From a bacterium (lineage in GTDB: Bacteria > UBA8248 > JACPRG01 > G963555815), in contig CBDHDG010000006.1 of assembly GCA_965261595.1 (NCBI GenBank), positions 1,753,419 through 1,817,418 on the forward strand: 64,000 bases of DNA, given 5' to 3'. This document shows positions 1 through 64,000 of this stretch, piece by piece (positions within the stretch are counted from its first letter, which is position 1; each line of letters opens with the position of its first letter). The translations under genes were made by a program, and so were the position numbers. The notes beneath the pieces are model-generated. The model ran no database searches and had not been told where the DNA came from. It was given only the letters and a program-made list of their open reading frames with translations.

Positions 1-1485
1 GACCAAGCCAAATTGCTCGTGCCCAACTTGTTGAACCAGATTTTGTATTTCCTTTGCTCCACGTCCTCCCGCGGATTCCGCCGCAGCCTGGATGATTTCG
101 AACGAAGTTTGCTCTGACAAAAGGTCAAGTGATCCCAAGCAGACGCCCCACGGATACGACCCATAAGGCATTGTTAGAAGGCACTCGCCTTCGAATGGCG
201 TATCCGGATGGGATCCTGCAAGCATCGCGGCGGTAAGGTGCACCGCCACTGTCAACACGTCCAATCCGACCAAGCCGCGTTCCATCATTATTGGGTGAAG
301 CGCCTTAGGATCACCGCCATGAATTTCGTGTAGAAGTCCGATTCGTTGATAGGCCGTCGACAACAAAGTACCAGTGCCACACGCAAAATCACCAATACGA
401 ATAGTTGAAAGTGCCGCAGCATCAGCCCAATCATTGCCCACAATGGGGGCTTGAATCGGCATTGCAAGACCTGCGAGTAATGCCGCTCCCGACGGACGTG
501 TATAATAGGTGGCCAAGAACTTTCGGTCGGCAATTAATCGTTGAAAAACTACACCGGTCAAATCATGAGACTTGGTCACCCCGCCAACAATGAGTTCTTC
601 TGCTGTCTCCCACAAAATATCAAGAATTGATGCTGCAAGTTGTGTTGGCAAAATTCGGACTATCTCCCCAGCTGCGTGAAAGATCGGCCAGTAGTTCACT
701 TCTAAGATTAGATCCCACTCATCCGTTAACTGCGTTGGTCGAAAGGTTCCTCTTGACCGAAACTCGGCAGGCGATTTCACGGTCCTCAATGGACATGTGG
801 GGACTTCCATTTCCGCTTTTGCCAATGCCGCGTGGAAAACGAGTGCATCTACAACGATCGTCATAGCCATGCGCCGCGTCTGTCCTTCCTCGTCGTCAGA
901 TTGTCGAAGAAGTTCGGCTACTCGTTTTCCGAGCGTCGACCCATGCTCGTGCGTTGCAGACAAAGTGCCGTTTGCTTTAATAACGCCCCCCTCCAGTGCG
1001 CTGGCAAGCGCATCAACCCGCCAAGCGGCAATACTTGAACGGTAAAGTAGAACGATTAACTCGGAAACTTCGCTGGATATCCAACCGGCTTCAGGGAACC
1101 GTGATGTCGACCCGTCAGCCTCTTCGGTAAAAAGTACGTAATCAAGTGAACACACCCTCAACGCGTCACGCAAAGCGGCTCCTTGATAGCGCCGTAGCTC
1201 CTCAGGATAGACCAATGCCACTGCCGCATGGATCGTTGAGCCGGTAGAAACCAACCGATTTCCAAGCCTCGATTGGGCTTCGGTCTCAGCCTGTCTATGG
1301 TTGCCTACTTCTGCTTCCAGAACGATTGGCCAACCACCAGGTTTCTCGACCAATATGTCCGGTTGTCCTCCCTCCTCAAATATCCTTCCGACCTGTTCGG
1401 CACGTACACGCCATCCTCGTCCGAAGTCTTGGAGTACCTCGCCGAGTGAAGTATTGATAGTTTGCTCATGGGTTTGTGTCGGCAT
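1..1485 (-). CDS. Fused restriction-modification enzyme (type IIG-like), N-terminal ~495 aa; runs off the left edge
   Basis: Manual translation (absent from the ORF track because there is no stop in the window) gives MPTQTHEQTIN...QPDILVEK...LEAE (PD-(D/E)xK-like nuclease), RLIADRKFLATYYTRP and DFACGTGTLL (SAM-binding motif I). Confidence 0.8.
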   Translation of the reverse strand, partial: MPTQTHEQTINTSLGEVLQDFGRGWRVRAEQVGRIFEEGGQPDILVEKPGGWPIVLEAEVGNHRQAETEAQSRLGNRLVSTGSTIHAAVALVYPEELRRYQGAALRDALRVCSLDYVLFTEEADGSTSRFPEAGWISSEVSELIVLLYRSSIAAWRVDALASALEGGVIKANGTLSATHEHGSTLGKRVAELLRQSDDEEGQTRRMAMTIVVDALVFHAALAKAEMEVPTCPLRTVKSPAEFRSRGTFRPTQLTDEWDLILEVNYWPIFHAAGEIVRILPTQLAASILDILWETAEELIVGGVTKSHDLTGVVFQRLIADRKFLATYYTRPSGAALLAGLAMPIQAPIVGNDWADAAALSTIRIGDFACGTGTLLSTAYQRIGLLHEIHGGDPKALHPIMMERGLVGLDVLTVAVHLTAAMLAGSHPDTPFEGECLLTMPYGSYPWGVCLGSLDLLSEQTSFEIIQAAAESAGGRGAKEIQNLVQQVGHEQFGLV

Positions 1486-1562
1486 ATCCTGTTTGCTCCT
1501 GCGGAGAGCGTTTTAGTCCAAGAAAGCTAGCAAAAAGCAAATTGTTCCTTCTGACCTGCCCC

Positions 1563-2454
1563 CTAAAGTTGTACCACTTTTTGAGTTAGTCTCTGCTCCC
1601 CGATGTCCAAAAGTTCAGGGATGCCTGGAGGCAGTGGTTCGATGGCCTCCGGCGCCGGAGGCCGGTACCCCAAGGCACTATGGGGCCTTACCCGGTTGTA
1701 GAGCTGTCGCCATCTCTCCACCAACACCTTGACCTCTGTCAGGGTGTAGAAGATCTCCCCGTTGAGCAGCTCATCGCGCAGTTTGTCGATGAAGGACTCC
1801 ACATAGCCGTTCTCCCATGGACTGCCCCGCTCGATATAAAGCGTTCTCACCCCAAGACGGGTGAGCCACCCTCCAACCGCATTCGCCGTGAACTCCGCCC
1901 CGTTGTCTGAGCGGATATAGGTCGGCAGGCCACGCCGGACGAACAACTCGGTGAGGCGGTCCAGGACGTCCTCAGAGTCTTCTCTCTACATCGAGGGCCA
2001 GACACTCCCGAGTAAACTCATCCATCACAGCCAGCATCCGTAAAGGCCGCCCATCGTGCGTCCTCGCAGCCAGGAAGTCGTAGGACCTCACATGATTCTG
2101 ATAAGACGGACGCTTGCGAACACAAGAGCCGTCGTTCAGCCATAAACGCCCTCGCTTGGGCTGTCTCTTCGGCACCTTCAGACCTTCCTGGCGCCAGATC
2201 CGTTCCACCCGCTTGTGATTCACTCGCCAGCCTTCCCTTTGCAACAGAGCCGTTATCCTCCGGTAGCCGTACCGTCCGTACTCGCTCGCCAGCTCCGTCA
2301 CCCGCGCCACCAAACGGGGCTCATCGTCCCGGACCTGGGCAGAGCGCCTCTGAGTCGAGCGGGCCTGCCCCAGCACCCGACATACACGGCGCTCTGAGAC
2401 CTCTCGCCGCCCCTGAACGGATTCCACCGCCCGTCGCCGCCTCGACGGGCTCAG
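1563..2454 (-). pseudogene. IS3 transposase OrfB, frameshifted near 1975
   Basis: YGYRRI...DEFTRECL in ORF 1972..2427 and SDNGAEF...SPWENGYVES in ORF 1563..1946 lie in different frames. Confidence 0.85.
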
Positions 2455-2732
2455 AAGTTTCCCGAGGCCGCCTCCTTCAGGATGGCGTTATCCAGGGCCT
2501 GCTCGGCCACCAGCTTCTTCAACCGGGCGTTCTCCTTCTCCAACTCCTTCAGCCGCTTGGCTTGGTTCACACGAAGACCGCCGTATTCCCGGCGCCACCG
2601 GTAATAGGTCTGCTCGGAGATCCCCAGCGTCTTGCAGACCTGAGCCATCCTCTGCCCATTGGCCAACTCCACCTCGGCCTGGCGAAGCTTGTGGATGATC
2701 TGCTCGGGTGTGAAACGCTTCCGACTCATCAC
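2451..2732 (-). CDS. IS3 transposase OrfA
   Basis: RKRFTPEQII...LKELEKENARLKKLVAEQALD (HTH plus leucine zipper). Confidence 0.9.
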   Translation of the reverse strand: MMSRKRFTPEQIIHKLRQAEVELANGQRMAQVCKTLGISEQTYYRWRREYGGLRVNQAKRLKELEKENARLKKLVAEQALDNAILKEAASGNF

Positions 2733-2816
2733 TGCCCCCTTTCTAGGTCAATCCAGTCCGAAAGCCGTGCGAAAATTCTAACTCTCAAACTGGACCGGTT
2801 TCAGGGGGTCAGGTCA

Positions 2817-3340
2817 GTCCGATTACAAAGCACACGGGCGTCGGCTCAGTACATTCTTCAATCCCACTGGCGATGCCGTCGTATTGTTAGGCGAACCCGC
2901 AGGTCGGGCTTTAACCTTACGTGACCTAGAAGCTCAATATCTCGGTCTTGTCTTGCGAACTGAAAGGCTTGCCGATCATCTTGGGAAGCTCGCTGAGACA
3001 ATCGCCTATACCGGGGCTTGCCGTGCTATTACAAACCGGATTCCACAGTCTCATGTGTCCATACTAGCTGGTCTTGCCGCCACTGGGGTAAGCAACGCCG
3101 CAGACGGAATGGAGGCAGTCATCTTGGTTTGGACGCTTTCCTCAAACAAAGAAGTCGTCTTGGATACTGTTCCGGCAGAACAAGTATCGCGCTATCGGGC
3201 ACATGAATGGCAGATTATATTCGATGAGGGACTTGTCAAACGCATTCGTGCGATGCGTGATGCGCGACTGCCATTTGAGACCGGCGGCATCATCTTTGGC
3301 CTTGTGGATATCCCGGCTAAGTCCATCCATTTAGTCGATG
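2817..3340 (+). pseudogene. Internal fragment of a ThiF/E1-JAB (Mov34/MPN) fusion protein, cut by IS elements at both ends
   Basis: RRLSTFFNPTGDAVVLLGE...LEAQY...HL...GACR followed by LPFETGGIIFG (JAB ETGG motif); the HxH motif is lost at the IS junction. Confidence 0.65.
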
Positions 3341-4744
3341 TCCCCCGCTCTAGGGTTTTGTTGGACACTCGATTGATCCATGATTCATGGAGAAAGGGGT
3401 GTCGCGATGAACGAACAAAAGCAAGAGGGGGCTTTGGCGGAGGGCGCCCGCAGGGCGAACGGAGCCAAGGCCCCAGGGCATCGCAGTGAGCGGGGTCGGT
3501 TCTCCTGCCAGCGCAAGCGGGAGGCGGTCCTGCGTCTTTTGCGGGGCGAGAGCCTGGAGACGCTCTGCCGCGAGTTGGGCACGACAGCGGCTCGGCTTTC
3601 CGCCTGGCGCGAGGCGTTCCTTCGCGCGGGCGAGGCGGCGCTCAAAGCCCGCCCGGCGGATGAGCGGGACGAGGAGAACGCCCGGCTCAAGGCCAAGGTG
3701 GGCGAACTCACGATGGAGGGCGAGGTCCTGCGGGAGAAGATCGACCGCCTGGAGGCCGGCCGCCCTTTAGCCGGCAGGAGGTGGAGGCGATGAGTCAGGC
3801 CCGCTTCACCTCCACGGGCAGAGCCTACGGCCTGAAGCGGGTGTGCGCCCTTTGGGGCTTGGCGCGCTCCACGGTCTACGCGCAACGGCGGCGAGAGGCG
3901 GTCCCCGTTCATGAACGCCCCACGCCCAATAAGCGCGGCCCTGTGGGCCCGTGCACCGATGCGGAACTCCTCGGCCACATCCGGCAGGTCCTGGAGGACT
4001 CTCCCTTCCATGGCGAGGGCTACCGCAAGGTGTGGGCGAGGCTGCGCTTCGCGGGCATCCGCACCAGCAAGGAGCGGGTGCGTCGCCTGATGCGGGAGGC
4101 GGGGCTTCAGGCCCCCCACCGGGTGGGCAAACCCCGAGGTCCCAAGGCCCACAACGGGACCATCCGCACCGAGCGGCCCGACCGAATGTGGGGCACGGAC
4201 ATGACGACGACGGTGACCACCGAGGAGGGGATGGCCTCGGTGTTCGTGGCGGTGGATCACTGCTCGGTGGACTGCGTGGGGATCCATGCGGCCAAGAGCG
4301 GCAACCGCTTCGAGGCCCTGGAGCCGATCCGGCAGGGGGTCGCCGAGCGCTTCGCCGGCTTGGAGGCGGACGTCGCCGAGGGGCTTAAAGTTCGTCACGA
4401 CCACGGCCCCGCCTATCTGTCCGATGACTTTCAGCGGGAGATCGCCTACCTGGGCATGACCAGTTCGCCCAGCTTCGTGCGGGCGCCCGAGGGAAATGGC
4501 TACTGTGAGTGGTTCATCCGCACCTTGAAGGAGAATCTCCTGTGGGTGCGCTCTTTCGCCACCGTAGAGGAACTGCGGTGGGCGCTGCTTGAGTTCAAGA
4601 ACCTGTATAACCATCATTGGATTCTCGAGGGCTACGGCTACCGAACGCCGGCCCAGGCAAGGCAGGAAAAACTCGCTCAAGTTGCGGAGGCCGCATGAGG
4701 GCGAATACCCTCACCCGAGTGTCCAATAACCCAGGGGCGGTCCA
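3341..4744 (+). mobile_element. IS3-family element, copy 1 (orfA 3407..3793, orfB 3790..4698)
   Basis: DDE orfB (WGTDMT...RHDHG...PEGNGYCE); ends share TTGGACAC cores; nearly identical to 39335..40740. Confidence 0.9.
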
Positions 4745-5130
4745 GGTGGAAAAACTGGAAAAGTTAAAAACAGCCGTAGAAAGTGTGCAAGATTAGTTCA
4801 AGAAACCCGAAAATTACGATTTCGGATCCTTGGAATCTTTAGTAACTAAGATCGTGTGTCCAGCATTATGGGATGTGTTGAATGATTTGCGTCTCCATAA
4901 TAAGGTCGACGAATCTAAAAATGGGAAAGATAATCTGGTCATCCACTACACGAGCATCGCTGCCCTCGTGTCCATGCTTAAAGATGCCGCCGCCAAGAAG
5001 GAGCAGGGGCTCAACAAGAAGGAGAGGGAAAACAAAGGACTCGAATCAGAACCGATGTCAAACGACGACAAATCTTTCTTGCGGTTATACGATTCAGTGC
5101 ATCTCAACGATCCCGATGAAGGCAATTATC
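4745..5130 (+). pseudogene. DUF2971-like protein, N-terminal/middle fragment
   Basis: VIHYTSIAAL and LRLYDSVHLNDPDEG motifs; internal TAG near 4794; composition changes abruptly at ~5130. Confidence 0.6.
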
Positions 5131-5453
5131 GCGGGAATTCCCGCTGAGGTGGTTGTAGAGGCGGTGGCGAGTCTGGGGTTGGGCATCCAACTGCCATTCG
5201 AGACCTACGAATAGGCGTTTCTGAGCGAACTGTGGGCGCATCGCGTGCAGCGGGATGAGGGCGAGACCTCCTCGGCAGTTCGTAGGGTCGGCGAAATCGG
5301 CAGTCAGGATGCTCAGGCGCTTCGCATCGAAGGCGAAATAGAGCACCGGGCATCGGTCAGGATTCCGGCCTGCGAGTGGGTGTTGATCGGCTCGGGGGGC
5401 TGGAGGCTCACAACGGCTCTGTTTCCTGTCGGCCCGCAGTCCGACCATCGCCT

Positions 5454-6074
5454 TCACAACCGCCCGATCCTCGGCCCCCGACTCCGCCCCACCCGAGGGC
5501 CCGGCAGGCCCGCTACGTTCCAGAAGTCGAGCATCCGCCCGACCGTCTGCGGCATTCGCAGACCGAAGCTGTGACGAACCTCGATCCCGCCGTGCTCGGG
5601 GAACGGCGCGGAGCCCCGGACCCGGATCTGCACGACCGCGCCGGCGCATTCGATCTTGAGCACCAGCCCGCCTTCGGCCAGGCGCAGCCCCTCGACCGTG
5701 CCCCCGCCGGCCGCGACCAGCGCAGCCAGGGGTTCCGCGTCCGGCTCGAGCACGGCTTCCACCATCCCGGACTGAACCCAGAAGGCCGAGGCCGGGCCGT
5801 CTTCAGCCCAGGGGTTCTGCCAGGCCAGCAGCTCGAACCGGGCGGCCTCCAGGTCCCCCGCCGTCTGGATGCGGATCGGGAAGGGACCGGGCTCGAACAC
5901 CGGCTCCGGGGCGGGCAGGACGGCATGTCTCCGCCACGCCGCCTCATAGGCTTCGACATGCCGGAAAAACAGCCACGCACGGATCCCGTCAGCGGTCTCC
6001 TTCGCGGCCCGTTTCCGTCTCCCTCGCGTCACTGCCCGGCCCCGGTTTCGCACTGCGCGGCCCGGGTCCGGCAC
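5454..6074 (-). CDS. Hypothetical protein, possibly a DUF6499/DUF2285-type ICE transcriptional activator domain
   Basis: 206-aa ORF with GC-rich codon usage; IRAWLFFRHVEAYEAAW resembles the AWEFLRRNPxY motif. Confidence 0.4.
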   Translation of the reverse strand: MPDPGRAVRNRGRAVTRGRRKRAAKETADGIRAWLFFRHVEAYEAAWRRHAVLPAPEPVFEPGPFPIRIQTAGDLEAARFELLAWQNPWAEDGPASAFWVQSGMVEAVLEPDAEPLAALVAAGGGTVEGLRLAEGGLVLKIECAGAVVQIRVRGSAPFPEHGGIEVRHSFGLRMPQTVGRMLDFWNVAGLPGPRVGRSRGPRIGRL

Positions 6075-6129
6075 AGCTGCCGGACATCACCGGTGCCGCA
6101 GGCCGACATCATTCAACGTCGCCCCGAAT

Positions 6130-9100
6130 TCAGAACCTCGCGGTCAGCCTGAACCCGATCCCGTGCTCGGGCGGGGTGTTGTCGTTCGCGCTCTCGCGCC
6201 GGCGCGCCTCGACCGACAGCTCCAGCGACCCCGGCCCGGAACCGGTCCGCGTCAGCCGCCAGCCCAGGCTGGTGTCGCGGCCCGGTTCCGACAGGCCGAG
6301 GCCGATCTCCGGCGTGCCGGTGAACTGGCCCCCGAACATCCCGAAGCCGTAGCCGAACCGCGCCTCCAGGCGCTGCCGCCCGTCGCCGTTGTCGTTCGCC
6401 GCAAGCCCCTCCAGCGTGGTGCGCGACAGCAGCGCGTCCTTGCCGCCCGACGCCCCTGCGCCGAAGGTCTGGGTCAGCGTCAGCTTCGGACCCCGGCCCG
6501 TCGACGGCTGCGGGTTCCAGGCCAGCGAACCGGCAATGCCGCGGTCCCTCAGGCCCGCCGCCTCGTGGGTCAGCACGCCCCGGCCCTCCAGCGAGACCGT
6601 TAGGCCGTGCGCCGGCACCGCCAGCGTCACCCCGCCGCCGATGTCGGCGCCGAATCCGGTCTCGGCGTCGCCGCCGTCATGGCGCACCCCGAGCGCCAGG
6701 CGCGGCGTCACCGTTGCCCCCTTGCCGAGCGCCCCGTCGCCGAGCGGAAACGGCCACGAGCCCTCCAGCCCAAGACGCAGCCGCGTCACCTCCGCCGACG
6801 CCGACGCCAGCTTGCCCCCGTCCGATGCCGACGACGACACACTTGCCGTCGTCGTCCGCACCCAGCGCGCATCCGTCACCGCCTCGAGCTTCGGGCCGTC
6901 GCCGCCGATCAGCGTGCCCCGCGCGCCGGCTGCCGCCAGCATCATCCCGAGATCGGTCTTCAGCGCCGGATCGTCCCCGGCCGTGAGCTTCAGCTCGCCC
7001 GCGCCGTAGCCCGCCGCGCCCCACACCGACAGCCGTTCCGTCACCGCGTACCCCGCCCAGGGCGTCAGCACCGTCACCGACGCCTCGATCTCGCCCGAGT
7101 TCTCGCCCCGGTAGCCGCCCTCGCCGATGCTGTGCGAGACCACCAGGCCCGTCGTCCAGCGCCCGGACGCATAGTCCGCGCCCAGCAGGCCCGTGGTCAC
7201 ATCGCCGTCCAGGCTCAGCGCATCCTCGCGACCCGCGAAGCTCGTCTGCGCCATCCGGCCCCAGAGCGCGGCAAAGCCGCCGCCGTCGGGCTGCGCCGCC
7301 AGCGAGAACGACGACCCCAACAGGAGATCGCGCTCGGTCATCGTCCGGGACCAGCCGTTGGACCGGTCCTTCTCTTCCGTCTCCTGGCTCAGCCAGTCCG
7401 ACAGCGCCTTCAGACGCGCCGTATCCCCGGCATCCGCCGCCGTCGCGCCGAACAGCGAAGTCGACTTCCCGTCGGAGGCCGCACCGGACTTCTCATCCGC
7501 TTTCGCGGCCGCCTTTGCGGCCGCGACGCCGATCCTCTCGCCGGCCAGGCTGACCGACATCCCGGCGGTCCGCGCCGCCCTGAGGCGCGCCTCCACCGCG
7601 TCCAGCACCTGGTCCGCCACCGTCCGCCCAAAGCGCGCCAGCCATGCCTGCGGTATCGGGTCGGAGTTGGTGATCGTCCCCGTCGCCTCGGCTCTCGTGA
7701 TGGAAACCGTCTGGGATGCGTCACCGCACAGGTGTGCATTGCTGATCTTGACCTTCACGGTCTCGCCGTCGTCGTTCACCGAGTCGTCGATGATGCGGAC
7801 GAAGGGCTTGTCCACCCGTTTTCCGATCTGCACCCATTGCCTGACTTTAGGGCGCTTGCTGTAGTCCGTTCCTTCCGCGGCGGTGCCGCCCGAGATGGTC
7901 TCGAAGTCGTAACACACGTATTTGTCATACTTCCGCGAGAGCCTGACTCTGAAATCGAGGTACCCGTCGTCCTCGTCCCCGGTCGCGTCTCGGATCCCAA
8001 TGGTCAGATTCGACACGTTGGTCGTGGAGGCCGGCGGCGCGGTGATCGTTCCCGTCGCCTCGTCGGTCGTGATGCCGAGGTCCGCTATTTTGTCGCCGTA
8101 CGCATCGACCACGCGCGCGTTGCTGAGCCTTACCTTCACCGTCTCCCCGGCGTCGTTGTCCGTGTCCTCAATGAGCGCGAAGCCCATCTGCGCGGTCTTA
8201 TCTCCCGCCAGAATGACGTGGGTGTAGGTGCGACGAGCATAGTAGTCGACGCCTTCGGTGGCGGTGCCTCCAGAAATAGTCTCGAAGTCGACCTTCACCG
8301 TGTTCTGGAAGGATCGCGAGAGCGTGACCTCGAACAGGAGGTGGCCGGCGTTCTCGGCGGCGCTTGCGTCCGCGATCGAGAGGGTGGGCGGGAGAGTTCC
8401 CCTGACTGCGATCTTGAGCCTTGCAAAAACGGAAGACCAGTTTCCGCTATTCGTGGCGCGCTCCCGCGAAGTGTCGGCGATGCTCCATCCGCTCGCCGTC
8501 CCCGAATCCTCGTTAGCACTGACCGTTCCCTTCAAGTCGTATCTAGTGTTACTGCCTGATCCCGTCGCCTCGAACACCACGAAGTAATCGGTATCCTTTT
8601 CGAGGGTCGCATTGGCCGGCGCCCTGAAGGTGTTGATCGCGTTGTCGTTAAGCGTTGCCGGATTGGTCAGCACGTAAAGGAGGGTGCCCGGATTGTCGGA
8701 TGTGACCGTGTAGATGCTCACCCTTGGCGAAGAAGCCGATTCGAAATTATCTGCCTGGACTTGAATTGCCGAGAGCGTATAGCCGCCCTCGTTGGAGCCC
8801 GTACTGAACCGCTGCGCTTGGGAGTAAAAAAAAACTCCCGATGCCGGTGGGACCGATGCCCCGGAGGCTGGTTGCGGTGGACTGACCGGTGTTGGAGACG
8901 AAGGTGGTCTTCTGCGCCTGCGCCGGCAGCGGCAGGGCTAGGAGCGCGGCGACGGCCACGAGGAGCCCGGCCGCCAGGCCGCGCGCCGCGAGGCACCGGC
9001 CGCGCCGACGCCCTGACGCCGACGCCCGGACATGCCGTCCATGAGCACGGCCTTCGCACTGTTGCGACGCTAGAGGACGTCTGGACGGACCGGCAGAATT

Positions 9101-9214
9101 GTTGGTTGCCGCCCGAGGGCTGGCGGGACAGTCGTCACGGGAAGAAAGGGACGAGCCGTGTGTGTGGGGGGATTCATGCGCTTGTCTGGACGGGTATCCG
9201 CTCAGCCAGGACAT
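6130..9214 (-). pseudogene. Autotransporter/adhesin (signal peptide, choice-of-anchor-R-like domain, two Calx-beta domains, beta-barrel), frameshifted at a T9 tract
   Basis: Signal peptide ...ALLALPLPAQA in ORF 8747..9448; removing one T at 8826-8834 joins it to YSQAQRFSTGSN...SIYTV; Calx-beta repeats (TATEGVDY, TAAEGTDY); WLARFGRTVA linker; ends ARF. Start codon uncertain. Confidence 0.8.
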
Positions 9215-9529
9215 GACGCGCCACGGCGACCAAGACCACACCGAAACTCGGTTCTCACTATTTATGGCGACCACACTCGCCTCAACCGGCGCCGCCTCCG
9301 GACCACGAACCGGCACTTCCATGGCGAGGTCATCGCCGCACACGGCCGAACCACACGCCGCGATCACTTGTCGCTCCAGCCCCATTACCGCTACCCCCAT
9401 AGCTGTCGTTGCCATTGTCTTGTTTGGTGCGGAACAGACGCCGGCCATCCTCGCGACCTCGCTCCTATGCGGCGCATCGCACGGAGCCGTTTCCCTGTCG
9501 CTTCCTCAGTCATACCCAAGCGCATCGGA

Positions 9530-10169
9530 ACCTGTCAATCTGGGCCACCAACACCGGCAGAAGACTTTTGGCTGCAACGCTCGCAACGCGCATCGAACGA
9601 ACGCGTCCATTTCTTTCCACCAGTAGAGAACACGGCCATCTTGCCAACAGCGCCACGGCCAGCGCGCAGTTTCTTGTTGGCGTGTTTGTTCTTCTCCTTG
9701 CCCCCAATATAGGTTTCATCGGCCTCTACTGCCTTGCCTTCGCCGCCCAGGGGATCAATCGATCCGTCCTTCATCGCTCCGCGGATTCGATGGGTCAGGA
9801 ACCATGCAGTTTTCATGTTGCACTGGAGCATCCGCTGAATTTGGCGGGTCGCGATGCCCTTCTTGCTTGCGCACATCAGATGGATCACTTGCAGCCACAG
9901 GTGCAAAGGAAGGTGCGAAGACTCGAAGATAGTCCCGGCCCGAACGGTAAACGGCTTTCGGCAGGCGTAGCACTTGTGCAAGCCCTTACGGGTGGTCTTA
10001 CCGTTCAGCTTGCGAACCTGTTCCCCGGTCACGCCACAAAACGGGCAATAGGGACCGTCGGGCCAAAGAGCCTTTTCTACGTACGCGAAAGCCGCATCCT
10101 CATTGTGGAAATGCGGGGCGGACAGAACAGAACGGGCCATGAGAGATTACCTCCTAACCCATATATGCC
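9530..10169 (-). mobile_element. Truncated IS1595-family element
   Basis: CPFCG/CYAC zinc finger, VEADETYIGG; frameshift near 9624 continues as LVERNGRVRS, then truncation; GGCATATAT end at 10169. Confidence 0.85.
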
Positions 10170-10192
10170 CGTAAACGTTTCGAACACTCTGG

Positions 10193-11533
10193 CCGGAATT
10201 TCCCATATCAACTTGCTTGGGTGGTTTCCGGTCCCCTTTCCCGATGAAAACCAGTTGACCCCCTTCCGATGGGTCTGTCAAGAGCCTTCCAACCCTCCGC
10301 AACAAGGTGCTGACGGCCATCGACTGCCCCAAAAGGCGGACCCTCGCCCTTCGGTCCCCTTTGTTCGCGGTTCAACCCGTTAACCAATCACCTCATGCTG
10401 CCGGGAACCCTCTGTACAAGGTTAGACCGGCACCGGCCGTAATCGGTTGATTCGGTCCAGGATGATGGCGAACTCTTCCCTGGACACCGCTACTTCGGCC
10501 AATTGAAAGATGATCTACCGGGCGTGCCGCACAATCCTCCCGCCCATTTTGATGAGCTTGACCTGGAGGCTTCGGAGCGACCAGTGCTTGAGCCCCCTGG
10601 GCAAGGCTAGCCTGCGCAGGAAATTGCCCAGGTTGTACGCCAGGACGAAGAGAAGGAGCCGCACCTGGTTGCACACGAACCGGTGACAGGAAAGGCGTGT
10701 CCAGTTCAGGGCGTACTTGCCTTCCTTGATCCATTGCTCGGCTGTGCCTCGCTGGTTGTAGAAGTGCACGACCCCCTCGGGTCGAGCCGTCAGGTTCGTG
10801 ACAATGAATCCGACGCGAGGGAAGAGTTCGCCTGAGTGCCATTCCACCTTCGCCACGACCCGCCGGGAACGGTCCCAGCTTCCAGCCTGATACCGGAAGT
10901 CGTAATAGAAGATGATGGGTCTCTTGGGCGGGCGACCGACCGGGCGGGTGAGGAGGAAGTCGATCTCTCGCTGCACCACGTCGTTGGCGGGAAGGCGGAT
11001 GGCGTAAAGGAAGCTGTGCGCTTCCAGGCACTCATAGACCTCCGGGTGCGCAAAGGCGTCATCGGCTCGGAAGTAACGGCGAACACCCGCCCGCTCATAC
11101 CGGGCCGCGATGGGCGAAAGCAACTCGCGCCAGCCATCGGCGCTGTGCACGTTGCCGGGGCGCAACATCGCCCCTTCGCAGTCCCCGAACTGGTTAAAGC
11201 AAAAAAGAGGGTGATAACAGGTGCAACGAAAGTGGCCGTTGTAGGCCGTACCTTCCTGCTCCCCATGGACGGGGCTTTCCGAGCTGTCCATGTCCAGGAT
11301 GATTCGCTGATGGGGTGAGTGTGCCATGGCCCGGTCCACCCACTCCCGGTTCAGCTCGCTCAACCCCTTGAGATTCTCCTCCCTGGTGAGAACCTCGGTC
11401 TCGAACCGGCTCAGGGTGTTGGCGCCCGCCGCCTGCTTCTCAAGCGCTCGGCGGCCGACCACGGCTTGCATCGCGGGGTCCTGGGCCAACCGCTCGGCAT
11501 CGTTGGTGTCTTCATACCCTGCCAAGCGGCTAT
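10193..11533 (-). mobile_element. Truncated IS1380-family element (transposase with premature stop at 10515)
   Basis: LAGYEDTNDAERL, ILDMDSS, RAD, FYNQRGTAEQWIKEGK; reading through the TAG gives IIFQLAEVAV to 10422; 5' part replaced by IS3. Confidence 0.85.
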
Positions 11534-12793
11534 TGGAGTTGACCCGGTTTGGTGGACACCTGATGATTTGGGGGTAAAGGAGGTGTTCACGATGCCACAG
11601 ACTCACCCACGCTATCCAATGGAGTTCCGCTGCCAGATGGTAGAGTTGGTCCGGGCGGGACGCACGCCCGAGGCGCTGGCGCACGAGTTCGAGCCCTCGG
11701 CGCAGACGATCCGCACCTGGGCCCATCAAGCCGACGTTGACGAGGGGCGTCGCAAAGACGGGCTCACGAGCGATGAGCGGGAGGAGTTGCGCCGACTTCG
11801 CCGCGAGAACCGACAGCTCCGCCAGGAGCGGGAGATCTTAGCAAAAGCCGCGGCCTGGTTTGCTCGGGAGACCGATTCGATCCCGTCCGGATCTACGGGT
11901 TCGTGAGGGCGAACCAGGCCATGTATCGGACCGCCACGATGTGCCGGGTGCTGGGCGTCTCCTCCAGCGGCTACTACGCGTGGCGCAGGCGCGCGCCGTG
12001 TGCCCGCTCGTGTGCCGATCGGGCGCTCACCAAACGCATTCAGGCGATCCACGAGCGTTCTCGGGGGACTTACGGCGTGCCGCGCGTCCATGCCGAGTTG
12101 GAGGCTGAGGGAGTGCGTGTGGGCCGCAAGCGCGTCGCCAGGCTGATGCGTGGGGCGGGACTTGCGGGCGTCAGTCGGCGCAAGGGAGCGCGCACGACGC
12201 AGCACCGGCAGGAGGCGCGGCCGGCCCCTGATCTGGTGGACCGCAACTTCACGGCCGAGGCCCCCGACCGGCTGTGGGTGGCCGACATCACCTACGTTCC
12301 GACATGGGCGGGGTTTTTGTATCTGGCCGTGGCGCTCGATGCGTTCAGCCGGCGCATCGTGGGGTGGTCGATGGCCACACACCTGCGGGCCGAGTTGGTG
12401 CTCGACGCGCTCGACATGGCGCTGTATAAGCGCCGTCCCCGGGCCGTCATCCACCGCTCCGACCAGGGCACGCAGTACACCTCGGTCGCCTTTGGGCAGC
12501 GCTGCCGGCAGGCGGGCGTGCGTCCCTCCATGGGTTCGGTCGGGGACTGCTACGACAACGCGCTGTGTGAGAGCTTTTTCGCCACGCTGGAGTGCGAGCT
12601 CCTCGCTCGCCGCAGTTTCCGCACCCGGGCCGAGGCGCGCATGGAGGTGTTCGGGTTCATCGAGGGCTTCTACAACCCGCATCGTCGGCACTCCTCCATC
12701 GACAACCTGTCACCCGTTAACTACGAAAGGAGACAACAACGCACACCCTGAAAACCCAAGTGCTTAACTCTCCACGAAACCGGGGTAAGTCCA
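11534..12793 (+). mobile_element. IS3-family element (orfA 11592..11906, orfB 11903..12751)
   Basis: IRs TGGAGTTGACCCGGTTT / TGGACTTACCCCGGTTT; WVADITY, SDQGTQY, DNALCESFF; no target duplication. Confidence 0.92.
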
Positions 12794-13415
12794 GTGGAGT
12801 CACTCATACGTTACCTCCTTTATTCTTCCCAATAGCAAGAAAGATATGAGTGACAATCTTGTCTTTTGGCTCACATATGGACATGAGGGTAAAGGTTGTT
12901 CGTTGTCACTAACTGTTCCGCGTAGTCAATTACAGAAAGTCCTTTACGGCCCTAAGAAGGTGAAATCCACTGCGAATGCACTGAGGTCTATCTTGGATTT
13001 ATTAGGTCAGTTAGTAAAAATCGAGAATCGATCAATACGGGGGAGTATCCAGAACAAATTGGCGGAGACCGTTTGGAAATCTCTGGAAAGAATCCGCTAC
13101 TTGTATAAGAGTGAAGCATGCGAATATGAGAACGAATGCCGTTTTGTTGTTGCTGAATCAGATATTTCCGAGAAGGATAACATCCGTTTTGAAGATCAGG
13201 GTCGAAACAATTCTCCTGCGCGCCTAAGACATTATTACGAGCACGAGACTCTTGAGATTAAGAAACTGTTGGGCACTAATAGTTCAATCACACTTGGCCC
13301 TTCTGTCTCTAATTACTACAATATACACTATTACATCCAAACGCTACTGGACAAAGCAGATTTGTCGTTCAATCCGACAATCAAAAAATCCTCAATATCC
13401 TTTCGAAAATCTTGA
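12794..13415 (+). pseudogene. DUF2971-like protein, C-terminal part
   Basis: SYVTSFI...DNLVFWLTYG..GCSL...VLYG...RYLYKS...EYENECR...ITLGP; the frame begins at the IS end. Confidence 0.7.
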
Positions 13416-14853
13416 CGGCTCGTTGCCACGTCAAGCGCCATACCGGCGTTCTTTCTTCGATCTTTTTCGCCCTTATCAAATAGGACGGATTTTCCGCATC
13501 ACCCTGCGCGCGGCGCTCACGAAAAGAACAGTTCGGGTGACACGCATCGTTGATAATGCGCGTTTCAGCGGTGACAAACTGGTAATCCTGTTGCCGCACC
13601 AGCGGCCACCAATCGGCGGCGATCAGGTAGCGGAGCATCAAATTGACCTCCATTCCGGCAACGCCCAAGCTGAACGGAAAAACATTCTGGTTGCCGACCC
13701 GCTCTTCAGGAGGCAAATTACTGATGTAAGACGGATCGTCGAGTGACCCGTCCAATTCCATTACCACCATGCTCGAATTGTATTGCCCGTTGCAACGCAG
13801 GCATTGATGATAAGGCGTGACGATGTGCGCACGCCAATGCGCCGAAAGCAGGCGATCCTGCCGTCTGTCGGTTTCCATGGCGATTCCCCCGTCAATGACC
13901 GGAATCAAATGCGCCTGTGCGATGTAATTTAAGACATCCCGGGGAACCGGGCGGTCAACACAGCTGAAAAGAATATCGCAATCCAGCGCGGCTTTATAAG
14001 CCGCTTCGTCGTGAACCGAATCCGGCAAGGCGGTTATTTGAATTTCGTTGGCGGTGGCATTGCGTCGCATCACTCGCGCGGCCAAATCAACCTTCAATCT
14101 GCCGATGTCTTTCGCCGTTCCATAAAGCAAACGGTCGAGGTTGTGCTCTTCGACTTTATCGGGGTCGATCAGCGAGACTTGCACGATGCCGATTCGAGCA
14201 ATGGCCTCGGCGACGATGCAACCGACGCTACCAAGTCCAACAATGCCAACTGTCAAACGCGCGATTGAATTTTGTGCCTCGTGTCCCCACGTGTCGAAAG
14301 TGCGCTTAAGAACCTCTTTACGCAGCGGTGGTGGCGCAATGTCGTCATCAAAGTAAATTTTGTAGGACTGCGGCCCAACGACGCGGACTTTCCCGCACGG
14401 ATGATGGCGCATTTGCCCGCCGTCTCTTTCCCAAAACCGTGCGCTCCAATAGCCGTCGCTACCGATTGTCAAACCCACCAACGGCAAGCCTGTGGCCCCC
14501 GCCGGATACGCCAGAACATCCCGCTCTGCTTCGACATCGGCACCGCTCATTCCCTGCCATCCAGGACCCGGATGACTATGCATGAAGGCCAAACCCGCTT
14601 TTTTTTTGCACGCGACCTTTACCGCCCGCGCGAGGTAATCGGGTTCGAAGCTGGCGTTCCCGTGAAGGGTTCGCTCGTCGTTTTTCGGCAAGATGATTTC
14701 ATCGATTAAGGCGGTGCGACGCGATTGCCCCGTAGACGGACGCCACAAAGCGAAGCAAAGATCTTCCTGGTATTTGTCGCGCCGATAATGCCGTAACAAA
14801 TGCCCGCTGGAGGTCGAATCCGCTTCCGAGGTAAGAACGACCTCGTAACTCAT
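13381..14853 (-). CDS. JAB-like peptidase - ThiF/E1 fusion (BubCD-like)
   Basis: N-terminal QEDLCF...FMHSHP...SGAD; C-terminal GLGSVG, DPDKVEEHNLDR, CVD, CLRC. Confidence 0.88.
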   Translation of the reverse strand: MSYEVVLTSEADSTSSGHLLRHYRRDKYQEDLCFALWRPSTGQSRRTALIDEIILPKNDERTLHGNASFEPDYLARAVKVACKKKAGLAFMHSHPGPGWQGMSGADVEAERDVLAYPAGATGLPLVGLTIGSDGYWSARFWERDGGQMRHHPCGKVRVVGPQSYKIYFDDDIAPPPLRKEVLKRTFDTWGHEAQNSIARLTVGIVGLGSVGCIVAEAIARIGIVQVSLIDPDKVEEHNLDRLLYGTAKDIGRLKVDLAARVMRRNATANEIQITALPDSVHDEAAYKAALDCDILFSCVDRPVPRDVLNYIAQAHLIPVIDGGIAMETDRRQDRLLSAHWRAHIVTPYHQCLRCNGQYNSSMVVMELDGSLDDPSYISNLPPEERVGNQNVFPFSLGVAGMEVNLMLRYLIAADWWPLVRQQDYQFVTAETRIINDACHPNCSFRERRAQGDAENPSYLIRAKKIEERTPVWRLTWQRAVKIFERILRIF

Positions 14854-15227
14854 ATATCATTCCAAAATCGGCGCAGATGCTCGTTAAGGTAACCCATCAT
14901 GTGCTTTGTCGGCAACTGATCCCAGAGTTCGCCCGGAGGCCTACTCATTGCAAACCATTCTCGTCCACTCTCATCGGAATATTTTCCAACCGAGCCACCT
15001 CTCCCGTCGTCAATCGGAGGTGTCAAATGAATCCAATGGGGGGGATATTCAGGATACGGTTCACTTCCTTGCATGCTGATGCCCAGCGTGACTTGTTTGC
15101 CTTTGTAGGAACCGGTCTCGATTGTGTAAGGAAAAGAAACCACTTTCCCTTGCGGGCTATCGGACAAGCATGTTTCATAACCCAGTTCTTCCAATTCAGC
15201 TTTTATCCGGTCGATGTTGTCGGACAT
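14850..15227 (-). CDS. Prokaryotic E2/UBC-fold protein (BubB-like)
   Basis: YPEYPPHWIHL and WFAMSRPP...W motifs; ATGA overlap with the E1 gene; position between Ubl and E1. Confidence 0.72.
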   Translation of the reverse strand: MSDNIDRIKAELEELGYETCLSDSPQGKVVSFPYTIETGSYKGKQVTLGISMQGSEPYPEYPPHWIHLTPPIDDGRGGSVGKYSDESGREWFAMSRPPGELWDQLPTKHMMGYLNEHLRRFWNDI

Positions 15228-15238
15228 CTCGGAAAGGG

Positions 15239-15469
15239 TTACGCCACCGGCGTGGGTTTGTTTGGAATCGCGATGAACAAATTGTCTTCCTCCAGATTGA
15301 CGCGGTCGTCTCCTTTATACTTGCCCTTATCGCCCTGCAGGATGTAATCCTCCGGATTTCCAGGAATCGCTCCCTTTTCTTTGGCCAGTTCCAGAATATC
15401 TTTCGCCAAGAGAGACTGGTGATCAGTATGGATTTCGACACCGTTTATCTTGAATGAAAAATCAGCCAT
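15239..15469 (-). CDS. Ubiquitin-like (multi-ubiquitin domain) protein, 76 aa (BubA-like)
   Basis: FSFKING...LLAKDILELA...DYIL...DDRVNL...F beta-grasp pattern; AGGAGG RBS; heads the E2/E1 operon. Confidence 0.78.
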   Translation of the reverse strand: MADFSFKINGVEIHTDHQSLLAKDILELAKEKGAIPGNPEDYILQGDKGKYKGDDRVNLEEDNLFIAIPNKPTPVA

Positions 15470-15515
15470 TTTGCTACCTCCTGACGATGGTATTAATCAG
15501 TGTCCTGTCTTCTAC

Positions 15516-15579
15516 TAAGGCATAGGAAAATTTAACGTTCCTATCTGCCTTATATAGTCCGTGTCACTGAGCACGTCAA
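15516..15579 (-). promoter_or_regulatory. Putative promoter and inverted repeat upstream of the Ubl operon
   Basis: Minus strand TTGACG-17-TATATA; IR TAAGGCATAGGAA...TTCCTATCTGCCTTA at 15516-15552. Confidence 0.4.
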
Positions 15580-15617
15580 AGATGGGTGTGCCACAGAAGC
15601 GAGCTGACGGACAAACT

Positions 15618-16985
15618 TCAATCAGCGCAATCATCAACTATCTCCATTGCGGAAGATCCAACCGCCTTGTCCGATTCGTCCGATAGATTGGCCTGGGCCT
15701 CGCGCACGTCGAGCTTGCCGGTGACGACATCGGCGATGAGGCGGGTGCGGTATTCGCGGAGAAGTTCGATTTGACGGCGGGCGCGGTCAACGGCGGCGTC
15801 GATGTCGGCGGTGGCCTTGTCGAGATAAGCGACAATGTCGATTTGTTCGGGGAGGGGTGGCGAAGAAAATACCACCCTTTTAAGGTGTGGCCAGTAGAGA
15901 TTTCGTTGAATGGAACCAACACCCCGTGAGCAGAGGAGGTATTGAGTCACCATTACTCGATCTTGAAAAAGCAGATTTGCGAAGTCTGGATGAAGTTTGG
16001 GATTCAGCGAAAGCACGATATAAGCCGGGCTAACGATCCCGGAATGGTTGGATACTCCAACAGAGCCACGCCATGCTTGCTGGTTGTTCAGAACGAAATC
16101 ACCGGGGTCAACGGCTTGGTATTTCGACAGATCTTCACTCGTCACGTTTGTACGCTTTTCTTCTGCCTCAAAAAAGCGGATGACACCCCGACCTAAATAT
16201 ACTGATAGTAGTTCCCGGTGCTGTTGGCCTGTAATGGACTTAGGGGTACCAATAGCACAAAGCGGTAAAGTCTCCCAATGCTCTGGCACGTCTCCCAGCC
16301 ACTCCACGCCAGAGGATTTGTACGCCGGGTAGGGTTGGCCGGTTAGGACATCAATCCGGCCCGTGACGGCGCGGTGAATGACGGCCTGCTTCTGCTCCTC
16401 CAGCAGCTTGATCAGCTTCTGCTTGGCGCGGATGCAGCGCCGGATGCGCCGGTCGGCGTGGTCCAGGTAGCGGACAATGGCGGCTTGTTCGGGGAGGGGT
16501 GGGAGAATGGACGGGTGGTTTCCTACATCCCCCACGCTGACGGCCTCGTACGTCGAGCCAGTAGCGACCATGTTTAAACCACGTCCAAGTACTTCAAGTT
16601 GATATTGAGCAAGTCCTGCATGTAAAACTTCATTGTTAGGGAGAATGGCGCAAAGTCCGCGACCAATGCCATATTCTTGATTCGCTATATTCAGCCGACC
16701 AACTGGTGCGCGGACCGACATAAGAATTGCGCCCGGAGGACTGATTTTCGATAGGGTGCGACAGAATTGTATAGGTTTTGGGTGAAGTGTCCCGAATTCC
16801 GCGCAGCCTTGTAGGAAGGGTGGGCCTATTGGAACATCGCTACAGTCGTCGGAGGGAGGAGACTGGCCAATGATTAAGGTCGCCGAGTGCTTCAAACGCC
16901 GCACCTCCCAATGCTCTGGCACATCGCCGAGCCACTCAACGCCGGAGTCTTTGTAAGCTGGATAAGGTTCAAAAGGGTATATCAT
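15618..16985 (-). CDS. hsdS: Type I RM specificity subunit
   Basis: Two PYPAYKxSGVEWLGDVPEHWE repeats, two PPLPEQ motifs, LIADVVTGKLDV. Confidence 0.95.
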   Translation of the reverse strand: MIYPFEPYPAYKDSGVEWLGDVPEHWEVRRLKHSATLIIGQSPPSDDCSDVPIGPPFLQGCAEFGTLHPKPIQFCRTLSKISPPGAILMSVRAPVGRLNIANQEYGIGRGLCAILPNNEVLHAGLAQYQLEVLGRGLNMVATGSTYEAVSVGDVGNHPSILPPLPEQAAIVRYLDHADRRIRRCIRAKQKLIKLLEEQKQAVIHRAVTGRIDVLTGQPYPAYKSSGVEWLGDVPEHWETLPLCAIGTPKSITGQQHRELLSVYLGRGVIRFFEAEEKRTNVTSEDLSKYQAVDPGDFVLNNQQAWRGSVGVSNHSGIVSPAYIVLSLNPKLHPDFANLLFQDRVMVTQYLLCSRGVGSIQRNLYWPHLKRVVFSSPPLPEQIDIVAYLDKATADIDAAVDRARRQIELLREYRTRLIADVVTGKLDVREAQANLSDESDKAVGSSAMEIVDDCAD

Positions 16986-19167
16986 TGTTCAGTTCATTTA
17001 TACTATTTTTGTCAATTGAATCGCTCCGACTCTCCGCTCCGGTATTTACCTCTTCTTTCTCGCTATTCTGAACTCCTCCTTGCCAATCTTCTGCGATAGT
17101 ATTCCAGTCAATTTTGCGTTTCTCTTCTCCCGTCCAGACATTCCAAAACTCTGGATCGTCGGAACGGGGCTGTTGCTGCTTGGGCAGGTCGTTCATCTTC
17201 ACCAGGACTGGTAGTTCCGATGCCCAGCCGAGCAGAATCGCACTCTGAGAGGGAAGCGAAGGTAGCTCGCGGAGGAGCCCTCTTAGGTTGTCAGGGACAA
17301 GCCTGTGGACGATCTCTTGGTCACGATCATTACTAATTCGGTGGAGGAGAAACGTATTGCACTGAGACAGAACCGTTGGAGAAAGATCGGACGGCCGCTG
17401 AGACGACAGAACCAGCCCCAGCCCGAACTTCCTCCCTTCGCGTGCAATACGCTCGAACACCTGACAGCAGACGGTTGCCGCGTCCATATTCTCTATATCG
17501 TCCTTGTAGCGTTTGATGAATGTGTGCGCCTCCTCCATCACCAGGACGGTAGGGAGCACGGTATTATTCAGCTTGACGAAACGCTGAAGCGCTTCGAAGA
17601 CCATGCGGGCTATCACCGCCGTGACGACATGAACAACATCGGTTGGCACTAGAGACAGGTCGATCACCGACACGCATCCGCCCTTGGCGTCATCGTCTCC
17701 GATATAGTCCTTAAGCCACTGATCGAGAGTAATACCACCGGTATCGTTGATAATCGCCCTCATCTTCGGATCTGACAAAAATGTACGGATGCGGACAATC
17801 AGAAAGTCTAGATACTGATTTACATTTTCCTGGTTCGCCAGAATCTCAAGATGGTCCGCAAGGTCCGTTCCCCTGAACGGAAGTGGGACGTCTTCGCTAA
17901 GTCCTTCATGGTAGATGATGCCCCCGAGGCTTTCGATGGCCTCCTGTAAAGCATCAATAATCGTCTTGACTTGATCTTCCGTGAAGGCGCGATAGTACTC
18001 TATAGGTTCCCCATTCTTCTCAAAGCTCTTGTAATTTGCTTTCAGCGCTTGGTTGATAGCGTCTTTCACTTCCTGTAGGTGACTGCTCGGAAATTCGGCG
18101 ATCTTTGCATCTAAATCGCTTTCGATGGCACTCAGGCGAAAGCCGAACTTGCTTTCGTCTGTCTTAATCGCTCCGGAACTCAAGTCGCGGCGGATCAAGA
18201 TCAGGTAAGAAGAGAGAGCCCTGCGTAGGGTGAGCTTTTTTTCCTCCTCGGTCGGTTCAGCGGCTCCTGTATGCCCAGCCTTGATTTCACGTAACGCGCG
18301 CCTGAGCAACGGCCGCTGCGTTCGTGCGCTTGCCTGTGTGAACGAACACCACTCGGCACTGTTCCAGAACCATAGCGGCACCTTCAGCGCAGTCTTGCTG
18401 TCAGCAGAACCCACTTTGAAAACTCGCGCCTGAACCGTGGAGTCACCGTCGCCAAAGGCCCTTGAATACTCACCATTGGGGTCCAGAACGATAAACCTTG
18501 CGTTGGGGTAGCCCATGTGGCCTTGTTCAGGACTCTGGGCATTGGAGAGATCCACACGGCCCTTTTGGGCCTGTTCAAGGCTCCAGCGGATCAGCCCGGC
18601 AACAGAGCAGGACTTGCCACTGCCGGTATTTCCGAGGACGGCCAGATGGCGCCCGAACAATCGATTCGGATCAACGCACACCTCCGCGTCGCCGGCAATG
18701 GGACTCGACCCGATTTTGACTCGCCTTTGTTCACCGGACTCGACGATCGATCGGAGCTGGGTCTCCGTCGGCAGCACCACGGTCGCGCCAACTGATGGCA
18801 ATGCATCTGCACCTCGTCTGAAGACAAAGCACCCATCTGCCCCCTCTCGGAGCATGCCTAGCGGGTTGAGGCGCAGCCTGCGAAGTGGGTAGGGCAAATC
18901 CACGAGGCCGAAATCCTGCATCCCGCGCCGCTTCGGGAACGCGGATCGTTCGACCGTCAACCACTCAATCTGGCCAGCCAGGAACCCTTCATCGACCGGA
19001 ATCAAGAGATAACCGTTGACCCGAGGAAACGGTCTGGGCGCACCGGCATTGAGCGCAACCGATTCGGGCGCCTCAATATCGATGGCTACCTTGATCTCGT
19101 CCGGAGACACAAAGTCCACCGTGCCAATCCGTAGACTACCGGTTTGCTCAAAGGGGGACTGGTTCAT
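16969..19167 (-). CDS. herA: HerA/DUF87 ATPase
   Basis: HLAVLGNTGSGKS, LDPNGEY, VMEEAH, AREGRKFG, SQRPS. Confidence 0.93.
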   Translation of the reverse strand: MNQSPFEQTGSLRIGTVDFVSPDEIKVAIDIEAPESVALNAGAPRPFPRVNGYLLIPVDEGFLAGQIEWLTVERSAFPKRRGMQDFGLVDLPYPLRRLRLNPLGMLREGADGCFVFRRGADALPSVGATVVLPTETQLRSIVESGEQRRVKIGSSPIAGDAEVCVDPNRLFGRHLAVLGNTGSGKSCSVAGLIRWSLEQAQKGRVDLSNAQSPEQGHMGYPNARFIVLDPNGEYSRAFGDGDSTVQARVFKVGSADSKTALKVPLWFWNSAEWCSFTQASARTQRPLLRRALREIKAGHTGAAEPTEEEKKLTLRRALSSYLILIRRDLSSGAIKTDESKFGFRLSAIESDLDAKIAEFPSSHLQEVKDAINQALKANYKSFEKNGEPIEYYRAFTEDQVKTIIDALQEAIESLGGIIYHEGLSEDVPLPFRGTDLADHLEILANQENVNQYLDFLIVRIRTFLSDPKMRAIINDTGGITLDQWLKDYIGDDDAKGGCVSVIDLSLVPTDVVHVVTAVIARMVFEALQRFVKLNNTVLPTVLVMEEAHTFIKRYKDDIENMDAATVCCQVFERIAREGRKFGLGLVLSSQRPSDLSPTVLSQCNTFLLHRISNDRDQEIVHRLVPDNLRGLLRELPSLPSQSAILLGWASELPVLVKMNDLPKQQQPRSDDPEFWNVWTGEEKRKIDWNTIAEDWQGGVQNSEKEEVNTGAESRSDSIDKNSINELNNDIPF

Positions 19168-20585
19168 GATGCCGACTCTTCTTGGTTCGGCGGGATGTCT
19201 CCTTGGGTGTCGCTGTCACCCTCTCTTGCATTCCACCGGGCCTTCAGTAGTTCCGCCATGCGGAAAGTCGTGCGGTCGATTGCCGGCTTCGGCAAGTAGT
19301 GGCCCACCAAGGCTTTAAGGTCGCCAAGGTGATCGCCGATCATCAGTGTGACCTGGGAGTTTCGGCCCAGTCTGTCGTATGTACGCATAATCCTGCCAAG
19401 GGGGTCGTCGTACGCGATAATCACGAGGTGCGCGGACGGGATTGTGAGCATGTCTTCGATCACTCGATTGATGTGCTCATCGCCAAAGCCGTAGCCGTAA
19501 CAAACCAAAGTGCTGTTAGGACGGCAGATCGCCGCAGCAAAGTCCCGAAACAGCTCGACGTATGGATAGGATGCGGTCTCCCGATCCTTGGCGGCATTCG
19601 GGTAGATCATGAGCCGAAGCGCATCCACGTTTTCGATCCCTGGAGCGGTCAGGTAGGGTGCCGCATCTTGCGCTCCGAACGGAAGCCCGATACGGCGAAT
19701 CGCCTCATCGCAGTCAACCCAGTCGACGGACCCGTGCAGCTTCGTGAAACGAGCCACGCCCTCCAGGTAGCGCGCCTCGCCGCGGATGCCGGGTGGGTTG
19801 TAGTGCAGATCGACATCAAGGCGTGACGCGCGGAACACCGGCGCCAGTGTTCCGACAAACCGGTCGATCATGCGTAATCCTGCCACATCGGCGCCCGCTT
19901 CAATGCACCGGTCGTAGTTCGTCGTAAAGAGATGCAAGCGTTCACGGGTGCCTGATCGGCTGGCGAAACTCATCAGAAAGCTGACGAGATAGTTGAAGGC
20001 CTCCTCACGTTTTTTGGGATCCGCTGAGGCAAGGTTGTGCTCCCCTTCCAAGAGTGAAGTTGTAAATGACTGGATTACTCTCGTCAGTCCTTCTCGTAAG
20101 GATGAAACTTGCGCATGACCGGAGGTTCCGCCTGCAATATCAGGCGGCGGGATAACCTCCAAGCCGCGGAGCAGCTCGTTCGCCACACGAACCTGATCCT
20201 CGAAATTTCCGCTCTCGCGCTGTGCGGCTTCAGCAACCCTCTCTGCTTCTGCCGAGATTTCATCATCGAAAATACCAAACTGGATGGATTGCATCCCCGG
20301 CAGCTCCTTGCCCTTCGCGATTCCATGGACGGCGTGGGTGAGACCCGAACCGATCAGCAAGGAAAGATGCTCGGATTGGACAAGTGCGGTCAGCCACGGC
20401 TCAATGCGGGATCGGAGCTTCTGCGGACTGAGGGGTTTGTCAGGCTTCGCCCAAGAGCACTTTGCGTCGGCTGACAACTGGAAGGATTCGTGCGGATCTG
20501 CCGATGATGAATCATGCTTCATCAACGACACCGGAACATGATCGTCTCGGGTCTTGAGTATCTGGCAGCTCTGTTTTGACGTCAT
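19164..20585 (-). CDS. SIR2-family NADase (Sir2-HerA system)
   Basis: LLIGSG, TTNYD, KLHGS, GYGFGDEHIN; ATGA overlap with herA. Confidence 0.92.
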   Translation of the reverse strand: MTSKQSCQILKTRDDHVPVSLMKHDSSSADPHESFQLSADAKCSWAKPDKPLSPQKLRSRIEPWLTALVQSEHLSLLIGSGLTHAVHGIAKGKELPGMQSIQFGIFDDEISAEAERVAEAAQRESGNFEDQVRVANELLRGLEVIPPPDIAGGTSGHAQVSSLREGLTRVIQSFTTSLLEGEHNLASADPKKREEAFNYLVSFLMSFASRSGTRERLHLFTTNYDRCIEAGADVAGLRMIDRFVGTLAPVFRASRLDVDLHYNPPGIRGEARYLEGVARFTKLHGSVDWVDCDEAIRRIGLPFGAQDAAPYLTAPGIENVDALRLMIYPNAAKDRETASYPYVELFRDFAAAICRPNSTLVCYGYGFGDEHINRVIEDMLTIPSAHLVIIAYDDPLGRIMRTYDRLGRNSQVTLMIGDHLGDLKALVGHYLPKPAIDRTTFRMAELLKARWNAREGDSDTQGDIPPNQEESAS

Positions 20586-20722
20586 GTGTTGCCTCCTCCC
20601 ATAACCTCCCCCAGAAGCCCCTCGGTCTCCTCCTCCAGCGCTAGAATATCGGCCCGGATCTCCTCCAGGGCCCGCATGGGCTTCGGCTTGCAGTCGGCGT
20701 AGGGTTTGAGATCAGCGATCAT
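20582..20722 (-). CDS. 46-aa chimeric ORF: HsdS-like N-terminus fused to an HsdM C-terminal tail
   Basis: MIADLKPYADC-KPKPMRALEEIRADILALEEETEGLLGEVMGGGNT; ATGA overlaps with both the fic stop and the sir2 start. Confidence 0.7.
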   Translation of the reverse strand: MIADLKPYADCKPKPMRALEEIRADILALEEETEGLLGEVMGGGNT

Positions 20723-21900
20723 GCGCCGGCCTCCGGCTCGGTGTCGTGGAACAGGTCGACGTAGCTCTGATACATGAACCTCCGGTTGCGTGTCCGGCCG
20801 GTGAATTCGCGCAGGATGCGGCTATCAGCCATCCGCGCGACCAGATTATTGGCCGCGGTGTAGGTTGTTCCGGTCAAGCGCTGCACGTTACTTACTGACA
20901 CGATCGGGTCTTCATAAATATATTCCAGAACGCGATGGCCATTGGCGGCGGCGCGGCCGAAGTTCTCGGTGATCACACGACGATGCTCTTCACGCAGAGC
21001 GAGTATCCGCCTTGCCGTTTCGGTCGCCTGTCCGCTCACCTCCACAATGCCGCGCAGGAAGAAGGTAAGCCACTTTTCCCACGTTCCGGCGTCGCGCACC
21101 GATTGCAACTCCTCGTAATATTGTTGCCGGTGCTGCTTGAAGAACCAGGACAGGTAGAGGACCGGCTTTTGCAACACCCCCTGCTCGCAGAGCAGAAAGG
21201 TGATGAGCAGCCGTCCCACGCGGCCATTGCCGTCCAGGAAGGGGTGAATCGTCTCGAACTGGGCATGGGCCAGTCCGATTTTGACCAGCAGCGGCAACTC
21301 CGTGTCGGCGTGGATGAATCGCTCCAATTGCGACATGTCCTCCGCGACCTGGTGGGGCGGAGGCGGGACGAAGAGGGCCTCGTGAAGCGTGCAGCCGGCA
21401 GGCCCGATCCAGTTCTGGCTGCTCCTCAGCTCGCCGGGCGTGAGATGAGAGCCCCGCGCGCCTTGGAGGAGCTTGGCGTGGATTTCTCGGATCAGTCGGA
21501 TCGAAACCGGCAGCTCAGGCAGCCTTTTCAGGCCGTGATTCATGGCTTTGACATAGTTCACCACTTCGCCTACGTCGCTCGCTCGATTCGGAGCGAATAT
21601 CCTCGCTTCAGCCGCCAGCAGGTCTTGCAGCGAGCTCTGCGTCCCCTCAATCTGGCTCGACAGCACCGCCTCCTTGCGGACGTACATGCAAACGAACAGA
21701 TCCGGATTGGGCAGCGTTTGGATTGATCCATCGAGACGCCCGAGTGCGCGATCGGCCTGCGAGAGCAGCGCTTGCAACTCCCCGGTGATTTTGACGGGCG
21801 GATCAGGCGGCAAGGGCGCCGGAATGAAAGCCCTGTAGCCGGCCGGCTGCGCGATATATCGCCCTGCTCGGGTGGCGTAGTCGGTTCGGTGCTCAGCCAT
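20719..21900 (-). CDS. Fic family protein
   Basis: HPFLDGNGRVGR motif, SSQIEG inhibitory motif, C-terminal HTH; start taken at MAEHR. Confidence 0.93.
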   Translation of the reverse strand: MAEHRTDYATRAGRYIAQPAGYRAFIPAPLPPDPPVKITGELQALLSQADRALGRLDGSIQTLPNPDLFVCMYVRKEAVLSSQIEGTQSSLQDLLAAEARIFAPNRASDVGEVVNYVKAMNHGLKRLPELPVSIRLIREIHAKLLQGARGSHLTPGELRSSQNWIGPAGCTLHEALFVPPPPHQVAEDMSQLERFIHADTELPLLVKIGLAHAQFETIHPFLDGNGRVGRLLITFLLCEQGVLQKPVLYLSWFFKQHRQQYYEELQSVRDAGTWEKWLTFFLRGIVEVSGQATETARRILALREEHRRVITENFGRAAANGHRVLEYIYEDPIVSVSNVQRLTGTTYTAANNLVARMADSRILREFTGRTRNRRFMYQSYVDLFHDTEPEAGA

Positions 21901-22094
21901 GTTGCTCTTTCTATAATTACAGAGGCAAAACAATCTTGTATTACATTTAAACTTTAATATAAAAAACTCAACAGCCTTATGCAAGGCTATCTGTAATATA
22001 AATGCCTTTGAAGGGTTATATTGAAAGTTGCATTGAATATAGGAGTGAAGTCCGTTCTTGCTAAAGGCTGTGTTGAATAAAGGCATTCCCGCCC

Positions 22095-24075
22095 CTACCC
22101 GCCGACAATCTCTCCCAGCAACCCCTCGGTCTCCTCTTCCAGCGCCAGGATGTCGGCGCGGATCTCCTCCAGGGTCCGCATGGGCTTCGGCTTGTAGAAG
22201 TAGCGGGTGAAGCTGATCTCGTAGCCCGTCTTCACGCTGTCGGGCGCGTACCAGGCGTCCGGCGCGTAGGGCAGAACCTCACGCTTCAGGAAAGCGTCGA
22301 TGCCGCCCTCGTCCAGCAGCGGAACCTGCTCGGTGTCGCGCAGGTCCGGATCGGGCTCGTACTCCACCACGGCGGGCTTGCCGTCTATCGTGGCCTCGAA
22401 CAGGCCGCGCAGCGGGTCGGCCCGGGTTCCTCTCTTGTGGATCTTCCTGATGACGGGCGAGGCGGTCTCGCTTCTGTCGCCGGTCTCCTTGAGCTTCTTG
22501 ATCTCGGCGGCCTTGCAGGCGCGGCTGGGGTCCGCGCCATCGATGCGCAGAGGCCGATCGATCGTCACCTTCCAGTAGCCGAAAGCGGCGTTGGGGAAGA
22601 TCCTGCTCTGCTCGGTTTCCTTGAAATCGAAAAACGCCTCGCAGATGCGGTCGATGTCCTCGTCCGACAGCTCGCAGTTCTTCTTGCCCAGGTTCTTGCG
22701 CAGGGGCCGGGACCATTGGGTGACATCGATCAACTGCACCTTGCCTTGGCGGCGCTCGGGTTTGCGGTTGGTCAACACCCAGATGTAGGTTGCGATGCCG
22801 GTATTGTAGAACATGTTGAGCGGCAGGGCGACGACGGCCTCCAGCCAGTCGTTCTCGATGATCCAGCGGCGGATGTTGCTCTCGCCCTGGCCGGCGTCGC
22901 CGGTGAACAGGGAGCTGCCGTTGTGGACCTCGGCGATGCGGCTGCCGAGCGGGGTGTTCCGCTTCATCTTGGAGAGCTTGTTGGCGAGAAAGAGCATCTG
23001 GCCGTCGCTGGATCGGGTGATGAGGGAATACTCGGGATCTCCCGCATGCTCGATCACGAAGCGCGGGTCGCGCATGTCGCTCTTCCCGCCCATGCGCTCC
23101 AGATCGCTTTTCCAGCTCTTGCCGTAGGGCGGATTGGAGAGCATGAAGTCGAACTCGCGAGCGGCGAAGGCGTCGTTGGCGAGGGTGGAGTGCTCCGGGC
23201 CGCCCACGATGTTGTCTGCGGCGGCGCCCTCGCCCTTGAGCAGGAGATCGGCCTTGCAGATGGCGTAGGTCTCGGCGTTGATCTCCTGGCCGTAGAGGTG
23301 GGTGGAGACCTCCTTGCCGCGCTCGGCGGCGAGCTGCTCCAGGGTCTCCTCGGCTACGGTGAGCATCCCGCCGGTTCCGCAGGCTCCGTCGTAGACCAGG
23401 TAGGTGCCGGACTCGATCCGATCGGCGATGGGTAGGAAAACGAGTTTCGCCATGAGCTTCACGGCGTCGCGCGGGGTCCAGTGTTCGCCGGCCTCCTCGT
23501 TGTTCTCCTCGTTGAAGCGCCGGACCAGCTCTTCGAAGATCGTGCCCATCCCGTGATTGTCGAGGCCGGGATGCCGGACAGAGCCGTCGGCGTTCAGGAC
23601 CGGGACGGGGCTCAGGTTGATGTCGGGCGAGGTGAGCTTTTCTATCAGCAGGCCCAGGGCATCGGCTTTGGAGAGCCGCGGGATCTGGTTGCGGAACTCG
23701 AAGTTGTCCAGAATGTCCTGCACGTTGGGCGAGAACCCGTCCAGGTAGGCCTCGAAGTCGGCCTTGAGCTGCTGGAGGTTGGCCCGCGCCCGCAGGTCCC
23801 GCAAGGTGAACTTCGAGGTGTTGTAAAAGGCCTGCCCCGCCGCCTGCCGCAGGGCCGGGTCCTGTTCGACCACGCCCGCCGCGTCGAGAGAGGCCTTCAT
23901 CTCCAGGACGGCCTGCTTGCTGCCTTCGAGCACCGAACCGAGCCTACGGAGCACGGTCATGGGAAGGATCACGTCCCGGTACTTGCCGCGGGACGTAGAG
24001 GTCGCGCAGGATGTCGTCTGCGATGCCCCAGATGTAGTTCGCAATCCAGTTGAGATCGCTGTTGTTCATCGCCAT
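22095..24075 (-). pseudogene. hsdM: Type I RM methyltransferase with +1 frameshift near 23990
   Basis: MNNSDLNWIANYIWGIADDILRDLYV then a frame change to RGKYRDVILP; YDGACGTGGML and NPPY intact. Confidence 0.9.
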
Positions 24076-24338
24076 TCCCGGGTGGTGATCGCTTTCAACT
24101 GTTTACCGGGCGCTCTTTCTGAGGCCGGCAACATGCAGGGCGTTTGTTCGTACGTCGCGTAGTTCGCCGAAACTTTACATGCTCAGAAGATAGCGATGAT
24201 TGGCGGCATACACAAGCAACAACTTGGCGTGGTGTCGAAGATGCGGCGAGCCGATGGCTCCACCACCTTGCGGTAAGAAGTGATCGGCGACTGGCGGCAT
24301 GATCATGTTTTCATTGAGGCAGTTTCAGCCATTTCAGT

Positions 24339-24546
24339 TGTGGGGTTCGTATACATGGTTTCATCTTGCAATATGAGGAATGGATGCGGAACAGAAGAAG
24401 CGCCTGGGCTGGATCGAGTTGTATCAGGCAACCGGCGACGCGGGCCTCGTTTGCCGGCGATGCGGTATTTCCCGACGACCCTGCGCAAGTGGCAGCGGAG
24501 ATACGATTAAGCCGGTGTGGACGGCCTGAGGAACCAGAGCAGGCGT
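24339..24546 (+). pseudogene. IS481-family left end and transposase N-terminal remnant
   Basis: TGTGGGGTTC end; MDAEQKKRLGWIELYQATGDAGLVCRRCGISR / TLRKWQRRY...GLRNQSRR with a frameshift and a stop. Confidence 0.65.
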
Positions 24547-24772
24547 GGAGAAGGAGCGTTTCATTGAGCAGATCCGCCTCGCGTGGTTGTACTGTCCCGA
24601 CGAAGTGATAAGGGCAGGGTACGCATTTCTCGCAACCGTTTCGGATACTGCCACGTCTTCCCACCAAGAGAGGGAGCGCGCTCTTGCGGAATTCGTGATT
24701 AGTCTGAGACGGAATCTCAAGCCCGGTACGCATTTGACTGCGGATGACTACCGCAACTTGAAAAGCACCTGA
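24545..24772 (+). pseudogene. C-terminal fragment of a small hypothetical protein
   Basis: Protein-like ORF (LAWLYCPDEVIRAGYAFL) fused directly to the IS481 remnant. Confidence 0.45.
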
Positions 24773-24773
24773 C

Positions 24774-24831
24774 CTGACCTCTTAACCATCTTGCATGCTT
24801 CATAGTACGGACGAGAAGGTTAAGAGGTCAG
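24774..24831. repeat. Inverted repeat / hairpin
   Basis: CTGACCTCTTAACC...GGTTAAGAGGTCAG, 14 bp perfect with a 30-nt partly paired interior. Confidence 0.8.
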
Positions 24832-24957
24832 ATGAGATCGACGACGGGTTAGATTCCTCGCTTGACGCATCCAGCGCCGGAACTGCAGCGGGCGAAGCGG
24901 AAGGATAATATCGCCGCTACTCGTTGGAGAACGCGCTTCTCAATACGCTGATATATC

Positions 24958-26202
24958 TCAATTTCCAGGTGGGTGCGCCTCCGCAGCCGGCACGTCTTCC
25001 CCCATCAGCTTGTCAATACGGTCGGCGATCCGCTGTGTGGGCTCTCGGAGCTGCTCCACCGTCCAGTCAGCGGCGTAACCCTCGGTCACGTCCTGGGGCC
25101 GGGCGTGATTGACGAGGCGCTTGGTCAGCGAGCGCGGCAGCATGAGTTCCCGCTCGGCCACCGTGATGAAGGCGTTGCGCAAACCGTGGAACCAGAACCG
25201 TGTTCCGCCCTCCTCGGTGATATCGCCGTAGAACCTCGCGATGTCCGCGACGTGTCCGCTCCCGCTCTTAGAAGACGGAAACACCCAGCCGTTCTGGCGC
25301 GCCGCCGGGTCGGCGTCCGCTAGGCGCTGCTCGAGGATGGCGGCGAGTTGCCGGGTGAGCGGAAGCTCCAGCGGCTCCCCGGTCTTGGTCTCCTCGACCC
25401 TGAGGATGCGCCGCTCCATGTCCACCTGCTCCCAGCGCAGCGAAACGATCTCGCCCCGGCGCATGCCGGTGTAGATGCCGATCAGGAAGATGTCGCGAAC
25501 CTCCGGTTCGAGGTCGGCGGCCTCGATGCCCGCGCGCCAGCGAGGCAACACCTCCGCCGGGCTCGATATCCGCCGCCTCCGCTTCCGGTGGAAGCGCCCC
25601 CCGGCCGCCAGCCACAGGTCGACTGGATTGCGCAAACCCTCGAAATCGACGCAGGGCCGGCGGTAGATCGAGCGCAGCATCGAGAGCGTCTGGTTGGCCG
25701 CCGACCAGCCGTTTCTGGCGGTGATGAGATTGAAGCGGTCCTCCACGTCCTGGCGGGTGATGGCGTCGAGCGGACGCTTCAGCCAGTCGGAGACGTTGAC
25801 CCGCAGGTTCTGTTGGTAGAGCCTGACGGTATTGGCTGCGCGGTTGGGATTAGCCGCCATGTAGACCTCGAAGGCTCGGGCCAGGGTGGGGACGCCGCGG
25901 GCATCGGCTCGTTCTCCGGCAGGATCCTCGCCCCGGGCGACGCGTCCGAGCAGGTCCTGGGCCATGCGCCGCGCCCGGTCTGGAGCGATGCGGCCGTAGC
26001 GTCCGATCACCACCCGCTTGTTGGGCGCCTTGCGGCCGCCGGAGCCTGCGCGGTAGTTGACGATGAACGACTTGGTGCCCGAGGGCTGGACGCGAACGCC
26101 GAAGCCCGTCAGCTTGTCGTCCCAGGCGATCCAGGACTTCTCTGTGGGCCTGGTGAGTGTCGTCCTGACCCTGGCGATGCGTTTTCCGGTGTTCTCGTTC
26201 AT
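24958..26202 (-). CDS. Tyrosine integrase with N-terminal arm-binding domain
   Basis: WDDKLTGFGVRV; TGMRRGE, HGLR, VNH, TEGY; start taken at MNENTG. Confidence 0.93.
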   Translation of the reverse strand: MNENTGKRIARVRTTLTRPTEKSWIAWDDKLTGFGVRVQPSGTKSFIVNYRAGSGGRKAPNKRVVIGRYGRIAPDRARRMAQDLLGRVARGEDPAGERADARGVPTLARAFEVYMAANPNRAANTVRLYQQNLRVNVSDWLKRPLDAITRQDVEDRFNLITARNGWSAANQTLSMLRSIYRRPCVDFEGLRNPVDLWLAAGGRFHRKRRRRISSPAEVLPRWRAGIEAADLEPEVRDIFLIGIYTGMRRGEIVSLRWEQVDMERRILRVEETKTGEPLELPLTRQLAAILEQRLADADPAARQNGWVFPSSKSGSGHVADIARFYGDITEEGGTRFWFHGLRNAFITVAERELMLPRSLTKRLVNHARPQDVTEGYAADWTVEQLREPTQRIADRIDKLMGEDVPAAEAHPPGN

Positions 26203-26322
26203 GCCCGGACTATAACACCGTGCATCAGAATTGGCAACACTATTGTCAACACACGAAAAGAAACCGGAGCGTTCGCAAACGTACGAATTGCGGTAGATCA
26301 GAGACAGGAATCCATTATAATT

Positions 26323-27222
26323 GGGGATTATAAAGGTTTTGACACCAATTGAGTGAGATGTTGGACCACCAGGGGAAAGAGATCCTGGTGTCGGTGATTG
26401 TAACGGAATTCCATCTCCTTCAGGTAGAGGGGGAACCGCTCTTTGGACACCCCATGATGTTTGATGAGCCTCTCCTTGGCGTAGGCCCAAAAGCCTTCCA
26501 GGCCGTTGATGTGCACTTTGCCCCGACTGAAGCGCCGATCATGATCCACCCGCAAGTGGCGATAGCCGCAGAACATCAGGGCGTCATAGACCCGGTAGCG
26601 GTCGGTGTAGACCACGCTGCCCCGACGGACCAACTTCACGGTGGAGGCCAAAAGGGTCTGGGCCTTGACGTTGCCGACCGCCTCCACCTTCACCCGGCCG
26701 CCCCGCTCCAATATGCCGAAAACAGGGACTTTACCCGCTGCGCCTCGGCCTCTCTTCCCCTTGCGCCTGCCCCCGAAGTAGGCCTCGTCCGCCTCCACCT
26801 CCCCTCGAAGAAGCTCCTGTCCCCCCGGCGTGCCGGCCACAAGACTGCGCCTGAGCGTCGTCACAGCCCTGAGCGCCGTCGGATAGCTCACGGCGAGTTG
26901 CTGGGCCATCTTGCGGGCCGAGACCTCCAGCTCAAAGAGCTTCACCACCCAAAGCCACTGCCGGGCCGAGAGGCGAAGCTGGCCCAGCCAGCGGCCCGTG
27001 AACGGCCCGAAGGTGTACCGACACCCAGCGCAGCGAAAGCGCCCTTTCGTGCCCACAACGTAGCATTTTCGACCCTCACAACGAGGGCAGATTTTACGCC
27101 TGTTTTTCTGACACGCCCTGAGCAAATGGCGTCTCGCTGTAACCTCCGTTTTTACAAGGCCTTCAAAGCTCTTTACGTCCATGACACCAGCCTAATCCGG
27201 TGTCATAGCCTTTACAATCCCC
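26323..27222 (-). mobile_element. Complete IS1595-family element (transposase 26328..27182)
   Basis: IRs GGGGATTATAAAGG / GGGGATTGTAAAGG; 8-bp TSD TTATAATT at 26315-26322 and 27223-27230; VEADEAYF, YTD, HINGLEGFW. Confidence 0.95.
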
Positions 27223-27299
27223 TTATAATTAATTGAAAGACATATAGTATAGGCGTTTCATTCGAAGACAATCGTACTTTTGTCTGTTTTGGTATAATA

Positions 27300-27500
27300 T
27301 GTTTCTCGAACATGTCGACCAGCCCGGGCTGGAAGGTGACGACCCGGTGCCACTCGGTCTTGTCGACCCGATCGCCGGTCTGCTTGTCGATGTAGCCCTC
27401 GTCGGTGGCGATCGACAGGTTGGCCACGCGTCCGCCGCTGGTGAGGTGGTTGACAGTGACGTCGGCGCCGAGGCGGCCGATCACTTCAGCGCGATTGAGT
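27300..27500 (-). pseudogene. ssb: Single-stranded DNA-binding protein fragment
   Basis: IGRLGAD...VANLSIATDE...KTEWHRVV, truncated after about 60 aa. Confidence 0.8.
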
Positions 27501-27696
27501 CCGAATATTTAAATGGCAATACTGCGCACGGCTGCGTAGGCACGCGATGGGAACGTCATCTGTACATATAATTCAGGCTATTATACGAATTATGTCATAA
27601 TCGTCCGCGACACGGGCGTGAAGATATACGCTGGTATTGACTTTTTAGTGTTGATTGATATGATGACTTTCAGGCCATTTCACGGAGATAATCATT

Positions 27697-28965
27697 ATGT
27701 CAACACAGTCCGCCAAGCGAACCGCAAACGTCAAACTCACCCTCAGCAAACGCGCCGTCGACGCCCTCAAGCCCGCCGACAAGCCTTGGATCGCGTGGGA
27801 TAACAAGCTCACCGGATTTGGCGTCCGCGTCCAGCCCTCCGGCATCCGCTCCTACATCGTCAACTACCGCGCCGGAGACGGCGGACGAAAAGCCGCCAAC
27901 CGACGCATCGTCATCGGACGGCACGGACGCATCACGCCCGAGCAGGCCAGGCGGAACGCCCAGGAAATCCTCGGACGCGTCGCCACCGGCGAGGATCCCG
28001 CCGTAGACCGCGCCCGCTCCCGCGCCATGCCTACCCTGCGCGAGGCCTTCGAGGACTATCTGGCCGTCGGTCCCGAGCGCAGGAAGAGCACTCTAGACTG
28101 CTACCGCGGCACCGTCTACCGCGACCTCGGCGCCTGCCTCGACCGACCCCTCGACACCATCTCCCGCAAGGATGTCGAGCAGTGCTTCAACCGCCTCACC
28201 CGCGAGGCCGGATGGGTCCAGGCCAACAATGCAGTCAAGATGCTGCGCGCCCTCTACCGGCGCCAGTGTATCGACTTCGAGGGCCTGCACAACCCCGTGG
28301 ACCAGTGGCGCGCGGCCGGCGGGCGGCCCAACCGAGTGCGCCGGCGCCGCATCCCGCCCCCGGCCGAGGTCCTGCCCCGCTGGCATAAGGGCATCGAGAC
28401 CGCGGTGCGCAATCCCGTGGGCCGCGACGCCTTCCGCTTCGGCCTCTACACCGGCATGCGCCGCGACGAGGTGCTCGGCCTGCGATGGGAACAGGTGAAC
28501 CTGGAGGCCATGACCTTGCGGGTCGAGGAGACCAAGACCGGCGAGCCGCTGGAGCTGCCCGTCACCCGCCAGCTCGCCGCCATCCTCGAACGGCGTCTGT
28601 CCGAGCGCGAACGCTTCCCCGAGCACGCCCGGTCCTGGGTGTTCCCGTCGGAGACGAGCAGGTCGGGCAGGCTCAACAGCATGCAGCACCTCAACGCGCG
28701 CATCGGCGAGGCGGGCGGCGCGAAGTTCTGGTTCCACGCCTTCCGCAACTGCTTCATCACCGTGGCGAACCGCAACCTGATGCTCCCGAACAGCTTGACG
28801 AAGCGGCTGGTCAATCATGCACGGCCCTCGGACGTGACCGAGGGCTATGCCGCCGACTGGACCATGGAGCAGCTGCGCGAGAGCGCCCAGCGCATCGCCG
28901 ACCGGATCGATGAGATAATACAGGCAGGGATACCTACGGCGCGGGAATTCCAGCCAAAGGGGTGA
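27697..28965 (+). CDS. Tyrosine integrase, paralogue of 24958..26202
   Basis: WDNKLTGFGVRV; TGMRRDE, HAFR, VNH, TEGY. Confidence 0.93.
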   Translation: MSTQSAKRTANVKLTLSKRAVDALKPADKPWIAWDNKLTGFGVRVQPSGIRSYIVNYRAGDGGRKAANRRIVIGRHGRITPEQARRNAQEILGRVATGEDPAVDRARSRAMPTLREAFEDYLAVGPERRKSTLDCYRGTVYRDLGACLDRPLDTISRKDVEQCFNRLTREAGWVQANNAVKMLRALYRRQCIDFEGLHNPVDQWRAAGGRPNRVRRRRIPPPAEVLPRWHKGIETAVRNPVGRDAFRFGLYTGMRRDEVLGLRWEQVNLEAMTLRVEETKTGEPLELPVTRQLAAILERRLSERERFPEHARSWVFPSETSRSGRLNSMQHLNARIGEAGGAKFWFHAFRNCFITVANRNLMLPNSLTKRLVNHARPSDVTEGYAADWTMEQLRESAQRIADRIDEIIQAGIPTAREFQPKG

Positions 28966-29419
28966 CGTGCGCCGGACAGCGGTTCAGCCGCCTTCCGGTA
29001 TGACCGCTGCCGCTCCTCGTTCTCATCCCTTGCAGCCGCAAAACAGGCGAGGATGACGTTTCGGCCATAACCGGGCTGCTGCTTACTCTCGCCTTGACCC
29101 CTTCACGTTCCCAACGGGCCAACTATGAGTAGACCGTCTGCCAGGGCGGGAAATCGTCCAGCAGCAGGCACCACGAACAACCCGCTCGCAAGAATTATTG
29201 GATCGCCTCGACGATGGCGCGCTTGCCAGCCCTGCATGGACGCGCATCGGCAATCCGTCCGGGATCATCGGCCCCATGACCAGCCGCTAGCTGTCGGTAA
29301 GATCGGACAATTTAGCGCACCTTCGGCATATCGGCATGGGTGCCGATCCATCCGCGTTGACTCCGATACCCCATGAATTACAAGCAATTCTTCAAGGGAT
29401 TCCCTTCTCAAACAAGCTT

Positions 29420-29824
29420 TTAGCCGTCCAGAAAGTTCCTGATCCTCGCCTTGATCGAATCACGGTCCTTCGTCTCACACTCCCAGATCACGAGCACGTC
29501 CCAGCCTAGTTCGCGCAGCGCCCCGAGCCTCGACTCGTCGCGTGCCCGGTTCCGCTCAATCTTCGCGGCCCAATAGCTGGGGCGCGTCCTCGAGACATGG
29601 GCCATCCTACAGTCATGCCCATGCCAAAAGCATCCGTGTACGAAGATGACCTTACGGCGGCCCGGAAACACCAAGTCCGGTGAGCCAGGTAGGTCGCGCC
29701 GATGCAGCCTGAAACGGTAGCCCATGGCGTGCGCTAAGCGACGCACCGCCAGCTCCGGCTTCGTGTCCTTCCCGCGAATCCGGCTCATATTGGCGCTACG
29801 CTGTTCAGGAGTGAGACGATCCAA
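29420..29824 (-). CDS. vsr: Very short patch repair endonuclease
   Basis: RSANMSRIRGKDTKPE, LPGSPD, FVHGCFWHGH, IWECE. Confidence 0.95.
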   Translation of the reverse strand: MDRLTPEQRSANMSRIRGKDTKPELAVRRLAHAMGYRFRLHRRDLPGSPDLVFPGRRKVIFVHGCFWHGHDCRMAHVSRTRPSYWAAKIERNRARDESRLGALRELGWDVLVIWECETKDRDSIKARIRNFLDG

Positions 29825-29916
29825 AGTTCCGTTCTCCGCCGCGTTTAGCCTTTGGACTTGACTTCACTGAAATGTAATGCACAATGAAGTATGATGATGC
29901 TAAATGACGTGAGATG

Positions 29917-30116
29917 ATGAAAACATCAGCACCACGAGGAAGCTGAAAGGGGCCACGGATCATCATCAGTCTGTCCGATCGCGATCATACCGCTCTCACG
30001 GAATTGGCGGAAAAGCATAACGTGTCCATCTCGTGGCTCACCCATCAGGCCTTGTCGAATTCATCGAAAAATACATGGACACCCAAGCCCAACTCCCACT
30101 TCACATCAAGAAATAA
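29917..30116 (+). pseudogene. Ribbon-helix-helix regulator, frameshifted
   Basis: PRIIISLSDRDHTALTELAEKHNVSISWL...EFIEKY...QLPL read across frame changes, directly before dcm. Confidence 0.55.
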
Positions 30117-30124
30117 TAAGGCAC

Positions 30125-31383
30125 ATGCCTAAGAAAAGTAGAAAAGAAATCTGGTCCTTCTTCTCAGGCGCAATGGGCCTGGATCTTGGCCTTGAGGAGG
30201 CCGGTTTTGCTCCGACCCTTGTCAATGAAATCGACAAGAATTGCTGCAAAACGATTCGGCTCAACCGCCCCGACCTCCAGCTCGTCACCGAGAGCATCAG
30301 CGACCTAACCGCCGACAAGCTACGCGCTTACCGGAACTTTGACGGCGACGTGCAAATGATGGTGGGCGGTCCACCATGCCAGAGCTTTTCGTCCGGGGGC
30401 AAGCGTACCTCTCTCTCCGACCCGCGGGGCAATCTGATTTACGAATATCTCCGGCTCATTGGCACGGTGAAACCTCGCTACTTCATCCTTGAGAATGTCG
30501 CCAACCTCACGACCGCCGCCCTTCGCCACCGGCCTATTGCCGACCGGCCAGGTCAGCACTGGAGCCTGAAACGCTACGATACCGACTGGCAGGACGGTGA
30601 CGGCGATGCATCGCCACTTGAGCCCGAGGAACGATCCGGCTCCGCTGTTCGCCAGCTTCTCGACGACGTGCGCAGTCTCGGTTATCATGTCGTCTTCGGT
30701 GTGCTCGCGCTGTCGATTTCGGCACGCCGCAGCGTCGTCTCCGCTTTATCATGTTCGGCTCGCGGGACTGGCCGCCGCCCTCCCTGCCGAACCCCACGCA
30801 TGGCCCGGTAGGCTCTGGCCTTGAACCGTTCCGGACGGTGCGCCAAGCGATCTATCACATGCAGAACGATCCCGGATCGGGCTCCGAGTACACCCCCCCT
30901 GTGCGCCGGTTCTTCGCCATGGTTCCCGAAGGCGGCAACTGGCGCGACCTGCCGCCCAAGCTACAGCCCGAGGCCCTGGGCGGTTCCTGGGCCGCCGGTG
31001 GCGGCAAGACTGGCTTCTACCGACGCCTCTCTTGGGACACTCCCTCACCCACCATCACCGGCCGCGCAAACCGCAAGGGAAGCGCCCTGTGTCACCCCGA
31101 GGCTCTCCGTCCCGTGTCAGTTCGGGAATGCGCGGCGCTTCAAGGCTTCCCCGAAGACTGGCAATTCGTGGGCTCTATGAACGCTCAATACATGCAGATC
31201 GGGAACGCCGTCCCGGTCCTGCTCAGCAAAGCCATCGCCGGCTCGTTCCTCCGGCATAAAACCATCGCCCCGAAAATGAAGAACTGGAACGCGGACTTTG
31301 ACGCGATGCTCGATACCGCCGTGACGCGGCTTCGGGCGTCCGCCCGCAACAAGCAGAAGGCGGCCAAAGAAATTGTCTCATGA
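30125..31383 (+). pseudogene. dcm: C5-cytosine DNA methyltransferase with a 1-nt deletion near 30707
   Basis: FFSGAMG, GGPPCQSFS, ENV; AVDFGTPQRRLR lies in the next frame; ends LQGFP...QIGNAVP. Confidence 0.9.
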
Positions 31384-32576
31384 GCTCAGCCCCGCGCCGC
31401 CTCCGCTTCGTCTCGGATCGGAATCCGGTCCAACGGATCAACGAGGAAATCCTCGCCCGCCTCATCGCTGCGCAGGACAACATCATCGACCATGCCTTTC
31501 CGAATACTGCGGGCTTCTATGCCAGGATTTTCGACGACCTCAAACTCTCCCTCACCGTCCCCGACCAGCTGAAAGACAAGCCGGTTCACGATGTATCGGA
31601 TCGGCCTTTCAGCGAGCTGACCCAGGGCTTCATTTCCACCCTTAAGGACGCCGGGATTACGGGCCAGTCCGCACGCATCCACGCCGTCAATCTCGCTCAG
31701 CGGACCCACCTCGTGCGGGCTTTCGAGCAACCCGACGCCGTGCTGATCCGCGTCACCGGCAAAGTCGGAAAGATCATCCAGACCTTTCCGCGCACCGCCG
31801 ACGACATCGAGCGTGGACGCAATCCCGGCGACGTGCTCGACCCCTACATCCTCGCCGCCACCCAAACCTTGCTCTATGGCGGGGACTTCCAGGAAGCCAT
31901 CGGAGCGACCGTCGCTCACAAAGCCCTCATGATTATCGAGGGCCTCATGGGCCACCTGCATGAAGACGTGATCGGCGACATGCGCGGCAATATCCGCACT
32001 CCGGAACCACGCGGCTTCAATCAGGAACTCATCGATCCCTACGAAAATCCCTTCCCCGGCTCGGACGTAGTTCAGCCACCTACGAAGGTCGGCGAGAACA
32101 TCCGTTTCCACCAAGTAAAGAGCAAGACCGGCTCCGCCAAAGGCGGCGACGGCAAACGCCTTGGCGACCAGCTCCGGCAGCTTCGCCAATACTATGCCGG
32201 TGAGGTCTATTATGATGCCCTCATCGGGAACACGTTGCGCGGCCACCGCTCCATGCGGGGTGTGCTCAGCTCCGAGCCGGAGGCCATCGTCCTGGTCGGC
32301 GACGCTGCTTTCCGCGAGTTGACGCGCAGCTCTATCGGCCCCGAGCTATTGCTTCGCGTCTATCAGAGCGTCTTTTCGGAGGCGGCCCAGCAGGCCGGAT
32401 ACCACATCGACGCGATGGCCGCCGGTATCGTCTCGACCTTCCACGAACGAGCCGAAGCCGCAGGCGAGGGCTTTCTTGAGCTGTTGCTGTCCGATTCCAT
32501 TGGGTCCAACCTCGACCAGCAGGACAGCCGCACCTACAAGCCCTCAACGCGTCGGTCGCGGTCATTGAGGAAATAA
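31380..32576 (+). CDS. Putative type II restriction endonuclease
   Basis: Coupled to dcm by an ATGA overlap; GHLHE...PGSDV...HQVKSK, a PD-(D/E/Q)xK-like pattern. Confidence 0.65.
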   Translation: MSSAPRRLRFVSDRNPVQRINEEILARLIAAQDNIIDHAFPNTAGFYARIFDDLKLSLTVPDQLKDKPVHDVSDRPFSELTQGFISTLKDAGITGQSARIHAVNLAQRTHLVRAFEQPDAVLIRVTGKVGKIIQTFPRTADDIERGRNPGDVLDPYILAATQTLLYGGDFQEAIGATVAHKALMIIEGLMGHLHEDVIGDMRGNIRTPEPRGFNQELIDPYENPFPGSDVVQPPTKVGENIRFHQVKSKTGSAKGGDGKRLGDQLRQLRQYYAGEVYYDALIGNTLRGHRSMRGVLSSEPEAIVLVGDAAFRELTRSSIGPELLLRVYQSVFSEAAQQAGYHIDAMAAGIVSTFHERAEAAGEGFLELLLSDSIGSNLDQQDSRTYKPSTRRSRSLRK

Positions 32577-32597
32577 CGAGTTATTGAGGGTATCCAA

Positions 32598-34889
32598 ATG
32601 CTCCGGAAAATTATTTCGGTCAGAAACGTTGGCCGGTTCCGGAACTCCGCTGCTACCGGCAACCCCGAACTTTCTCGCTACACGCTGATTGTCGGCGCAA
32701 ACGGTTTCGGCAAGACCACGCTTTGCGCGGTCCTCCGCTCGCTGAAAACCGGCGACCCGGCCTATATCGCCGGGCGGCGGACTCTCGGCGTCGGGGAATC
32801 ACCGACCGTGGAGTTGTTGTTCTCCGGCGGCCAGACGCGCTTTGACGGCGCGGCTTGGTCCGCCCCCTATCCTCCCCTCGCCATCTTCGATGACGTGTTT
32901 GTCGCCGAGAACGTCCATTCCGGTGAAGTGGTCGAGATCGACCACAGGCGGAACCTGTACCGCATCATCATCGGAGAAGAAGGCGTGCGCCTAGCCGAAG
33001 AAGACGCGAGTCTTGCCGGGCAAAGCCGCGAGAAGACCGGCGAGATCACCGCCGCTGCCAAGGCGATCCAACCTCATATCCCGGTAGGCATGAGGCTCGA
33101 CGCCTTCCTTGCTCTGCCTGCTAACCCCAAAATTGACGCACGGATCGCCGAGCAGGAGCGCACCGTCGAAGCTGTCCGTCAGGTCCAACAGATCAACGAC
33201 CGTCCCCCGCTGACCGAGATCGGGGTTCCGAGTCTGCCCGACGAATTTGCCGCCTTGCTTGCCCGCACCATCGACGACATTGCGCAAGACGCCGAAACCC
33301 GCCTAGCCGAGCACCTTGCGGCGCACGGTATGGAGGCGGATGGCGGCAACTGGATTGCCGAGGGTCTGGAGCACACTGACCGCCAAACCTGCCCCTTCTG
33401 CGGCCAGGATATTAGGGGCCTTCCTCTAATCGCCGCCTACCGGGCCGTGTTCAGCGACCGCTACAAGGCCCTGCGGGGGGAGATCACGGCCATGCGCAGC
33501 CAAATCGCCGAACAATTCGGCGACGGCGCAATAGGCCGTCTCAATATCCGCGCCGAACAGAACATCGGCGCGGTCGAATTCTGGAGCCGGTATTGCGCCG
33601 TCGATCCGGCACCTCTCACTGTCCCCGACGAGATCCCTAGCGCGATCCGCGTGCTTGGGCAGGCCACCGTGGCATTGCTCGACTGCAAGGGCCGCGCACC
33701 CCTTGAGCCCATCCAGCCGGATGACGCTTTCAACGCTGCCGCCGCAACCTACCAAGCTGCCCTCGCCAAGGCACAGCAGATCGCCAACGCGATCCGGGCC
33801 GTCAACACTCTCATCGCCACCAAGAAGAAGGAAACTGGCGTGGCTGAGGTGCAGGCGGTCGAGGCGGAGTTGGCCCGCCACCGGGCCATCAAGGTCCGCC
33901 ATGCCGACCCCGTTGCCGGGCTATGTGCCGATCATGTCCGGCTGACCGCCGAAAAGGAAGCGATTGACCAACGCAAAGGCGAGATCCGGGTGCAGCTCGA
34001 CGCGCACACTAGGAAGGTCATGAAACCCTACGAACAGTGCATCAACCACTATCTCGACGCCTTCAACGCCGGTTTCCGGATCACCGAGACCAGTCACGGC
34101 TATCCCGGCGGCACCGCTGCATCCACTTACCGGCTTGTTATCGACAACACCGCCATCGACCTTGGCGACGGTGGCACGCCCTCTGATCGCCCTAGCTTCA
34201 AAAACACGCTCAGTTCGGGCAACCGCACCACGCTCGCCCTCGCCTTTTTCCTCGCCCACCTTGAGCACGACCAAGACTTGGCCGCCAAGACGGTGGTGTT
34301 CGACGATCCTTTTGGCAGCCAGGACGCCTTTCGCCGCCTCCAGACCGTTCACGAGATTGCCAAAATGGGGCAGAACTGCGCGCAAGTCATCGTGCTCTCG
34401 CACGACGCCACCTTCCTCAAGCAGGTTTGGGACAAGGCACCGGCGGCCGAACGCGTTGCCCTCACCCTCGCCGATCACCGTGCGCTGGGCATAAAGATCA
34501 TGCCCGTGGACCTTGAGCGCGCCTGCCAGGGCCGGACGGCCACAGACATCGACAACTTGCTAACCTATCTGACTACAGGCTCGGGCGCGCCTCTTGACCT
34601 CATCCGCAAGATGCGCACCGTTCTCGAAACCCATTGCTGGACCACTTACCCGGCTTGTTTCCAGGCCGGGCAGGATTGGCTTGGCAAGATTGTACGGAAG
34701 ATTCGTGAGGAAGGAAATCAGCACCCCGCCCACGCCTTGTACGACGAACTGGATCAGATCAACGACTACACCAAAGATCATCATCATGGTGAGGACGTGG
34801 CTCACGCGACGTCCGATCAGATCGACTCGCAGGAACTCACCGGCTACATCAAACGCACGCTCAGAATCGTCAATGCTCTCCAAGCTTGA
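32598..34889 (+). CDS. Rad50-like ABC ATPase (AAA_13 / RloC-like)
   Basis: GANGFGKT, CPFCGQ zinc hook, LSSG, FDDP, LSH; C-terminal HEPN-like domain. Confidence 0.85.
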   Translation: MLRKIISVRNVGRFRNSAATGNPELSRYTLIVGANGFGKTTLCAVLRSLKTGDPAYIAGRRTLGVGESPTVELLFSGGQTRFDGAAWSAPYPPLAIFDDVFVAENVHSGEVVEIDHRRNLYRIIIGEEGVRLAEEDASLAGQSREKTGEITAAAKAIQPHIPVGMRLDAFLALPANPKIDARIAEQERTVEAVRQVQQINDRPPLTEIGVPSLPDEFAALLARTIDDIAQDAETRLAEHLAAHGMEADGGNWIAEGLEHTDRQTCPFCGQDIRGLPLIAAYRAVFSDRYKALRGEITAMRSQIAEQFGDGAIGRLNIRAEQNIGAVEFWSRYCAVDPAPLTVPDEIPSAIRVLGQATVALLDCKGRAPLEPIQPDDAFNAAAATYQAALAKAQQIANAIRAVNTLIATKKKETGVAEVQAVEAELARHRAIKVRHADPVAGLCADHVRLTAEKEAIDQRKGEIRVQLDAHTRKVMKPYEQCINHYLDAFNAGFRITETSHGYPGGTAASTYRLVIDNTAIDLGDGGTPSDRPSFKNTLSSGNRTTLALAFFLAHLEHDQDLAAKTVVFDDPFGSQDAFRRLQTVHEIAKMGQNCAQVIVLSHDATFLKQVWDKAPAAERVALTLADHRALGIKIMPVDLERACQGRTATDIDNLLTYLTTGSGAPLDLIRKMRTVLETHCWTTYPACFQAGQDWLGKIVRKIREEGNQHPAHALYDELDQINDYTKDHHHGEDVAHATSDQIDSQELTGYIKRTLRIVNALQA

Positions 34890-35184
34890 CGGCATCCGGG
34901 TCTAGCGTGTGGTGGCCTGAGCCAGACATCGTGGGTCGCGTCCTCCCGACGGCGCGTCCTGTTTATTTGTCGCTTCACGAGCTGCCGCGCGATGCTGGCA
35001 GCCGTGCGGCAGCACCATCGCACTGGCTCCCGCACTGCCCTTCACGCATCCGCCCCCAGTGCTGTAGCCACCGCCCGCTCATCAAACGCCGCGGCGGCTC
35101 GGCATCGCAACACGCTCACGAGATGATCCCCATCAATACGGTTGAACGCCGAATCCGTTCTACGGCCTTACGGCCGTTAGCTTG

Positions 35185-35208
35185 TCACACCTGACGCATC
35201 GTTGATGC
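35185..35208 (+). repeat. 24-bp imperfect direct repeat, copy 1 (candidate att or binding site)
   Basis: TCACACCTGACGCATCGTTGATGC; first 14 nt identical to 44050. Confidence 0.6.
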
Positions 35209-35376
35209 ACTTCCTGCCAGCGGCCGCCTTCGCATGAATTGGCGGAAACGCCCGTAGTTACAGAGCCTTACGGCTCATCCCGTCCCGCACCGCCAAGCGG
35301 CTTCGTTGGAGAAACGCCGCCGCGGCTGCTTCCTGCATTACCGTCCAGCCGCGCGGCCCGAACAGGAGCCGCAACC

Positions 35377-36567
35377 ATGCCCGACAAACCGAAGTCCACC
35401 TTCGCCCGGCGCGTCCGCGCCGCCAAGCCCCGCGCCACCAAATATGAAGCCCGTGACGACGTTATCTCCGGTCTGGGGCTGGCGATCCAGCCCACCGGCG
35501 TCAGAACCTACTTTCTCTCCCGCATGGTGCGCGGGCGCAGACGCTATGCCCGGATCGGCAACGCCGACACCATGACCGTTCCCGAGGCACGGCGCGAGGC
35601 CCGCAGGCTGATCGCCAGCTACATCGAGCCAGTGAGAAAGGATAATGGCCCCAGGACGCCGGGACACCCGATGACCGAGTTCGCCGACGAGTTCCTTGAA
35701 CGCTACGCCCGCCACTGGAAGCCCCGCACGCTGGAGTCCAACCGGTACTTCATCCGCAACCACATCCTGCCCGTCTTCGGTCACATGACCGTGGACGCCA
35801 TTGCCGTCGAGCATGTCAGGGCCTGGTTCGCCTCCATGGGCGAGAAGCCCGGCAGCGCCAACCGCTCCATGCCGGTCCTGTCGGTCATGATGCGCATGGC
35901 CGAACTCTGGGGATACCGCGCCCACAACTCCAACCCCTGCAAAAGGACCCGGCGCTACAGGATGAAGCCCAAGGAGCGGTTTCTGACGGCGGAGGAAATG
36001 GTACGGCTCAACGCCGTGCTGACCCGTGACGAATTCTGGTGTCCGAACGTCGTTGCCGTCATCCGCCTGCTGATGCTGACCGGGTGCCGCTTCGGCGAAA
36101 TCGCCTCGCTCGAATGGGACTGGATCAAGGACAAGCGCATCCACCTTCCGGACTCGAAGTCCGGGCCGCGCACGGTCTGGCTGTCGAGCGCCGCCCGCGC
36201 GGTGATCGACGCTATCCCGCGATACAGCGCCGATTGCCCGTATCTCTTTCCCGCCCGCCCGCCGACTCGGCATATCGACAACATCACCTTCCACTGGGAC
36301 CGCATCCGCAACGAGGCGGGCCTGCCCGGCGTGCGGCTTCATGACTTTCGCCACAGCTGGGCCTCGGTCGCCGCCATGAACGGCGTGGGCATGGTGACCA
36401 TCGCCAAGCTGCTCGGCCATGCCCTGGTCGAGACCACGGAACGCTACGTCCACCTGTCCGACCGGTCCGTTTCGGACGCCGCCGATCGGGTGTCGAACCG
36501 CATCCATGCGGCCCTAGCCGGAAGGGGCGCGGAGCGCGAGGGAGGAGCCCGCCATGCCCACGGTTGA
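35377..36567 (+). CDS. Tyrosine integrase (tandem pair, first)
   Basis: TGCRFGE, DSKSG, HDFRH, LLGH, TERY. Confidence 0.93.
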   Translation: MPDKPKSTFARRVRAAKPRATKYEARDDVISGLGLAIQPTGVRTYFLSRMVRGRRRYARIGNADTMTVPEARREARRLIASYIEPVRKDNGPRTPGHPMTEFADEFLERYARHWKPRTLESNRYFIRNHILPVFGHMTVDAIAVEHVRAWFASMGEKPGSANRSMPVLSVMMRMAELWGYRAHNSNPCKRTRRYRMKPKERFLTAEEMVRLNAVLTRDEFWCPNVVAVIRLLMLTGCRFGEIASLEWDWIKDKRIHLPDSKSGPRTVWLSSAARAVIDAIPRYSADCPYLFPARPPTRHIDNITFHWDRIRNEAGLPGVRLHDFRHSWASVAAMNGVGMVTIAKLLGHALVETTERYVHLSDRSVSDAADRVSNRIHAALAGRGAEREGGARHAHG

Positions 36568-37720
36568 CCTCACCCCGCGCTTGGCCCGCCAGAGCAAGCC
36601 CGGCGACAAGGACACCATCCTGTTCGACAAGACGCTGCCTGGCTTCGGGCTTCGCATCCATCCTTCGGCCCGAAAGGTCTGGGTCGTGCAAACCCGCATC
36701 GAGGGGCGGAGCCGCCGCATCGTCATCGCCCGGCATGGAGAGATGGAGCTTGCAGAAGCGCGCCGCCGCGCCCGCGACATGCTCGGGCGCATCCGCGCGG
36801 GCGGGAACCCCGCAGACGACATCCACCGGGAGAAACGGACCCCCACCGTGCGGGAGTTCGCCGACGAGTACTTGCGCCTCTGCGATCCGTACTGGAAGCC
36901 CTCGGGACGCAAAACCATCCGCATCTACCTCAAGGCGCGCATCCTACCTGCCTTCGGCAAAATGCCGGTTGACCGCATCGGTCCCGAGGACGTGGCCGCG
37001 TGGTTCGACGCGGCGAGCAAGGAAAAGCCCGGCGCGGCCAATCGCGCCTTCGAGATATTGCGCTCGATGATGTTCCGGGCCGAGGAATTCGGCTTCCGCG
37101 AGCGCGGCGCCAATCCCTGTGTCGGTATCAGGAAGAACCCGAGGCGCAACATCGCCCGATTCCTCGACACCGACGAGTTGGCCCGGCTCGGGCGCGCGCT
37201 CGACGCCCGCGAGGCGGAATGGCCCCAGGCCGTCGCTGCCATCCGGTTGCTGGCGCTCACCGGATGCCGCCGGAGCGAAGTGCTCAATCTCCGCTGGCGC
37301 GACATCGGCGAAAACGCGATCAAGCTGCCGGACTCCAAGACCGGCCCGCGCACCGTGCCACTCGGCGAGGCCGCGCGGGCGCATATCGCCACGCTGCCCG
37401 GCCCCCGCGACTCGGAGGCGCACCTGTTTCCTCGGTATGCCGAAGGCCAGGGGCTCTGGATACTGACCAACTGCTGGCGCGCGGTCTGCGCCGATGCGAA
37501 GCTCGGCACGCTGCGCCTGCACGACCTTCGCCACACCGCCGCCAGTCAGGCCGTCATGTCCGGCGAGAATCTTCCCCTTGTCGGCAGGTTGCTCGGACAC
37601 CGGCGGCACCGGACCACTGCGAGCTACGCCCACCTTGCCGACGACCATCTTGTCGAGGCGGCGGAGAAAGTCGGAAACCTCCTTTCAGAGGCGATGCAAC
37701 ATGGAGTTTCAACTATTTGA
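36554..37720 (+). CDS. Tyrosine integrase (tandem pair, second)
   Basis: TGCRRSE, DSKTG, HDLRH, LLGH, TASY; overlaps the first by 14 nt. Confidence 0.93.
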   Translation: MPTVDLTPRLARQSKPGDKDTILFDKTLPGFGLRIHPSARKVWVVQTRIEGRSRRIVIARHGEMELAEARRRARDMLGRIRAGGNPADDIHREKRTPTVREFADEYLRLCDPYWKPSGRKTIRIYLKARILPAFGKMPVDRIGPEDVAAWFDAASKEKPGAANRAFEILRSMMFRAEEFGFRERGANPCVGIRKNPRRNIARFLDTDELARLGRALDAREAEWPQAVAAIRLLALTGCRRSEVLNLRWRDIGENAIKLPDSKTGPRTVPLGEAARAHIATLPGPRDSEAHLFPRYAEGQGLWILTNCWRAVCADAKLGTLRLHDLRHTAASQAVMSGENLPLVGRLLGHRRHRTTASYAHLADDHLVEAAEKVGNLLSEAMQHGVSTI

Positions 37721-38600
37721 ATGACTGTCGTTTCAATTCGCGAGCCACGAGTGACCGGATGAGAGGCTCTGACCTACCAGCAAAAAATCGGCTTTGCTGA
37801 ATTGCGGCTGTGTTGATCTTCTTGATGATGTGCTCAGCGCTGTGATCCAAAGGAAGCAACCAATCGCTATCGGGACGGGACGTTGGTGCTACGGCGACAT
37901 CGTGGGCAATCGGAAGCCAACTGCCCAGCGCGGCACCTCGGCGAACAATGGCGACGCCATGGCTTCCGATGACGAAGCTCCTCTTCCGACAACGAATGAC
38001 TGCGATGAGCAGTCCTGTGTTCCGACAAAATTGCTCAACGTCTGCTTGAAGAAGTGGATGATCGCCGGAGTGAAAGCGAGCCTTAGTGTTCTGTTTCGCA
38101 GCAGCCTTGATCTTTCTTAGCTCTGGGTACTGACCCACCAATACACTATCTGGGGCAACCATTCCGGCTTCGCAAAACAACCGATCTACGGCAAAACTCC
38201 AAACATCGTCAAATCGTTCATTTAAATTTAGCATTTCATCCGAAAACTCTGGCGTGCGCCGGCATGAAGCATGATAGAATTGTTTCCAAGAATCCATTTC
38301 GTTTGGAGAAAGATCAGGAGGCTCATTGTTGCGCGCATGACTTATGATTCGTTGAATTGCCGGCGCAGCGTCACTCTCAACGCGTTGGAGAAGTTGTTCG
38401 TTTGTGTCGTGTTTGATGTCGATGTTATCCAAGTCATGATCAGTGTTCAGATCTCCCACCTTGAAAACTTTATTCGGTGCACGCTTGAAGATATTCTCCT
38501 CAATCTTGTCACCCACCCAGACCTGACCATTATCATCACAAAAATTGTGTATAAGGAACTTTGAAATGTAGTGGTGCTGTACTGATCTATCCTTAGGCAC
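37713..38600 (-). CDS. DUF4238 domain protein
   Basis: N-terminal QHHYISKFLIHNF, RTP, FVIGS, LPI motifs; low GC. Confidence 0.75.
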   Translation of the reverse strand: MPKDRSVQHHYISKFLIHNFCDDNGQVWVGDKIEENIFKRAPNKVFKVGDLNTDHDLDNIDIKHDTNEQLLQRVESDAAPAIQRIISHARNNEPPDLSPNEMDSWKQFYHASCRRTPEFSDEMLNLNERFDDVWSFAVDRLFCEAGMVAPDSVLVGQYPELRKIKAAAKQNTKARFHSGDHPLLQADVEQFCRNTGLLIAVIRCRKRSFVIGSHGVAIVRRGAALGSWLPIAHDVAVAPTSRPDSDWLLPLDHSAEHIIKKINTAAIQQSRFFAGRSEPLIRSLVARELKRQSFK

Positions 38601-38612
38601 GGTTTGCAGCCT

Positions 38613-41600
38613 TTACCCAATCAGCAGAATTGCCCCAATTCGCCTTGTCGTATCAATGAAGTGCCGGACTTCCTCGATCCGTAGCGGGCGATCGAGTATC
38701 TCACGTTCGCGATACGACAACCACTTCTTCAGTACTTGGTAACCACCAACCCTATAGCGCCAGACGGCGGAGGGAACATTATGCCAGAAGGCTTCGCCGT
38801 TGAGCCAGATATCGAAGGTCATCTCGCCGAGGGCGGCAAGCGTGTCGCCAAGGGCGGCGCGCTCCGCCGACGTAAAGTCGCGTTCCACGGCGCGGCCCTG
38901 GCTAGGCATGACGGCGTCGTCCTTGCCGTAATGCCCCCAGCCGGCGGTGACAGCGAAATCGCCGTCCGCTATGTTGCGCCCGCTCAGTCTGGCGGGCACT
39001 GCGATGGCGGCGATCTCCGGGCGCAGCGGCACCTGGGTCACGCCGGGAACAGGGGTATCGGGATCAAGGAGCGCGGCCAGTTCGCGCCCGCGCCCCGCCG
39101 ACCGGTCGATTTCCGCCGCCGCGCTGTTGGCTGTACCGTGCGGCCAGCCCGGCAGCGGGATACGCGGCCATTCCATTCGCAGAGCCCCGGCGTTCGCATC
39201 GCGGTAGGCGGAATGGTGCAGGGTGGCGAGAACATGGTGGAACAGGTCTTCGACGCCTAGGCCGAGGTGGTCGAGATACCGTTGCGCCGTTGCCGTTAGG
39301 TTGGGGCGGCGCGCGCCGGTGCCATCGTTCCCGATCCCCCGCTCTACGGTTTTGTTGGACACTCGATTGATCCATGATTCATGGAGAAAGGGGTGTCGCG
39401 ATGAACGAACAAAAGCAAGAGGGGGCTTTGGCGGAGGGCGCGCGTAGGGCGAACGGAGCCAAGGCCCCAGGGCATCGCAGTGAGCGGGGTCTGTTCTCCT
39501 GCCAGCGCAAGCGGGAGGCGGTCCTGCGTCTTTTGCGGGGCGAGAGCCTGGAGACGCTCTGCCGCGAGTTGGGCACGACAGCGGCTCGGCTTTCCGCCTG
39601 GCGCGAGGCGTTCCTTCGCGGGGGCGAGGCGGCGCTCAAAGCCCGCCCGGCGGATGAGCGGGCCGAGGAGAACGCCCGGCTCAAGGCCAAGGTGGGCGAA
39701 CTCACGATGGAGGGCGAGGTCCTGCGGGAGAAGATCGACCGCCTGGAGGCCGGCCGCCCTTTAGCCGGCAGGAGGTGGAGGCGATGAGTCAGGCCCGCTT
39801 CACCTCCACGGGCAGAGCCTACGGCCTGAAGCGGGTGTGCGCCCTTTGGGGCTTGGCGCGCTCCACGGTCTACGCGCAACGGCGGCGAGAGGCGGTCCCC
39901 GTTCATGAACGCCCCACGCCCAATAAGCGCGGCCCTGTGGGCCCGTGCACCGATGCGGAACTCCTCGGCCACATCCGGCAGGTCCTGGAGGACTCTCCCT
40001 TCCATGGCGAGGGCTACCGCAAGGTGTGGGCGAGGCTGCGCTTCGCGGGCAGCCGCACCAGCAAGGAGCGGATGCGTCGCCTGATGCGGGAGGCGGGGCT
40101 TCAGGCCCCCCACCGGGTGGGCAAACCCCGAGGTCCCAAGGCCCACAACGGGACCATCCGCACCGAGCGGCCCGACCGAATGTGGGGTACGGACATGACG
40201 GCGACGGTGACCACCGAGGAGGGGATGGCCTCGGTGTTCGTGGCGGTGGATCACTGCTCGGTGGACTGCGTGGGGATCCATGCGGCCAAGAGCGGCAACC
40301 GCTTCGAGGCCCTGGAGCCGATCCGGCAGGGGGTCGCCGAGCGCTTCGCCGGCTTGGAGGCGGACGTCGCCGAGGGGCTTAAAGTTCGTCACGACCACGG
40401 CCCCGCCTATCTGTCCGATGACTTTCAGCGGGAGATCGCCTACCTGGGGGCATGACCAGTTCGCCCAGCTTCGTGCGGGCGCCCGAGGGAAATGGCTACT
40501 GTGAGTGGTTCATCCGCACCTTGAAGGAGAATCTCCTGTGGGTGCGCTCTTTCGCCACCGTAGAGGAACTGCGGTGGGCGCTGCTTGAGTTCAAGAACCT
40601 GTACAACCATCATTGGATTCTCGAGGGCTACGGCTACCGAACGCCGGCCCAGGCAAGGCAGGAAAAACTCGCTCAAGTTGCGGAGGCCGCATGAGGTCGA
40701 ATACCCTCACCCGAGTGTCCAATAACCCAGGGGCGGTCCACCGATGCCGTCATCGCGAAGCCACACCGGAATGCATGTCGCGCTTCGATCCATTAAATCG
40801 AGACAACCCATATGCGAAATCGCTTGCGGTGGCGACCAGTCCCGGCGTGGCTTTTGTTGCGTAATCAGCCACAGATTCCCGTCGAACACATGCGGCCAGT
40901 AGTCGGCGCGCGGGCGGTCCAGCAATCCGCCATCCGCTTCCCAATAGAGCCAGCGCGTGTCGAAAGGCCGGTAGGCGAAGCGGATCAACCCGGACTCATC
41001 CGGCCCACCGCGCTTCAGCAGTGCATCCCGCACCGCGCGGGCGTCAAACTGCGCAGTCGTCTTCATTACCGCTGGGTAGCGTCGCGCGATCTCCTCATGG
41101 CTCAGTGTCGGGTCGAAGTAATCCGCGACCCGCGCCCGGAGCCGGTCGAGATCGAAATCGACGAGAAATCCGTCGCGGCTGGTCTTGACGCCAGGAAACG
41201 ACACCGGGAACAAATCTGGCAGCGACGGCCAACTGAACCAATCGGCGCTCACTGCCGTTCGCACGAATGGCAGTCCAAGAGGCAGGACAGGTTCGACATC
41301 CTCGTAGAGCGATTCCGGCTCCGCATCCGCCGTCGCGACCAATTCCGTTGGCTTCGCTTGCCCCCAGAGGTGCCGAAAGCCTACCGTATCGGCACGCTTG
41401 TGTTCCGCCTTGCGCACCAGCGTCGCGATGGCGGTGCCGACCTGAATGCCGGCCGGATCGCCTGAGGTCGAGAAGATGCTGGGGTCGGGCGAGCCGTCCG
41501 GCGCGACCTTGCCGGTCTTGTACTTGTCGCCGTTCAGGCAGTCGATGCGCACCGCGTCGAACGCCTCCAGATATCGCTCCCGCATTCCCGTGAAGGATAG

Positions 41601-43352
41601 GCCGTCGAGCCAGGAGTAGTTGGAGATGAAGCAGACCACGCCTCGCCCGGTTTTCTCCGCGATCCGCCGTTCGGCCATGCGGAAGAAGCGGATATAGAGA
41701 TCGTTCAGCCCCTGGCCTTCGGGACGGCGTACACGCATGGTCGAGCGGTACGCCGCCGACAGTTCGCGCTCCTCGTCCACCGCCATGCCCGCGAAGCCGT
41801 TGTAAGGCGGATTGCCGAGGATCACGAGGATCGGCCTTTCCTGCTTCACACGCTCCGCGCGGTCGCGTTCTTCCTCTAGCTCGGGGAACGGCAACGGCTT
41901 GTTCGTGCGCGGCTCCCATCCGGTCAGTGCGTTGGTCAGGAACACTCCCGCGCGTTCGGTTCCATCATCCGCCAGCGGCGCATCCAACTCCTGCATCGTC
42001 AGGCCAACCTGAAGATGCGCGACGACGAAGGGCGCGGGCATGATCTCGAAACCGAACACCCGTTCGGCCGCCGCCTGCTTCACCCACGCGCCGGACAGCG
42101 CGCCGAGGCCCTGCCCTTCCAGATTGGCCGCGACCCGGCGCAGCACTTCGGCCAGATAGGCCCCGGTGCCGCAGCACGGATCGAGCACATAGACATTCTC
42201 CGCCGCCAGCCCGTCCGGGATGCCGAGATCGTCTTTCAGCGCCTTGTCCACGCGGGCGACCATGTAGCGGACCACTTCGGCGGGCGTGTACCAGACACCG
42301 AGTTGCTTGCGCAGTTCGGGGTCGAAGGCCTGGAGGAAGGGTTCGTAGAAATAGGGCACCGCCTCACCCTGGTCGAAGCGGGCGAAGAAGGCGGTGCGGT
42401 CCACCCGGTCGAGCGCCGCCGCCGTCCAGTCCAGCACCTCGACCAAGCCGAGCGGTTGCAGGCGGCCCGGCTGGGCAAGTTGCTGGAACAAGGCTTGAAG
42501 CACTGGCGCGCGCAAATGCCAGACCGCTTCATGCCAGTTGAACCGTCCCGTGGGCTGCGGACTCTGCCGCGCCCACAGGACCCACGCGGAGAAGACGCCG
42601 TAGAACAGCGTCTGCACCAGTGTCGAACGAAAGAAGGCTACGCCGCGTGCGCCCTCGAAGCGGACGCCCAGCGCGTCTTCCAGCGCTGCGCGCACCGTCG
42701 CAAGCGCCGGTGCATCGCCCGCCGCCTCGACCCGCGCCAGCCCGTCGCGCGCATAAGAGGCGAGCAGCCACGCCAGGTCCTTCGGTTCCGCAAGCGCCGC
42801 CCGGTGAGACAGCGCGCGGGCGAGATATTCGCCGAGTCCTGCGCCGGCCTCGCGGGCGAAGGCGCGCGGCCTCTCCACCTTGCGCCAGAAATCGTCCGCC
42901 CTGTCTGCCAGTCGGAACGTCTCAAGCTTCGCCGGGCGGCCCGCCGCGTCCTCGCCCACCAGCACGAAGTCGCGTAGATTGCTCACGAGCACCAGCCGGT
43001 AGCGCCCCCAGTAGCGGCTCACCTGATCGCCTTGCGCCGTCAACCACGCGTCGTCATCGGCGGACTTCACCTCGACCACGCCGCGTTCCGGTATCTGGCC
43101 CTCGCGCGGGCGCCCCTTTTGCACCTGCTTCGCCGCGTAGAGGCCGAAGTCGGGATGGCCCGCGCCCTGGTCGGCCAGCTCGCCGACACAGAACACCTTG
43201 GGCTTGAGCGCCGCGCCGACGGCGTTCAGCAGGTTTGCGAGCGGCCCGTAGCTCGACCGTTCGCCGGTCGCGCCGCCGGAGGCGCGCACCCGCCCGAGGT
43301 CGGCGAAATACGCCTCAACCGCCGCCGTCAGTTTCTTGTTCGTTCCCGTCAT
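38613..43352 (-). pseudogene. Fused N6-adenine RM enzyme (type IIG, type ISP-like C-terminal specificity domain), interrupted by an IS
   Basis: HPDFG...VEVK, GVWYTP, LDPCCGTG, GNPPY, YRPFD, GGYQVLKKWLSYR; removing the IS and one target copy restores LRDDGIGNDGTG in frame. Confidence 0.9.
39335..40740 (+). mobile_element. IS3-family element, copy 2 (orfB frameshifted by +2 G near 40446)
   Basis: Near-identical to 3341..4744; flanked by a CCGA(T) target duplication. Confidence 0.93.
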
Positions 43353-43853
43353 CGTCCCCGTTGTGGCCGAGTGTGGCCCCATGTGCAAGCACCCATGCAT
43401 ATACGTTGTCGCCCGCGCTGGTAGGATTCTCACATTGGCTCGGCTCGACGGTGAATCTGAATGCCCGCAGCCGTCTCCGGCACCGTCGCTCCTGTTGCCG
43501 ACATCGACAATCAGCGTTCTTGCATCACGACCGCTCCGTGTGGTGCCCACCCTGCCAGACACGAGTCGTCGCAGTTCCGCTGCTGCATCCGTCTGGCCGA
43601 AAGCGCATCACGCCGCGTGCCGTGTCCACGCGTCCTTCCCCCGAAGCGACCACCGGCCCATCAATCCACTCTACACGACGATGCGGCGGTGTGCTGCGGC
43701 CACCCGCACCGCTTCCGTCGGTCGTGCCGCGCGCCGCCGCCCGCGTCGTGCAACGCATGGCGGCGGAAATGACCGACGGTAACGGGTGAACCCGCAACGC
43801 CGGCGACGATGCGGACCGAGTGAATGACCCCGCCCCGCATCGCTTTCTGAGCA

Positions 43854-43882
43854 TTGCTTTGTTATCTTGTGCTTCCTATAGT
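43854..43882 (+). promoter_or_regulatory. Putative sigma70 promoter
   Basis: TTGCTT-17 nt-TATAGT in an AT-rich patch. Confidence 0.55.
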
Positions 43883-44049
43883 GCCGCTTGGAAGCCGCGC
43901 GGCGGTTCGGGAACTGTTTCCTCAAGTGCGTGGCGGGCGCTGCCGCTCAAGCGCCGCTCGGGCTAAATGCCGGTTGCACAACGGCTTTCATCGCACGAGC
44001 ACTTGAGCAGCCAGGAAGCGGGTTGGGGACGCCCTTCGGCGGTTGGTTC

Positions 44050-44073
44050 TCACACCTGACGCACCCAGGGTGC
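44050..44073 (+). repeat. 24-bp imperfect direct repeat, copy 2
   Basis: TCACACCTGACGCACCCAGGGTGC. Confidence 0.6.
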
Positions 44074-44240
44074 CTTGAGCGAGTCCCGGCCGGTCCCTAT
44101 CAAAAAGCGGATTCCCGTTCCGTATCAGTCCATTGGGACGGTTTCGGCCCGGCCCCGCGATCCCCGCGCGGGCCACGTTCTCTCCCCGTAACCGCGGCCC
44201 TGTCGCACACGGCGTTGTCAGGGAAGCGCGTGCAGGACGG

Positions 44241-44630
44241 TCACCCGGCCCCCGACACATATCTGTCCACCCGGACAACCCGGTCGGCGGTCAGCGTGAT
44301 CTCAAGAACTTGGCCGGCGAGGCCGATATCCGCCAATTGAACCAAGGCGTGCTCGAACAAGCTCGTTTGCGCGTCGAGGCTCATGAGGCCATGCGCCACG
44401 TTCATGCAGACCAGGCCGGGATGGCGGTGCTCCCGCTCCATCAGCGACGTAAAATCCGCCGTGTCGTTCGTCACGAGCACATACCCGTCCCGGCTCGCGC
44501 GCCGGACGAGGAGCCAGTCCTTCCTGGACCTCAACCCGAGCCAGCTCACGTGCGTCGATTGCGGGAACCCCCGTTTTCGGGCGATAGTCGCGAGCGTGGG
44601 GCTCAGACATTCGTCGATCAGGAACTTCAC
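44241..44630 (-). CDS. DUF5615 PIN-like toxin
   Basis: KFLIDECLS...LVTNDTADF; GTGA overlap with the upstream gene. Confidence 0.85.
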   Translation of the reverse strand: MKFLIDECLSPTLATIARKRGFPQSTHVSWLGLRSRKDWLLVRRASRDGYVLVTNDTADFTSLMEREHRHPGLVCMNVAHGLMSLDAQTSLFEHALVQLADIGLAGQVLEITLTADRVVRVDRYVSGAG

Positions 44631-45250
44631 CGGGTCGGAGGCAGCTCGTGGAAGGCGACCTCGCTCGAGATGACCGGCTTCCGGTTGCGCCAGAAGGGCT
44701 CGCCACGGGGACGGCCACGGCGCGGGTAGGCCCGGGCATAGAGGACCGCGGCTTCGATCTGTGCACCAGTGAGCGCCGGGTAGGCGTCGCGGATTGCGTG
44801 AACGCCGTCGCCGTTGGCGAGCATTTCGGCGATATCGTGAGCGGGTATGCGGGTTCCCTTGATGCACGCGGCGCCGGAGAGTACGGCCTTGTCGGCCCCG
44901 ATCATCTTCCGCGCCTTGGCCAGCATGGAAAGCCCTCGCCGGACTTCGCCCTTCATGAGCCGCACGTCCACGGAAACGTGGCTCTCACGCGCCGCCCGGG
45001 CCTCCGGATTGTCGAGGAGATAGCGCACGATCCGCCGGCGTCCATCGAGGGTGAGGGTGTCCGTCGTCTCGTGGGCGAGCTTCAGGCCCACCAAGCCGTC
45101 GCGAAGGACAGCGCGGGAACCCTTGTGGTTTGTGGCGGCGCTGCCCAACAGGCCAGCGTCGATGATGCGGTGGACCTGTTTCAGGGGCACGCCGGTCACA
45201 CAGGCCGCCTCGTTCGCCGACAGGGTCTGGGACGCAATGCTTGTCGCCAT
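44627..45250 (-). CDS. DUF433 antitoxin with N-terminal HTH
   Basis: SGAACIKGTRIP...YPALT...IEAAVLY. Confidence 0.87.
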   Translation of the reverse strand: MATSIASQTLSANEAACVTGVPLKQVHRIIDAGLLGSAATNHKGSRAVLRDGLVGLKLAHETTDTLTLDGRRRIVRYLLDNPEARAARESHVSVDVRLMKGEVRRGLSMLAKARKMIGADKAVLSGAACIKGTRIPAHDIAEMLANGDGVHAIRDAYPALTGAQIEAAVLYARAYPRRGRPRGEPFWRNRKPVISSEVAFHELPPTR

Positions 45251-45438
45251 TATCTTTCCTCCATTCTGGAAGAAATATAGGCGATCGCGGATCGGAATGC
45301 CAGTGCGCTTCCATCATGGACCGATCCCCTGTGTGCGGGTCAAGGCGGTGACGGGTTCGATCCGTATGACCACCCGGAAACCTATGCAAGGGTTCGACGG
45401 TCCCGGTCCACGCTCCCTTGATTCCCGGAGCCATGCGC

Positions 45439-46182
45439 TCACACCCTTCTTACCACCCACAACACCTTGCCGAGGATGTGGACGTCCTGGGCGAGGCATG
45501 CGTAGGGGGCGTAGTCCGGGTTGGCGGAGATCAGCCTGAGCCGGGGCGGTTCGTCCCCGCCCTCCCCATGGCCTTGCACCCTCTCGACCTGCTTGACCAC
45601 CAGCCCGTTGCCGTCCCACAGCACGAACGTCTCCCCCGTTGCCGGCAGCCGGCGCGAGACATCCACCACGATCCGGTCGCCCTCGCGCATCTCCGGCTCC
45701 ATGGAGTTGCCCCGCACCCGGAGGATGCGCACGTTCTCGGGCGCCGCGCCCCCCTCGTAGCGGATCATGTTCTCCGGCCAGTGCCACCGGGCCGTCTCGG
45801 AGACGAACTCCTCGGCGAGCGCTCCCGCCCCGGCCCCGGCCTCCACCGCGATCTCCGGGACGGCCGCCACAGGCGCGCCGGGAAGTCCGACCGGCGGCCG
45901 GGGCCGCCTGCGCTTCATGGGCCTGCGTTTGGGCACGGTCTCGTGGCGCAGCTCCCCGCCGGCGCAGCCGAGCAGGTCGGCCAACGCCTCGCTGTCCCGG
46001 TACCCGAGGACCGCGGGCACCCCCCGGTCCACATACTGCTGCAGATAGGTCTTGTTCCGGCCGATGGCCAGCGACGCGGCGGCGAGGGTGAGGTCGTTAC
46101 GCCTGAGCAGGTCCTTCAGCCTGAGCCGTACCGGGTCCCGCCTAATCGTCTTCCTTTCGTCCTTATTTCCCTCTATATTCAT
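45439..46182 (-). CDS. S24/LexA-CI-like repressor
   Basis: N-terminal HTH (ASLAIGRNKTYLQQY), AGAG cleavage region, VRGNSMEP and VVK catalytic dyad. Confidence 0.9.
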   Translation of the reverse strand: MNIEGNKDERKTIRRDPVRLRLKDLLRRNDLTLAAASLAIGRNKTYLQQYVDRGVPAVLGYRDSEALADLLGCAGGELRHETVPKRRPMKRRRPRPPVGLPGAPVAAVPEIAVEAGAGAGALAEEFVSETARWHWPENMIRYEGGAAPENVRILRVRGNSMEPEMREGDRIVVDVSRRLPATGETFVLWDGNGLVVKQVERVQGHGEGGDEPPRLRLISANPDYAPYACLAQDVHILGKVLWVVRRV

Positions 46183-46269
46183 CCTTTTCCTTCCACCTGC
46201 CGTCTCCCCGGTTTTTTGCCGCACCCCCGCGCATTCCACCGCTGGTGTGCTCAGGAATGTCAATCAACT

Positions 46270-46301
46270 ATAGGTTATACACTATTGATACCTATTGTCA
46301 A
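46270..46301 (-). promoter_or_regulatory. Repressor promoter and operator of the divergent switch
   Basis: Minus strand TTGACA-16-TATAAC; IR ATAGGT-N14-ACCTAT. Confidence 0.55.
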
Positions 46302-46357
46302 GCGGGAACCTTCCCCTTATGTTCTCACACATGATAACGCCCGGCACCCCCTCCGAT

Positions 46358-47092
46358 ATGCCTTTCGACGAGCGCCTGCGCCGGACCGTTGCGGCCTGGC
46401 GCGTACGCCACGGCATGAGCGCCCGGCGCTTCGGCCTGGAGGCCCTCGGGGACCCGGGTTTCGTGGCCTCCCAGATGCGGGGACGCTCGGTGCGGCTGGC
46501 GACGGCGGACCGGGTCCTGGTCTTCATGGGGCATCCGCCTCTGGGCCCTGTGTTCCGGCGCGAGGTCGAGGCGTTCCTGACCGTGACCGGGACCAAGCTC
46601 TCGGTATTGGGCCTGGAGGCTGTCGGCAATCCGTCCTTCATGGGAAGGCTGCGCCGGGGAGTGTCGCCGCGGCTGACCACGGTCGATCGGGTGCGCGCCT
46701 GGATGGCGGCCCAGGCCAGCGCGGAAGAGGCCCGAGCCATCCGCGCCGGGGTGACGGACGCAGCGAACCCATCCGCCGGGGCGATCCTGCCCGGTCCATC
46801 CACCGCTCCGGTCCCGCCTGCCGGGTCCGGGGCCGACCTCGAACGAGAAGGAGACACGCGCATGAACGACAACAACGGCAGGCATTACCTGAGCACACGG
46901 GAGGCGGCCGCATGGCTGGGCCTCTCGCCGAGGACGCTGGACCGCTACCGGGTGAGTGGCGCGGGACCGGTGTTCCACCGGTTCGGGTCCCGGGTGCGCT
47001 ACCTGCTCGCCGATCTGGAGACCTGGGCCTCGGCGCGGCGGCGGATCTCGACCTCGGACGACGGCGAGGCCGGGCGGAGGACGGCGCGATGA
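46358..47092 (+). CDS. Tandem Cro-like domains fused to an excisionase/AlpA-like HTH
   Basis: FGLEALGDPGFV...RLATADRV repeated as LGLEAVGNPSFM...RLTTVDRV; C-terminal YLSTREAAAWLGLSPRTL. Start uncertain. Confidence 0.75.
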   Translation: MPFDERLRRTVAAWRVRHGMSARRFGLEALGDPGFVASQMRGRSVRLATADRVLVFMGHPPLGPVFRREVEAFLTVTGTKLSVLGLEAVGNPSFMGRLRRGVSPRLTTVDRVRAWMAAQASAEEARAIRAGVTDAANPSAGAILPGPSTAPVPPAGSGADLEREGDTRMNDNNGRHYLSTREAAAWLGLSPRTLDRYRVSGAGPVFHRFGSRVRYLLADLETWASARRRISTSDDGEAGRRTAR

Positions 47093-47421
47093 GAACACCT
47101 TCCTTTACCAGGAACGCCCTCAAAGCCGTCGTGGGCAGCGCGCATCGGGTTGCGGCTCCGGCGCTCGTGTTGACGCTGGTTAGCCTGGAGACGGCCTGGG
47201 CCTCGACGGACACGACCTTCTCGAGTCCGCTCGGCACGGTGACCGACATCGTCTCGGGCACGGGCGGGCAGCTCGCGGCCGCGCTGGCGGTGGGCGCCGC
47301 GCTGGTCGGCTCGGTGCTGCGCTTCAACGCCACGCAGTTGATGGGCGCGGTCGGCGTGGGCATCGCGGCCGGGGCCGGCACGGGCATCGTCACCGGCCTT
47401 GTCGGCACGGCGATCGTATGA
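47089..47421 (+). CDS. traA: Conjugative pilin
   Basis: Leader ending AWA, two hydrophobic helices, directly upstream of traL. Confidence 0.7.
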   Translation: MRTPSFTRNALKAVVGSAHRVAAPALVLTLVSLETAWASTDTTFSSPLGTVTDIVSGTGGQLAAALAVGAALVGSVLRFNATQLMGAVGVGIAAGAGTGIVTGLVGTAIV

Positions 47422-47433
47422 GGGGGGCGGACG

Positions 47434-47727
47434 ATGAGCGATCCGGCCCGGCACGCGATCCCCTCGCGTCTGGACGATCCCGAGCGCTGGCTGTTCTGGA
47501 CCCTGGACGAGGCGGCGGCGCTCCTGGGGCCCGCGGTCCTGGGGCTGGCCGCCAACGCCTTCGTGACCGGGCTGGTGGCCGGGCTCGGTGCCTGGGCCTT
47601 GCTGCGCCGGGCCAAGCGGGGCGGCGGCGCGGATGTGGCGATCTGCGCGCTCTACTGGTACCTGCCCGGCTTCACCCTGGGCCTCAAGGGCGCGCCCCCG
47701 AGTCATGTGCGCCGCTTCATCGGATGA
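47434..47727 (+). CDS. traL: F-type T4SS TraL
   Basis: IPSRLDDPERWLFWTLDE...LYWYLP. Confidence 0.9.
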   Translation: MSDPARHAIPSRLDDPERWLFWTLDEAAALLGPAVLGLAANAFVTGLVAGLGAWALLRRAKRGGGADVAICALYWYLPGFTLGLKGAPPSHVRRFIG

Positions 47728-47737
47728 GGGGGCCTGG

Positions 47738-48295
47738 ATGAGACGGGACGTCATGGAAGCGGAGCGGCGGCGGGTGCGCGACGGGCGTGCGGCCCTGGCC
47801 GGGCTCCTGGGCCTCTCGCTCCTGGCCAATCTGGGCCTGAGCGTCGGTCTGGCCTCGGTGGATCGCATGGCGGTGCTGATCCCGGCGGTCACGGGGCCTG
47901 CCTGGGAGGTCGGGAGCAGCCGGGCCGGGCTTCGCTACCTGGAGGACATGGGACGGACCGTGGCGGTGACGCTGCTGACGCTGACGCCTGAGAACGCGGC
48001 GCACGTGCGGGAGGCGGCGGCGCGGCTGAGCCACGCCTCGGCCCGGGGCGCGATCGGGGTCTGGGTCGCGGCCGAGGCCGGTCGCATGGCGCGGCGGGAC
48101 CTTGCGACCGCCTTCTATCCCGAGCGCATCGAGGCGGACGCGGAGAGGTTGACGGTCCTGGTGACCGGAGAGCTCGCGACCTGGATCGGGCGTGAGCCGG
48201 TCTCGCGCGAGCGCAAGCGGTACCGGCTGGCCTTCCGCGTGGATGCCGGCCGGATCGGCCTGGTGCGTTTCGAAGAACTGGAGGACCGAGAATGA
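47738..48295 (+). CDS. traE: TraE
   Basis: N-terminal TM, YLEDM, LTLTPEN; gene order. Confidence 0.85.
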   Translation: MRRDVMEAERRRVRDGRAALAGLLGLSLLANLGLSVGLASVDRMAVLIPAVTGPAWEVGSSRAGLRYLEDMGRTVAVTLLTLTPENAAHVREAAARLSHASARGAIGVWVAAEAGRMARRDLATAFYPERIEADAERLTVLVTGELATWIGREPVSRERKRYRLAFRVDAGRIGLVRFEELEDRE

Positions 48296-49047
48296 AACAT
48301 GCGACGAGAATCCGGGTGTCCGTGGCGGCGCTTCTTTTGGGAACGCTTTTCCACTGCATGCCGGCCTCGGCCATGCAGATCCTGGATGCCGTGGACCACG
48401 CGGAGCTGGAAGCGGAGGTCTCGGACCGTGCGGTGAGCCGCATCGCCCTGGCGAACGACCGGATCGCGCGGGTGATCCGCGGACCGGACGGCTTCCAGGT
48501 CGAGCACGACCCTGCGCGCGGCGACATTTACCTGCGACCCGCGGGCCTCACCGGCGTCCGCGTTGCCCGTGGCGCCCCCCGGGAGCCGGTGACGCTCTTC
48601 ATCGGGACCGTCGCGGGCTTCACCTACCGGCTGGCGTTGACGGTGGCCTCGCGCGGCTCGGCCCAGATCCTGATCCGCAACGCGGCCGCACTGACCAAAA
48701 CGGACGTCCAAGGGCCGGGCGATCGGCGCGTGGGCGCGCTGGTGGCGCTGGTCCGGGCGGTGGCGCGGCGCGAGACCCTGCCGGGCTACGCGATCGAGAC
48801 GCCTTCAGGAACGTTCTACAAGGAAGGTCTTTCAGTCATCGAGATCTGGCGGGGGCCCCGGTTCACCGCCCGCGTGCTGGAAGCGGGCCCCGGCGCGGGA
48901 GCCGGCGCCGAGGCCCTGGCGGGCCGTCTCGCGCCGGGCGCGGCCGCGATCTGGCTGGCGGCGCCGGGGACCGGCCCATCGGGCGGGCGGCTCGTCGTGG
49001 CCGTACATGACGCCTTCCGGACCCGTTCCACGGAGGCGGCGCCATGA
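48292..49047 (+). CDS. traK: TraK secretin-like protein
   Basis: Signal peptide, SRIALANDRI, GDIYLRP; gene order. Confidence 0.85.
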   Translation: MKHATRIRVSVAALLLGTLFHCMPASAMQILDAVDHAELEAEVSDRAVSRIALANDRIARVIRGPDGFQVEHDPARGDIYLRPAGLTGVRVARGAPREPVTLFIGTVAGFTYRLALTVASRGSAQILIRNAAALTKTDVQGPGDRRVGALVALVRAVARRETLPGYAIETPSGTFYKEGLSVIEIWRGPRFTARVLEAGPGAGAGAEALAGRLAPGAAAIWLAAPGTGPSGGRLVVAVHDAFRTRSTEAAP

Positions 49048-50297
49048 GCGGCCCGGACAAGGTCCCCATGGATCCGGAGGCCCGGCGCACCCGTCAGCAA
49101 CAGGTGCTGCTCTTCTCGGGCGTGGCCGCGGCATTGCTGATCGTGTTCGCGGTGTGGTTCTCGGCGGGCGGAGGCGGAGGCTCGCCCCCGCCGACCGGGA
49201 TCGAGGCGAAGCTGGCCGGTCCGGAGACGGCGGAGGTGAGCTGGGTGCGCCGCTCGGAGGCGCGGATCGGCGAACTGGAGACGCGGCTCCGGGACATGGA
49301 GACGCGAAGCCGGCGGGCCGGGCAGGAGAACGCCAAGCTCAGAGAGCGCCTCGCGCGCGGCGCCGAGGACGGCCGGGCGGTGATCGACCAACAGGCGGCG
49401 GCCATCGAGGAACTGCGCGGCCGGCTCGAAGCCCGGACGGCAGGACCGGGTCCGGAGGACCGGACCGCCCCGGGCACGGACGGTTTTACCCGTGCGGTTT
49501 CGAGCCAACCTGCTCCCGGCAAGAGAGCCCCCGCGGCCTCGGATGCCGCACCGGCCGTACCGATGATCCAGGAGTTCGAGAATGATGCGGATCCGGCGGG
49601 GGACAAGAACGCCGCTGATCCGGGACCCCGTTCGCTGGGGTCCTGGCTGCCGGCGGGGTCCTATGCGGACGCCGTGGTGCTGGCCGGCGCGGACGCCTCG
49701 GCGGGCGTCGCCTCCCAGGGCGAGCCGCGCCCGGTGCTCCTGCGGCTGACCGGTCCGGCCCGGAGCGCGGCCGAGGGCGGCGAAGCGCTCGAAGTGGACG
49801 TGGCGGGGTGCACCCTGACCGGCGCCGGCTACGGGGACCTCTCCTCGGAGAAGGTCTACGTCCGGCTGCGGACCCTGACGTGCGCCGGGCCGGATCCGGA
49901 AACCGTGACCGAGACGCAGGTCGCGGGCTTCGTGGCCGGGAGCGGCAAGGTGGGCGTTCGGGGCCCGGTGGTGAGCCGCGAGGGGGCCCTGATCGAGAAG
50001 GCGTTCCTCGCGGGCCTCATCTCGGGCGTGGGCGAAACGGCCGCCAACCTGCTTCAGGCCCCGGCCAGGACAACCTCGGACGGAGCCTTGAACGTATCGA
50101 GCCTAGCCGAGCTCGGCCGGGCCGGTCTTGGCGCGGGCGCGGGCTCGGCCGGCCGCAGGGTGGCCGACTACCTGATCCGCCGGGCCGAGCAGTACCAGCC
50201 GGTGATCCAGCTCCAGACGGGAACGCGGGTGACGGTGGTGTTCATCGAGGGCGCCTGGCTCGACGGGCGCAAGGACAGGAAGAGAGGAGGCCAATGA
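49044..50297 (+). CDS. traB: TraB (VirB10-like)
   Basis: TM plus coiled coil, LPAGSY, GDLSSEKVYVR, GVRGPVVSREG. Confidence 0.9.
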   Translation: MSGPDKVPMDPEARRTRQQQVLLFSGVAAALLIVFAVWFSAGGGGGSPPPTGIEAKLAGPETAEVSWVRRSEARIGELETRLRDMETRSRRAGQENAKLRERLARGAEDGRAVIDQQAAAIEELRGRLEARTAGPGPEDRTAPGTDGFTRAVSSQPAPGKRAPAASDAAPAVPMIQEFENDADPAGDKNAADPGPRSLGSWLPAGSYADAVVLAGADASAGVASQGEPRPVLLRLTGPARSAAEGGEALEVDVAGCTLTGAGYGDLSSEKVYVRLRTLTCAGPDPETVTETQVAGFVAGSGKVGVRGPVVSREGALIEKAFLAGLISGVGETAANLLQAPARTTSDGALNVSSLAELGRAGLGAGAGSAGRRVADYLIRRAEQYQPVIQLQTGTRVTVVFIEGAWLDGRKDRKRGGQ

Positions 50298-50860
50298 GAG
50301 CGCAATCGACGATTCATCCACGAATCGGACAAAGCCGGGCGGTGATCCCCGCGATCCTCGCGGCGGCGCTGGTCCTGGGCGGCTGCGCGGCGACCCACGT
50401 GGGCGACGCCTGGCAATGCCCCCTGGCCCAAGGCGCGGCCTGCACGAGCGTCGCGGAGGCCGATCCGGCGGTCGCGGCCCCCGGCAAGGCGCAAGGGCTC
50501 GCGATCCGGACACCCCTCTACCAATCCAAGACCGGTAATGCCAAAGGGACCGGCACATCCTGCGCCGAAGGCTGCGATCCGCTCGCCTGGCTCGCGAAGT
50601 GGTTCCGGACCGTCGGGGACCGAGACGGCACCGCAGAGAAGTCCACGGAGACAGGGCGTCCTCCTACCGCCGCGGCCCCTGCCGAACCGGAACCCGTTTC
50701 GCCGGACGAAGGATCCCCGGATGAGGCCAATGACCGCCTGCGCACGAAAGAGAGCATCGCGCGGATCTGGATCGCGCCCTTCGTGGACGCCGACGGGGTC
50801 TACCGCGAGGCCCACTGGGTGCGCGCGGTGCTGGAGCCGGCGCGCTGGAGGCTGCCGTGA
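50294..50860 (+). CDS. traV: TraV lipoprotein
   Basis: LGGC lipobox, paired Cys, RIWIAPFVDADG. Confidence 0.85.
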   Translation: MRAQSTIHPRIGQSRAVIPAILAAALVLGGCAATHVGDAWQCPLAQGAACTSVAEADPAVAAPGKAQGLAIRTPLYQSKTGNAKGTGTSCAEGCDPLAWLAKWFRTVGDRDGTAEKSTETGRPPTAAAPAEPEPVSPDEGSPDEANDRLRTKESIARIWIAPFVDADGVYREAHWVRAVLEPARWRLP

Positions 50861-53394
50861 TCGAGCGCCTCAAGGACCTGCTCAGGGGACCGGACGCGCT
50901 TCAGCCCTGGATCCTTCCGGCCCTGCCGGCGCCCCTCGCCGGCCTCTTGCCCTGGCGGGCCTGGGACGAAGGGAGCGAGCTCTATATCAACGCCGCGAGC
51001 TGCGGCTTCCTGCTGGAGCTGCCGCCCTTCGTGGGCATCGACGAGGAGACCCTGGGCGCGCTGGCCGGCACGCTCGCCGACGCCGCGCCCGAGCGCGCGG
51101 TGGTGCAGATCATCCATTGGACGAGCCCGCGCTACGGGGCGGCGATCCGGAGCTGGGCCGAACCCCGGCGCCTGACGGGCGGGGTACAGGCGGGGATGGC
51201 GGCGCGGCGCAGGGCCCTGTTTGCCCATGCCGGATGGCGCCCCCTCCATGCGAGCGGACCGCCGTTCACGCTGAACGACTGCCGGGTGTTCCTCGCGGCC
51301 TGCCTGGCGGGCCCGGCCGGACCGGCGGCCGAGACCGCCCTCGGGGGGTTCCGGCGGGCCTTGGAAGGCACGCTCGCCTCGGCCGGCGCCGAGGCGCGGC
51401 GGGTCGAGCCGGACGTTCTGCTGTCCCTCGCCGCGGAGATCACGGCCCCCGACCTGGCGGGAGAGCATGACGGCGGGCTCGACAGGCCGCAAAGGCGCTG
51501 GTCGCCCAGAGACCCCATTCATCTTCAGTGCGCGGCGCCGGGCCGGGCCCTGACCGTTGCGCCCACGGGCCTGGTCTTCCTTCACCCGGACGGGACGGAC
51601 GTGGCGGTGCGCGTGCTCTCGGCCCGGGCCTTCCCCGACGTCTGGCCCGGCTGGCGCGGCAACGCGCTGATCGGAGACTTCCACCGGGACTTCCTGCAGC
51701 CGGGCGCCCCGGTCCTGACCGCCCTCACCGTGACGATGGGCGACGCGGCCGCCGGCGAGCGCGCCTTCCTCAAGTCGGCCCGGGCCACGCAGCAGGCGGG
51801 CACGGGGATCGCGCGCTATTTGCCGGGCCTGCCCGAGAAGGCCCGGGACTGGCGCTTCGTCACCGAGCGGCTGAAGAACGGCGAGCGGCTGGTCAAGGCC
51901 TGCTACACGATCGCGGTCTACGCGCCCCTGGACGCCATCGACGAGGCCGAGCAGGCGGTGCGGGCCATCTATCACGGCCAGGGCTGGCGCCTGGGCGCGG
52001 AGCGCTACGCCCACCTGCCGGCCTGGCTCGCCTGTCTGCCCATGGTTCCGGCGGGCGGGCTCGACGCCGACCTCGCCCGTATGGGCCGGATGAAGACCCT
52101 GCTCACCTCCTCGGCCGTCAATCTCGCGCCGGTGCACGGCGAGTGGCGCGGCCAGGGAGCGTCGCCCGACGCGCCGCCGGCCCTGCTCCTGATCGGAAGG
52201 CGGGGCCAGCCCGCGTGCTGGTCCCCCTTCGCCAACGAGGCCGGCAACTACAACGTGGCCGTGACCGGCAAGTCCGGGTCGGGCAAGTCGGTCCTGATGC
52301 AGGAGCTGGTCGCGGGCATCGCGGGCGCGGGCGGCGAGGCCGTGGTGATCGATGACGGGCGTTCCTTCCAGCACACGGCCGAGGCCCTCGGCGGCGTCTT
52401 CATCGCCTTCGGCAAGGACCCGGCGAGACTCAACCCCTTCGCCATGATCGACGCGGACGTGGCGGCCCGGGACGGGGACTACCGGGAGGAGTGCTTTGCC
52501 ATGCTGGCCGCCGTGGTCGGGCGCATGTGCCGAAGGCGCGGGCGCATCGACGACATCGAGGCGGCGCTCATCGACGAGGCCATCGCGCGCGCCTGGGAGG
52601 AGGCCGGCAACGGCGCCGACCTCGGGACCGTGCAGCGCCGGCTGGAGGCGGCGGGCGACCGGCGGGCATCGGACATGGCTCTCGCCCTCGGACCGTGGCG
52701 GCCGGGCGGCGCGCTCGGGCGGCTCTTCGAGGGATCGGAGACCCCGGCCCTGGACGCCGCGCTCACCGTGTTCGAGCTCGCCGAGCTCAAGGGCCGGGGC
52801 GACGTCCAGGGCGTGGTGCTGATGCTGGTGGTCTTCCTCGCCACCCAGCGCATGTATCACGGCCCCAGAACCCGGCCCAAGGCGATCGTCATCGACGAGG
52901 CCTGGGACCTCCTGTCGGGCGAGGACAGCCGGGCCTTCCTCGAGGGCGCGGCCAGGCGGGCGCGCAAGTACCGGGGCGCGCTCGTCACCGGCACCCAGAG
53001 CGTCAACGACTACTACGCCAACCCCGCGGCCCGGGCGGCCTGGGACAACGCCGACTGGACCATCTTCCTGGCCCAGAAGGACGAGTCCGTCGAGCTCCTC
53101 AAACAGGAAAAGCGCATCCACTGCGATCCCGGCATGGAGCGGGCCCTCAAGAGCCTGGCCACCGTGGACGGGCGCCATGCCGAGCTGGTGCTGCACGGTC
53201 CGGACGGCTGGCGCGTGGCGCGGCTCGCCCTGGACCCCTGGTCGGTAGCTCTCTATTCATCGCGCGGGCCGGCCTTCGCCGCGGTCGAGCGGCTGAAGGC
53301 CGAAGGCCTCACCACCGAGCAGGCCATCGACCGCATCGCCGACGGCGACGGTCCGGAGGCCACGACAGCCGGCCCTGCGGGCAGCGCGCCGTGA
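50857..53394 (+). CDS. traC: TraC (VirB4-like ATPase)
   Basis: NYNVAVTGKSGSGKS, IDDGRS, IDEAW, RRARKY. Confidence 0.95.
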   Translation: MIERLKDLLRGPDALQPWILPALPAPLAGLLPWRAWDEGSELYINAASCGFLLELPPFVGIDEETLGALAGTLADAAPERAVVQIIHWTSPRYGAAIRSWAEPRRLTGGVQAGMAARRRALFAHAGWRPLHASGPPFTLNDCRVFLAACLAGPAGPAAETALGGFRRALEGTLASAGAEARRVEPDVLLSLAAEITAPDLAGEHDGGLDRPQRRWSPRDPIHLQCAAPGRALTVAPTGLVFLHPDGTDVAVRVLSARAFPDVWPGWRGNALIGDFHRDFLQPGAPVLTALTVTMGDAAAGERAFLKSARATQQAGTGIARYLPGLPEKARDWRFVTERLKNGERLVKACYTIAVYAPLDAIDEAEQAVRAIYHGQGWRLGAERYAHLPAWLACLPMVPAGGLDADLARMGRMKTLLTSSAVNLAPVHGEWRGQGASPDAPPALLLIGRRGQPACWSPFANEAGNYNVAVTGKSGSGKSVLMQELVAGIAGAGGEAVVIDDGRSFQHTAEALGGVFIAFGKDPARLNPFAMIDADVAARDGDYREECFAMLAAVVGRMCRRRGRIDDIEAALIDEAIARAWEEAGNGADLGTVQRRLEAAGDRRASDMALALGPWRPGGALGRLFEGSETPALDAALTVFELAELKGRGDVQGVVLMLVVFLATQRMYHGPRTRPKAIVIDEAWDLLSGEDSRAFLEGAARRARKYRGALVTGTQSVNDYYANPAARAAWDNADWTIFLAQKDESVELLKQEKRIHCDPGMERALKSLATVDGRHAELVLHGPDGWRVARLALDPWSVALYSSRGPAFAAVERLKAEGLTTEQAIDRIADGDGPEATTAGPAGSAP

Positions 53395-53427
53395 CGGCCT
53401 CCATAGCTTAAACAGAAGGAGACGCAC

Positions 53428-54162
53428 ATGAGCAAGGACAGGAACAGGCGGGCGCCATCGAGTGCTGCGACACGGGCGGAGAAGCCCCGATCCGGGGATC
53501 GGCCCCTCGCCTGGCCGGAAGATCCGGAGGGGCTGACCCCGGACGCCGTCGACTTCGAGGCCCTGGCCCACGTGCTGGCCAACACCTGCCGCAGGGGCGG
53601 CCGGCTCAGGCGGTTCCACTCGCTGGCGGCCCACGCGGTGCTGATGAGCGAGGAGATCGAGGCCTTTGAAGGATCCGGGGACCGCCGGGAGGCGGCCCTC
53701 TACGCCCTTCTGGCGGACGCGAGCGTCGCGTGGCTGGGAACAAAGGCCGCTTCCTCCCAGCGCGGGGCGGAGCGGCTGAAGCGGCTCGGCGGGACCATCG
53801 ACCGGGCCGTGCGCGAGTCGGCCGGGCTCGATGCGGAGCCCTCCCCGGAGCAGGCGGAACTGCTGCGTTTCGTGGCCCGCATGGCCGAGGCCGCGGAGGA
53901 CCGGGACCTGCCGGGCGCGCGCGACGGCGCGGCTTCCGCGGTCGCCTTCCCGCCCCTTAAGCGCCGCATCCGGACCGTGGTTCCCGATCGGGCGGCCAGG
54001 CTCTGGCTGGACCGCTTCCGGGCCCTGAAAGGGCAGGAGGGCGCGGGACGGGGCCCCATCGCGTCCGCCCAGAGGGAGTCCCGTGGCACGCACGACCCCA
54101 CCCCACCGGAGGAGCTTCATGTCACGCGCGAACAGACGGCGCCGGAACGGGCTGCGTCATGA
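53428..54162 (+). CDS. Degenerate HD-domain (YfbR/phage nucleotide hydrolase-like) protein
   Basis: LAHVLANTCR.GG...HSLAAHAV...ALLADASVAWLG versus the family pattern LLHDAxEAYLGD. Confidence 0.65.
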   Translation: MSKDRNRRAPSSAATRAEKPRSGDRPLAWPEDPEGLTPDAVDFEALAHVLANTCRRGGRLRRFHSLAAHAVLMSEEIEAFEGSGDRREAALYALLADASVAWLGTKAASSQRGAERLKRLGGTIDRAVRESAGLDAEPSPEQAELLRFVARMAEAAEDRDLPGARDGAASAVAFPPLKRRIRTVVPDRAARLWLDRFRALKGQEGAGRGPIASAQRESRGTHDPTPPEELHVTREQTAPERAAS

Positions 54163-54539
54163 GCGGGCCCACGGCGTTGGCCGCCGCGCTTGTGCTGAGT
54201 GCCGGGGTGGCCGCGGCGGTCTCGGCCGTCACGGCGCGCATGGCCCTGGAGAGGGTCCCGCGCATCGCGAGCGTGCGGCTTGCCGAGCTCACGGCAGACT
54301 ACATGGCCAAGGCCGCCCGGGAGCACGGCGACCAAGAGGAGGCCGTAAAAGCCGTGCGCGGCTGGGCGCGCCGGTTGGAGGAGGCGCTCGTCCGGACGGC
54401 AGCCCGCCACCGCGCGGTGCTGCTGCCCGCAAGGGCGGTCGCCGCCGGCGCGCCGGACCTCACCGCCGAGATAAAGGCGGCGATCCAGACGGCCCTGTCC
54501 AAAACCCATCCCCCGACGAACACGGAGGACGAACGATGA
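54159..54539 (+). CDS. trbI: TrbI (F-type)
   Basis: N-terminal TM, AVAAGAPDLT; gene order. Confidence 0.75.
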   Translation: MSGPTALAAALVLSAGVAAAVSAVTARMALERVPRIASVRLAELTADYMAKAAREHGDQEEAVKAVRGWARRLEEALVRTAARHRAVLLPARAVAAGAPDLTAEIKAAIQTALSKTHPPTNTEDER

Positions 54540-55111
54540 GAGAGACCCTGCACGCCTTGCCGCGTGCGCCCGGACGGCGTGCGCCTGAACGAACCGGACG
54601 GGGCCGCAAGATCCTGCTCTGGATGGCCATGCTGGCCGCCCTGTGGCTCGTCGCGGTCTCGCGCGTCTACGTCAACGCGAGCTGGTCCGACGGAGCCTGG
54701 GGGTATTTCGTGCTGCCCCTCGTGGGAGAGTTCCAACGGGGCGACGCGGTCCTGTTCGACCCACCCGAGGAGGCCGGCTCGGGGATCCCCTACCTCAAGA
54801 CCGTGCGCGGCCTGCCCAGAGACCGGGTGGAGGTGGACAGGGAGCGCCGGGTCTCGGTGAACGGCGCGGTCCTCGGCGTTGCCAAGACGCATGCGCTTGA
54901 TGGGCGCAGGCTCGAGGCGATCGGGCCGGGCGTGATCCCGCCGGGCCGCTACTACGTCCACGCCGATCACGTGGACAGCCACGACAGCCGCTATTCGGAG
55001 ATCGGGCTCATCCCGCAAGAACGCATCCGGGGCCGGGCCTGGGCCCTGCCCGACGTCCCCTGGCTCGGGCTCAAGGGACCGCTCGCCAAACCCGAGGAGG
55101 CGCGGCCATGA
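54536..55111 (+). CDS. S26 conjugative pilin peptidase (TrhF-like)
   Basis: NASWS, YLK, SHDSRY. Confidence 0.85.
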   Translation: MRETLHALPRAPGRRAPERTGRGRKILLWMAMLAALWLVAVSRVYVNASWSDGAWGYFVLPLVGEFQRGDAVLFDPPEEAGSGIPYLKTVRGLPRDRVEVDRERRVSVNGAVLGVAKTHALDGRRLEAIGPGVIPPGRYYVHADHVDSHDSRYSEIGLIPQERIRGRAWALPDVPWLGLKGPLAKPEEARP

Positions 55112-55779
55112 CGCGGCGTGTTCTCCTGTCCCGTCTTCGGCTCATCGCGATTGCCTGCGTGCTGATGCTCGCGGCGCGGCCCGTACCCGCGAAGGACCTT
55201 GGCGTGCGCGGCGCGGTGTGGCCCATCGCCGAGCCCGACCTGCTCGAACGGATCGAGGCCCGGCTTGAAGCGCTGGAGTCCTCGGGCGACCTCACCCGCA
55301 TGCGCCGGGAGGCCCTGGACCGGGGCCGGGAGCGCATCGAGGCGCCCGGGCGCGTCGAGGGCATCGGGCCCGCGCGCGTCCGTCGCACCCGGCTGTTCGA
55401 TCCTTCGATCACGGTCGAGCAAGACGTCCGGGCGCACGATGGGACCCTGATTGCGGCCCGGGGCGCTCGGATCAACCCCCTCGAGGTGTACCCGCTGACC
55501 CGGGATCTGCTGTTCATCGACGGCGCGCGGCCGGCCGAGGTCACCTGGGCCCTCGGCCACGAACGGCCCGCGAAGATCGTGCTCCTGGCGGGCCGCCCGC
55601 TGGACCTGATGCGGCCCCACGAACGGCCGTTCTTCTTCGACCAGAACGGCCGGCTTGCGAAACGTTTCGGGCTCCGCGCCACCCCGTCCCTGGTCGCGGC
55701 CGAGGGATCCATGCTCAGGATCACGGAAGTGCCGCTCGACGACGAAGCCAATCCCGCGACCATCGGAGGGCGGCCATGA
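55108..55779 (+). CDS. traW: TraW
   Basis: DLGVRGAVWPIAEPD, FDPS, FFDQNG. Confidence 0.92.
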   Translation: MTRRVLLSRLRLIAIACVLMLAARPVPAKDLGVRGAVWPIAEPDLLERIEARLEALESSGDLTRMRREALDRGRERIEAPGRVEGIGPARVRRTRLFDPSITVEQDVRAHDGTLIAARGARINPLEVYPLTRDLLFIDGARPAEVTWALGHERPAKIVLLAGRPLDLMRPHERPFFFDQNGRLAKRFGLRATPSLVAAEGSMLRITEVPLDDEANPATIGGRP

Positions 55780-56777
55780 GATCCCTGAAGACCGTCTGCA
55801 CGGCGCTGGTCCTTGCCGGAGCCCTGTCCACGGGGACCGCTTCCGCCCAGTCCTGCACCGGGCGTTTCGTGAACCCCGTCACGGACGTGTGCTGGGAGTG
55901 TCTTTTGCCGATCTCGATCGGGCCGATCCGCATGGGCAGCGCCACGGGCGCGCCGGACACGCCCAATCCGGGATCGCCGATCTGCCTCTGCGGCAAGCCG
56001 ATCCCCCGGATCGGACTCTCCCTGGGCTTGTGGGAGCCGGCGCGGCTGATCGACGTCAGCCGCGCGCCCTGGTGCTTCCCCAATCTCGGGGGCATGACCA
56101 TCGACCCGGGCCTGCCCGCGGGGCGCGGACGTACTGGCTCCTCGGGCGGCGACGGCGCCTCGGGCTCTGTGTGGCACGTCCATGACTACGTCTATCCGCT
56201 CCTGTCCTGGATCGGGGCCCTGCTCGACATCGGCTGCCTTGAAAGCGGGGGGCTCGACATCGCCTGGGTCTCCGAGCTCGACCCGGCCTGGCTCGACGAC
56301 GAGCTGTCCTTCCTGTTGAACCCGGAAGCCGCGCTGTTCGCGGACCTGCCGGCCCAGGCGGCCTGCGCCGCCGATTGCGCCGCCGCCTCGGCTGGCCTGC
56401 CGCTCGACCCCCTGTTCTGGTGCGCGGGCTGCCAGGGCGGGATGTATCCCCTGACCGGCAACGTGGCCGCCCACGTGGGCGGGGTCCAGGCCTCGCTCCT
56501 CGTGGCCCAGCGGCTCGTGTTCCGTCTTCACCGGCTGCTGCTCGCCTGGGGCACGTCGGGGCCGGCGGCGCTCTGCGGGCGCTATCCCATGCCCATCATG
56601 AAGAAGTCCCAGTACCGCTGGCAGATGACCCAGCCGGTCCCGGCCACGTCGCCCCTCACCGGCTGCAACCCCACGGGCCGGTCCTCGGTGATCTGGGAAG
56701 CGCTGCGCGAGCTGCCGGTGGCGGGCGAGAACTTCGGCTATCTGCTCTGGCGCAAGCGCAACTGCTGTCTGCTCTGA
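55776..56777 (+). CDS. traU: TraU
   Basis: NPVTDVCWEC, WCAGCQG, WRKRNCC. Confidence 0.95.
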   Translation: MRSLKTVCTALVLAGALSTGTASAQSCTGRFVNPVTDVCWECLLPISIGPIRMGSATGAPDTPNPGSPICLCGKPIPRIGLSLGLWEPARLIDVSRAPWCFPNLGGMTIDPGLPAGRGRTGSSGGDGASGSVWHVHDYVYPLLSWIGALLDIGCLESGGLDIAWVSELDPAWLDDELSFLLNPEAALFADLPAQAACAADCAAASAGLPLDPLFWCAGCQGGMYPLTGNVAAHVGGVQASLLVAQRLVFRLHRLLLAWGTSGPAALCGRYPMPIMKKSQYRWQMTQPVPATSPLTGCNPTGRSSVIWEALRELPVAGENFGYLLWRKRNCCLL

Positions 56778-56787
56778 GGAGGCTGAC

Positions 56788-57501
56788 ATGAACGATAACC
56801 CGATTCGTAAGACCATCCCGGCTCTCGCCTGCGCGCTCGTGATGGCGGCCTGGTGCGGCCCGGCCCGGGCCCAGGGAAAAGCCAAGGACTTGGCGCGCGA
56901 TACTGTCGATCAGGTCCTGCGGCAACCGGCAAAAGTCCGTGACGGGGACCTGGACGCCTGGTCGCGCTCGGTGATCGAGCGCGCGCTGGAACGCGCGGGC
57001 AAAAACGCCCCCGGGGCCTCCGGCCCCCTCCCGGCCGAACGTCATGCCGGCCGCGTTGCCCGCGGCCTTTCCGAGCGTCCCCATGGCCCCGAGGTCATCG
57101 TCTTCATGAGCCTCTCGGCGCCCGCGGCGAGCTGGCGGCAGTGGAGCCGCGAGGCGGCGCGGATCGGCGCGCCGCTGGTGCTGCGCGGGCTCGGCCCGGA
57201 CGGGTTGCAGGCCACGGTGAAACGCATCGGCCCGTACCTGGGCCGCAAGTCCGGCGCAACAATCGATCCGCGTCTGTTCCGGATCTTCGGCATCGAGGCG
57301 ATCCCGGCCGTCGCGGTGGTCCCGGGCGGGGTCCCGCCCTGCACTAGCCGGGGTTGCGCCGCGGATCCCGCGCCGCCCCACGACCGCATCGCGGGGAACA
57401 TCGGCCTGGAAGCGGCGCTCGAGGCCATCGCCGCCGAGGGAGGGCCGGGCCGCGCGGCCGCGCGCCGCCATCTCGCAAGCCTGAGAGGAAACTTGCCATG
57501 A
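56788..57501 (+). CDS. trbC: TrbC (F-type pilus assembly)
   Basis: VFMSLS, LVLRG, IDPRLF, AGNI. Confidence 0.88.
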   Translation: MNDNPIRKTIPALACALVMAAWCGPARAQGKAKDLARDTVDQVLRQPAKVRDGDLDAWSRSVIERALERAGKNAPGASGPLPAERHAGRVARGLSERPHGPEVIVFMSLSAPAASWRQWSREAARIGAPLVLRGLGPDGLQATVKRIGPYLGRKSGATIDPRLFRIFGIEAIPAVAVVPGGVPPCTSRGCAADPAPPHDRIAGNIGLEAALEAIAAEGGPGRAAARRHLASLRGNLP

Positions 57502-58697
57502 ACCGCAAGGACGACACGAACGAAAATCCGGAACCCGGTTCCGATCGCAGCTTCGAAGCCCTCATGGAGGCGAAGCGGCCAAGGCTTCAGATGGCGCGAA
57601 TCGAGGCCTGGGGACGCTTCCCTTGCTGGACGATGGCCGCGAAGGCCTTCGTCCTGGCCCTGGTGGTCCTGACGCACCTCGTCAACGGCCCCGCCCGGGC
57701 CGAAGACCCGGCAGCGGCGGCCCGCGCGATCGGCCAGGCGGGACAAGCCGCGGCGGGCGCCATCGCGAAGGATGCGGATTCCGCCGCCCATGTGCCGGGC
57801 TACGGTGGAACGAGCCTGCCAGAGAGGGGCCTGGGCGCGGGCGAACTAAGAAACGCCGCGAACCGGGTGATAAACGATCCCGCCGATCCCGGGGGCCAAG
57901 CCGGCCGCGCGGTGATCGAGGGTACGGTCAAGCGCCCGGACGCCCCGGTCAAGGCGGACGATCCGATGGTGAGGCGCGGGGACGGGATCCAAGGCGACGC
58001 CCATTCCCCCCTCTGGGGCGCGGACGGGATCGCCTCCGGATCGGTGAACGACTGCAAGGCGGGACTCGAGCGCGCCGGGGCCGGCGGCCATTGCGGCTCG
58101 GTCTCCTGGTGCGTGGGCGCCGAGTGCGGAACCGCGGCGTCCCGGGCCAACACCGGGTTCGTCGATTCGGCGGCCCGGCTCAACATGGCCATCGAGCTGG
58201 GCGGAGAGGAATTCGACCGCCAGACCCTCCGGTTCTTCAGGGGCGATCGCCAGTCCTGCCGGATCCAGTGGGGAGGCCTCGCCGATTGCTGCAAGAACTC
58301 GGGCGCGCTCGTGGGCGTGGCCGGCTGCACCAAGGAGGAACGCCTCCTGGCCGAGGAGCGCCATGCCGGGAACACGCATTACCTGGGCAAGGGATGCGCG
58401 AAGCGGATCTTCGGCGTGTGCATCCGCTGGAAACGTTCCTGGTGCGTGTTCGGCTCCAAGCTCGGGCGCATCCTGCAGGAAGCGACACGCGGCCAGCTCG
58501 GGATCGGCTGGGGCAGCTGCCGCGGCTTCACGGTCGATGAGATGGAACGCATCGACTTCGAGGCCGTGGACCTCTCCGAGTTCACCGAGAATCTGACCGA
58601 CGGGTCGTATGAGCCCTCGATCGAGCTTCCGGAAGCCGGCCGAACCGGCGCGGTGATGCGTGAGCGCATCCACGGCTTCTACACCAAAAGCAAGTGA
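57498..58697 (+). CDS. traN: TraN mating-pair stabilisation protein (short)
   Basis: Cys-rich C-terminus, DCC, WCVFGSKLGRILQE, CRGFT, IDF...DLSEF. Confidence 0.9.
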   Translation: MNRKDDTNENPEPGSDRSFEALMEAKRPRLQMARIEAWGRFPCWTMAAKAFVLALVVLTHLVNGPARAEDPAAAARAIGQAGQAAAGAIAKDADSAAHVPGYGGTSLPERGLGAGELRNAANRVINDPADPGGQAGRAVIEGTVKRPDAPVKADDPMVRRGDGIQGDAHSPLWGADGIASGSVNDCKAGLERAGAGGHCGSVSWCVGAECGTAASRANTGFVDSAARLNMAIELGGEEFDRQTLRFFRGDRQSCRIQWGGLADCCKNSGALVGVAGCTKEERLLAEERHAGNTHYLGKGCAKRIFGVCIRWKRSWCVFGSKLGRILQEATRGQLGIGWGSCRGFTVDEMERIDFEAVDLSEFTENLTDGSYEPSIELPEAGRTGAVMRERIHGFYTKSK

Positions 58698-58708
58698 AGG
58701 GGGCAGCC

Positions 58709-59542
58709 ATGACCATCCCGTACGCCCTCGCACTCGCCTGCCTCCTCGCCGTCCTCGCGGCGCTGCCCGCGGATGCGCGGGAATGGCGGCCTTGGTGCGG
58801 TCCCCGATCGGGCCCAAATCGGGAGACTGAGCCCTCGCTCGGCTGGCACTTCTATTGCGACCGGAACGAGGAAGACGCGGAAGAGGACGCGCCGGCGGCG
58901 CAAACGCCTCCCGCAAGACCCTCTTCGCGGCCCGAGACCGCAATGGAGCGCCTCCTGGGGATGCGCCGGGCCCTGGAGGAAGCCCGGGCCAGGGCGATCC
59001 TGGACCCGAGCCCGGAGAACGTCACGGCCTACCTGCGCCTCCAGCAGGAGACCCTGCAAAAAGCCGCCTCCTTCTCGGACGCCTTCCGCCGCACGGTCTG
59101 GGCGAGCCCGGATCTCGATTACACGCTGAAGCGTCCGGTGGGCGCCCTGGCCAAGCAGGTCTGGTCGGAGCAGCGCCGGGCCGAGCGCGACGCCGTCCTG
59201 GCCCGGCTCGGCGAGCGTTACGGCCTCATCTATCTCGGCCATGCGCGATGCCCGGGATGCCGCGTGTTCGGCCCCCTTCTGCGCGCCTTCGCGCTGCGCC
59301 ACGGCCTCGACGTGCTCGCGGTCTCGATGACGGGCGAGCCCCTCGATGGGTGGCCCGAGGCGGTCCCCGACCAGGGCCGCGCCGCGCGTCTCGGCCTCGA
59401 GGCCCCGGTGTTCCCCGCCCTTGTCCTCTACGACACGCGAACCAGGCGGGCGCTTCCGGTTTCCTTCGGCGTGGTCGCCAAGGACCAGCTCGCCGAGCGC
59501 ATCTTCACCCTCACCGCACGGGAGATCGGACATGACTATTAA
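58709..59542 (+). CDS. traF: TraF (thioredoxin-like)
   Basis: GWHFYC, AILDPS, PDLDY, CPGC. Confidence 0.9.
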   Translation: MTIPYALALACLLAVLAALPADAREWRPWCGPRSGPNRETEPSLGWHFYCDRNEEDAEEDAPAAQTPPARPSSRPETAMERLLGMRRALEEARARAILDPSPENVTAYLRLQQETLQKAASFSDAFRRTVWASPDLDYTLKRPVGALAKQVWSEQRRAERDAVLARLGERYGLIYLGHARCPGCRVFGPLLRAFALRHGLDVLAVSMTGEPLDGWPEAVPDQGRAARLGLEAPVFPALVLYDTRTRRALPVSFGVVAKDQLAERIFTLTAREIGHDY

Positions 59543-60971
59543 GCAAAGGATTGCGGGCATGACCATGGCTGCCCGCGAATTCGTGCTCGTGTGGGCCATC
59601 TCGCTCTGCCTCGCCCCGCCCGCGGGCGCGGACGTGCTCTCGGAGATGGAGAGCTTCTGGAGGGGCGCGGCGGTGAACACCACCGGGCCGACCGCCTTCG
59701 ACGGCCAGGCCTCGGGCCACTGGACCCTGGGCAACCTCTACCTGCGCGCCCCCGTGCGCTCCGAGCCCATCGCCACGGTGAGCCTGCCCTCCTTCCGGGC
59801 CGGCTGCGGCGGCATCGACACGTTCGCCGGCGCCTTCTCCTTCATCAATTCCGACCAGCTGATCGCCTTTGGCCGCGCCGTGGCCCAGAACGCCGCGGGC
59901 TTCGCCTTCGAGCTGGCGCTCGAGACCATCTCGCCGGTGATCGCCGAGACCCTGTCCAAGCTCCGGGCCCTGGCCCAGTGGGTGAACAGCCAGAACCTCA
60001 ACTCCTGCGAGACCGCCCAGGCCCTGGTCGGGGCGGTCTGGTCCAAAAACGACCGGGCGAGCGCGGCGATCTGTGCGGCCATCGGCACGCGACAGGGGAT
60101 CTTCTCCGACTACGCCGCCGCCCGCCACGGCTGCGGCGCGGACGGCAAGCGCCACTCGACCCTGGCCGCCGCCTCGGGACCGCTCAAGGACCAGGCCCCG
60201 GTCAACGTCAACTACGCCTGGCGCGCGGTGAGGGCGTCGGGCTTCCTGGCGTCCGACCGGGATCTCGGCGAGTTCGCCATGTCGATCTCGGGCACCGCGA
60301 TCGTCACCGCCCCGGTCTCCGACGGCGACACCTCCGGCCCCAGGATACGCATCCTGGAGCCGCTGGCCCTTGACCGCCGGGTGACCGAGATCCTGATGGA
60401 GGGGGGAGGCGACCTCCCGGTCTATCGCTGCGACACCTCCGTCGACTGTCTCAACCCCGTCCTCGGACGGCTCACCGTGCCGGCGGCGCGGGGTTTCCGG
60501 GACCGGGTGGCCGGCCTGCTCCGCCGGCTGGTCGAGGCGGTGCGCGCCGACACGGCGCCCCCGGCCGACGCGCTGGGGCTCGTCAATCTCACCACCCTGC
60601 CGGTCTACCGGGTGATCAACACGGCCGCCGCCTACCGCGGGGCGGTGGTGGACCAGGAGGTGGACGCGCTGGCCGAGGCGGTGGCCCTCGACGTGCTCCA
60701 GGTCTGGATCTCGGACCTCCACCGGACGGTCGAGGAACGCGCCGGCACCCTGGACATCGCCGACGGCGACCAGTTGGAGCGCTGGCGCGAGGGGCTGCGC
60801 CGGAACCGGGCCGCCCTCGCCAAACACCGCCACGAGGGGCTGGAGCGGTTCAACACCGCCCTCGCCGTCGTGGAGAAGCTCAGGCTGATCGAGACCGAGC
60901 TCGCGGGCGCGCTCTCGGCCGATCTCAGGGCGGCGCTCGCCTTCTCCCGGGGCGGCGCAGGAGCCCGGTAG
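59532..60971 (+). CDS. traH: TraH
   Basis: PSFRAGCGGIDTFAGAFSFIN, NSCETA. Confidence 0.93.
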   Translation: MTIKQRIAGMTMAAREFVLVWAISLCLAPPAGADVLSEMESFWRGAAVNTTGPTAFDGQASGHWTLGNLYLRAPVRSEPIATVSLPSFRAGCGGIDTFAGAFSFINSDQLIAFGRAVAQNAAGFAFELALETISPVIAETLSKLRALAQWVNSQNLNSCETAQALVGAVWSKNDRASAAICAAIGTRQGIFSDYAAARHGCGADGKRHSTLAAASGPLKDQAPVNVNYAWRAVRASGFLASDRDLGEFAMSISGTAIVTAPVSDGDTSGPRIRILEPLALDRRVTEILMEGGGDLPVYRCDTSVDCLNPVLGRLTVPAARGFRDRVAGLLRRLVEAVRADTAPPADALGLVNLTTLPVYRVINTAAAYRGAVVDQEVDALAEAVALDVLQVWISDLHRTVEERAGTLDIADGDQLERWREGLRRNRAALAKHRHEGLERFNTALAVVEKLRLIETELAGALSADLRAALAFSRGGAGAR

Positions 60972-60982
60972 GGGCAACGACC

Positions 60983-63853
60983 ATGTACGAGCTCTTCACC
61001 CTGGGCGGCGGGACCTATCTGGTCGACCTGCTGAACGCGGTCGCCGCGATCACCGGCGGCGGGGCCTTCGTGACCCTGGCCCGGATCGCGGGCGTGGCCG
61101 GGCTCGCCTGGGTCCTGTTCCGCACCGCCTTCGGCGGCTCGTGGAAGGACAACGCCAAGTGGATCCTCCTCTTCATCGCCGTCTGGGGCGCGATGGTGGT
61201 CCCCAAGGCGACCGTGCGGGTCGTGGACCGGCTCGACCCGGCGCTGGCGCCCGCGGTCGTGGCGGGCGTCCCGCTCGGCCTGGCCCTCTTCGCCTCCCTG
61301 ACGAGCCAGGTGGGCGACGGGTTGACGCGGCTCACCGAGCAGGCCTTCTCCCTTCCGGACGACCTGACCTACCGCCGCCACGGCCTGATCTTCGGCGCGA
61401 GGCTCGCGGCCGCCGCGACCCGCATGGAGGTGACCGACACGGTGTTCGCGCGGAACCTCCGGGCCTACGCAAGGCAATGCGTGTTCCACGCCCTGCTCCT
61501 GGGCCACGTCTCGGCCGACGATCTGCGCGAGAGCACCGATATCTGGCGGCTCGTCACATCCACTGGATCGCCTTCCGCCGGGGCCTCGCCCGCGCGCATG
61601 GTGGAGTACGCGACCCGGGGGACGCCGTCCGGCACCGGCGCCACGCCAATCGATCGCGAGATCGTCACCTGCGCCGAGGCCGCCCCGCGGCTCAACGCGC
61701 TCTGGGGGGCCGAGATCGCGAGGGCGTCCGGCATCTTCGGATGGAGACTCTTCCCCGGTGCGGCGACCGAGGCGCTGGCCCGGGCCGAGCTCATGGCCGC
61801 GCTGCCCGTGGCCCACGACTACCTGATCGGCGCCTCCAGGACCGCGGCCGAGATCCTGCGCCAGCAGATGGTCCTCAACACCCTCCACGGCGCGGGCGAG
61901 CAATGGGCCGCGGAGGCAGGCAACGCCGCCGCGCTCAGGTCCTATACCGAAGCCCGGGCCGAGGCCCAGACCGTCTCGGCCTACCGGGCCATCGGAAGGC
62001 AGGCCGAGACCTGGGTCCCGATGCTGCGCATCGTGTTCGAGTGCCTCTACGTGGGCGCCTTCCCCATGGCGGTGCTGCTCATGCTCACCCCCGCGGGCGG
62101 CGGGCTCTTCCGGTCCTACTTCGCCGGGATCGTCTGGATCCAGAGCTGGGGGCCGCTCTACGCGATCCTCCACCGGATCTCCATGGGCGAGGCCGCCGAG
62201 CGCATGAGCGCGGGCGCCCTCATGCCGGACGGCGAGAGCGGCGTATCGCTCGTCGCCCAGGCGGGGATCCGGGCCGTGGCCTCCGACGTGGCCGTGATGT
62301 CGGGCTACCTCTCGATGTCGGTGCCCTTCCTCGCCGCGGCCCTGGCCTACGGGGTGGGCAAGGCGACCATGCTCGCCACCTCGGTGCTCGCGGTCGGCCA
62401 GGACGCGGCCTCCTCGGCCGCCCACGAGGGCACGACGGGCAATATCTCCCTCGCCAACACCCAGGCCGACGTCCACCGCTTCGCAACGCTCGAGGGCCGC
62501 CAGCTCCGCACCTCCATGCACGTCGATACGGACCGCTATACCGGGTTCGCTCCCGAGGGCGCGGCCTTCACCGTGACTGGAGACGGTACCGCGGTCATGG
62601 ACGCCGGCTCCGCCACCAGCCGGATCCCGGCGGCGGGCGTCAGACTCTCCGAATCCCTTGCGGTCAGCCACGAGAGCCGGGCAGGCGCCGCCCGGGAGCA
62701 GGCCCGGCACTGGTCGGCCGAGGCCGACACGGCGCGCACGGCCGTTGCGACCGATTCGGCGGCCATGGTCGAGCGGTTCTCCCGGGACGTGCACACGGGC
62801 CTCGCCCATTCGAGGGGCGTGACGGAAAGCGAGAGCACGCAAGTCCAGGCCCTGGAAAGCCACATGAAACGCCTCTCCGAGGCGGGCGGGATCTCGAAGG
62901 AGGAGGCGGCCGTTCTCATGGGCGAGGCCAGGGTGGGAGGGGGGTTCGACTTCATCGTGAAGTTCGGGGCCGACGGTTCGGCGAGCTGGCGGGGCCAGAC
63001 CATCGGCCGGGAAGCCTGGAACCGGATGACCGACTATGCCGAGCAGAACCAAGTGATCGATCACTGGTCCCGGGTCGCCGATGCCTCCAGGCGCTACTCC
63101 ACCGCCTCGGGCGAGAGCGAGCTCAAGAGCCTGGAGGAGAGTTTTGGCGCCAACCTGACGCGGATGCGCCGCTTCGGCGAGCAGGAGGCCCTGAGCCACC
63201 GGGAAGCCGAGAGCTGGAGCTCTCAGGCGGCCGAGGTGCGAAGCCGGTCCCGGGCCGTCGACCAGGAGCTGGGCCAGCCCTTCTTCGCCTGGCTGACCGC
63301 CCGGCCTGGCGCCGACGGGCGCGAGATCGGCGTGGGGGGCGCCATGCGGCTCGCCTCGCCCCAGACCCCGGAGGACGCCGAAGAGCTGCGCGCGCATGCC
63401 GCCGCCTTCATCGCGGAGCGCTTCCCGGCGCCCGAGGGGGTGGATCCGGCCTCGGTCCCGGGGCTGGCGGACTACGAGCGGAGGAGAGACGGGCTGAAAG
63501 AGTATCACGCGGGCGAGACCGAGGCGGCCTGGGGCGGCTGGTCGGCCTCGGTGCGCGACCGCGGACGCGGGGCCGGGACGCCCGGGCCGGGAAAGGTCGA
63601 GAACCGGGCAAGGCGCGAAAGCGCCAGGACCGAGCATGATCTGAGGGTAAGGGAGGCGGGACGAGAGGAGCGGGCCGGGATGACGGACGAACGCATCGAG
63701 CAAGGCCGCGCGAAGGTCGCGGCCGAGGCCGACAAACCCTTCGTCGAGCATGCCACCGAGGCGGTCCCGTTCATCGGGAAGTGGCTCGGCGGCAAGCTCT
63801 ACGGCACCGCCAGGAACGCGGCGCCGGACCCGGGGAAGAAGGACGACCGCTGA
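60983..63853 (+). CDS. traG: TraG (F-type)
   Basis: YTLGGG-like start, LNAVAAI, WIQSWGPLYAILH, long polar C-terminal region. Confidence 0.93.
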   Translation: MYELFTLGGGTYLVDLLNAVAAITGGGAFVTLARIAGVAGLAWVLFRTAFGGSWKDNAKWILLFIAVWGAMVVPKATVRVVDRLDPALAPAVVAGVPLGLALFASLTSQVGDGLTRLTEQAFSLPDDLTYRRHGLIFGARLAAAATRMEVTDTVFARNLRAYARQCVFHALLLGHVSADDLRESTDIWRLVTSTGSPSAGASPARMVEYATRGTPSGTGATPIDREIVTCAEAAPRLNALWGAEIARASGIFGWRLFPGAATEALARAELMAALPVAHDYLIGASRTAAEILRQQMVLNTLHGAGEQWAAEAGNAAALRSYTEARAEAQTVSAYRAIGRQAETWVPMLRIVFECLYVGAFPMAVLLMLTPAGGGLFRSYFAGIVWIQSWGPLYAILHRISMGEAAERMSAGALMPDGESGVSLVAQAGIRAVASDVAVMSGYLSMSVPFLAAALAYGVGKATMLATSVLAVGQDAASSAAHEGTTGNISLANTQADVHRFATLEGRQLRTSMHVDTDRYTGFAPEGAAFTVTGDGTAVMDAGSATSRIPAAGVRLSESLAVSHESRAGAAREQARHWSAEADTARTAVATDSAAMVERFSRDVHTGLAHSRGVTESESTQVQALESHMKRLSEAGGISKEEAAVLMGEARVGGGFDFIVKFGADGSASWRGQTIGREAWNRMTDYAEQNQVIDHWSRVADASRRYSTASGESELKSLEESFGANLTRMRRFGEQEALSHREAESWSSQAAEVRSRSRAVDQELGQPFFAWLTARPGADGREIGVGGAMRLASPQTPEDAEELRAHAAAFIAERFPAPEGVDPASVPGLADYERRRDGLKEYHAGETEAAWGGWSASVRDRGRGAGTPGPGKVENRARRESARTEHDLRVREAGREERAGMTDERIEQGRAKVAAEADKPFVEHATEAVPFIGKWLGGKLYGTARNAAPDPGKKDDR

Positions 63854-63867
63854 CGCGACGGTCCCTT

Positions 63868-64000
63868 CTACGGGGACCGGGTGCTCGGGCCGTGACCGCG
63901 AAGGCGCCCGTGGTCGTGGAGATCCCGGTCCTCGACGTCGCGGAGCCAGGCGTAGCGGCCGGTCTTGGTCGACCAGTCGAACCGGTCGCCGCCCTCTTCC
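63868..64000 (-). CDS. C-terminus of an unidentified gene running off the right edge
   Basis: Open frame EEGGDRFDWSTKTGRYAWLRD...SP* converging on traG. Confidence 0.35.
   Translation of the reverse strand, partial: EEGGDRFDWSTKTGRYAWLRDVEDRDLHDHGRLRGHGPSTRSP

Follow-up and report, generated by a model that had tools for sequence, protein, structure and literature searches.

To our knowledge, ubiquitin-like modifiers (Ubls) are regarded as requiring, almost without exception, a glycine at their C-terminus. The bacterial Bub systems work via Tyr and Ser oxyesters, and their Cys-less architecture does conjugate in both the Citrobacter and the E. coli systems (PMC11601596). DUF6527 was the defining criterion of the published Bub set, and unfused Ubl and E2 genes occur among the Type I Bub operons listed in Table S1 of that work (PMC11601596). 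A stand-alone Cys-less E2 located between Ubl and JAB-E1 genes had already been described by Iyer et al. 2006 (PMC1779556), where the word "alanine" occurs 0 times in the article text and no Ala end is mentioned. In the Bil systems the Gly of BilA is described as universally conserved, the terminal Ala98 of E. aridi BilA being a tail that is removed (PMC10557695). The type II CBASS systems provide a precedent for activation at alanine, which the original prediction for this locus had cited accurately: CD-NTases from operons with Cap2 and Cap3 end in Gly or Ala, a G-to-A change in a CD-NTase reduces but does not abolish conjugation, and Ala is the natural end in E. cloacae (PMC10097602). No description of an Ala-ended beta-grasp Ubl was found; subscription-only literature and the supplementary alignments of PMC11601596, which may show Ubl termini, lay outside the scope of this search. 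The locus described here lies in a stretch of 64,000 nucleotides of bacterial DNA (the window) and encodes a Bub-like set of genes whose Ubl ends in alanine.

Organization of the Ubl Locus

The Ubl gene is the first gene of the operon and is followed by the gene of a Cys-less E2 and by that of a JAB-E1 fusion, all three being intact in the window (Table 1). The E2 gene starts 11 nt past the Ubl stop codon, and the ATG of the E1 gene overlaps the E2 stop codon (ATGA). Pairwise dN/dS values of the Ubl gene ranged from 0.04 to 0.29, which indicated a genuine gene under selection.

Table 1. Features of the Ubl locus and its surroundings (positions in the window).
Feature	Position	Strand	Description
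DUF2971-like gene, N-terminal fragment	4749..5147	+	About residues 7-108; HYTS and NDPDEG motifs; tblastn; ORF 4830-5147
Inserted IS-rich DNA	5148..12797	.	About 7.65 kb; separates the two DUF2971 fragments (Pfam, ORFs)
Calx-beta protein	6130-8721		Within insert (Pfam/ORFs)
IS1595-type fragment	9535-10140		Within insert (Pfam/ORFs)
DDE transposase	10515-11729		Within insert (Pfam/ORFs)
IS3-type transposase	11903-12751		Within insert (Pfam/ORFs)
DUF2971-like fourth gene, C-terminal fragment	12798..13415	+	About residues 141-345; converges on and overlaps the 3' end of the E1 gene
JAB/JAMM peptidase-E1 fusion	13381..14853	-	490 aa; ThiF match 7e-29
E2-like (UBC-fold) gene	14850..15227	-	125 aa; no conserved Cys; Ser95-Arg96 invariant
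Ubl gene	15239..15469	-	76 aa; ORF; single beta-grasp domain and flexible tail (residues 70-76) ending PTPVA
Defence-island context	15618..24044	-	Pfam, PADLOC
hsdS	15618-16985	-	Pfam/PADLOC
HerA	16969-19167	-	Pfam/PADLOC
SIR2	19164-20585	-	Pfam/PADLOC
Fic	20719-22086	-	Pfam/PADLOC
hsdM	22095-24044	-	Pfam/PADLOC
Tyrosine integrases	24958-26490 and 27697-28965		Beyond the defence genes (Pfam/PADLOC)

The fourth gene of the locus is DUF2971-like and is interrupted. Tblastn with the intact orthologue from a related locus (L003) recovered a C-terminal fragment with 61% identity (12798-13412) and an N-terminal fragment with 42% identity (4749-5129). As their orientation matches and their residue ranges are complementary, the fragments were read as the two halves of one gene. 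Because mobile DNA has split this gene, the local system may be crippled despite its intact Ubl, E2 and E1 genes.

Among 31 related genome loci, a DUF2971-like gene was present in 29, convergent in 28 of them and co-directional in one (L028). In a relative with 42% identity (L047), whose Ubl ends in ..GPAS, it lies directly downstream of the E1 gene. Intact orthologues scored 16.3-21 bits against the DUF2971 family PF11185, just under the cut-off of 22, and their Atlas features matched at 0.96-0.97 clusters in which 82-95% of the members carry DUF2971. The HYE-type residues H70 (in HYT), Y144 and E251-x-E253 were near-invariant in 29 sequences. DUF2971 has been described as a predicted ART (PMC12522546), and the single-gene antiphage system Aristaios is a DUF2971 protein (PMC11381338). 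The product of the fourth gene is predicted to be a DarT/AbiGi-like ADP-ribosyltransferase. In an anti-phage or stress system it would most likely serve as the effector, or else be the target that is regulated. Its apparent link to the Ubl cassette is one of genomic linkage only (29/31 loci). As judged from the predicted neighboring genes, the cassette sits in a mobile, defence-type gene set. PADLOC reported nothing for the Ubl or the E2, and for the E1 only generic E1-E2 (Cap2-type) matches.

The Ubl Has a Beta-Grasp Fold and an Alanine End

The encoded C-terminus of the Ubl reads ...IAIPNKPTPVA and is followed by a TAA stop. The Ala76 codon GCG occupies positions 15242-15244 (cgc on the + strand) and the stop codon positions 15239-15241 (tta on the + strand). 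The last Gly of the protein is residue 53, so that the final 23 residues are Gly-free. This G53 is not conserved, its place being taken by KADD or KQDD in the aligned relatives, and in the AlphaFold2 model it falls within the beta-grasp fold, after strand 42-46 and before strand 56-58. Trimming of the tail is therefore unable to expose a Gly. Both parts of the original prediction, a terminal Ala without Gly in the last ~23 residues and a short tail whose removal uncovers none, were thus borne out by the ORF, the DNA and the model.

The AlphaFold2 model (pLDDT 86.8) consists of strands 4-8, 11-15, 42-46, 56-58 and 64-69, a helix 22-32 and a tail 70-76, which is a beta-grasp fold with a flexible C-terminal tail. 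Its best TM-score was obtained with Citrobacter BubA (9ea8_B, 0.66/0.67, rmsd 2.9). Foldseek gave a probability of 1.00 to chains of ubiquitin, NEDD8 and BubA, with weak E-values of only 2e-3 to 1e-2 (best 2.4e-3). Searches of solved structures with the single Ubl sequence or a 34-sequence profile returned chance-level matches only and no solved Ubl; the kinship to BubA hence rests on fold, gene order and partner enzymes. The window Ubl had no Pfam match at E 0.01, and its L003 orthologue reached 13.3 bits against Multi_ubiq (PF14452), below the gathering cut-off of 24.5 bits. Since some profile-linked distant relatives ending in VA pass this cut-off (P0140, 33.6 bits; P0247, 25.5 bits), the window Ubl most plausibly represents a divergent branch of Multi_ubiq. 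Plasmid relatives are named "multiubiquitin domain-containing protein" in RefSeq. None of the Ubl, the E2 and the DUF2971-like protein had a match in NCBIfam.

The Terminal Alanine Is Conserved Among Homologues

The C-termini of the homologues were aligned, a check that the original prediction had proposed, and the opposing case, in which all homologues end in Gly, failed. Among the 120 close homologues listed, 111 have a terminal A, seven extend 1-13 residues beyond the same ..VA, and two end in ..LVG. The conserved positions of the C-terminus are T73, V75 and A76. In the 31 related loci, [VI]A is kept in 35 of 36 Ubl copies and is immediately followed by a stop codon (TAA, TAG or TGA) in 31 copies; all four Ala codons (GCG, GCA, GCT, GCC) are used.

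The same end was found at larger distances. Among 136 distant Ubl representatives (at up to 50% identity), 70 have a terminal A, and 84 contain xTx[VIL]A within their last 45 residues, 28 of these 84 with tails. Plasmids gave no match in a tblastn search with the Ubl. A search with the E1 led to relatives on actinobacterial plasmids; their E1 shares only 35-43% identity, and all six Ubls have a VA terminus (..GGVA in two; ADVA, APVA, AQVA and APVA in the other four, without a nearby Gly). Viral contigs searched with the E1 yielded eight pattern matches, and metagenome contigs searched for the gene context of distant two-domain VA-ended Ubls yielded 593 (P0133 alone) and 273 (alignment A5); none was confirmed in either set.

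Some relatives have additional residues past the Ala: six in L024, two in L026 and three in L028. The locus L001 encodes an in-frame Ubl-E2 fusion (..STPVA-TIPE-MSDN..), a single case that may be an assembly error because a 2-nt length change sets it apart from its neighbours, and P0177 is a Ubl-E2 fusion of 201 aa (..PTPVS-DSGAGSS..). In the homologue alignments the variable tails start only after the Ala. These natural tails and fusions imply precursor processing, as for true modifiers, and we read the Ala as the conserved mature end of the Ubl. The comparison of homologues thus indicates that the terminal Ala, which greatly exceeds what chance would give, is a family trait rather than an error, and the proposed Ala-terminated Ubl subfamily is well supported from close homologues to distant representatives and plasmid relatives. 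Judged by the sequences collected, the clade spans uncultured MAGs of many phyla as well as plasmids from mycobacteria, Rhodococcus and Clavibacter, and Ser or Gly ends occur in it only rarely.

The E2 and the JAB-E1 Fusion Resemble Bub Enzymes

The E2 has no conserved Cys (alignment A1, 21 sequences). Its invariant elements are Ser95-Arg96 (Ser95 codon 14943-14945), S95 being present in 21/21 sequences of the same alignment, and a YPEYPPHWIH motif. The protein scored 17.5 bits (E 0.0036) against the Pfam family Prok-E2_E (PF14462), below the gathering cut-off of 25 bits. The top VIA-align match of its model (pLDDT 87.3) was Citrobacter BubB (9eae_C, rmsd 4.1, 116 residues aligned) with a Z of 8.8, which is little above the general E2 background, as many E2/UEV chains reach Z 5-8. 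Foldseek matches were weak (best E 0.14), and the single sequence or profile gave no usable match among solved structures. The W..MSRP motif of the E2 matches WQRWSRH of DUF6527-linked BubB sequences.

The best PDB sequence match of the E1 was Citrobacter BubCD (9ea4, E 5e-23, residues 50-329). The JAB domain carries E30, H92, H94, S103 and D106 and the adenylation domain G206/G211, R241, K254 and D300, and the JAB and adenylation catalytic residues are invariant in the alignments. The crossover loop (about 355-394) is Cys-free and contains the invariant Tyr376 (codon 13726-13728), which belongs to a DPxYI motif and is found in 23/23 VA-type rows of the alignment. In the MAFFT alignment, Tyr376 and the Tyr of the DUF6527-linked BubCDs (Citrobacter Y370) fell into different columns, so the equivalence of these residues rests on motif likeness.

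A predicted complex of E1 (170-470) with the Ubl scored 0.40, compared with 0.00 for the best control. The mark used is reached by 116/157 solved complexes and 2/215 mismatched pairs, but at ≤0.60 only 18 of the 157 solved complexes reach it, as do both of the passing mismatches, so that the score gives weak support. The runs agreed in at least 89% of contacts, with a partner pLDDT of at least 86. The pass may reflect likeness only, because the similar complex BubCD-BubA has already been solved.

In a quick tree the VA-type E1s formed a clade of their own (SH-aLRT 95), and the Type II Bub E1s were placed in a distant clade. Identity of the E1 to the DUF6527-linked BubCDs, from which its clade is separate, was only 22-24%. 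The VA-type clade has specific residues in the motifs of the adenylation site (S209/V210, D240, V299/P302 and G322). The separate clade and these residues offer only circumstantial evidence that E1 specificity may be altered, as the original prediction had supposed.

Proposed Function and Alternative Explanations

Each step of the following mechanism was derived from conservation and from the homology of the locus to the Citrobacter Bub system, which has been characterised. The Ubl is probably attached to other proteins by its gene set. The E1 domain would adenylate the carboxylate of Ala76, and the Ubl would then be passed as an oxyester onto Tyr376 of the E1 crossover loop, onward to Ser95 of the Cys-less E2 and finally to a target amine. 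The fused JAB would cut just past the Ala in the short-tailed Ubls or Ubl-E2 fusions of some relatives and would also remove conjugates. Taken together, the analyses make it reasonably likely that the locus encodes a Bub-like (6E-like) oxyester conjugation cassette in which the reactive C-terminal residue of the Ubl is Ala76 and not Gly.

Four other explanations of the data were weighed against this oxyester cassette. Ala76 might be activated but the Ubl transferred through Cys thioesters, for example on a conserved E1 Cys, instead of through Tyr and Ser oxyesters. The E1 does keep four Cys (351, 354, 438 and 442), near-invariant in the alignments, but a CxxC and a second pair with this spacing constitute the structural zinc site of MoeB/ThiF-type enzymes, and these residues were assumed to form such a site. 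No Cys lies between the pairs, the E2 is without any conserved Cys and the CxxC is missing from two of three DUF6527-linked BubCD relatives in the comparison; we therefore consider a thioester route distinctly unlikely, even if a Cys close to the crossover loop serves in classical E1s and in ThiF (PMC11601596). Somewhat less improbable, yet still unlikely, is that the Ubl is not a conjugated modifier and is either adenylated for a carrier role or an MccB-type C-terminal modification, or is a non-covalent subunit of a complex of E1, E2 and DUF2971 protein. In its favour, C-termini other than Gly are adenylated by enzymes of the ThiF family in chemistry that does not lead to conjugation (MccB and PaaA were among the PDB matches of the E1), no target is known, and the Cys-less E2 of such operons was termed "inactive" by Iyer et al. 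2006 (PMC1779556). This is countered by the active-looking JAB isopeptidase fused to the E1, by the invariant E2 Ser at the catalytic motif of BubB, by the conjugation that the same Cys-less architecture performs in Citrobacter and E. coli Bub, and by the tails and fusions past the Ala, which imply processing of a precursor.

That the encoded end is not the mature one, the JAB or another protease exposing a different reactive residue, would follow the example of Type II Bil, in which BilC removes Ala98 of E. aridi BilA and exposes Gly97 (PMC10557695), and two plasmid relatives do end in ..GGVA. In the remaining 4/6 plasmid relatives the end has no Gly nearby, T73, V75 and A76 are conserved with variable tails only past the Ala, and exposure of a hidden Gly in the window Ubl was ruled out by its Gly-free last 23 residues and by G53, which is neither conserved nor in the tail; such trimming appears very improbable. 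An origin of the Ala end in a sequencing error, a wrongly called stop codon or a mutant allele has virtually no probability left. Nothing was found in its favour, and it was refuted by the comparisons of homologues, loci and codons, in which hundreds of independent sequences keep the Ala end while using synonymous Ala codons and three different stop codons.

Beyond the oxyester cassette itself, a broader and rather speculative reading can be formulated, to which we assign a low probability. The Ala-ended Ubl, the Ser-E2/Tyr-E1 relay and the DUF2971 ART might form one machine, and the VA terminus might mark a so far unclassified third branch of bacterial ubiquitination, horizontally spread over at least seven phyla. 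Conjugation of the Ubl could activate or silence the ART toxin, in the way that CD-NTases are primed by Cap2. Alternatively, the relay could esterify the Ubl onto ADP-ribose placed by the ART on phage or host DNA or protein, which would parallel the ubiquitin-ADP-ribose chemistry of the DELTEX type.

In a large clade found in nature, beta-grasp Ubls that each have an E1, E2 and JAB of their own have fixed Ala instead of Gly. Set beside the Ser-ended Type II BubA discussed below, this VA clade offers a natural test bed for how the active site of an E1 reads the terminal residue.

Comparison With Known Systems

The order of Ubl, E2 and JAB-E1 is the same as in Type I Bub (formerly 6E.1), represented by BubAB/BubCD/BubE of Citrobacter sp. 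RHBSTW-00271 (PMC11601596). As in Type I Bub, the E1 is BubCD-like by sequence and has a crossover loop with Tyr and without Cys, the E2 is Cys-less with a Ser at the W..SR motif and a BubB-like fold, the fold of the Ubl is closest to BubA, and the setting is a mobile defence island. Unlike in Type I Bub, DUF6527/BubE is lacking and the accessory gene is a DUF2971 ART-like gene. PF20137 (DUF6527/BubE) was found in 6/51 genomes of the phylum but had 0 matches in the genome that contains the window (96.69% complete), and a profile built from seven BubE ORFs detected nothing in the window or in the related loci L001-L031 while finding its controls. Bub censuses keyed to DUF6527 thus miss a whole branch that carries a predicted ADP-ribosyltransferase gene instead. 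The Ubl ends that could be read in DUF6527-linked Type I operons were Gly-based (G229 in Citrobacter; ..DQTEG in L042 and L043), in contrast to TPVA in the window. Furthermore, the window E2 has S-R-P where BubB has S-x-H, so that the His two residues past the Ser is absent, and it contains the additional PPHWIH motif.

The Bil systems likewise comprise Ubl, E2, JAB and E1 genes in defence islands, and their JAB pre-processes the C-terminus of the Ubl; however, the Bil E1 combines tandem adenylation domains with a mobile Cys domain, and a catalytic Cys is present in the Bil E2 (PMC10557695). The window E1 has a single adenylation domain fused to the JAB, and its crossover loop and E2 are Cys-free, which sets the locus apart from Bil. 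Type II CBASS is also an E1/E2 and JAB system that activates a C-terminal Gly or Ala, but the protein conjugated is the CD-NTase enzyme and not a beta-grasp Ubl, and Cap2 is an E2-E1 fusion working with Cys thioesters; no CD-NTase was found at the window locus. Multi_ubiq (PF14452) corresponds to the "polyUbl" of operon type 6e of Iyer et al. 2006 (PMC1779556), whereas the window Ubl has a single domain.

Type II Bub (a BubBD E2-E1 fusion, BubA and BubE; E. coli ZDHYS365) shares with the window locus the Cys-free relay and a Ubl without a terminal Gly. It differs by the E2-E1 fusion, the usual lack of a JAB, the presence of DUF6527 and a terminal Ser rather than Ala. The E. coli Ubl3 (PDB 9cd2) ends in ..TDKS, and three relatives in the phylum of the window end in ..TDKS, ..TDKS and ..EHVS; non-Gly ends are consequently not unique to the VA clade. 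This point, the seemingly Cys-free cascade and the tie to a DUF2971 gene had escaped the original prediction. The Ala-ended clade and the Ser-ended BubA of Type II together suggest that Cys-free bacterial cascades tolerate, and co-evolve with, differing small terminal residues.

The Ubl belongs to a family with a conserved terminal alanine

The ubiquitin-like protein (Ubl) of the window was modeled from a 34-sequence alignment and showed a ubiquitin-type beta-grasp fold (mean pLDDT 86.8) with strands at residues 4-8, 11-15, 42-46, 56-58 and 64-69, a helix at residues 22-32 and a flexible tail formed by residues 70-76. Searching the PDB with this model revealed residues 155-229 of Citrobacter BubA as the match with the highest TM-score (0.66/0.67, rmsd 2.9), with ubiquitin and NEDD8 chains around it. 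A complex prediction of the Ubl with E1 residues 170-470 (0.40, best control 0.00) supports their interaction weakly and may reflect likeness only, because a like complex is already solved.

Features of the window, with coordinates
Feature	Position	Strand	Details
Ubl gene	15239-15469	minus	ORF, 76 residues, end ...DNLFIAIPNKPTPVA
Ubl stop codon TAA	15239-15241		plus strand reads tta (DNA)
Ubl Ala76 codon GCG	15242-15244		plus strand reads cgc (DNA)
E2 gene	14850-15227		125-aa ORF, starts 11 nt past Ubl stop
JAB-E1 gene	13381-14853		490-aa ORF; ATGA overlap of E2 stop and E1 start
Fourth gene, residues about 141-345	12798-13412		window copy, split
Fourth gene, residues 7-108	4749-5129		probable other part of the split window copy; 42% identical match
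IS-rich insert	5148-12797		between the DUF2971 fragments
SIR2-HerA pair	16969-20585	minus	PADLOC HerA 1.6e-262, SIR2 1.7e-158
Type I restriction-modification locus (hsdS; hsdM with Fic/DOC gene)	15618-16985, 20719-24044
ORF, 201 aa	2884-3489	plus	end ..RDARLPFETGGIIFGLVDIPAKS..
IS3-type element	3380-4698		truncates the 201-aa ORF

A word-indexed homology search with the Ubl returned 136 proteins at E up to 0.01. Among the best 120 of these 136 (65-100% identity), 111 end in Ala, seven carry the same ..VA followed by 1-13 extra residues and only two end in ..LVG; this comparison of C-termini bore out the Ala-terminated Ubl subfamily proposed in the original prediction. An E1 pattern scan with one genome per species identified 31 loci holding 36 Ubl copies, and in 31 of these copies [VI]A is followed immediately by a stop codon. 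Residues beyond the Ala were found in four copies, namely in L024 (+6), L026 (+2), L028 (+3) and L001, where four residues join the Ubl in frame to the E2; the L017 copy is broken ahead of the motif. The L001 junction (3609-3635 of that locus) is the sole Ubl-E2 fusion among the 31 loci; compared with its neighbours, 2 nt and the stop codon are lost, and the fusion is either real and BubAB-like or an assembly indel. A single JAB-E1 is preceded by two tandem Ubl genes in L008, L009 and L016 and by two tandem Ubl-E2 pairs in L004 and L005, every copy being VA-ended.

An HMM of 34 chosen Ubl sequences was compared with 1.84 billion cluster representatives, which gave 136 matches at E up to 0.001. 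Seventy of these end in Ala, and the pattern xTx[VIL]A occurs within the last 45 residues of 84, 28 of them tailed. A few matches carry Gly or Ser at the position of the terminal Ala, and the remainder consists of fragments, of long proteins with several domains or of variants, for instance ..PAPVA, that escaped the strict pattern. One match (P0177) is a 201-aa Ubl-E2 fusion reading ..GPTPVS-DSGAGSS-IDRIRAELEE... Moreover, six plasmid relatives reached via their E1 (35-43% identity; Clavibacter, Nocardioides, M. avium, M. abscessus and two Rhodococcus) all encode a VA-ended Ubl (GGVA, APVA, ADVA, GGVA, AQVA and APVA). Judged from this conservation in close homologues, the 31 loci, distant matches and plasmids, the terminal Ala is an old and selected feature of the Ubl. 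The variable tails and fusions start exactly after the Ala, which is the pattern expected if the Ala is the mature, processed end.

Comparison of the operon with Bub operons

The E1 combines an N-terminal JAB/JAMM peptidase (residues E30, H92-x-H94, S103 and D106) with a ThiF-type adenylation domain (Pfam ThiF 7e-29) in one fusion protein; among solved proteins, Citrobacter BubCD is closest to it in sequence (E 5e-23, residues 50-329). The E2 scored 17.5 bits against Prok-E2_E, below the 25-bit Pfam cut-off. In VIA-align, its model (pLDDT 87.3) matched Citrobacter BubB best (Z 8.8, rmsd 4.1, 116 residues aligned), with dozens of E2 and UEV chains ranking below at Z 5-8; the Foldseek result was weak (best E 0.14). 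Alignment revealed invariant E2 positions including YP.YPPHW.H and W...S95-R96-P, the latter corresponding to WQRWSRH in DUF6527-linked BubB of the window's phylum; in Citrobacter Bub the catalytic residue is the Ser of S-x-H (PMC11601596).

The published set of 544 Bub operons, among them Type I operons in which Ubl and E2 are separate genes, was collected from DUF6527-containing operons (PMC11601596, Table S1), whereas the window operon is without DUF6527 at each level checked. PF20137 (DUF6527) matched six of the 51 genomes of the phylum but had no match in the genome of the window, which is 96.69% complete, and a profile from the BubE (DUF6527 protease) ORFs of this phylum matched neither the window nor L001-L031. 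The DUF6527-linked Type I Ubls end in ..DQTEG then stop (L042) or read ..DQTEG-FGG.. in a Ubl-E2 fusion (L043); the Paracoccus pMARC5 Ubl ends in ..TEGGAA and Citrobacter BubA at G229. In three Type II operons of the window's phylum (L040, L041 and L045) the ends are ..TDKS, ..TDKS and ..EHVS. The solved Ubl3 of E. coli ZDHYS365 (9cd2) also ends in ..TDKS and was used biochemically; in vitro conjugation of a Ser-ended Ubl is therefore already on record. In the text covered, the Bub papers do not comment on this Ser end.

Thirty-one E1s were placed in a quick maximum-likelihood tree (midpoint root only, several long branches): those of the window, of 15 of the 31 loci chosen to span the identity range, of the distant relative L047 and of the six actinobacterial plasmids, together with five from DUF6527 Type I operons and three from Type II operons. 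In this midpoint-rooted tree the 23 VA-type E1s formed one clade (SH-aLRT 95), separate from Type I (89) and Type II (100). Residues fixed in the VA clade and absent from the five DUF6527 Type I E1s fall in four adenylation-site motifs: S209 and V210 in the Gly-rich loop, D240 in the NLxR motif, V299 and P302 in the CxDxx motif around the catalytic Asp300, and G322 in the DxG motif. These substitutions are compatible with a re-shaped adenylation pocket.

A DUF2971-like gene adjoins the E1 gene

Of the 31 loci, 29 carry a gene of about 320-400 aa next to the 3' end of the E1 gene. The two genes are co-directional in L028, whereas in the other 28 loci they converge and overlap at their 3' ends; the query used gave no match in L018 and L020. 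In a more distant relative (G035; E1 42% identical, Ubl ending in ..EPGPAS) the E1 gene is immediately followed by this gene on the same strand. The protein scored 16-21 bits against DUF2971 (Pfam cut-off 22), weakly matched the PADLOC candidate PDC-S31 and stood at 0.96-0.97 with DUF2971 clusters in language-model features. Near-invariant are HYT(70-72), NDP.EG, Y144..SF and Y..E251-x-E253-x-R. DUF2971 has been proposed to be a DarT/AbiGi-like ADP-ribosyltransferase of HYE type (PMC12522546), and Aristaios, a lactococcal single-gene antiphage system, is a 316-aa DUF2971 protein (PMC11381338).

In the window the gene is split, with about 7.65 kb of transposase-rich DNA between the two fragments. 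The split may thus have made the local system defective, although Ubl, E2 and E1 are all encoded by intact genes. The insert holds IS3-type, IS1595-type and DDE group 1 transposases as well as an 863-aa Calx-beta protein with an autotransporter-like C-terminal half. In Paracoccus marcusii pMARC5 (L054, 4748-6534), DUF4433 and macro-domain genes, which we take to encode a DarT/DarG-like pair, directly follow a Bub operon of the canonical kind, which contains DUF6527. This makes two cases in which an ADP-ribosylation module neighbours a Bub-type operon.

Genomic context and distribution

The surroundings of the operon, with hsdS, a SIR2-HerA pair, a Fic gene, hsdM and two integrases nearby (Pfam, PADLOC), are those of a typical defence island. 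The SIR2-HerA pair and the Fic/DOC gene sit between hsdS and hsdM. The end of the 201-aa ORF looks like the beginning of a JAB/MPN domain; the ORF had no Pfam match at E 0.001 and may be what is left of a second system of the E1/JAB type.

The 31 loci come from MAGs of Latescibacterota, Binatia, Chloroflexota, Nitrospirales, Acidobacteriota, Thermodesulfobacteriota, Alpha- and Gammaproteobacteria and others, and the E1 identity to the window is 63-84%. In the window's phylum 3 of 51 genomes hold a relative, and none was found in the other six genomes of its family. This identity across many groups and the patchiness within the phylum point to spread by horizontal transfer; the E1 search found no relative in viral contigs. 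The VA-type plasmid operons of L048, L050, L051, L052 and L053 follow HigA/RelE-type or ImmA/IrrE-type genes and have no annotated DUF6527 or DUF2971 gene; in Rhodococcus sp. WAY2 an 'Abi family protein' gene comes after the operon.

Proposed mechanism and alternatives

Sequence features and their conservation, predicted folds, gene linkage and the absence of DUF6527 were obtained here, and the mechanism draws on conservation and on published work on the Bub systems of Citrobacter and E. coli. The E1 would adenylate Ala76, the Ubl would pass as an oxyester from E1 Tyr376 to E2 Ser95 and then to lysine, and the JAB domain may cleave precursors after Ala and also reverse conjugation. The DUF2971 ADP-ribosyltransferase-like protein might, speculatively, be an effector or a regulated target. 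By analogy with Bub, Ala76 is probably the residue that a Bub-like cascade activates and conjugates.

Thioester chemistry in place of the oxyester route is judged quite unlikely; the E2 has no conserved Cys, and no Cys was found in the E1 crossover loop from CxxC at 351/354 to the NVFPF motif. Tyr376 lies within L(D/E)(D/N)PxYI in all 23 VA-type E1s compared, and the E1s of Bub systems work through a Tyr that is invariant in their crossover loop (PMC11601596). Because MAFFT places the two tyrosines in different columns, we infer their equivalence from the motif. That the Ubl has a non-conjugating role is unlikely.

Further trimming of the Ubl end appears very improbable. The earlier claim is right that no Gly can be uncovered by removing a short tail: the last glycine, G53 (ORF translation), lies inside the fold according to the modeled strand positions and is not conserved among homologues. 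An error at the Ala end can practically be dismissed; Ubl copies of the 31 loci use the Ala codons GCG, GCA, GCT and GCC and the stops TAA, TAG and TGA, and pairwise dN/dS among six 76-aa copies is 0.04-0.29.

Comparison with known systems

A search of the openly available literature found no description of a VA terminus conserved in a whole beta-grasp Ubl clade, nor of a DUF6527 lack and a DUF2971 partner in such operons, and these three features are apparently new. A natural Ala terminus is known in CD-NTases, which are not Ubls (PMC10097602). The operon type itself (Ubl, Cys-less E2, JAB-E1) is already known, bioinformatically since 2006 as type 6e (PMC1779556) and biochemically since the 2024 Bub preprints (PMC11601596).

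Follow-up and report, generated by a model that had tools for sequence, protein, structure and literature searches.

Between fic and sir2 in the operon described here lies a 46-codon open reading frame (ORF) that joins, in a single frame, 12 codons from an hsdS-type start to the last 34 codons of an hsdM gene. Operons with the layouts hsdM-fic-hsdS and hsdM-sir2-herA-hsdS, the two candidate parents of such a chimera, exist elsewhere, and the same kind of junction recurs after fic in other genomes. We hold with high confidence that the ORF originated as a recombination scar, and we consider it likely that it is a scar kept open by the native start regions that it contains and by the passage of ribosomes from fic to sir2. 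Taken separately, whether the ORF has been kept for translational coupling is a question on which we find the balance even.

The operon and its genes

The window, the 64,000-nt stretch of bacterial DNA analyzed here, carries on its minus strand an operon-like series of genes in the order hsdM, spacer, fic, the 46-codon ORF, sir2, herA, and hsdS. The features discussed below are as follows:

22095..24044, minus strand: hsdM, type I methyltransferase, a 649-aa frame from TTG (PADLOC MTase_I, E=2e-226; Pfam N6_Mtase and HsdM_N)
22099..22197, minus strand: repeat copy 1, the 3' tail of the resident hsdM (YKPKPMRTLEEIRADILALEEETEGLLGEIVGG and stop), from the direct repeat and from comparison of its ending with L122 and L121
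21901..22094, minus strand: AT-rich spacer between hsdM and fic, 194 nt, from alignment and pattern scan
20719..21900, minus strand: fic, SoFic-type Fic/DOC gene (PADLOC SoFic, E=4.1e-120; Pfam Fic_N and Fic)
20582..20722, minus strand: chimeric ORF, 46 codons and 46 aa, with ATGA overlaps with fic (5') and sir2 (3')
20687..20722, minus strand: codons 1-12 of the ORF, derived from an hsdS 5' end, from start scoring and DNA comparison
20595..20693, minus strand: repeat copy 2, the hsdM-tail part of the ORF, from the direct repeat and tail comparison
19164..20585, minus strand: sir2, SIR2-like defence protein (PADLOC SIR2, E=1.7e-158)
16969..19167, minus strand: herA, HerA-type ATPase, the SIR2 partner (PADLOC HerA, E=1.6e-262)
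15618..16985, minus strand: hsdS, specificity subunit, with the start MIYPFEPYPAYK as in L011 (PADLOC Specificity_I, E=2.7e-85)

Strong profile matches bear out all five neighboring genes as they had been named in a first-pass annotation. The SoFic match is full-length, covering model positions 5-359 of 361 with both the Fic_N and Fic domains present, and fic likely starts at M63 (position 21900), although its frame is open up to 22086, because relatives start at the equivalent ATG and have stops upstream of it. The genes of the SIR2-HerA defence system are adjacent in the window, as they are in 79 of 80 related loci (the other, L060, ends before herA). The sir2 locus closest to the window is L011, and the hsdS starts of the two share MIYP.EPYPAYK. 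The true start of hsdM is probably an ATG near 24075 in another frame than the one listed above: the conserved HsdM N-terminus (MAMNNSDLNWIANYIWGIADDILRDLYV) lies in one frame from this ATG and the remainder of the protein in another, and comparison of frames with L011, L035, and L129 points to an apparent +1 frameshift near 23990-23992 (within 23985-24080, minus strand), where the relatives carry one base fewer. The frameshift may mark a genuine inactivation or stem from faulty assembly; read depth at 23990 is dominated by hsdM genes of other organisms. In a search of PDB sequences, matches to HsdM were confined to the catalytic core (query residues 161-476) and did not reach the tail. With hsdR from L031 as query, copies were found only elsewhere in the genome and none near the operon, and the window operon does not hold a complete type I restriction-modification (R-M) system with hsdR, hsdM, and hsdS all intact. 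Because of the apparent frameshift in hsdM and the lack of a nearby hsdR, the operon may itself be decaying.

The spacer between hsdM and fic contains a single promoter-like site at 22064-22036 and, at 21991-21970, a single hairpin with a T-run after it, both of them consensus matches only; the hairpin resembles a terminator and counts against the explanation preferred below. This spacer is conserved before fic in L121, L122, L123, and L124 despite stop codons there, and it may hold fic's own control region or a small RNA. Directly after hsdS (13381-15227, minus strand) lie a 125-aa ORF without a family and a 490-aa ThiF/E1-like protein (Pfam ThiF, E=7.4e-29; PADLOC 'E1-E2' models), which look like a further two-gene cargo; at the site of this pair, related operons hold other cargo and then hsdR. 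On the upstream side of the operon are two tyrosine-integrase-like ORFs (24958-26490, with a Pfam Phage_integrase match, and 27697-28965), transposase-like ORFs were noticed by eye at about 10.5-12.8 kb, and the whole region looks like an integrated island.

A reading frame built from two gene ends

The ORF at 20582..20722 translates as MIADLKPYADCKPKPMRALEEIRADILALEEETEGLLGEVMGGGNT followed by a stop. It had been described as ATGA-coupled at both ends, and both overlaps are present: one ATGA is common to the fic stop and the ORF start, and a second to the ORF stop and the sir2 start. A GGAGG resembling a Shine-Dalgarno sequence lies 7 nt upstream of the ORF's ATG, and GGAGGAGG lies just 5' of the sir2 ATG, within the end of the ORF. 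The join from fic through the ORF to sir2 is real DNA and no assembly artefact, because contigs from two runs belonging to different studies span it without differences: a 5031-nt contig from run X1 covers 18900-22167 and a 1234-nt contig from run X5, from another study, covers 19729-20962, each with 0 differences across the join. A look for RNA runs containing this stretch yielded none.

Compared with Pfam and PADLOC, the ORF matched 0 families, and it has no family or structural match. Considered as an HsdM, it lacks the HsdM_N and N6_Mtase catalytic domains and holds only the last 34 codons, in which the C-terminal tail YKPKPMR..EEIRADILALE.ETEGLLGE..GG of the window's HsdM family is present. 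Considered as an HsdS, it has no Methylase_S match and none of the conserved helices, the HsdS sequence ending after residue 12, and it does carry the HsdS start motif MI..LKPYP.YK, placed where ATGA is shared with the gene upstream. The RNA of the ORF folds no better than shuffled sequences (z=+1.26), an Rfam search gave only a chance-level match (E=0.81), and a complex predicted for the ORF with HsdS (alignments A2 and A3) scored 0.02, which speaks neither for nor against such a complex.

The origin of the N-terminal part was assessed by scoring MIADLKPYADCK (ORF residues 1-12) against all possible starts in the fetched loci, taken as ATG, GTG, or TTG codons followed by an open frame of 100 codons or more. 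The best 14 of the 26,697 candidate starts were all HsdS N-termini, as the first-pass annotation had proposed from resemblance; the top one (MIADLKPYAEYK of L030, 10/12 identical) scored 46 against a mean of -11.3 and a standard deviation of 6.9, and the top-scoring starts coincide with the HsdS matches of their loci. At the DNA level, the ORF follows the hsdS start through TGC AAG (20687-20692, minus strand) and then hsdM from the codon CCG, so that the junction reads GAC TGC AAG CCG in the ORF, TTC TAC AAG CCG in hsdM, and GCC TAC AAA GAC in the fic-linked hsdS of L133. A crossover within T(G/A)CAAG, a microhomology of 6-7 nt, is plausible. The CTACAAG-like microhomology suggested earlier has a counterpart in the sequences, one that makes the account plausible but not provable, and against it stands the last junction codon in the sampled hsdS genes, which is AAA and not AAG.

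Codons 11-43 of the ORF repeat the 3' end of the resident hsdM as a 99-nt direct repeat (20595-20693 versus 22099-22197, about 86% identical), and this partner is the only other match of the ORF tail in the 6.17-Mb genome (blastn E=1.8e-26). Codon by codon, 20 positions are identical, 9 differ synonymously, and 4 non-synonymously (including C/Y at the junction), in keeping with the initial description of a near-duplicate with mostly synonymous changes, and 11 of the 16 changed bases fall at third positions (binomial P=0.004). Divergence of about 15% with a third-position bias is as expected for two hsdM alleles, and does not fit a fresh duplication; since the tails differ mostly synonymously, they would have diverged as parts of working hsdM genes before they were joined. 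For the same reason, that the divergence would have arisen in working hsdM genes, the synonymous pattern is no indication of selection on the peptide.

By its ending, each tail can be assigned to its neighbor, the resident tail to the fic lineage and the ORF tail to the sir2 lineage. The resident tail ends GEIVGG followed by TAG, an ending that it shares, along with the spacer behind it, with what is linked to fic in L122, L121, and L124 (the tails compared being those of L122 and L121). The ORF tail ends with GG, three codons, and ATGA, the form of sir2-linked hsdM tails; its protein identity with the sir2-adjoining tails of SIR2 loci L011-L062 is 62-85%. In nucleotides, the ORF tail matches the resident hsdM tail at 84/99 positions and any sampled sir2-linked tail at 79/99 at most, all of the sampled sir2 loci being from other phyla, and nucleotide identity with the sampled tails matched the ORF tail to no sir2-linked hsdM lineage. 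Its closeness to the resident tail could reflect gene conversion, local origin, or sparse sampling.

Parental layouts in other loci

The first-pass annotation had postulated two parental loci, and both layouts occur. Among 68 metagenome fic loci, 63 were examined (the other 5 lack the fic 3' end), and 4 of these 63 (L129, L130, L131, and L133) have a full hsdS with a 4-nt overlap at the fic stop. Two of the four, L129 and L133, have the hsdM-fic-hsdS layout of one parent, with HsdM 81% and Fic 73% identical to those of the window and with hsdS starting as MIAELKPYPACK or MIAELKPYPAYK (MIAELKPYPA(C/Y)K) on an ATGA overlap with fic; the gene order in L130 and L131 is the same. The layout of the other parent, hsdM-sir2-herA-hsdS, is found in 18 of 80 SIR2 loci, where an hsdM tail of the window's family lies at most 33 nt from sir2, and 17 of these 18 have an overlapping stop-start at the hsdM end (ATGA in 13, GTGA in 3, and TAATG in 1). 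As for the remaining SIR2 loci, 4 have such an hsdM further upstream with intervening cargo, 55 have none, and 3 include too little upstream sequence. L011 is collinear with the window (HsdM 81%, SIR2 78%, and HerA 78% identical) and has the hsdS start MIYPSEPYPAYK. A plasmid search with Fic gave 169 records, and the two that were examined hold no same-strand hsdM-fic-hsdS: fic is convergent with hsdS in Synechocystis pSYSX, and hsd genes are not nearby in a Microvirga plasmid record.

Related operons carry varied cargo between hsdM and sir2: two AAA ATPases in L021, one AAA ATPase in L046, a KAP NTPase in L033 and L038, and GmrSD, PRTase-CE, and NADAR in L051. The order in L033 and L038 is a KAP-family NTPase gene, then an hsdM-tail remnant, then sir2. 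In L013 (5929-6004), a decayed hsdM-tail remnant is fused in frame to the SIR2 start with no hsdM upstream, which suggests that this SIR2 gene once sat behind an hsdM.

Recurrence of the junction in relatives

Matches to fic are present in 26 of 51 genomes of the phylum, four of them close (79-82% identical), and a junction of the ORF type stands straight after all four of these closest fic genes (three clear, one weak). In L124 the version is open and 37 codons long, with an in-frame deletion of 9 codons; the one in L121 is interrupted by an in-frame stop, that in L122 is truncated, and that in L123 is faint. The version in L176 is like that in L124, but with an internal stop directly followed by ATG. 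After the junction, L124 and L176 have a gene for an Mrr-like nuclease and L121 an uncharacterized 335-aa ORF; in none of these loci is the next gene sir2. Four homologues of 43-46 aa that stand alone and are intact (P0002-P0005) came from a metagenome protein collection. Two of these end GGGNT like the window's ORF, and P0005 and L124 have the N-terminal part MIACFEPC.EW in common and different 3' ends. Similar chimeras, which had been anticipated, were thus found after fic in three other genomes and as four intact metagenome proteins.

Because other genomes also have the junction after fic, but different genes downstream of it, the fusion appears to be inherited and older than the window locus. 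The comparison indicates that the 5' third of the ORF is passed on together with fic and its 3' end together with the following gene, as would be expected from crossovers inside the tail. A homologous crossover there, later than the fusion, may have created the link between the ORF and sir2. The original proposal that the two parental loci recombined is supported as far as the chimera and both parents are concerned, but the fusion itself would have been made before the window locus. The ORF has decayed in L121, L122, and L123 and is therefore not strictly conserved among the phylum relatives.

The same layout in a second hsdM family

Another hsdM family, with HsdM 24-28% identical to that of the window, is arranged likewise. 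An ATGA-coupled micro-ORF of 34-54 codons follows fic in 12 loci, and in 7/7 of such loci that also hold hsdM it repeats the tail of its own hsdM (REQQAEAAKLDAAIA.NLKELGYGG). The seven sequence variants of the micro-ORF are all open despite indels of 7-20 codons, and 5/7 end on an hsdS start. Judged by these variants, what the second family keeps is the open frame and the two overlaps and not the peptide sequence, and of the evidence at hand we take this pattern to speak most strongly for a role in translational coupling. By eye, the micro-ORFs of L136, L138, L140, L142, L144, L149, and L154 contain in-frame insertions resembling GC-rich palindromes, for example, a stretch encoding CLPGRQA and a 20-codon insert; these are possibly small hairpin elements between fic and hsdS.

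Origin and role of the ORF

We propose an order of events in which an hsdM-fic-hsdS operon was joined to an hsdM-sir2-herA-hsdS operon, through recombination of two separate molecules or through a deletion that merged two adjacent operons. The break would have fallen at the short T(A/G)CAAG match between codons 11-12 of a fic-linked hsdS and the Tyr-Lys of a sir2-linked hsdM, 34 codons from its end, leaving as a remnant the hsdS ribosome-binding site, ATG, and 12 codons in frame with the last 34 hsdM codons, and the hsdM-derived tail would supply sir2 with its native ribosome-binding site and ATGA stop-start overlap. The fusion may then have travelled with fic while its 3' end was exchanged by homologous crossovers with other hsdM tails, each exchange putting fic ahead of whichever gene followed the donor hsdM. 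Ribosomes leaving fic would translate the scar and restart at sir2, a translational coupling under which the scar would probably stay open. The two tail copies of about 100 bp that flank fic could serve as homology arms for its precise loss or re-insertion by ordinary recombination.

The same origin could have left a scar that is now neutral junk, whose translation, if any, serves nothing and which is intact here only through the short time elapsed, and we regard this as possible though somewhat unlikely. Decayed copies in L121, L122, L123, and L176 would be expected of such junk, as would the fast drift of the HsdS-derived residues (4/11 identical between the window and L124, where Fic is 82% identical) and the lack of a special RNA fold noted above. 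However, five copies are intact and without frameshift although their N-termini have diverged, the variants in the second hsdM family are open in 7/7 cases through in-frame indels, the internal stop of L176 is immediately followed by ATG, and the decayed copies sit in loci that have lost hsdM. A working micro-protein, in which a free HsdM C-terminal helix binds HsdS or HsdM and tunes the assembly of the methyltransferase or restriction complex, seems to us improbable. It would fit with a tail that is invariant at 21 of 28 columns (16-43) among the 5 intact homologues, whose N-terminal 11 residues vary, and with EcoKI models that place the HsdM C-terminal helical tail beside HsdS (PMC3510504). 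The tail conservation would arise equally well, however, if working hsdM genes had time and again supplied new copies of the tail, which the mosaic 3' ends suggest, and the middle of the second-family micro-ORF is broken by indels, so the peptide sequence is not kept there; nor does the ORF have a family or structural match. The earlier idea that the peptide competes for HsdM-HsdS pairing finds no support.

It would also be conceivable, if very unlikely, that no fusion of two operons took place and that fic was inserted into a single hsdM-sir2 operon with copying of the target, like a long target-site duplication. The two tails are indeed mutually closest among those sampled (84/99), and in the second family the first hsdS codons are retained in the left copy as well, as would be expected of a staggered insertion. 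Yet an hsdM-sir2 target does not contain the hsdS start that makes up the first 12 codons, and full fic-linked hsdS genes with the same start exist; moreover, there is 15% divergence between the copies, biased toward third positions, and their endings differ, each matching its own neighbor's lineage.

A recombination scar joining two operons, which we prefer, may also have a more general function. Because two unrelated hsdM families reached the same layout, the hsdM-tail micro-ORF might be a selected portable adaptor, combining a ribosome bridge with a homology arm of about 100 bp and allowing recombinase-free hopping of cassettes between type I R-M operons; we offer this as a tentative suggestion only. 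If it is true, fic, and probably other cargo too, would be mobile between R-M operons, and the growth of defence operons would follow a general rule. Independently of this, the scar offers a concrete, testable route for the entry of cargo. Conserved hsd gene ends would provide the sites of crossover, and the surviving products would keep each gene's native start region and so leave short chimeric ORFs as records. Such micro-ORFs could be used as markers of cassette boundaries and past fusions in defence islands, and annotators should be warned that short hypothetical proteins of this kind may be gene remnants.

Comparison with known systems

That type I R-M operons can harbor defence genes is known, for example, from PrrC in EcoprrI and TgvAB in Vibrio cholerae VPI-2, and the 'guilt-by-embedding' survey by Payne and colleagues describes embedded genes and their functions (PMC11411939; bioRxiv 10.1101/2024.01.29.577857). 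The SoFic and SIR2-HerA cargo of the window resembles embedded PrrC and TgvAB in sitting between the hsd genes of one operon. Genes embedded in R-M operons have been used to discover immune systems, and in the portions of the embedding literature available to us we found no explanation of how the cargo arrives, nor an account of hsdM-tail remnants or hsdS/hsdM chimeric ORFs as a trace of stacking; in the accessible text of the survey (bioRxiv 10.1101/2024.01.29.577857), the term 'recombination' has 0 occurrences and 'hsdM' one. To what that literature covers in these portions, the window adds a chimeric junction ORF and a repeated hsdM tail as a footprint of stacking.

Two features of the ORF have precedents within type I R-M systems. 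In EcoKI, the overlap of hsdM and hsdS and their translational coupling are documented (PMC3510504), and the ORF likewise preserves overlaps of an hsdM end with the next start, here on both sides; unlike in EcoKI, the overlaps survive in a detached mini-gene between two cargo genes, and the coupling is one that we infer. For the origin of type IB enzymes, it has been proposed that the DNA for the HsdM C-terminal tail was moved and duplicated (PMC3510504, 'Evolution of Type IB RM enzymes'). In the window, too, HsdM-tail DNA has been relocated beside hsdS sequence and duplicated, but whereas the tail in the type IB proposal is fused into a working HsdS, the ORF keeps only 12 hsdS codons and is a 46-aa leftover. 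The arrangement also recalls integron gene cassettes, in that cargo is stacked in an operon-like array, each unit being bounded by a repeated sequence. It differs from integrons in having no integron integrase or attC-type structure: the repeat is the coding sequence of a neighboring gene, its RNA has no special fold, and the agent that we infer in the window operon is ordinary recombination.
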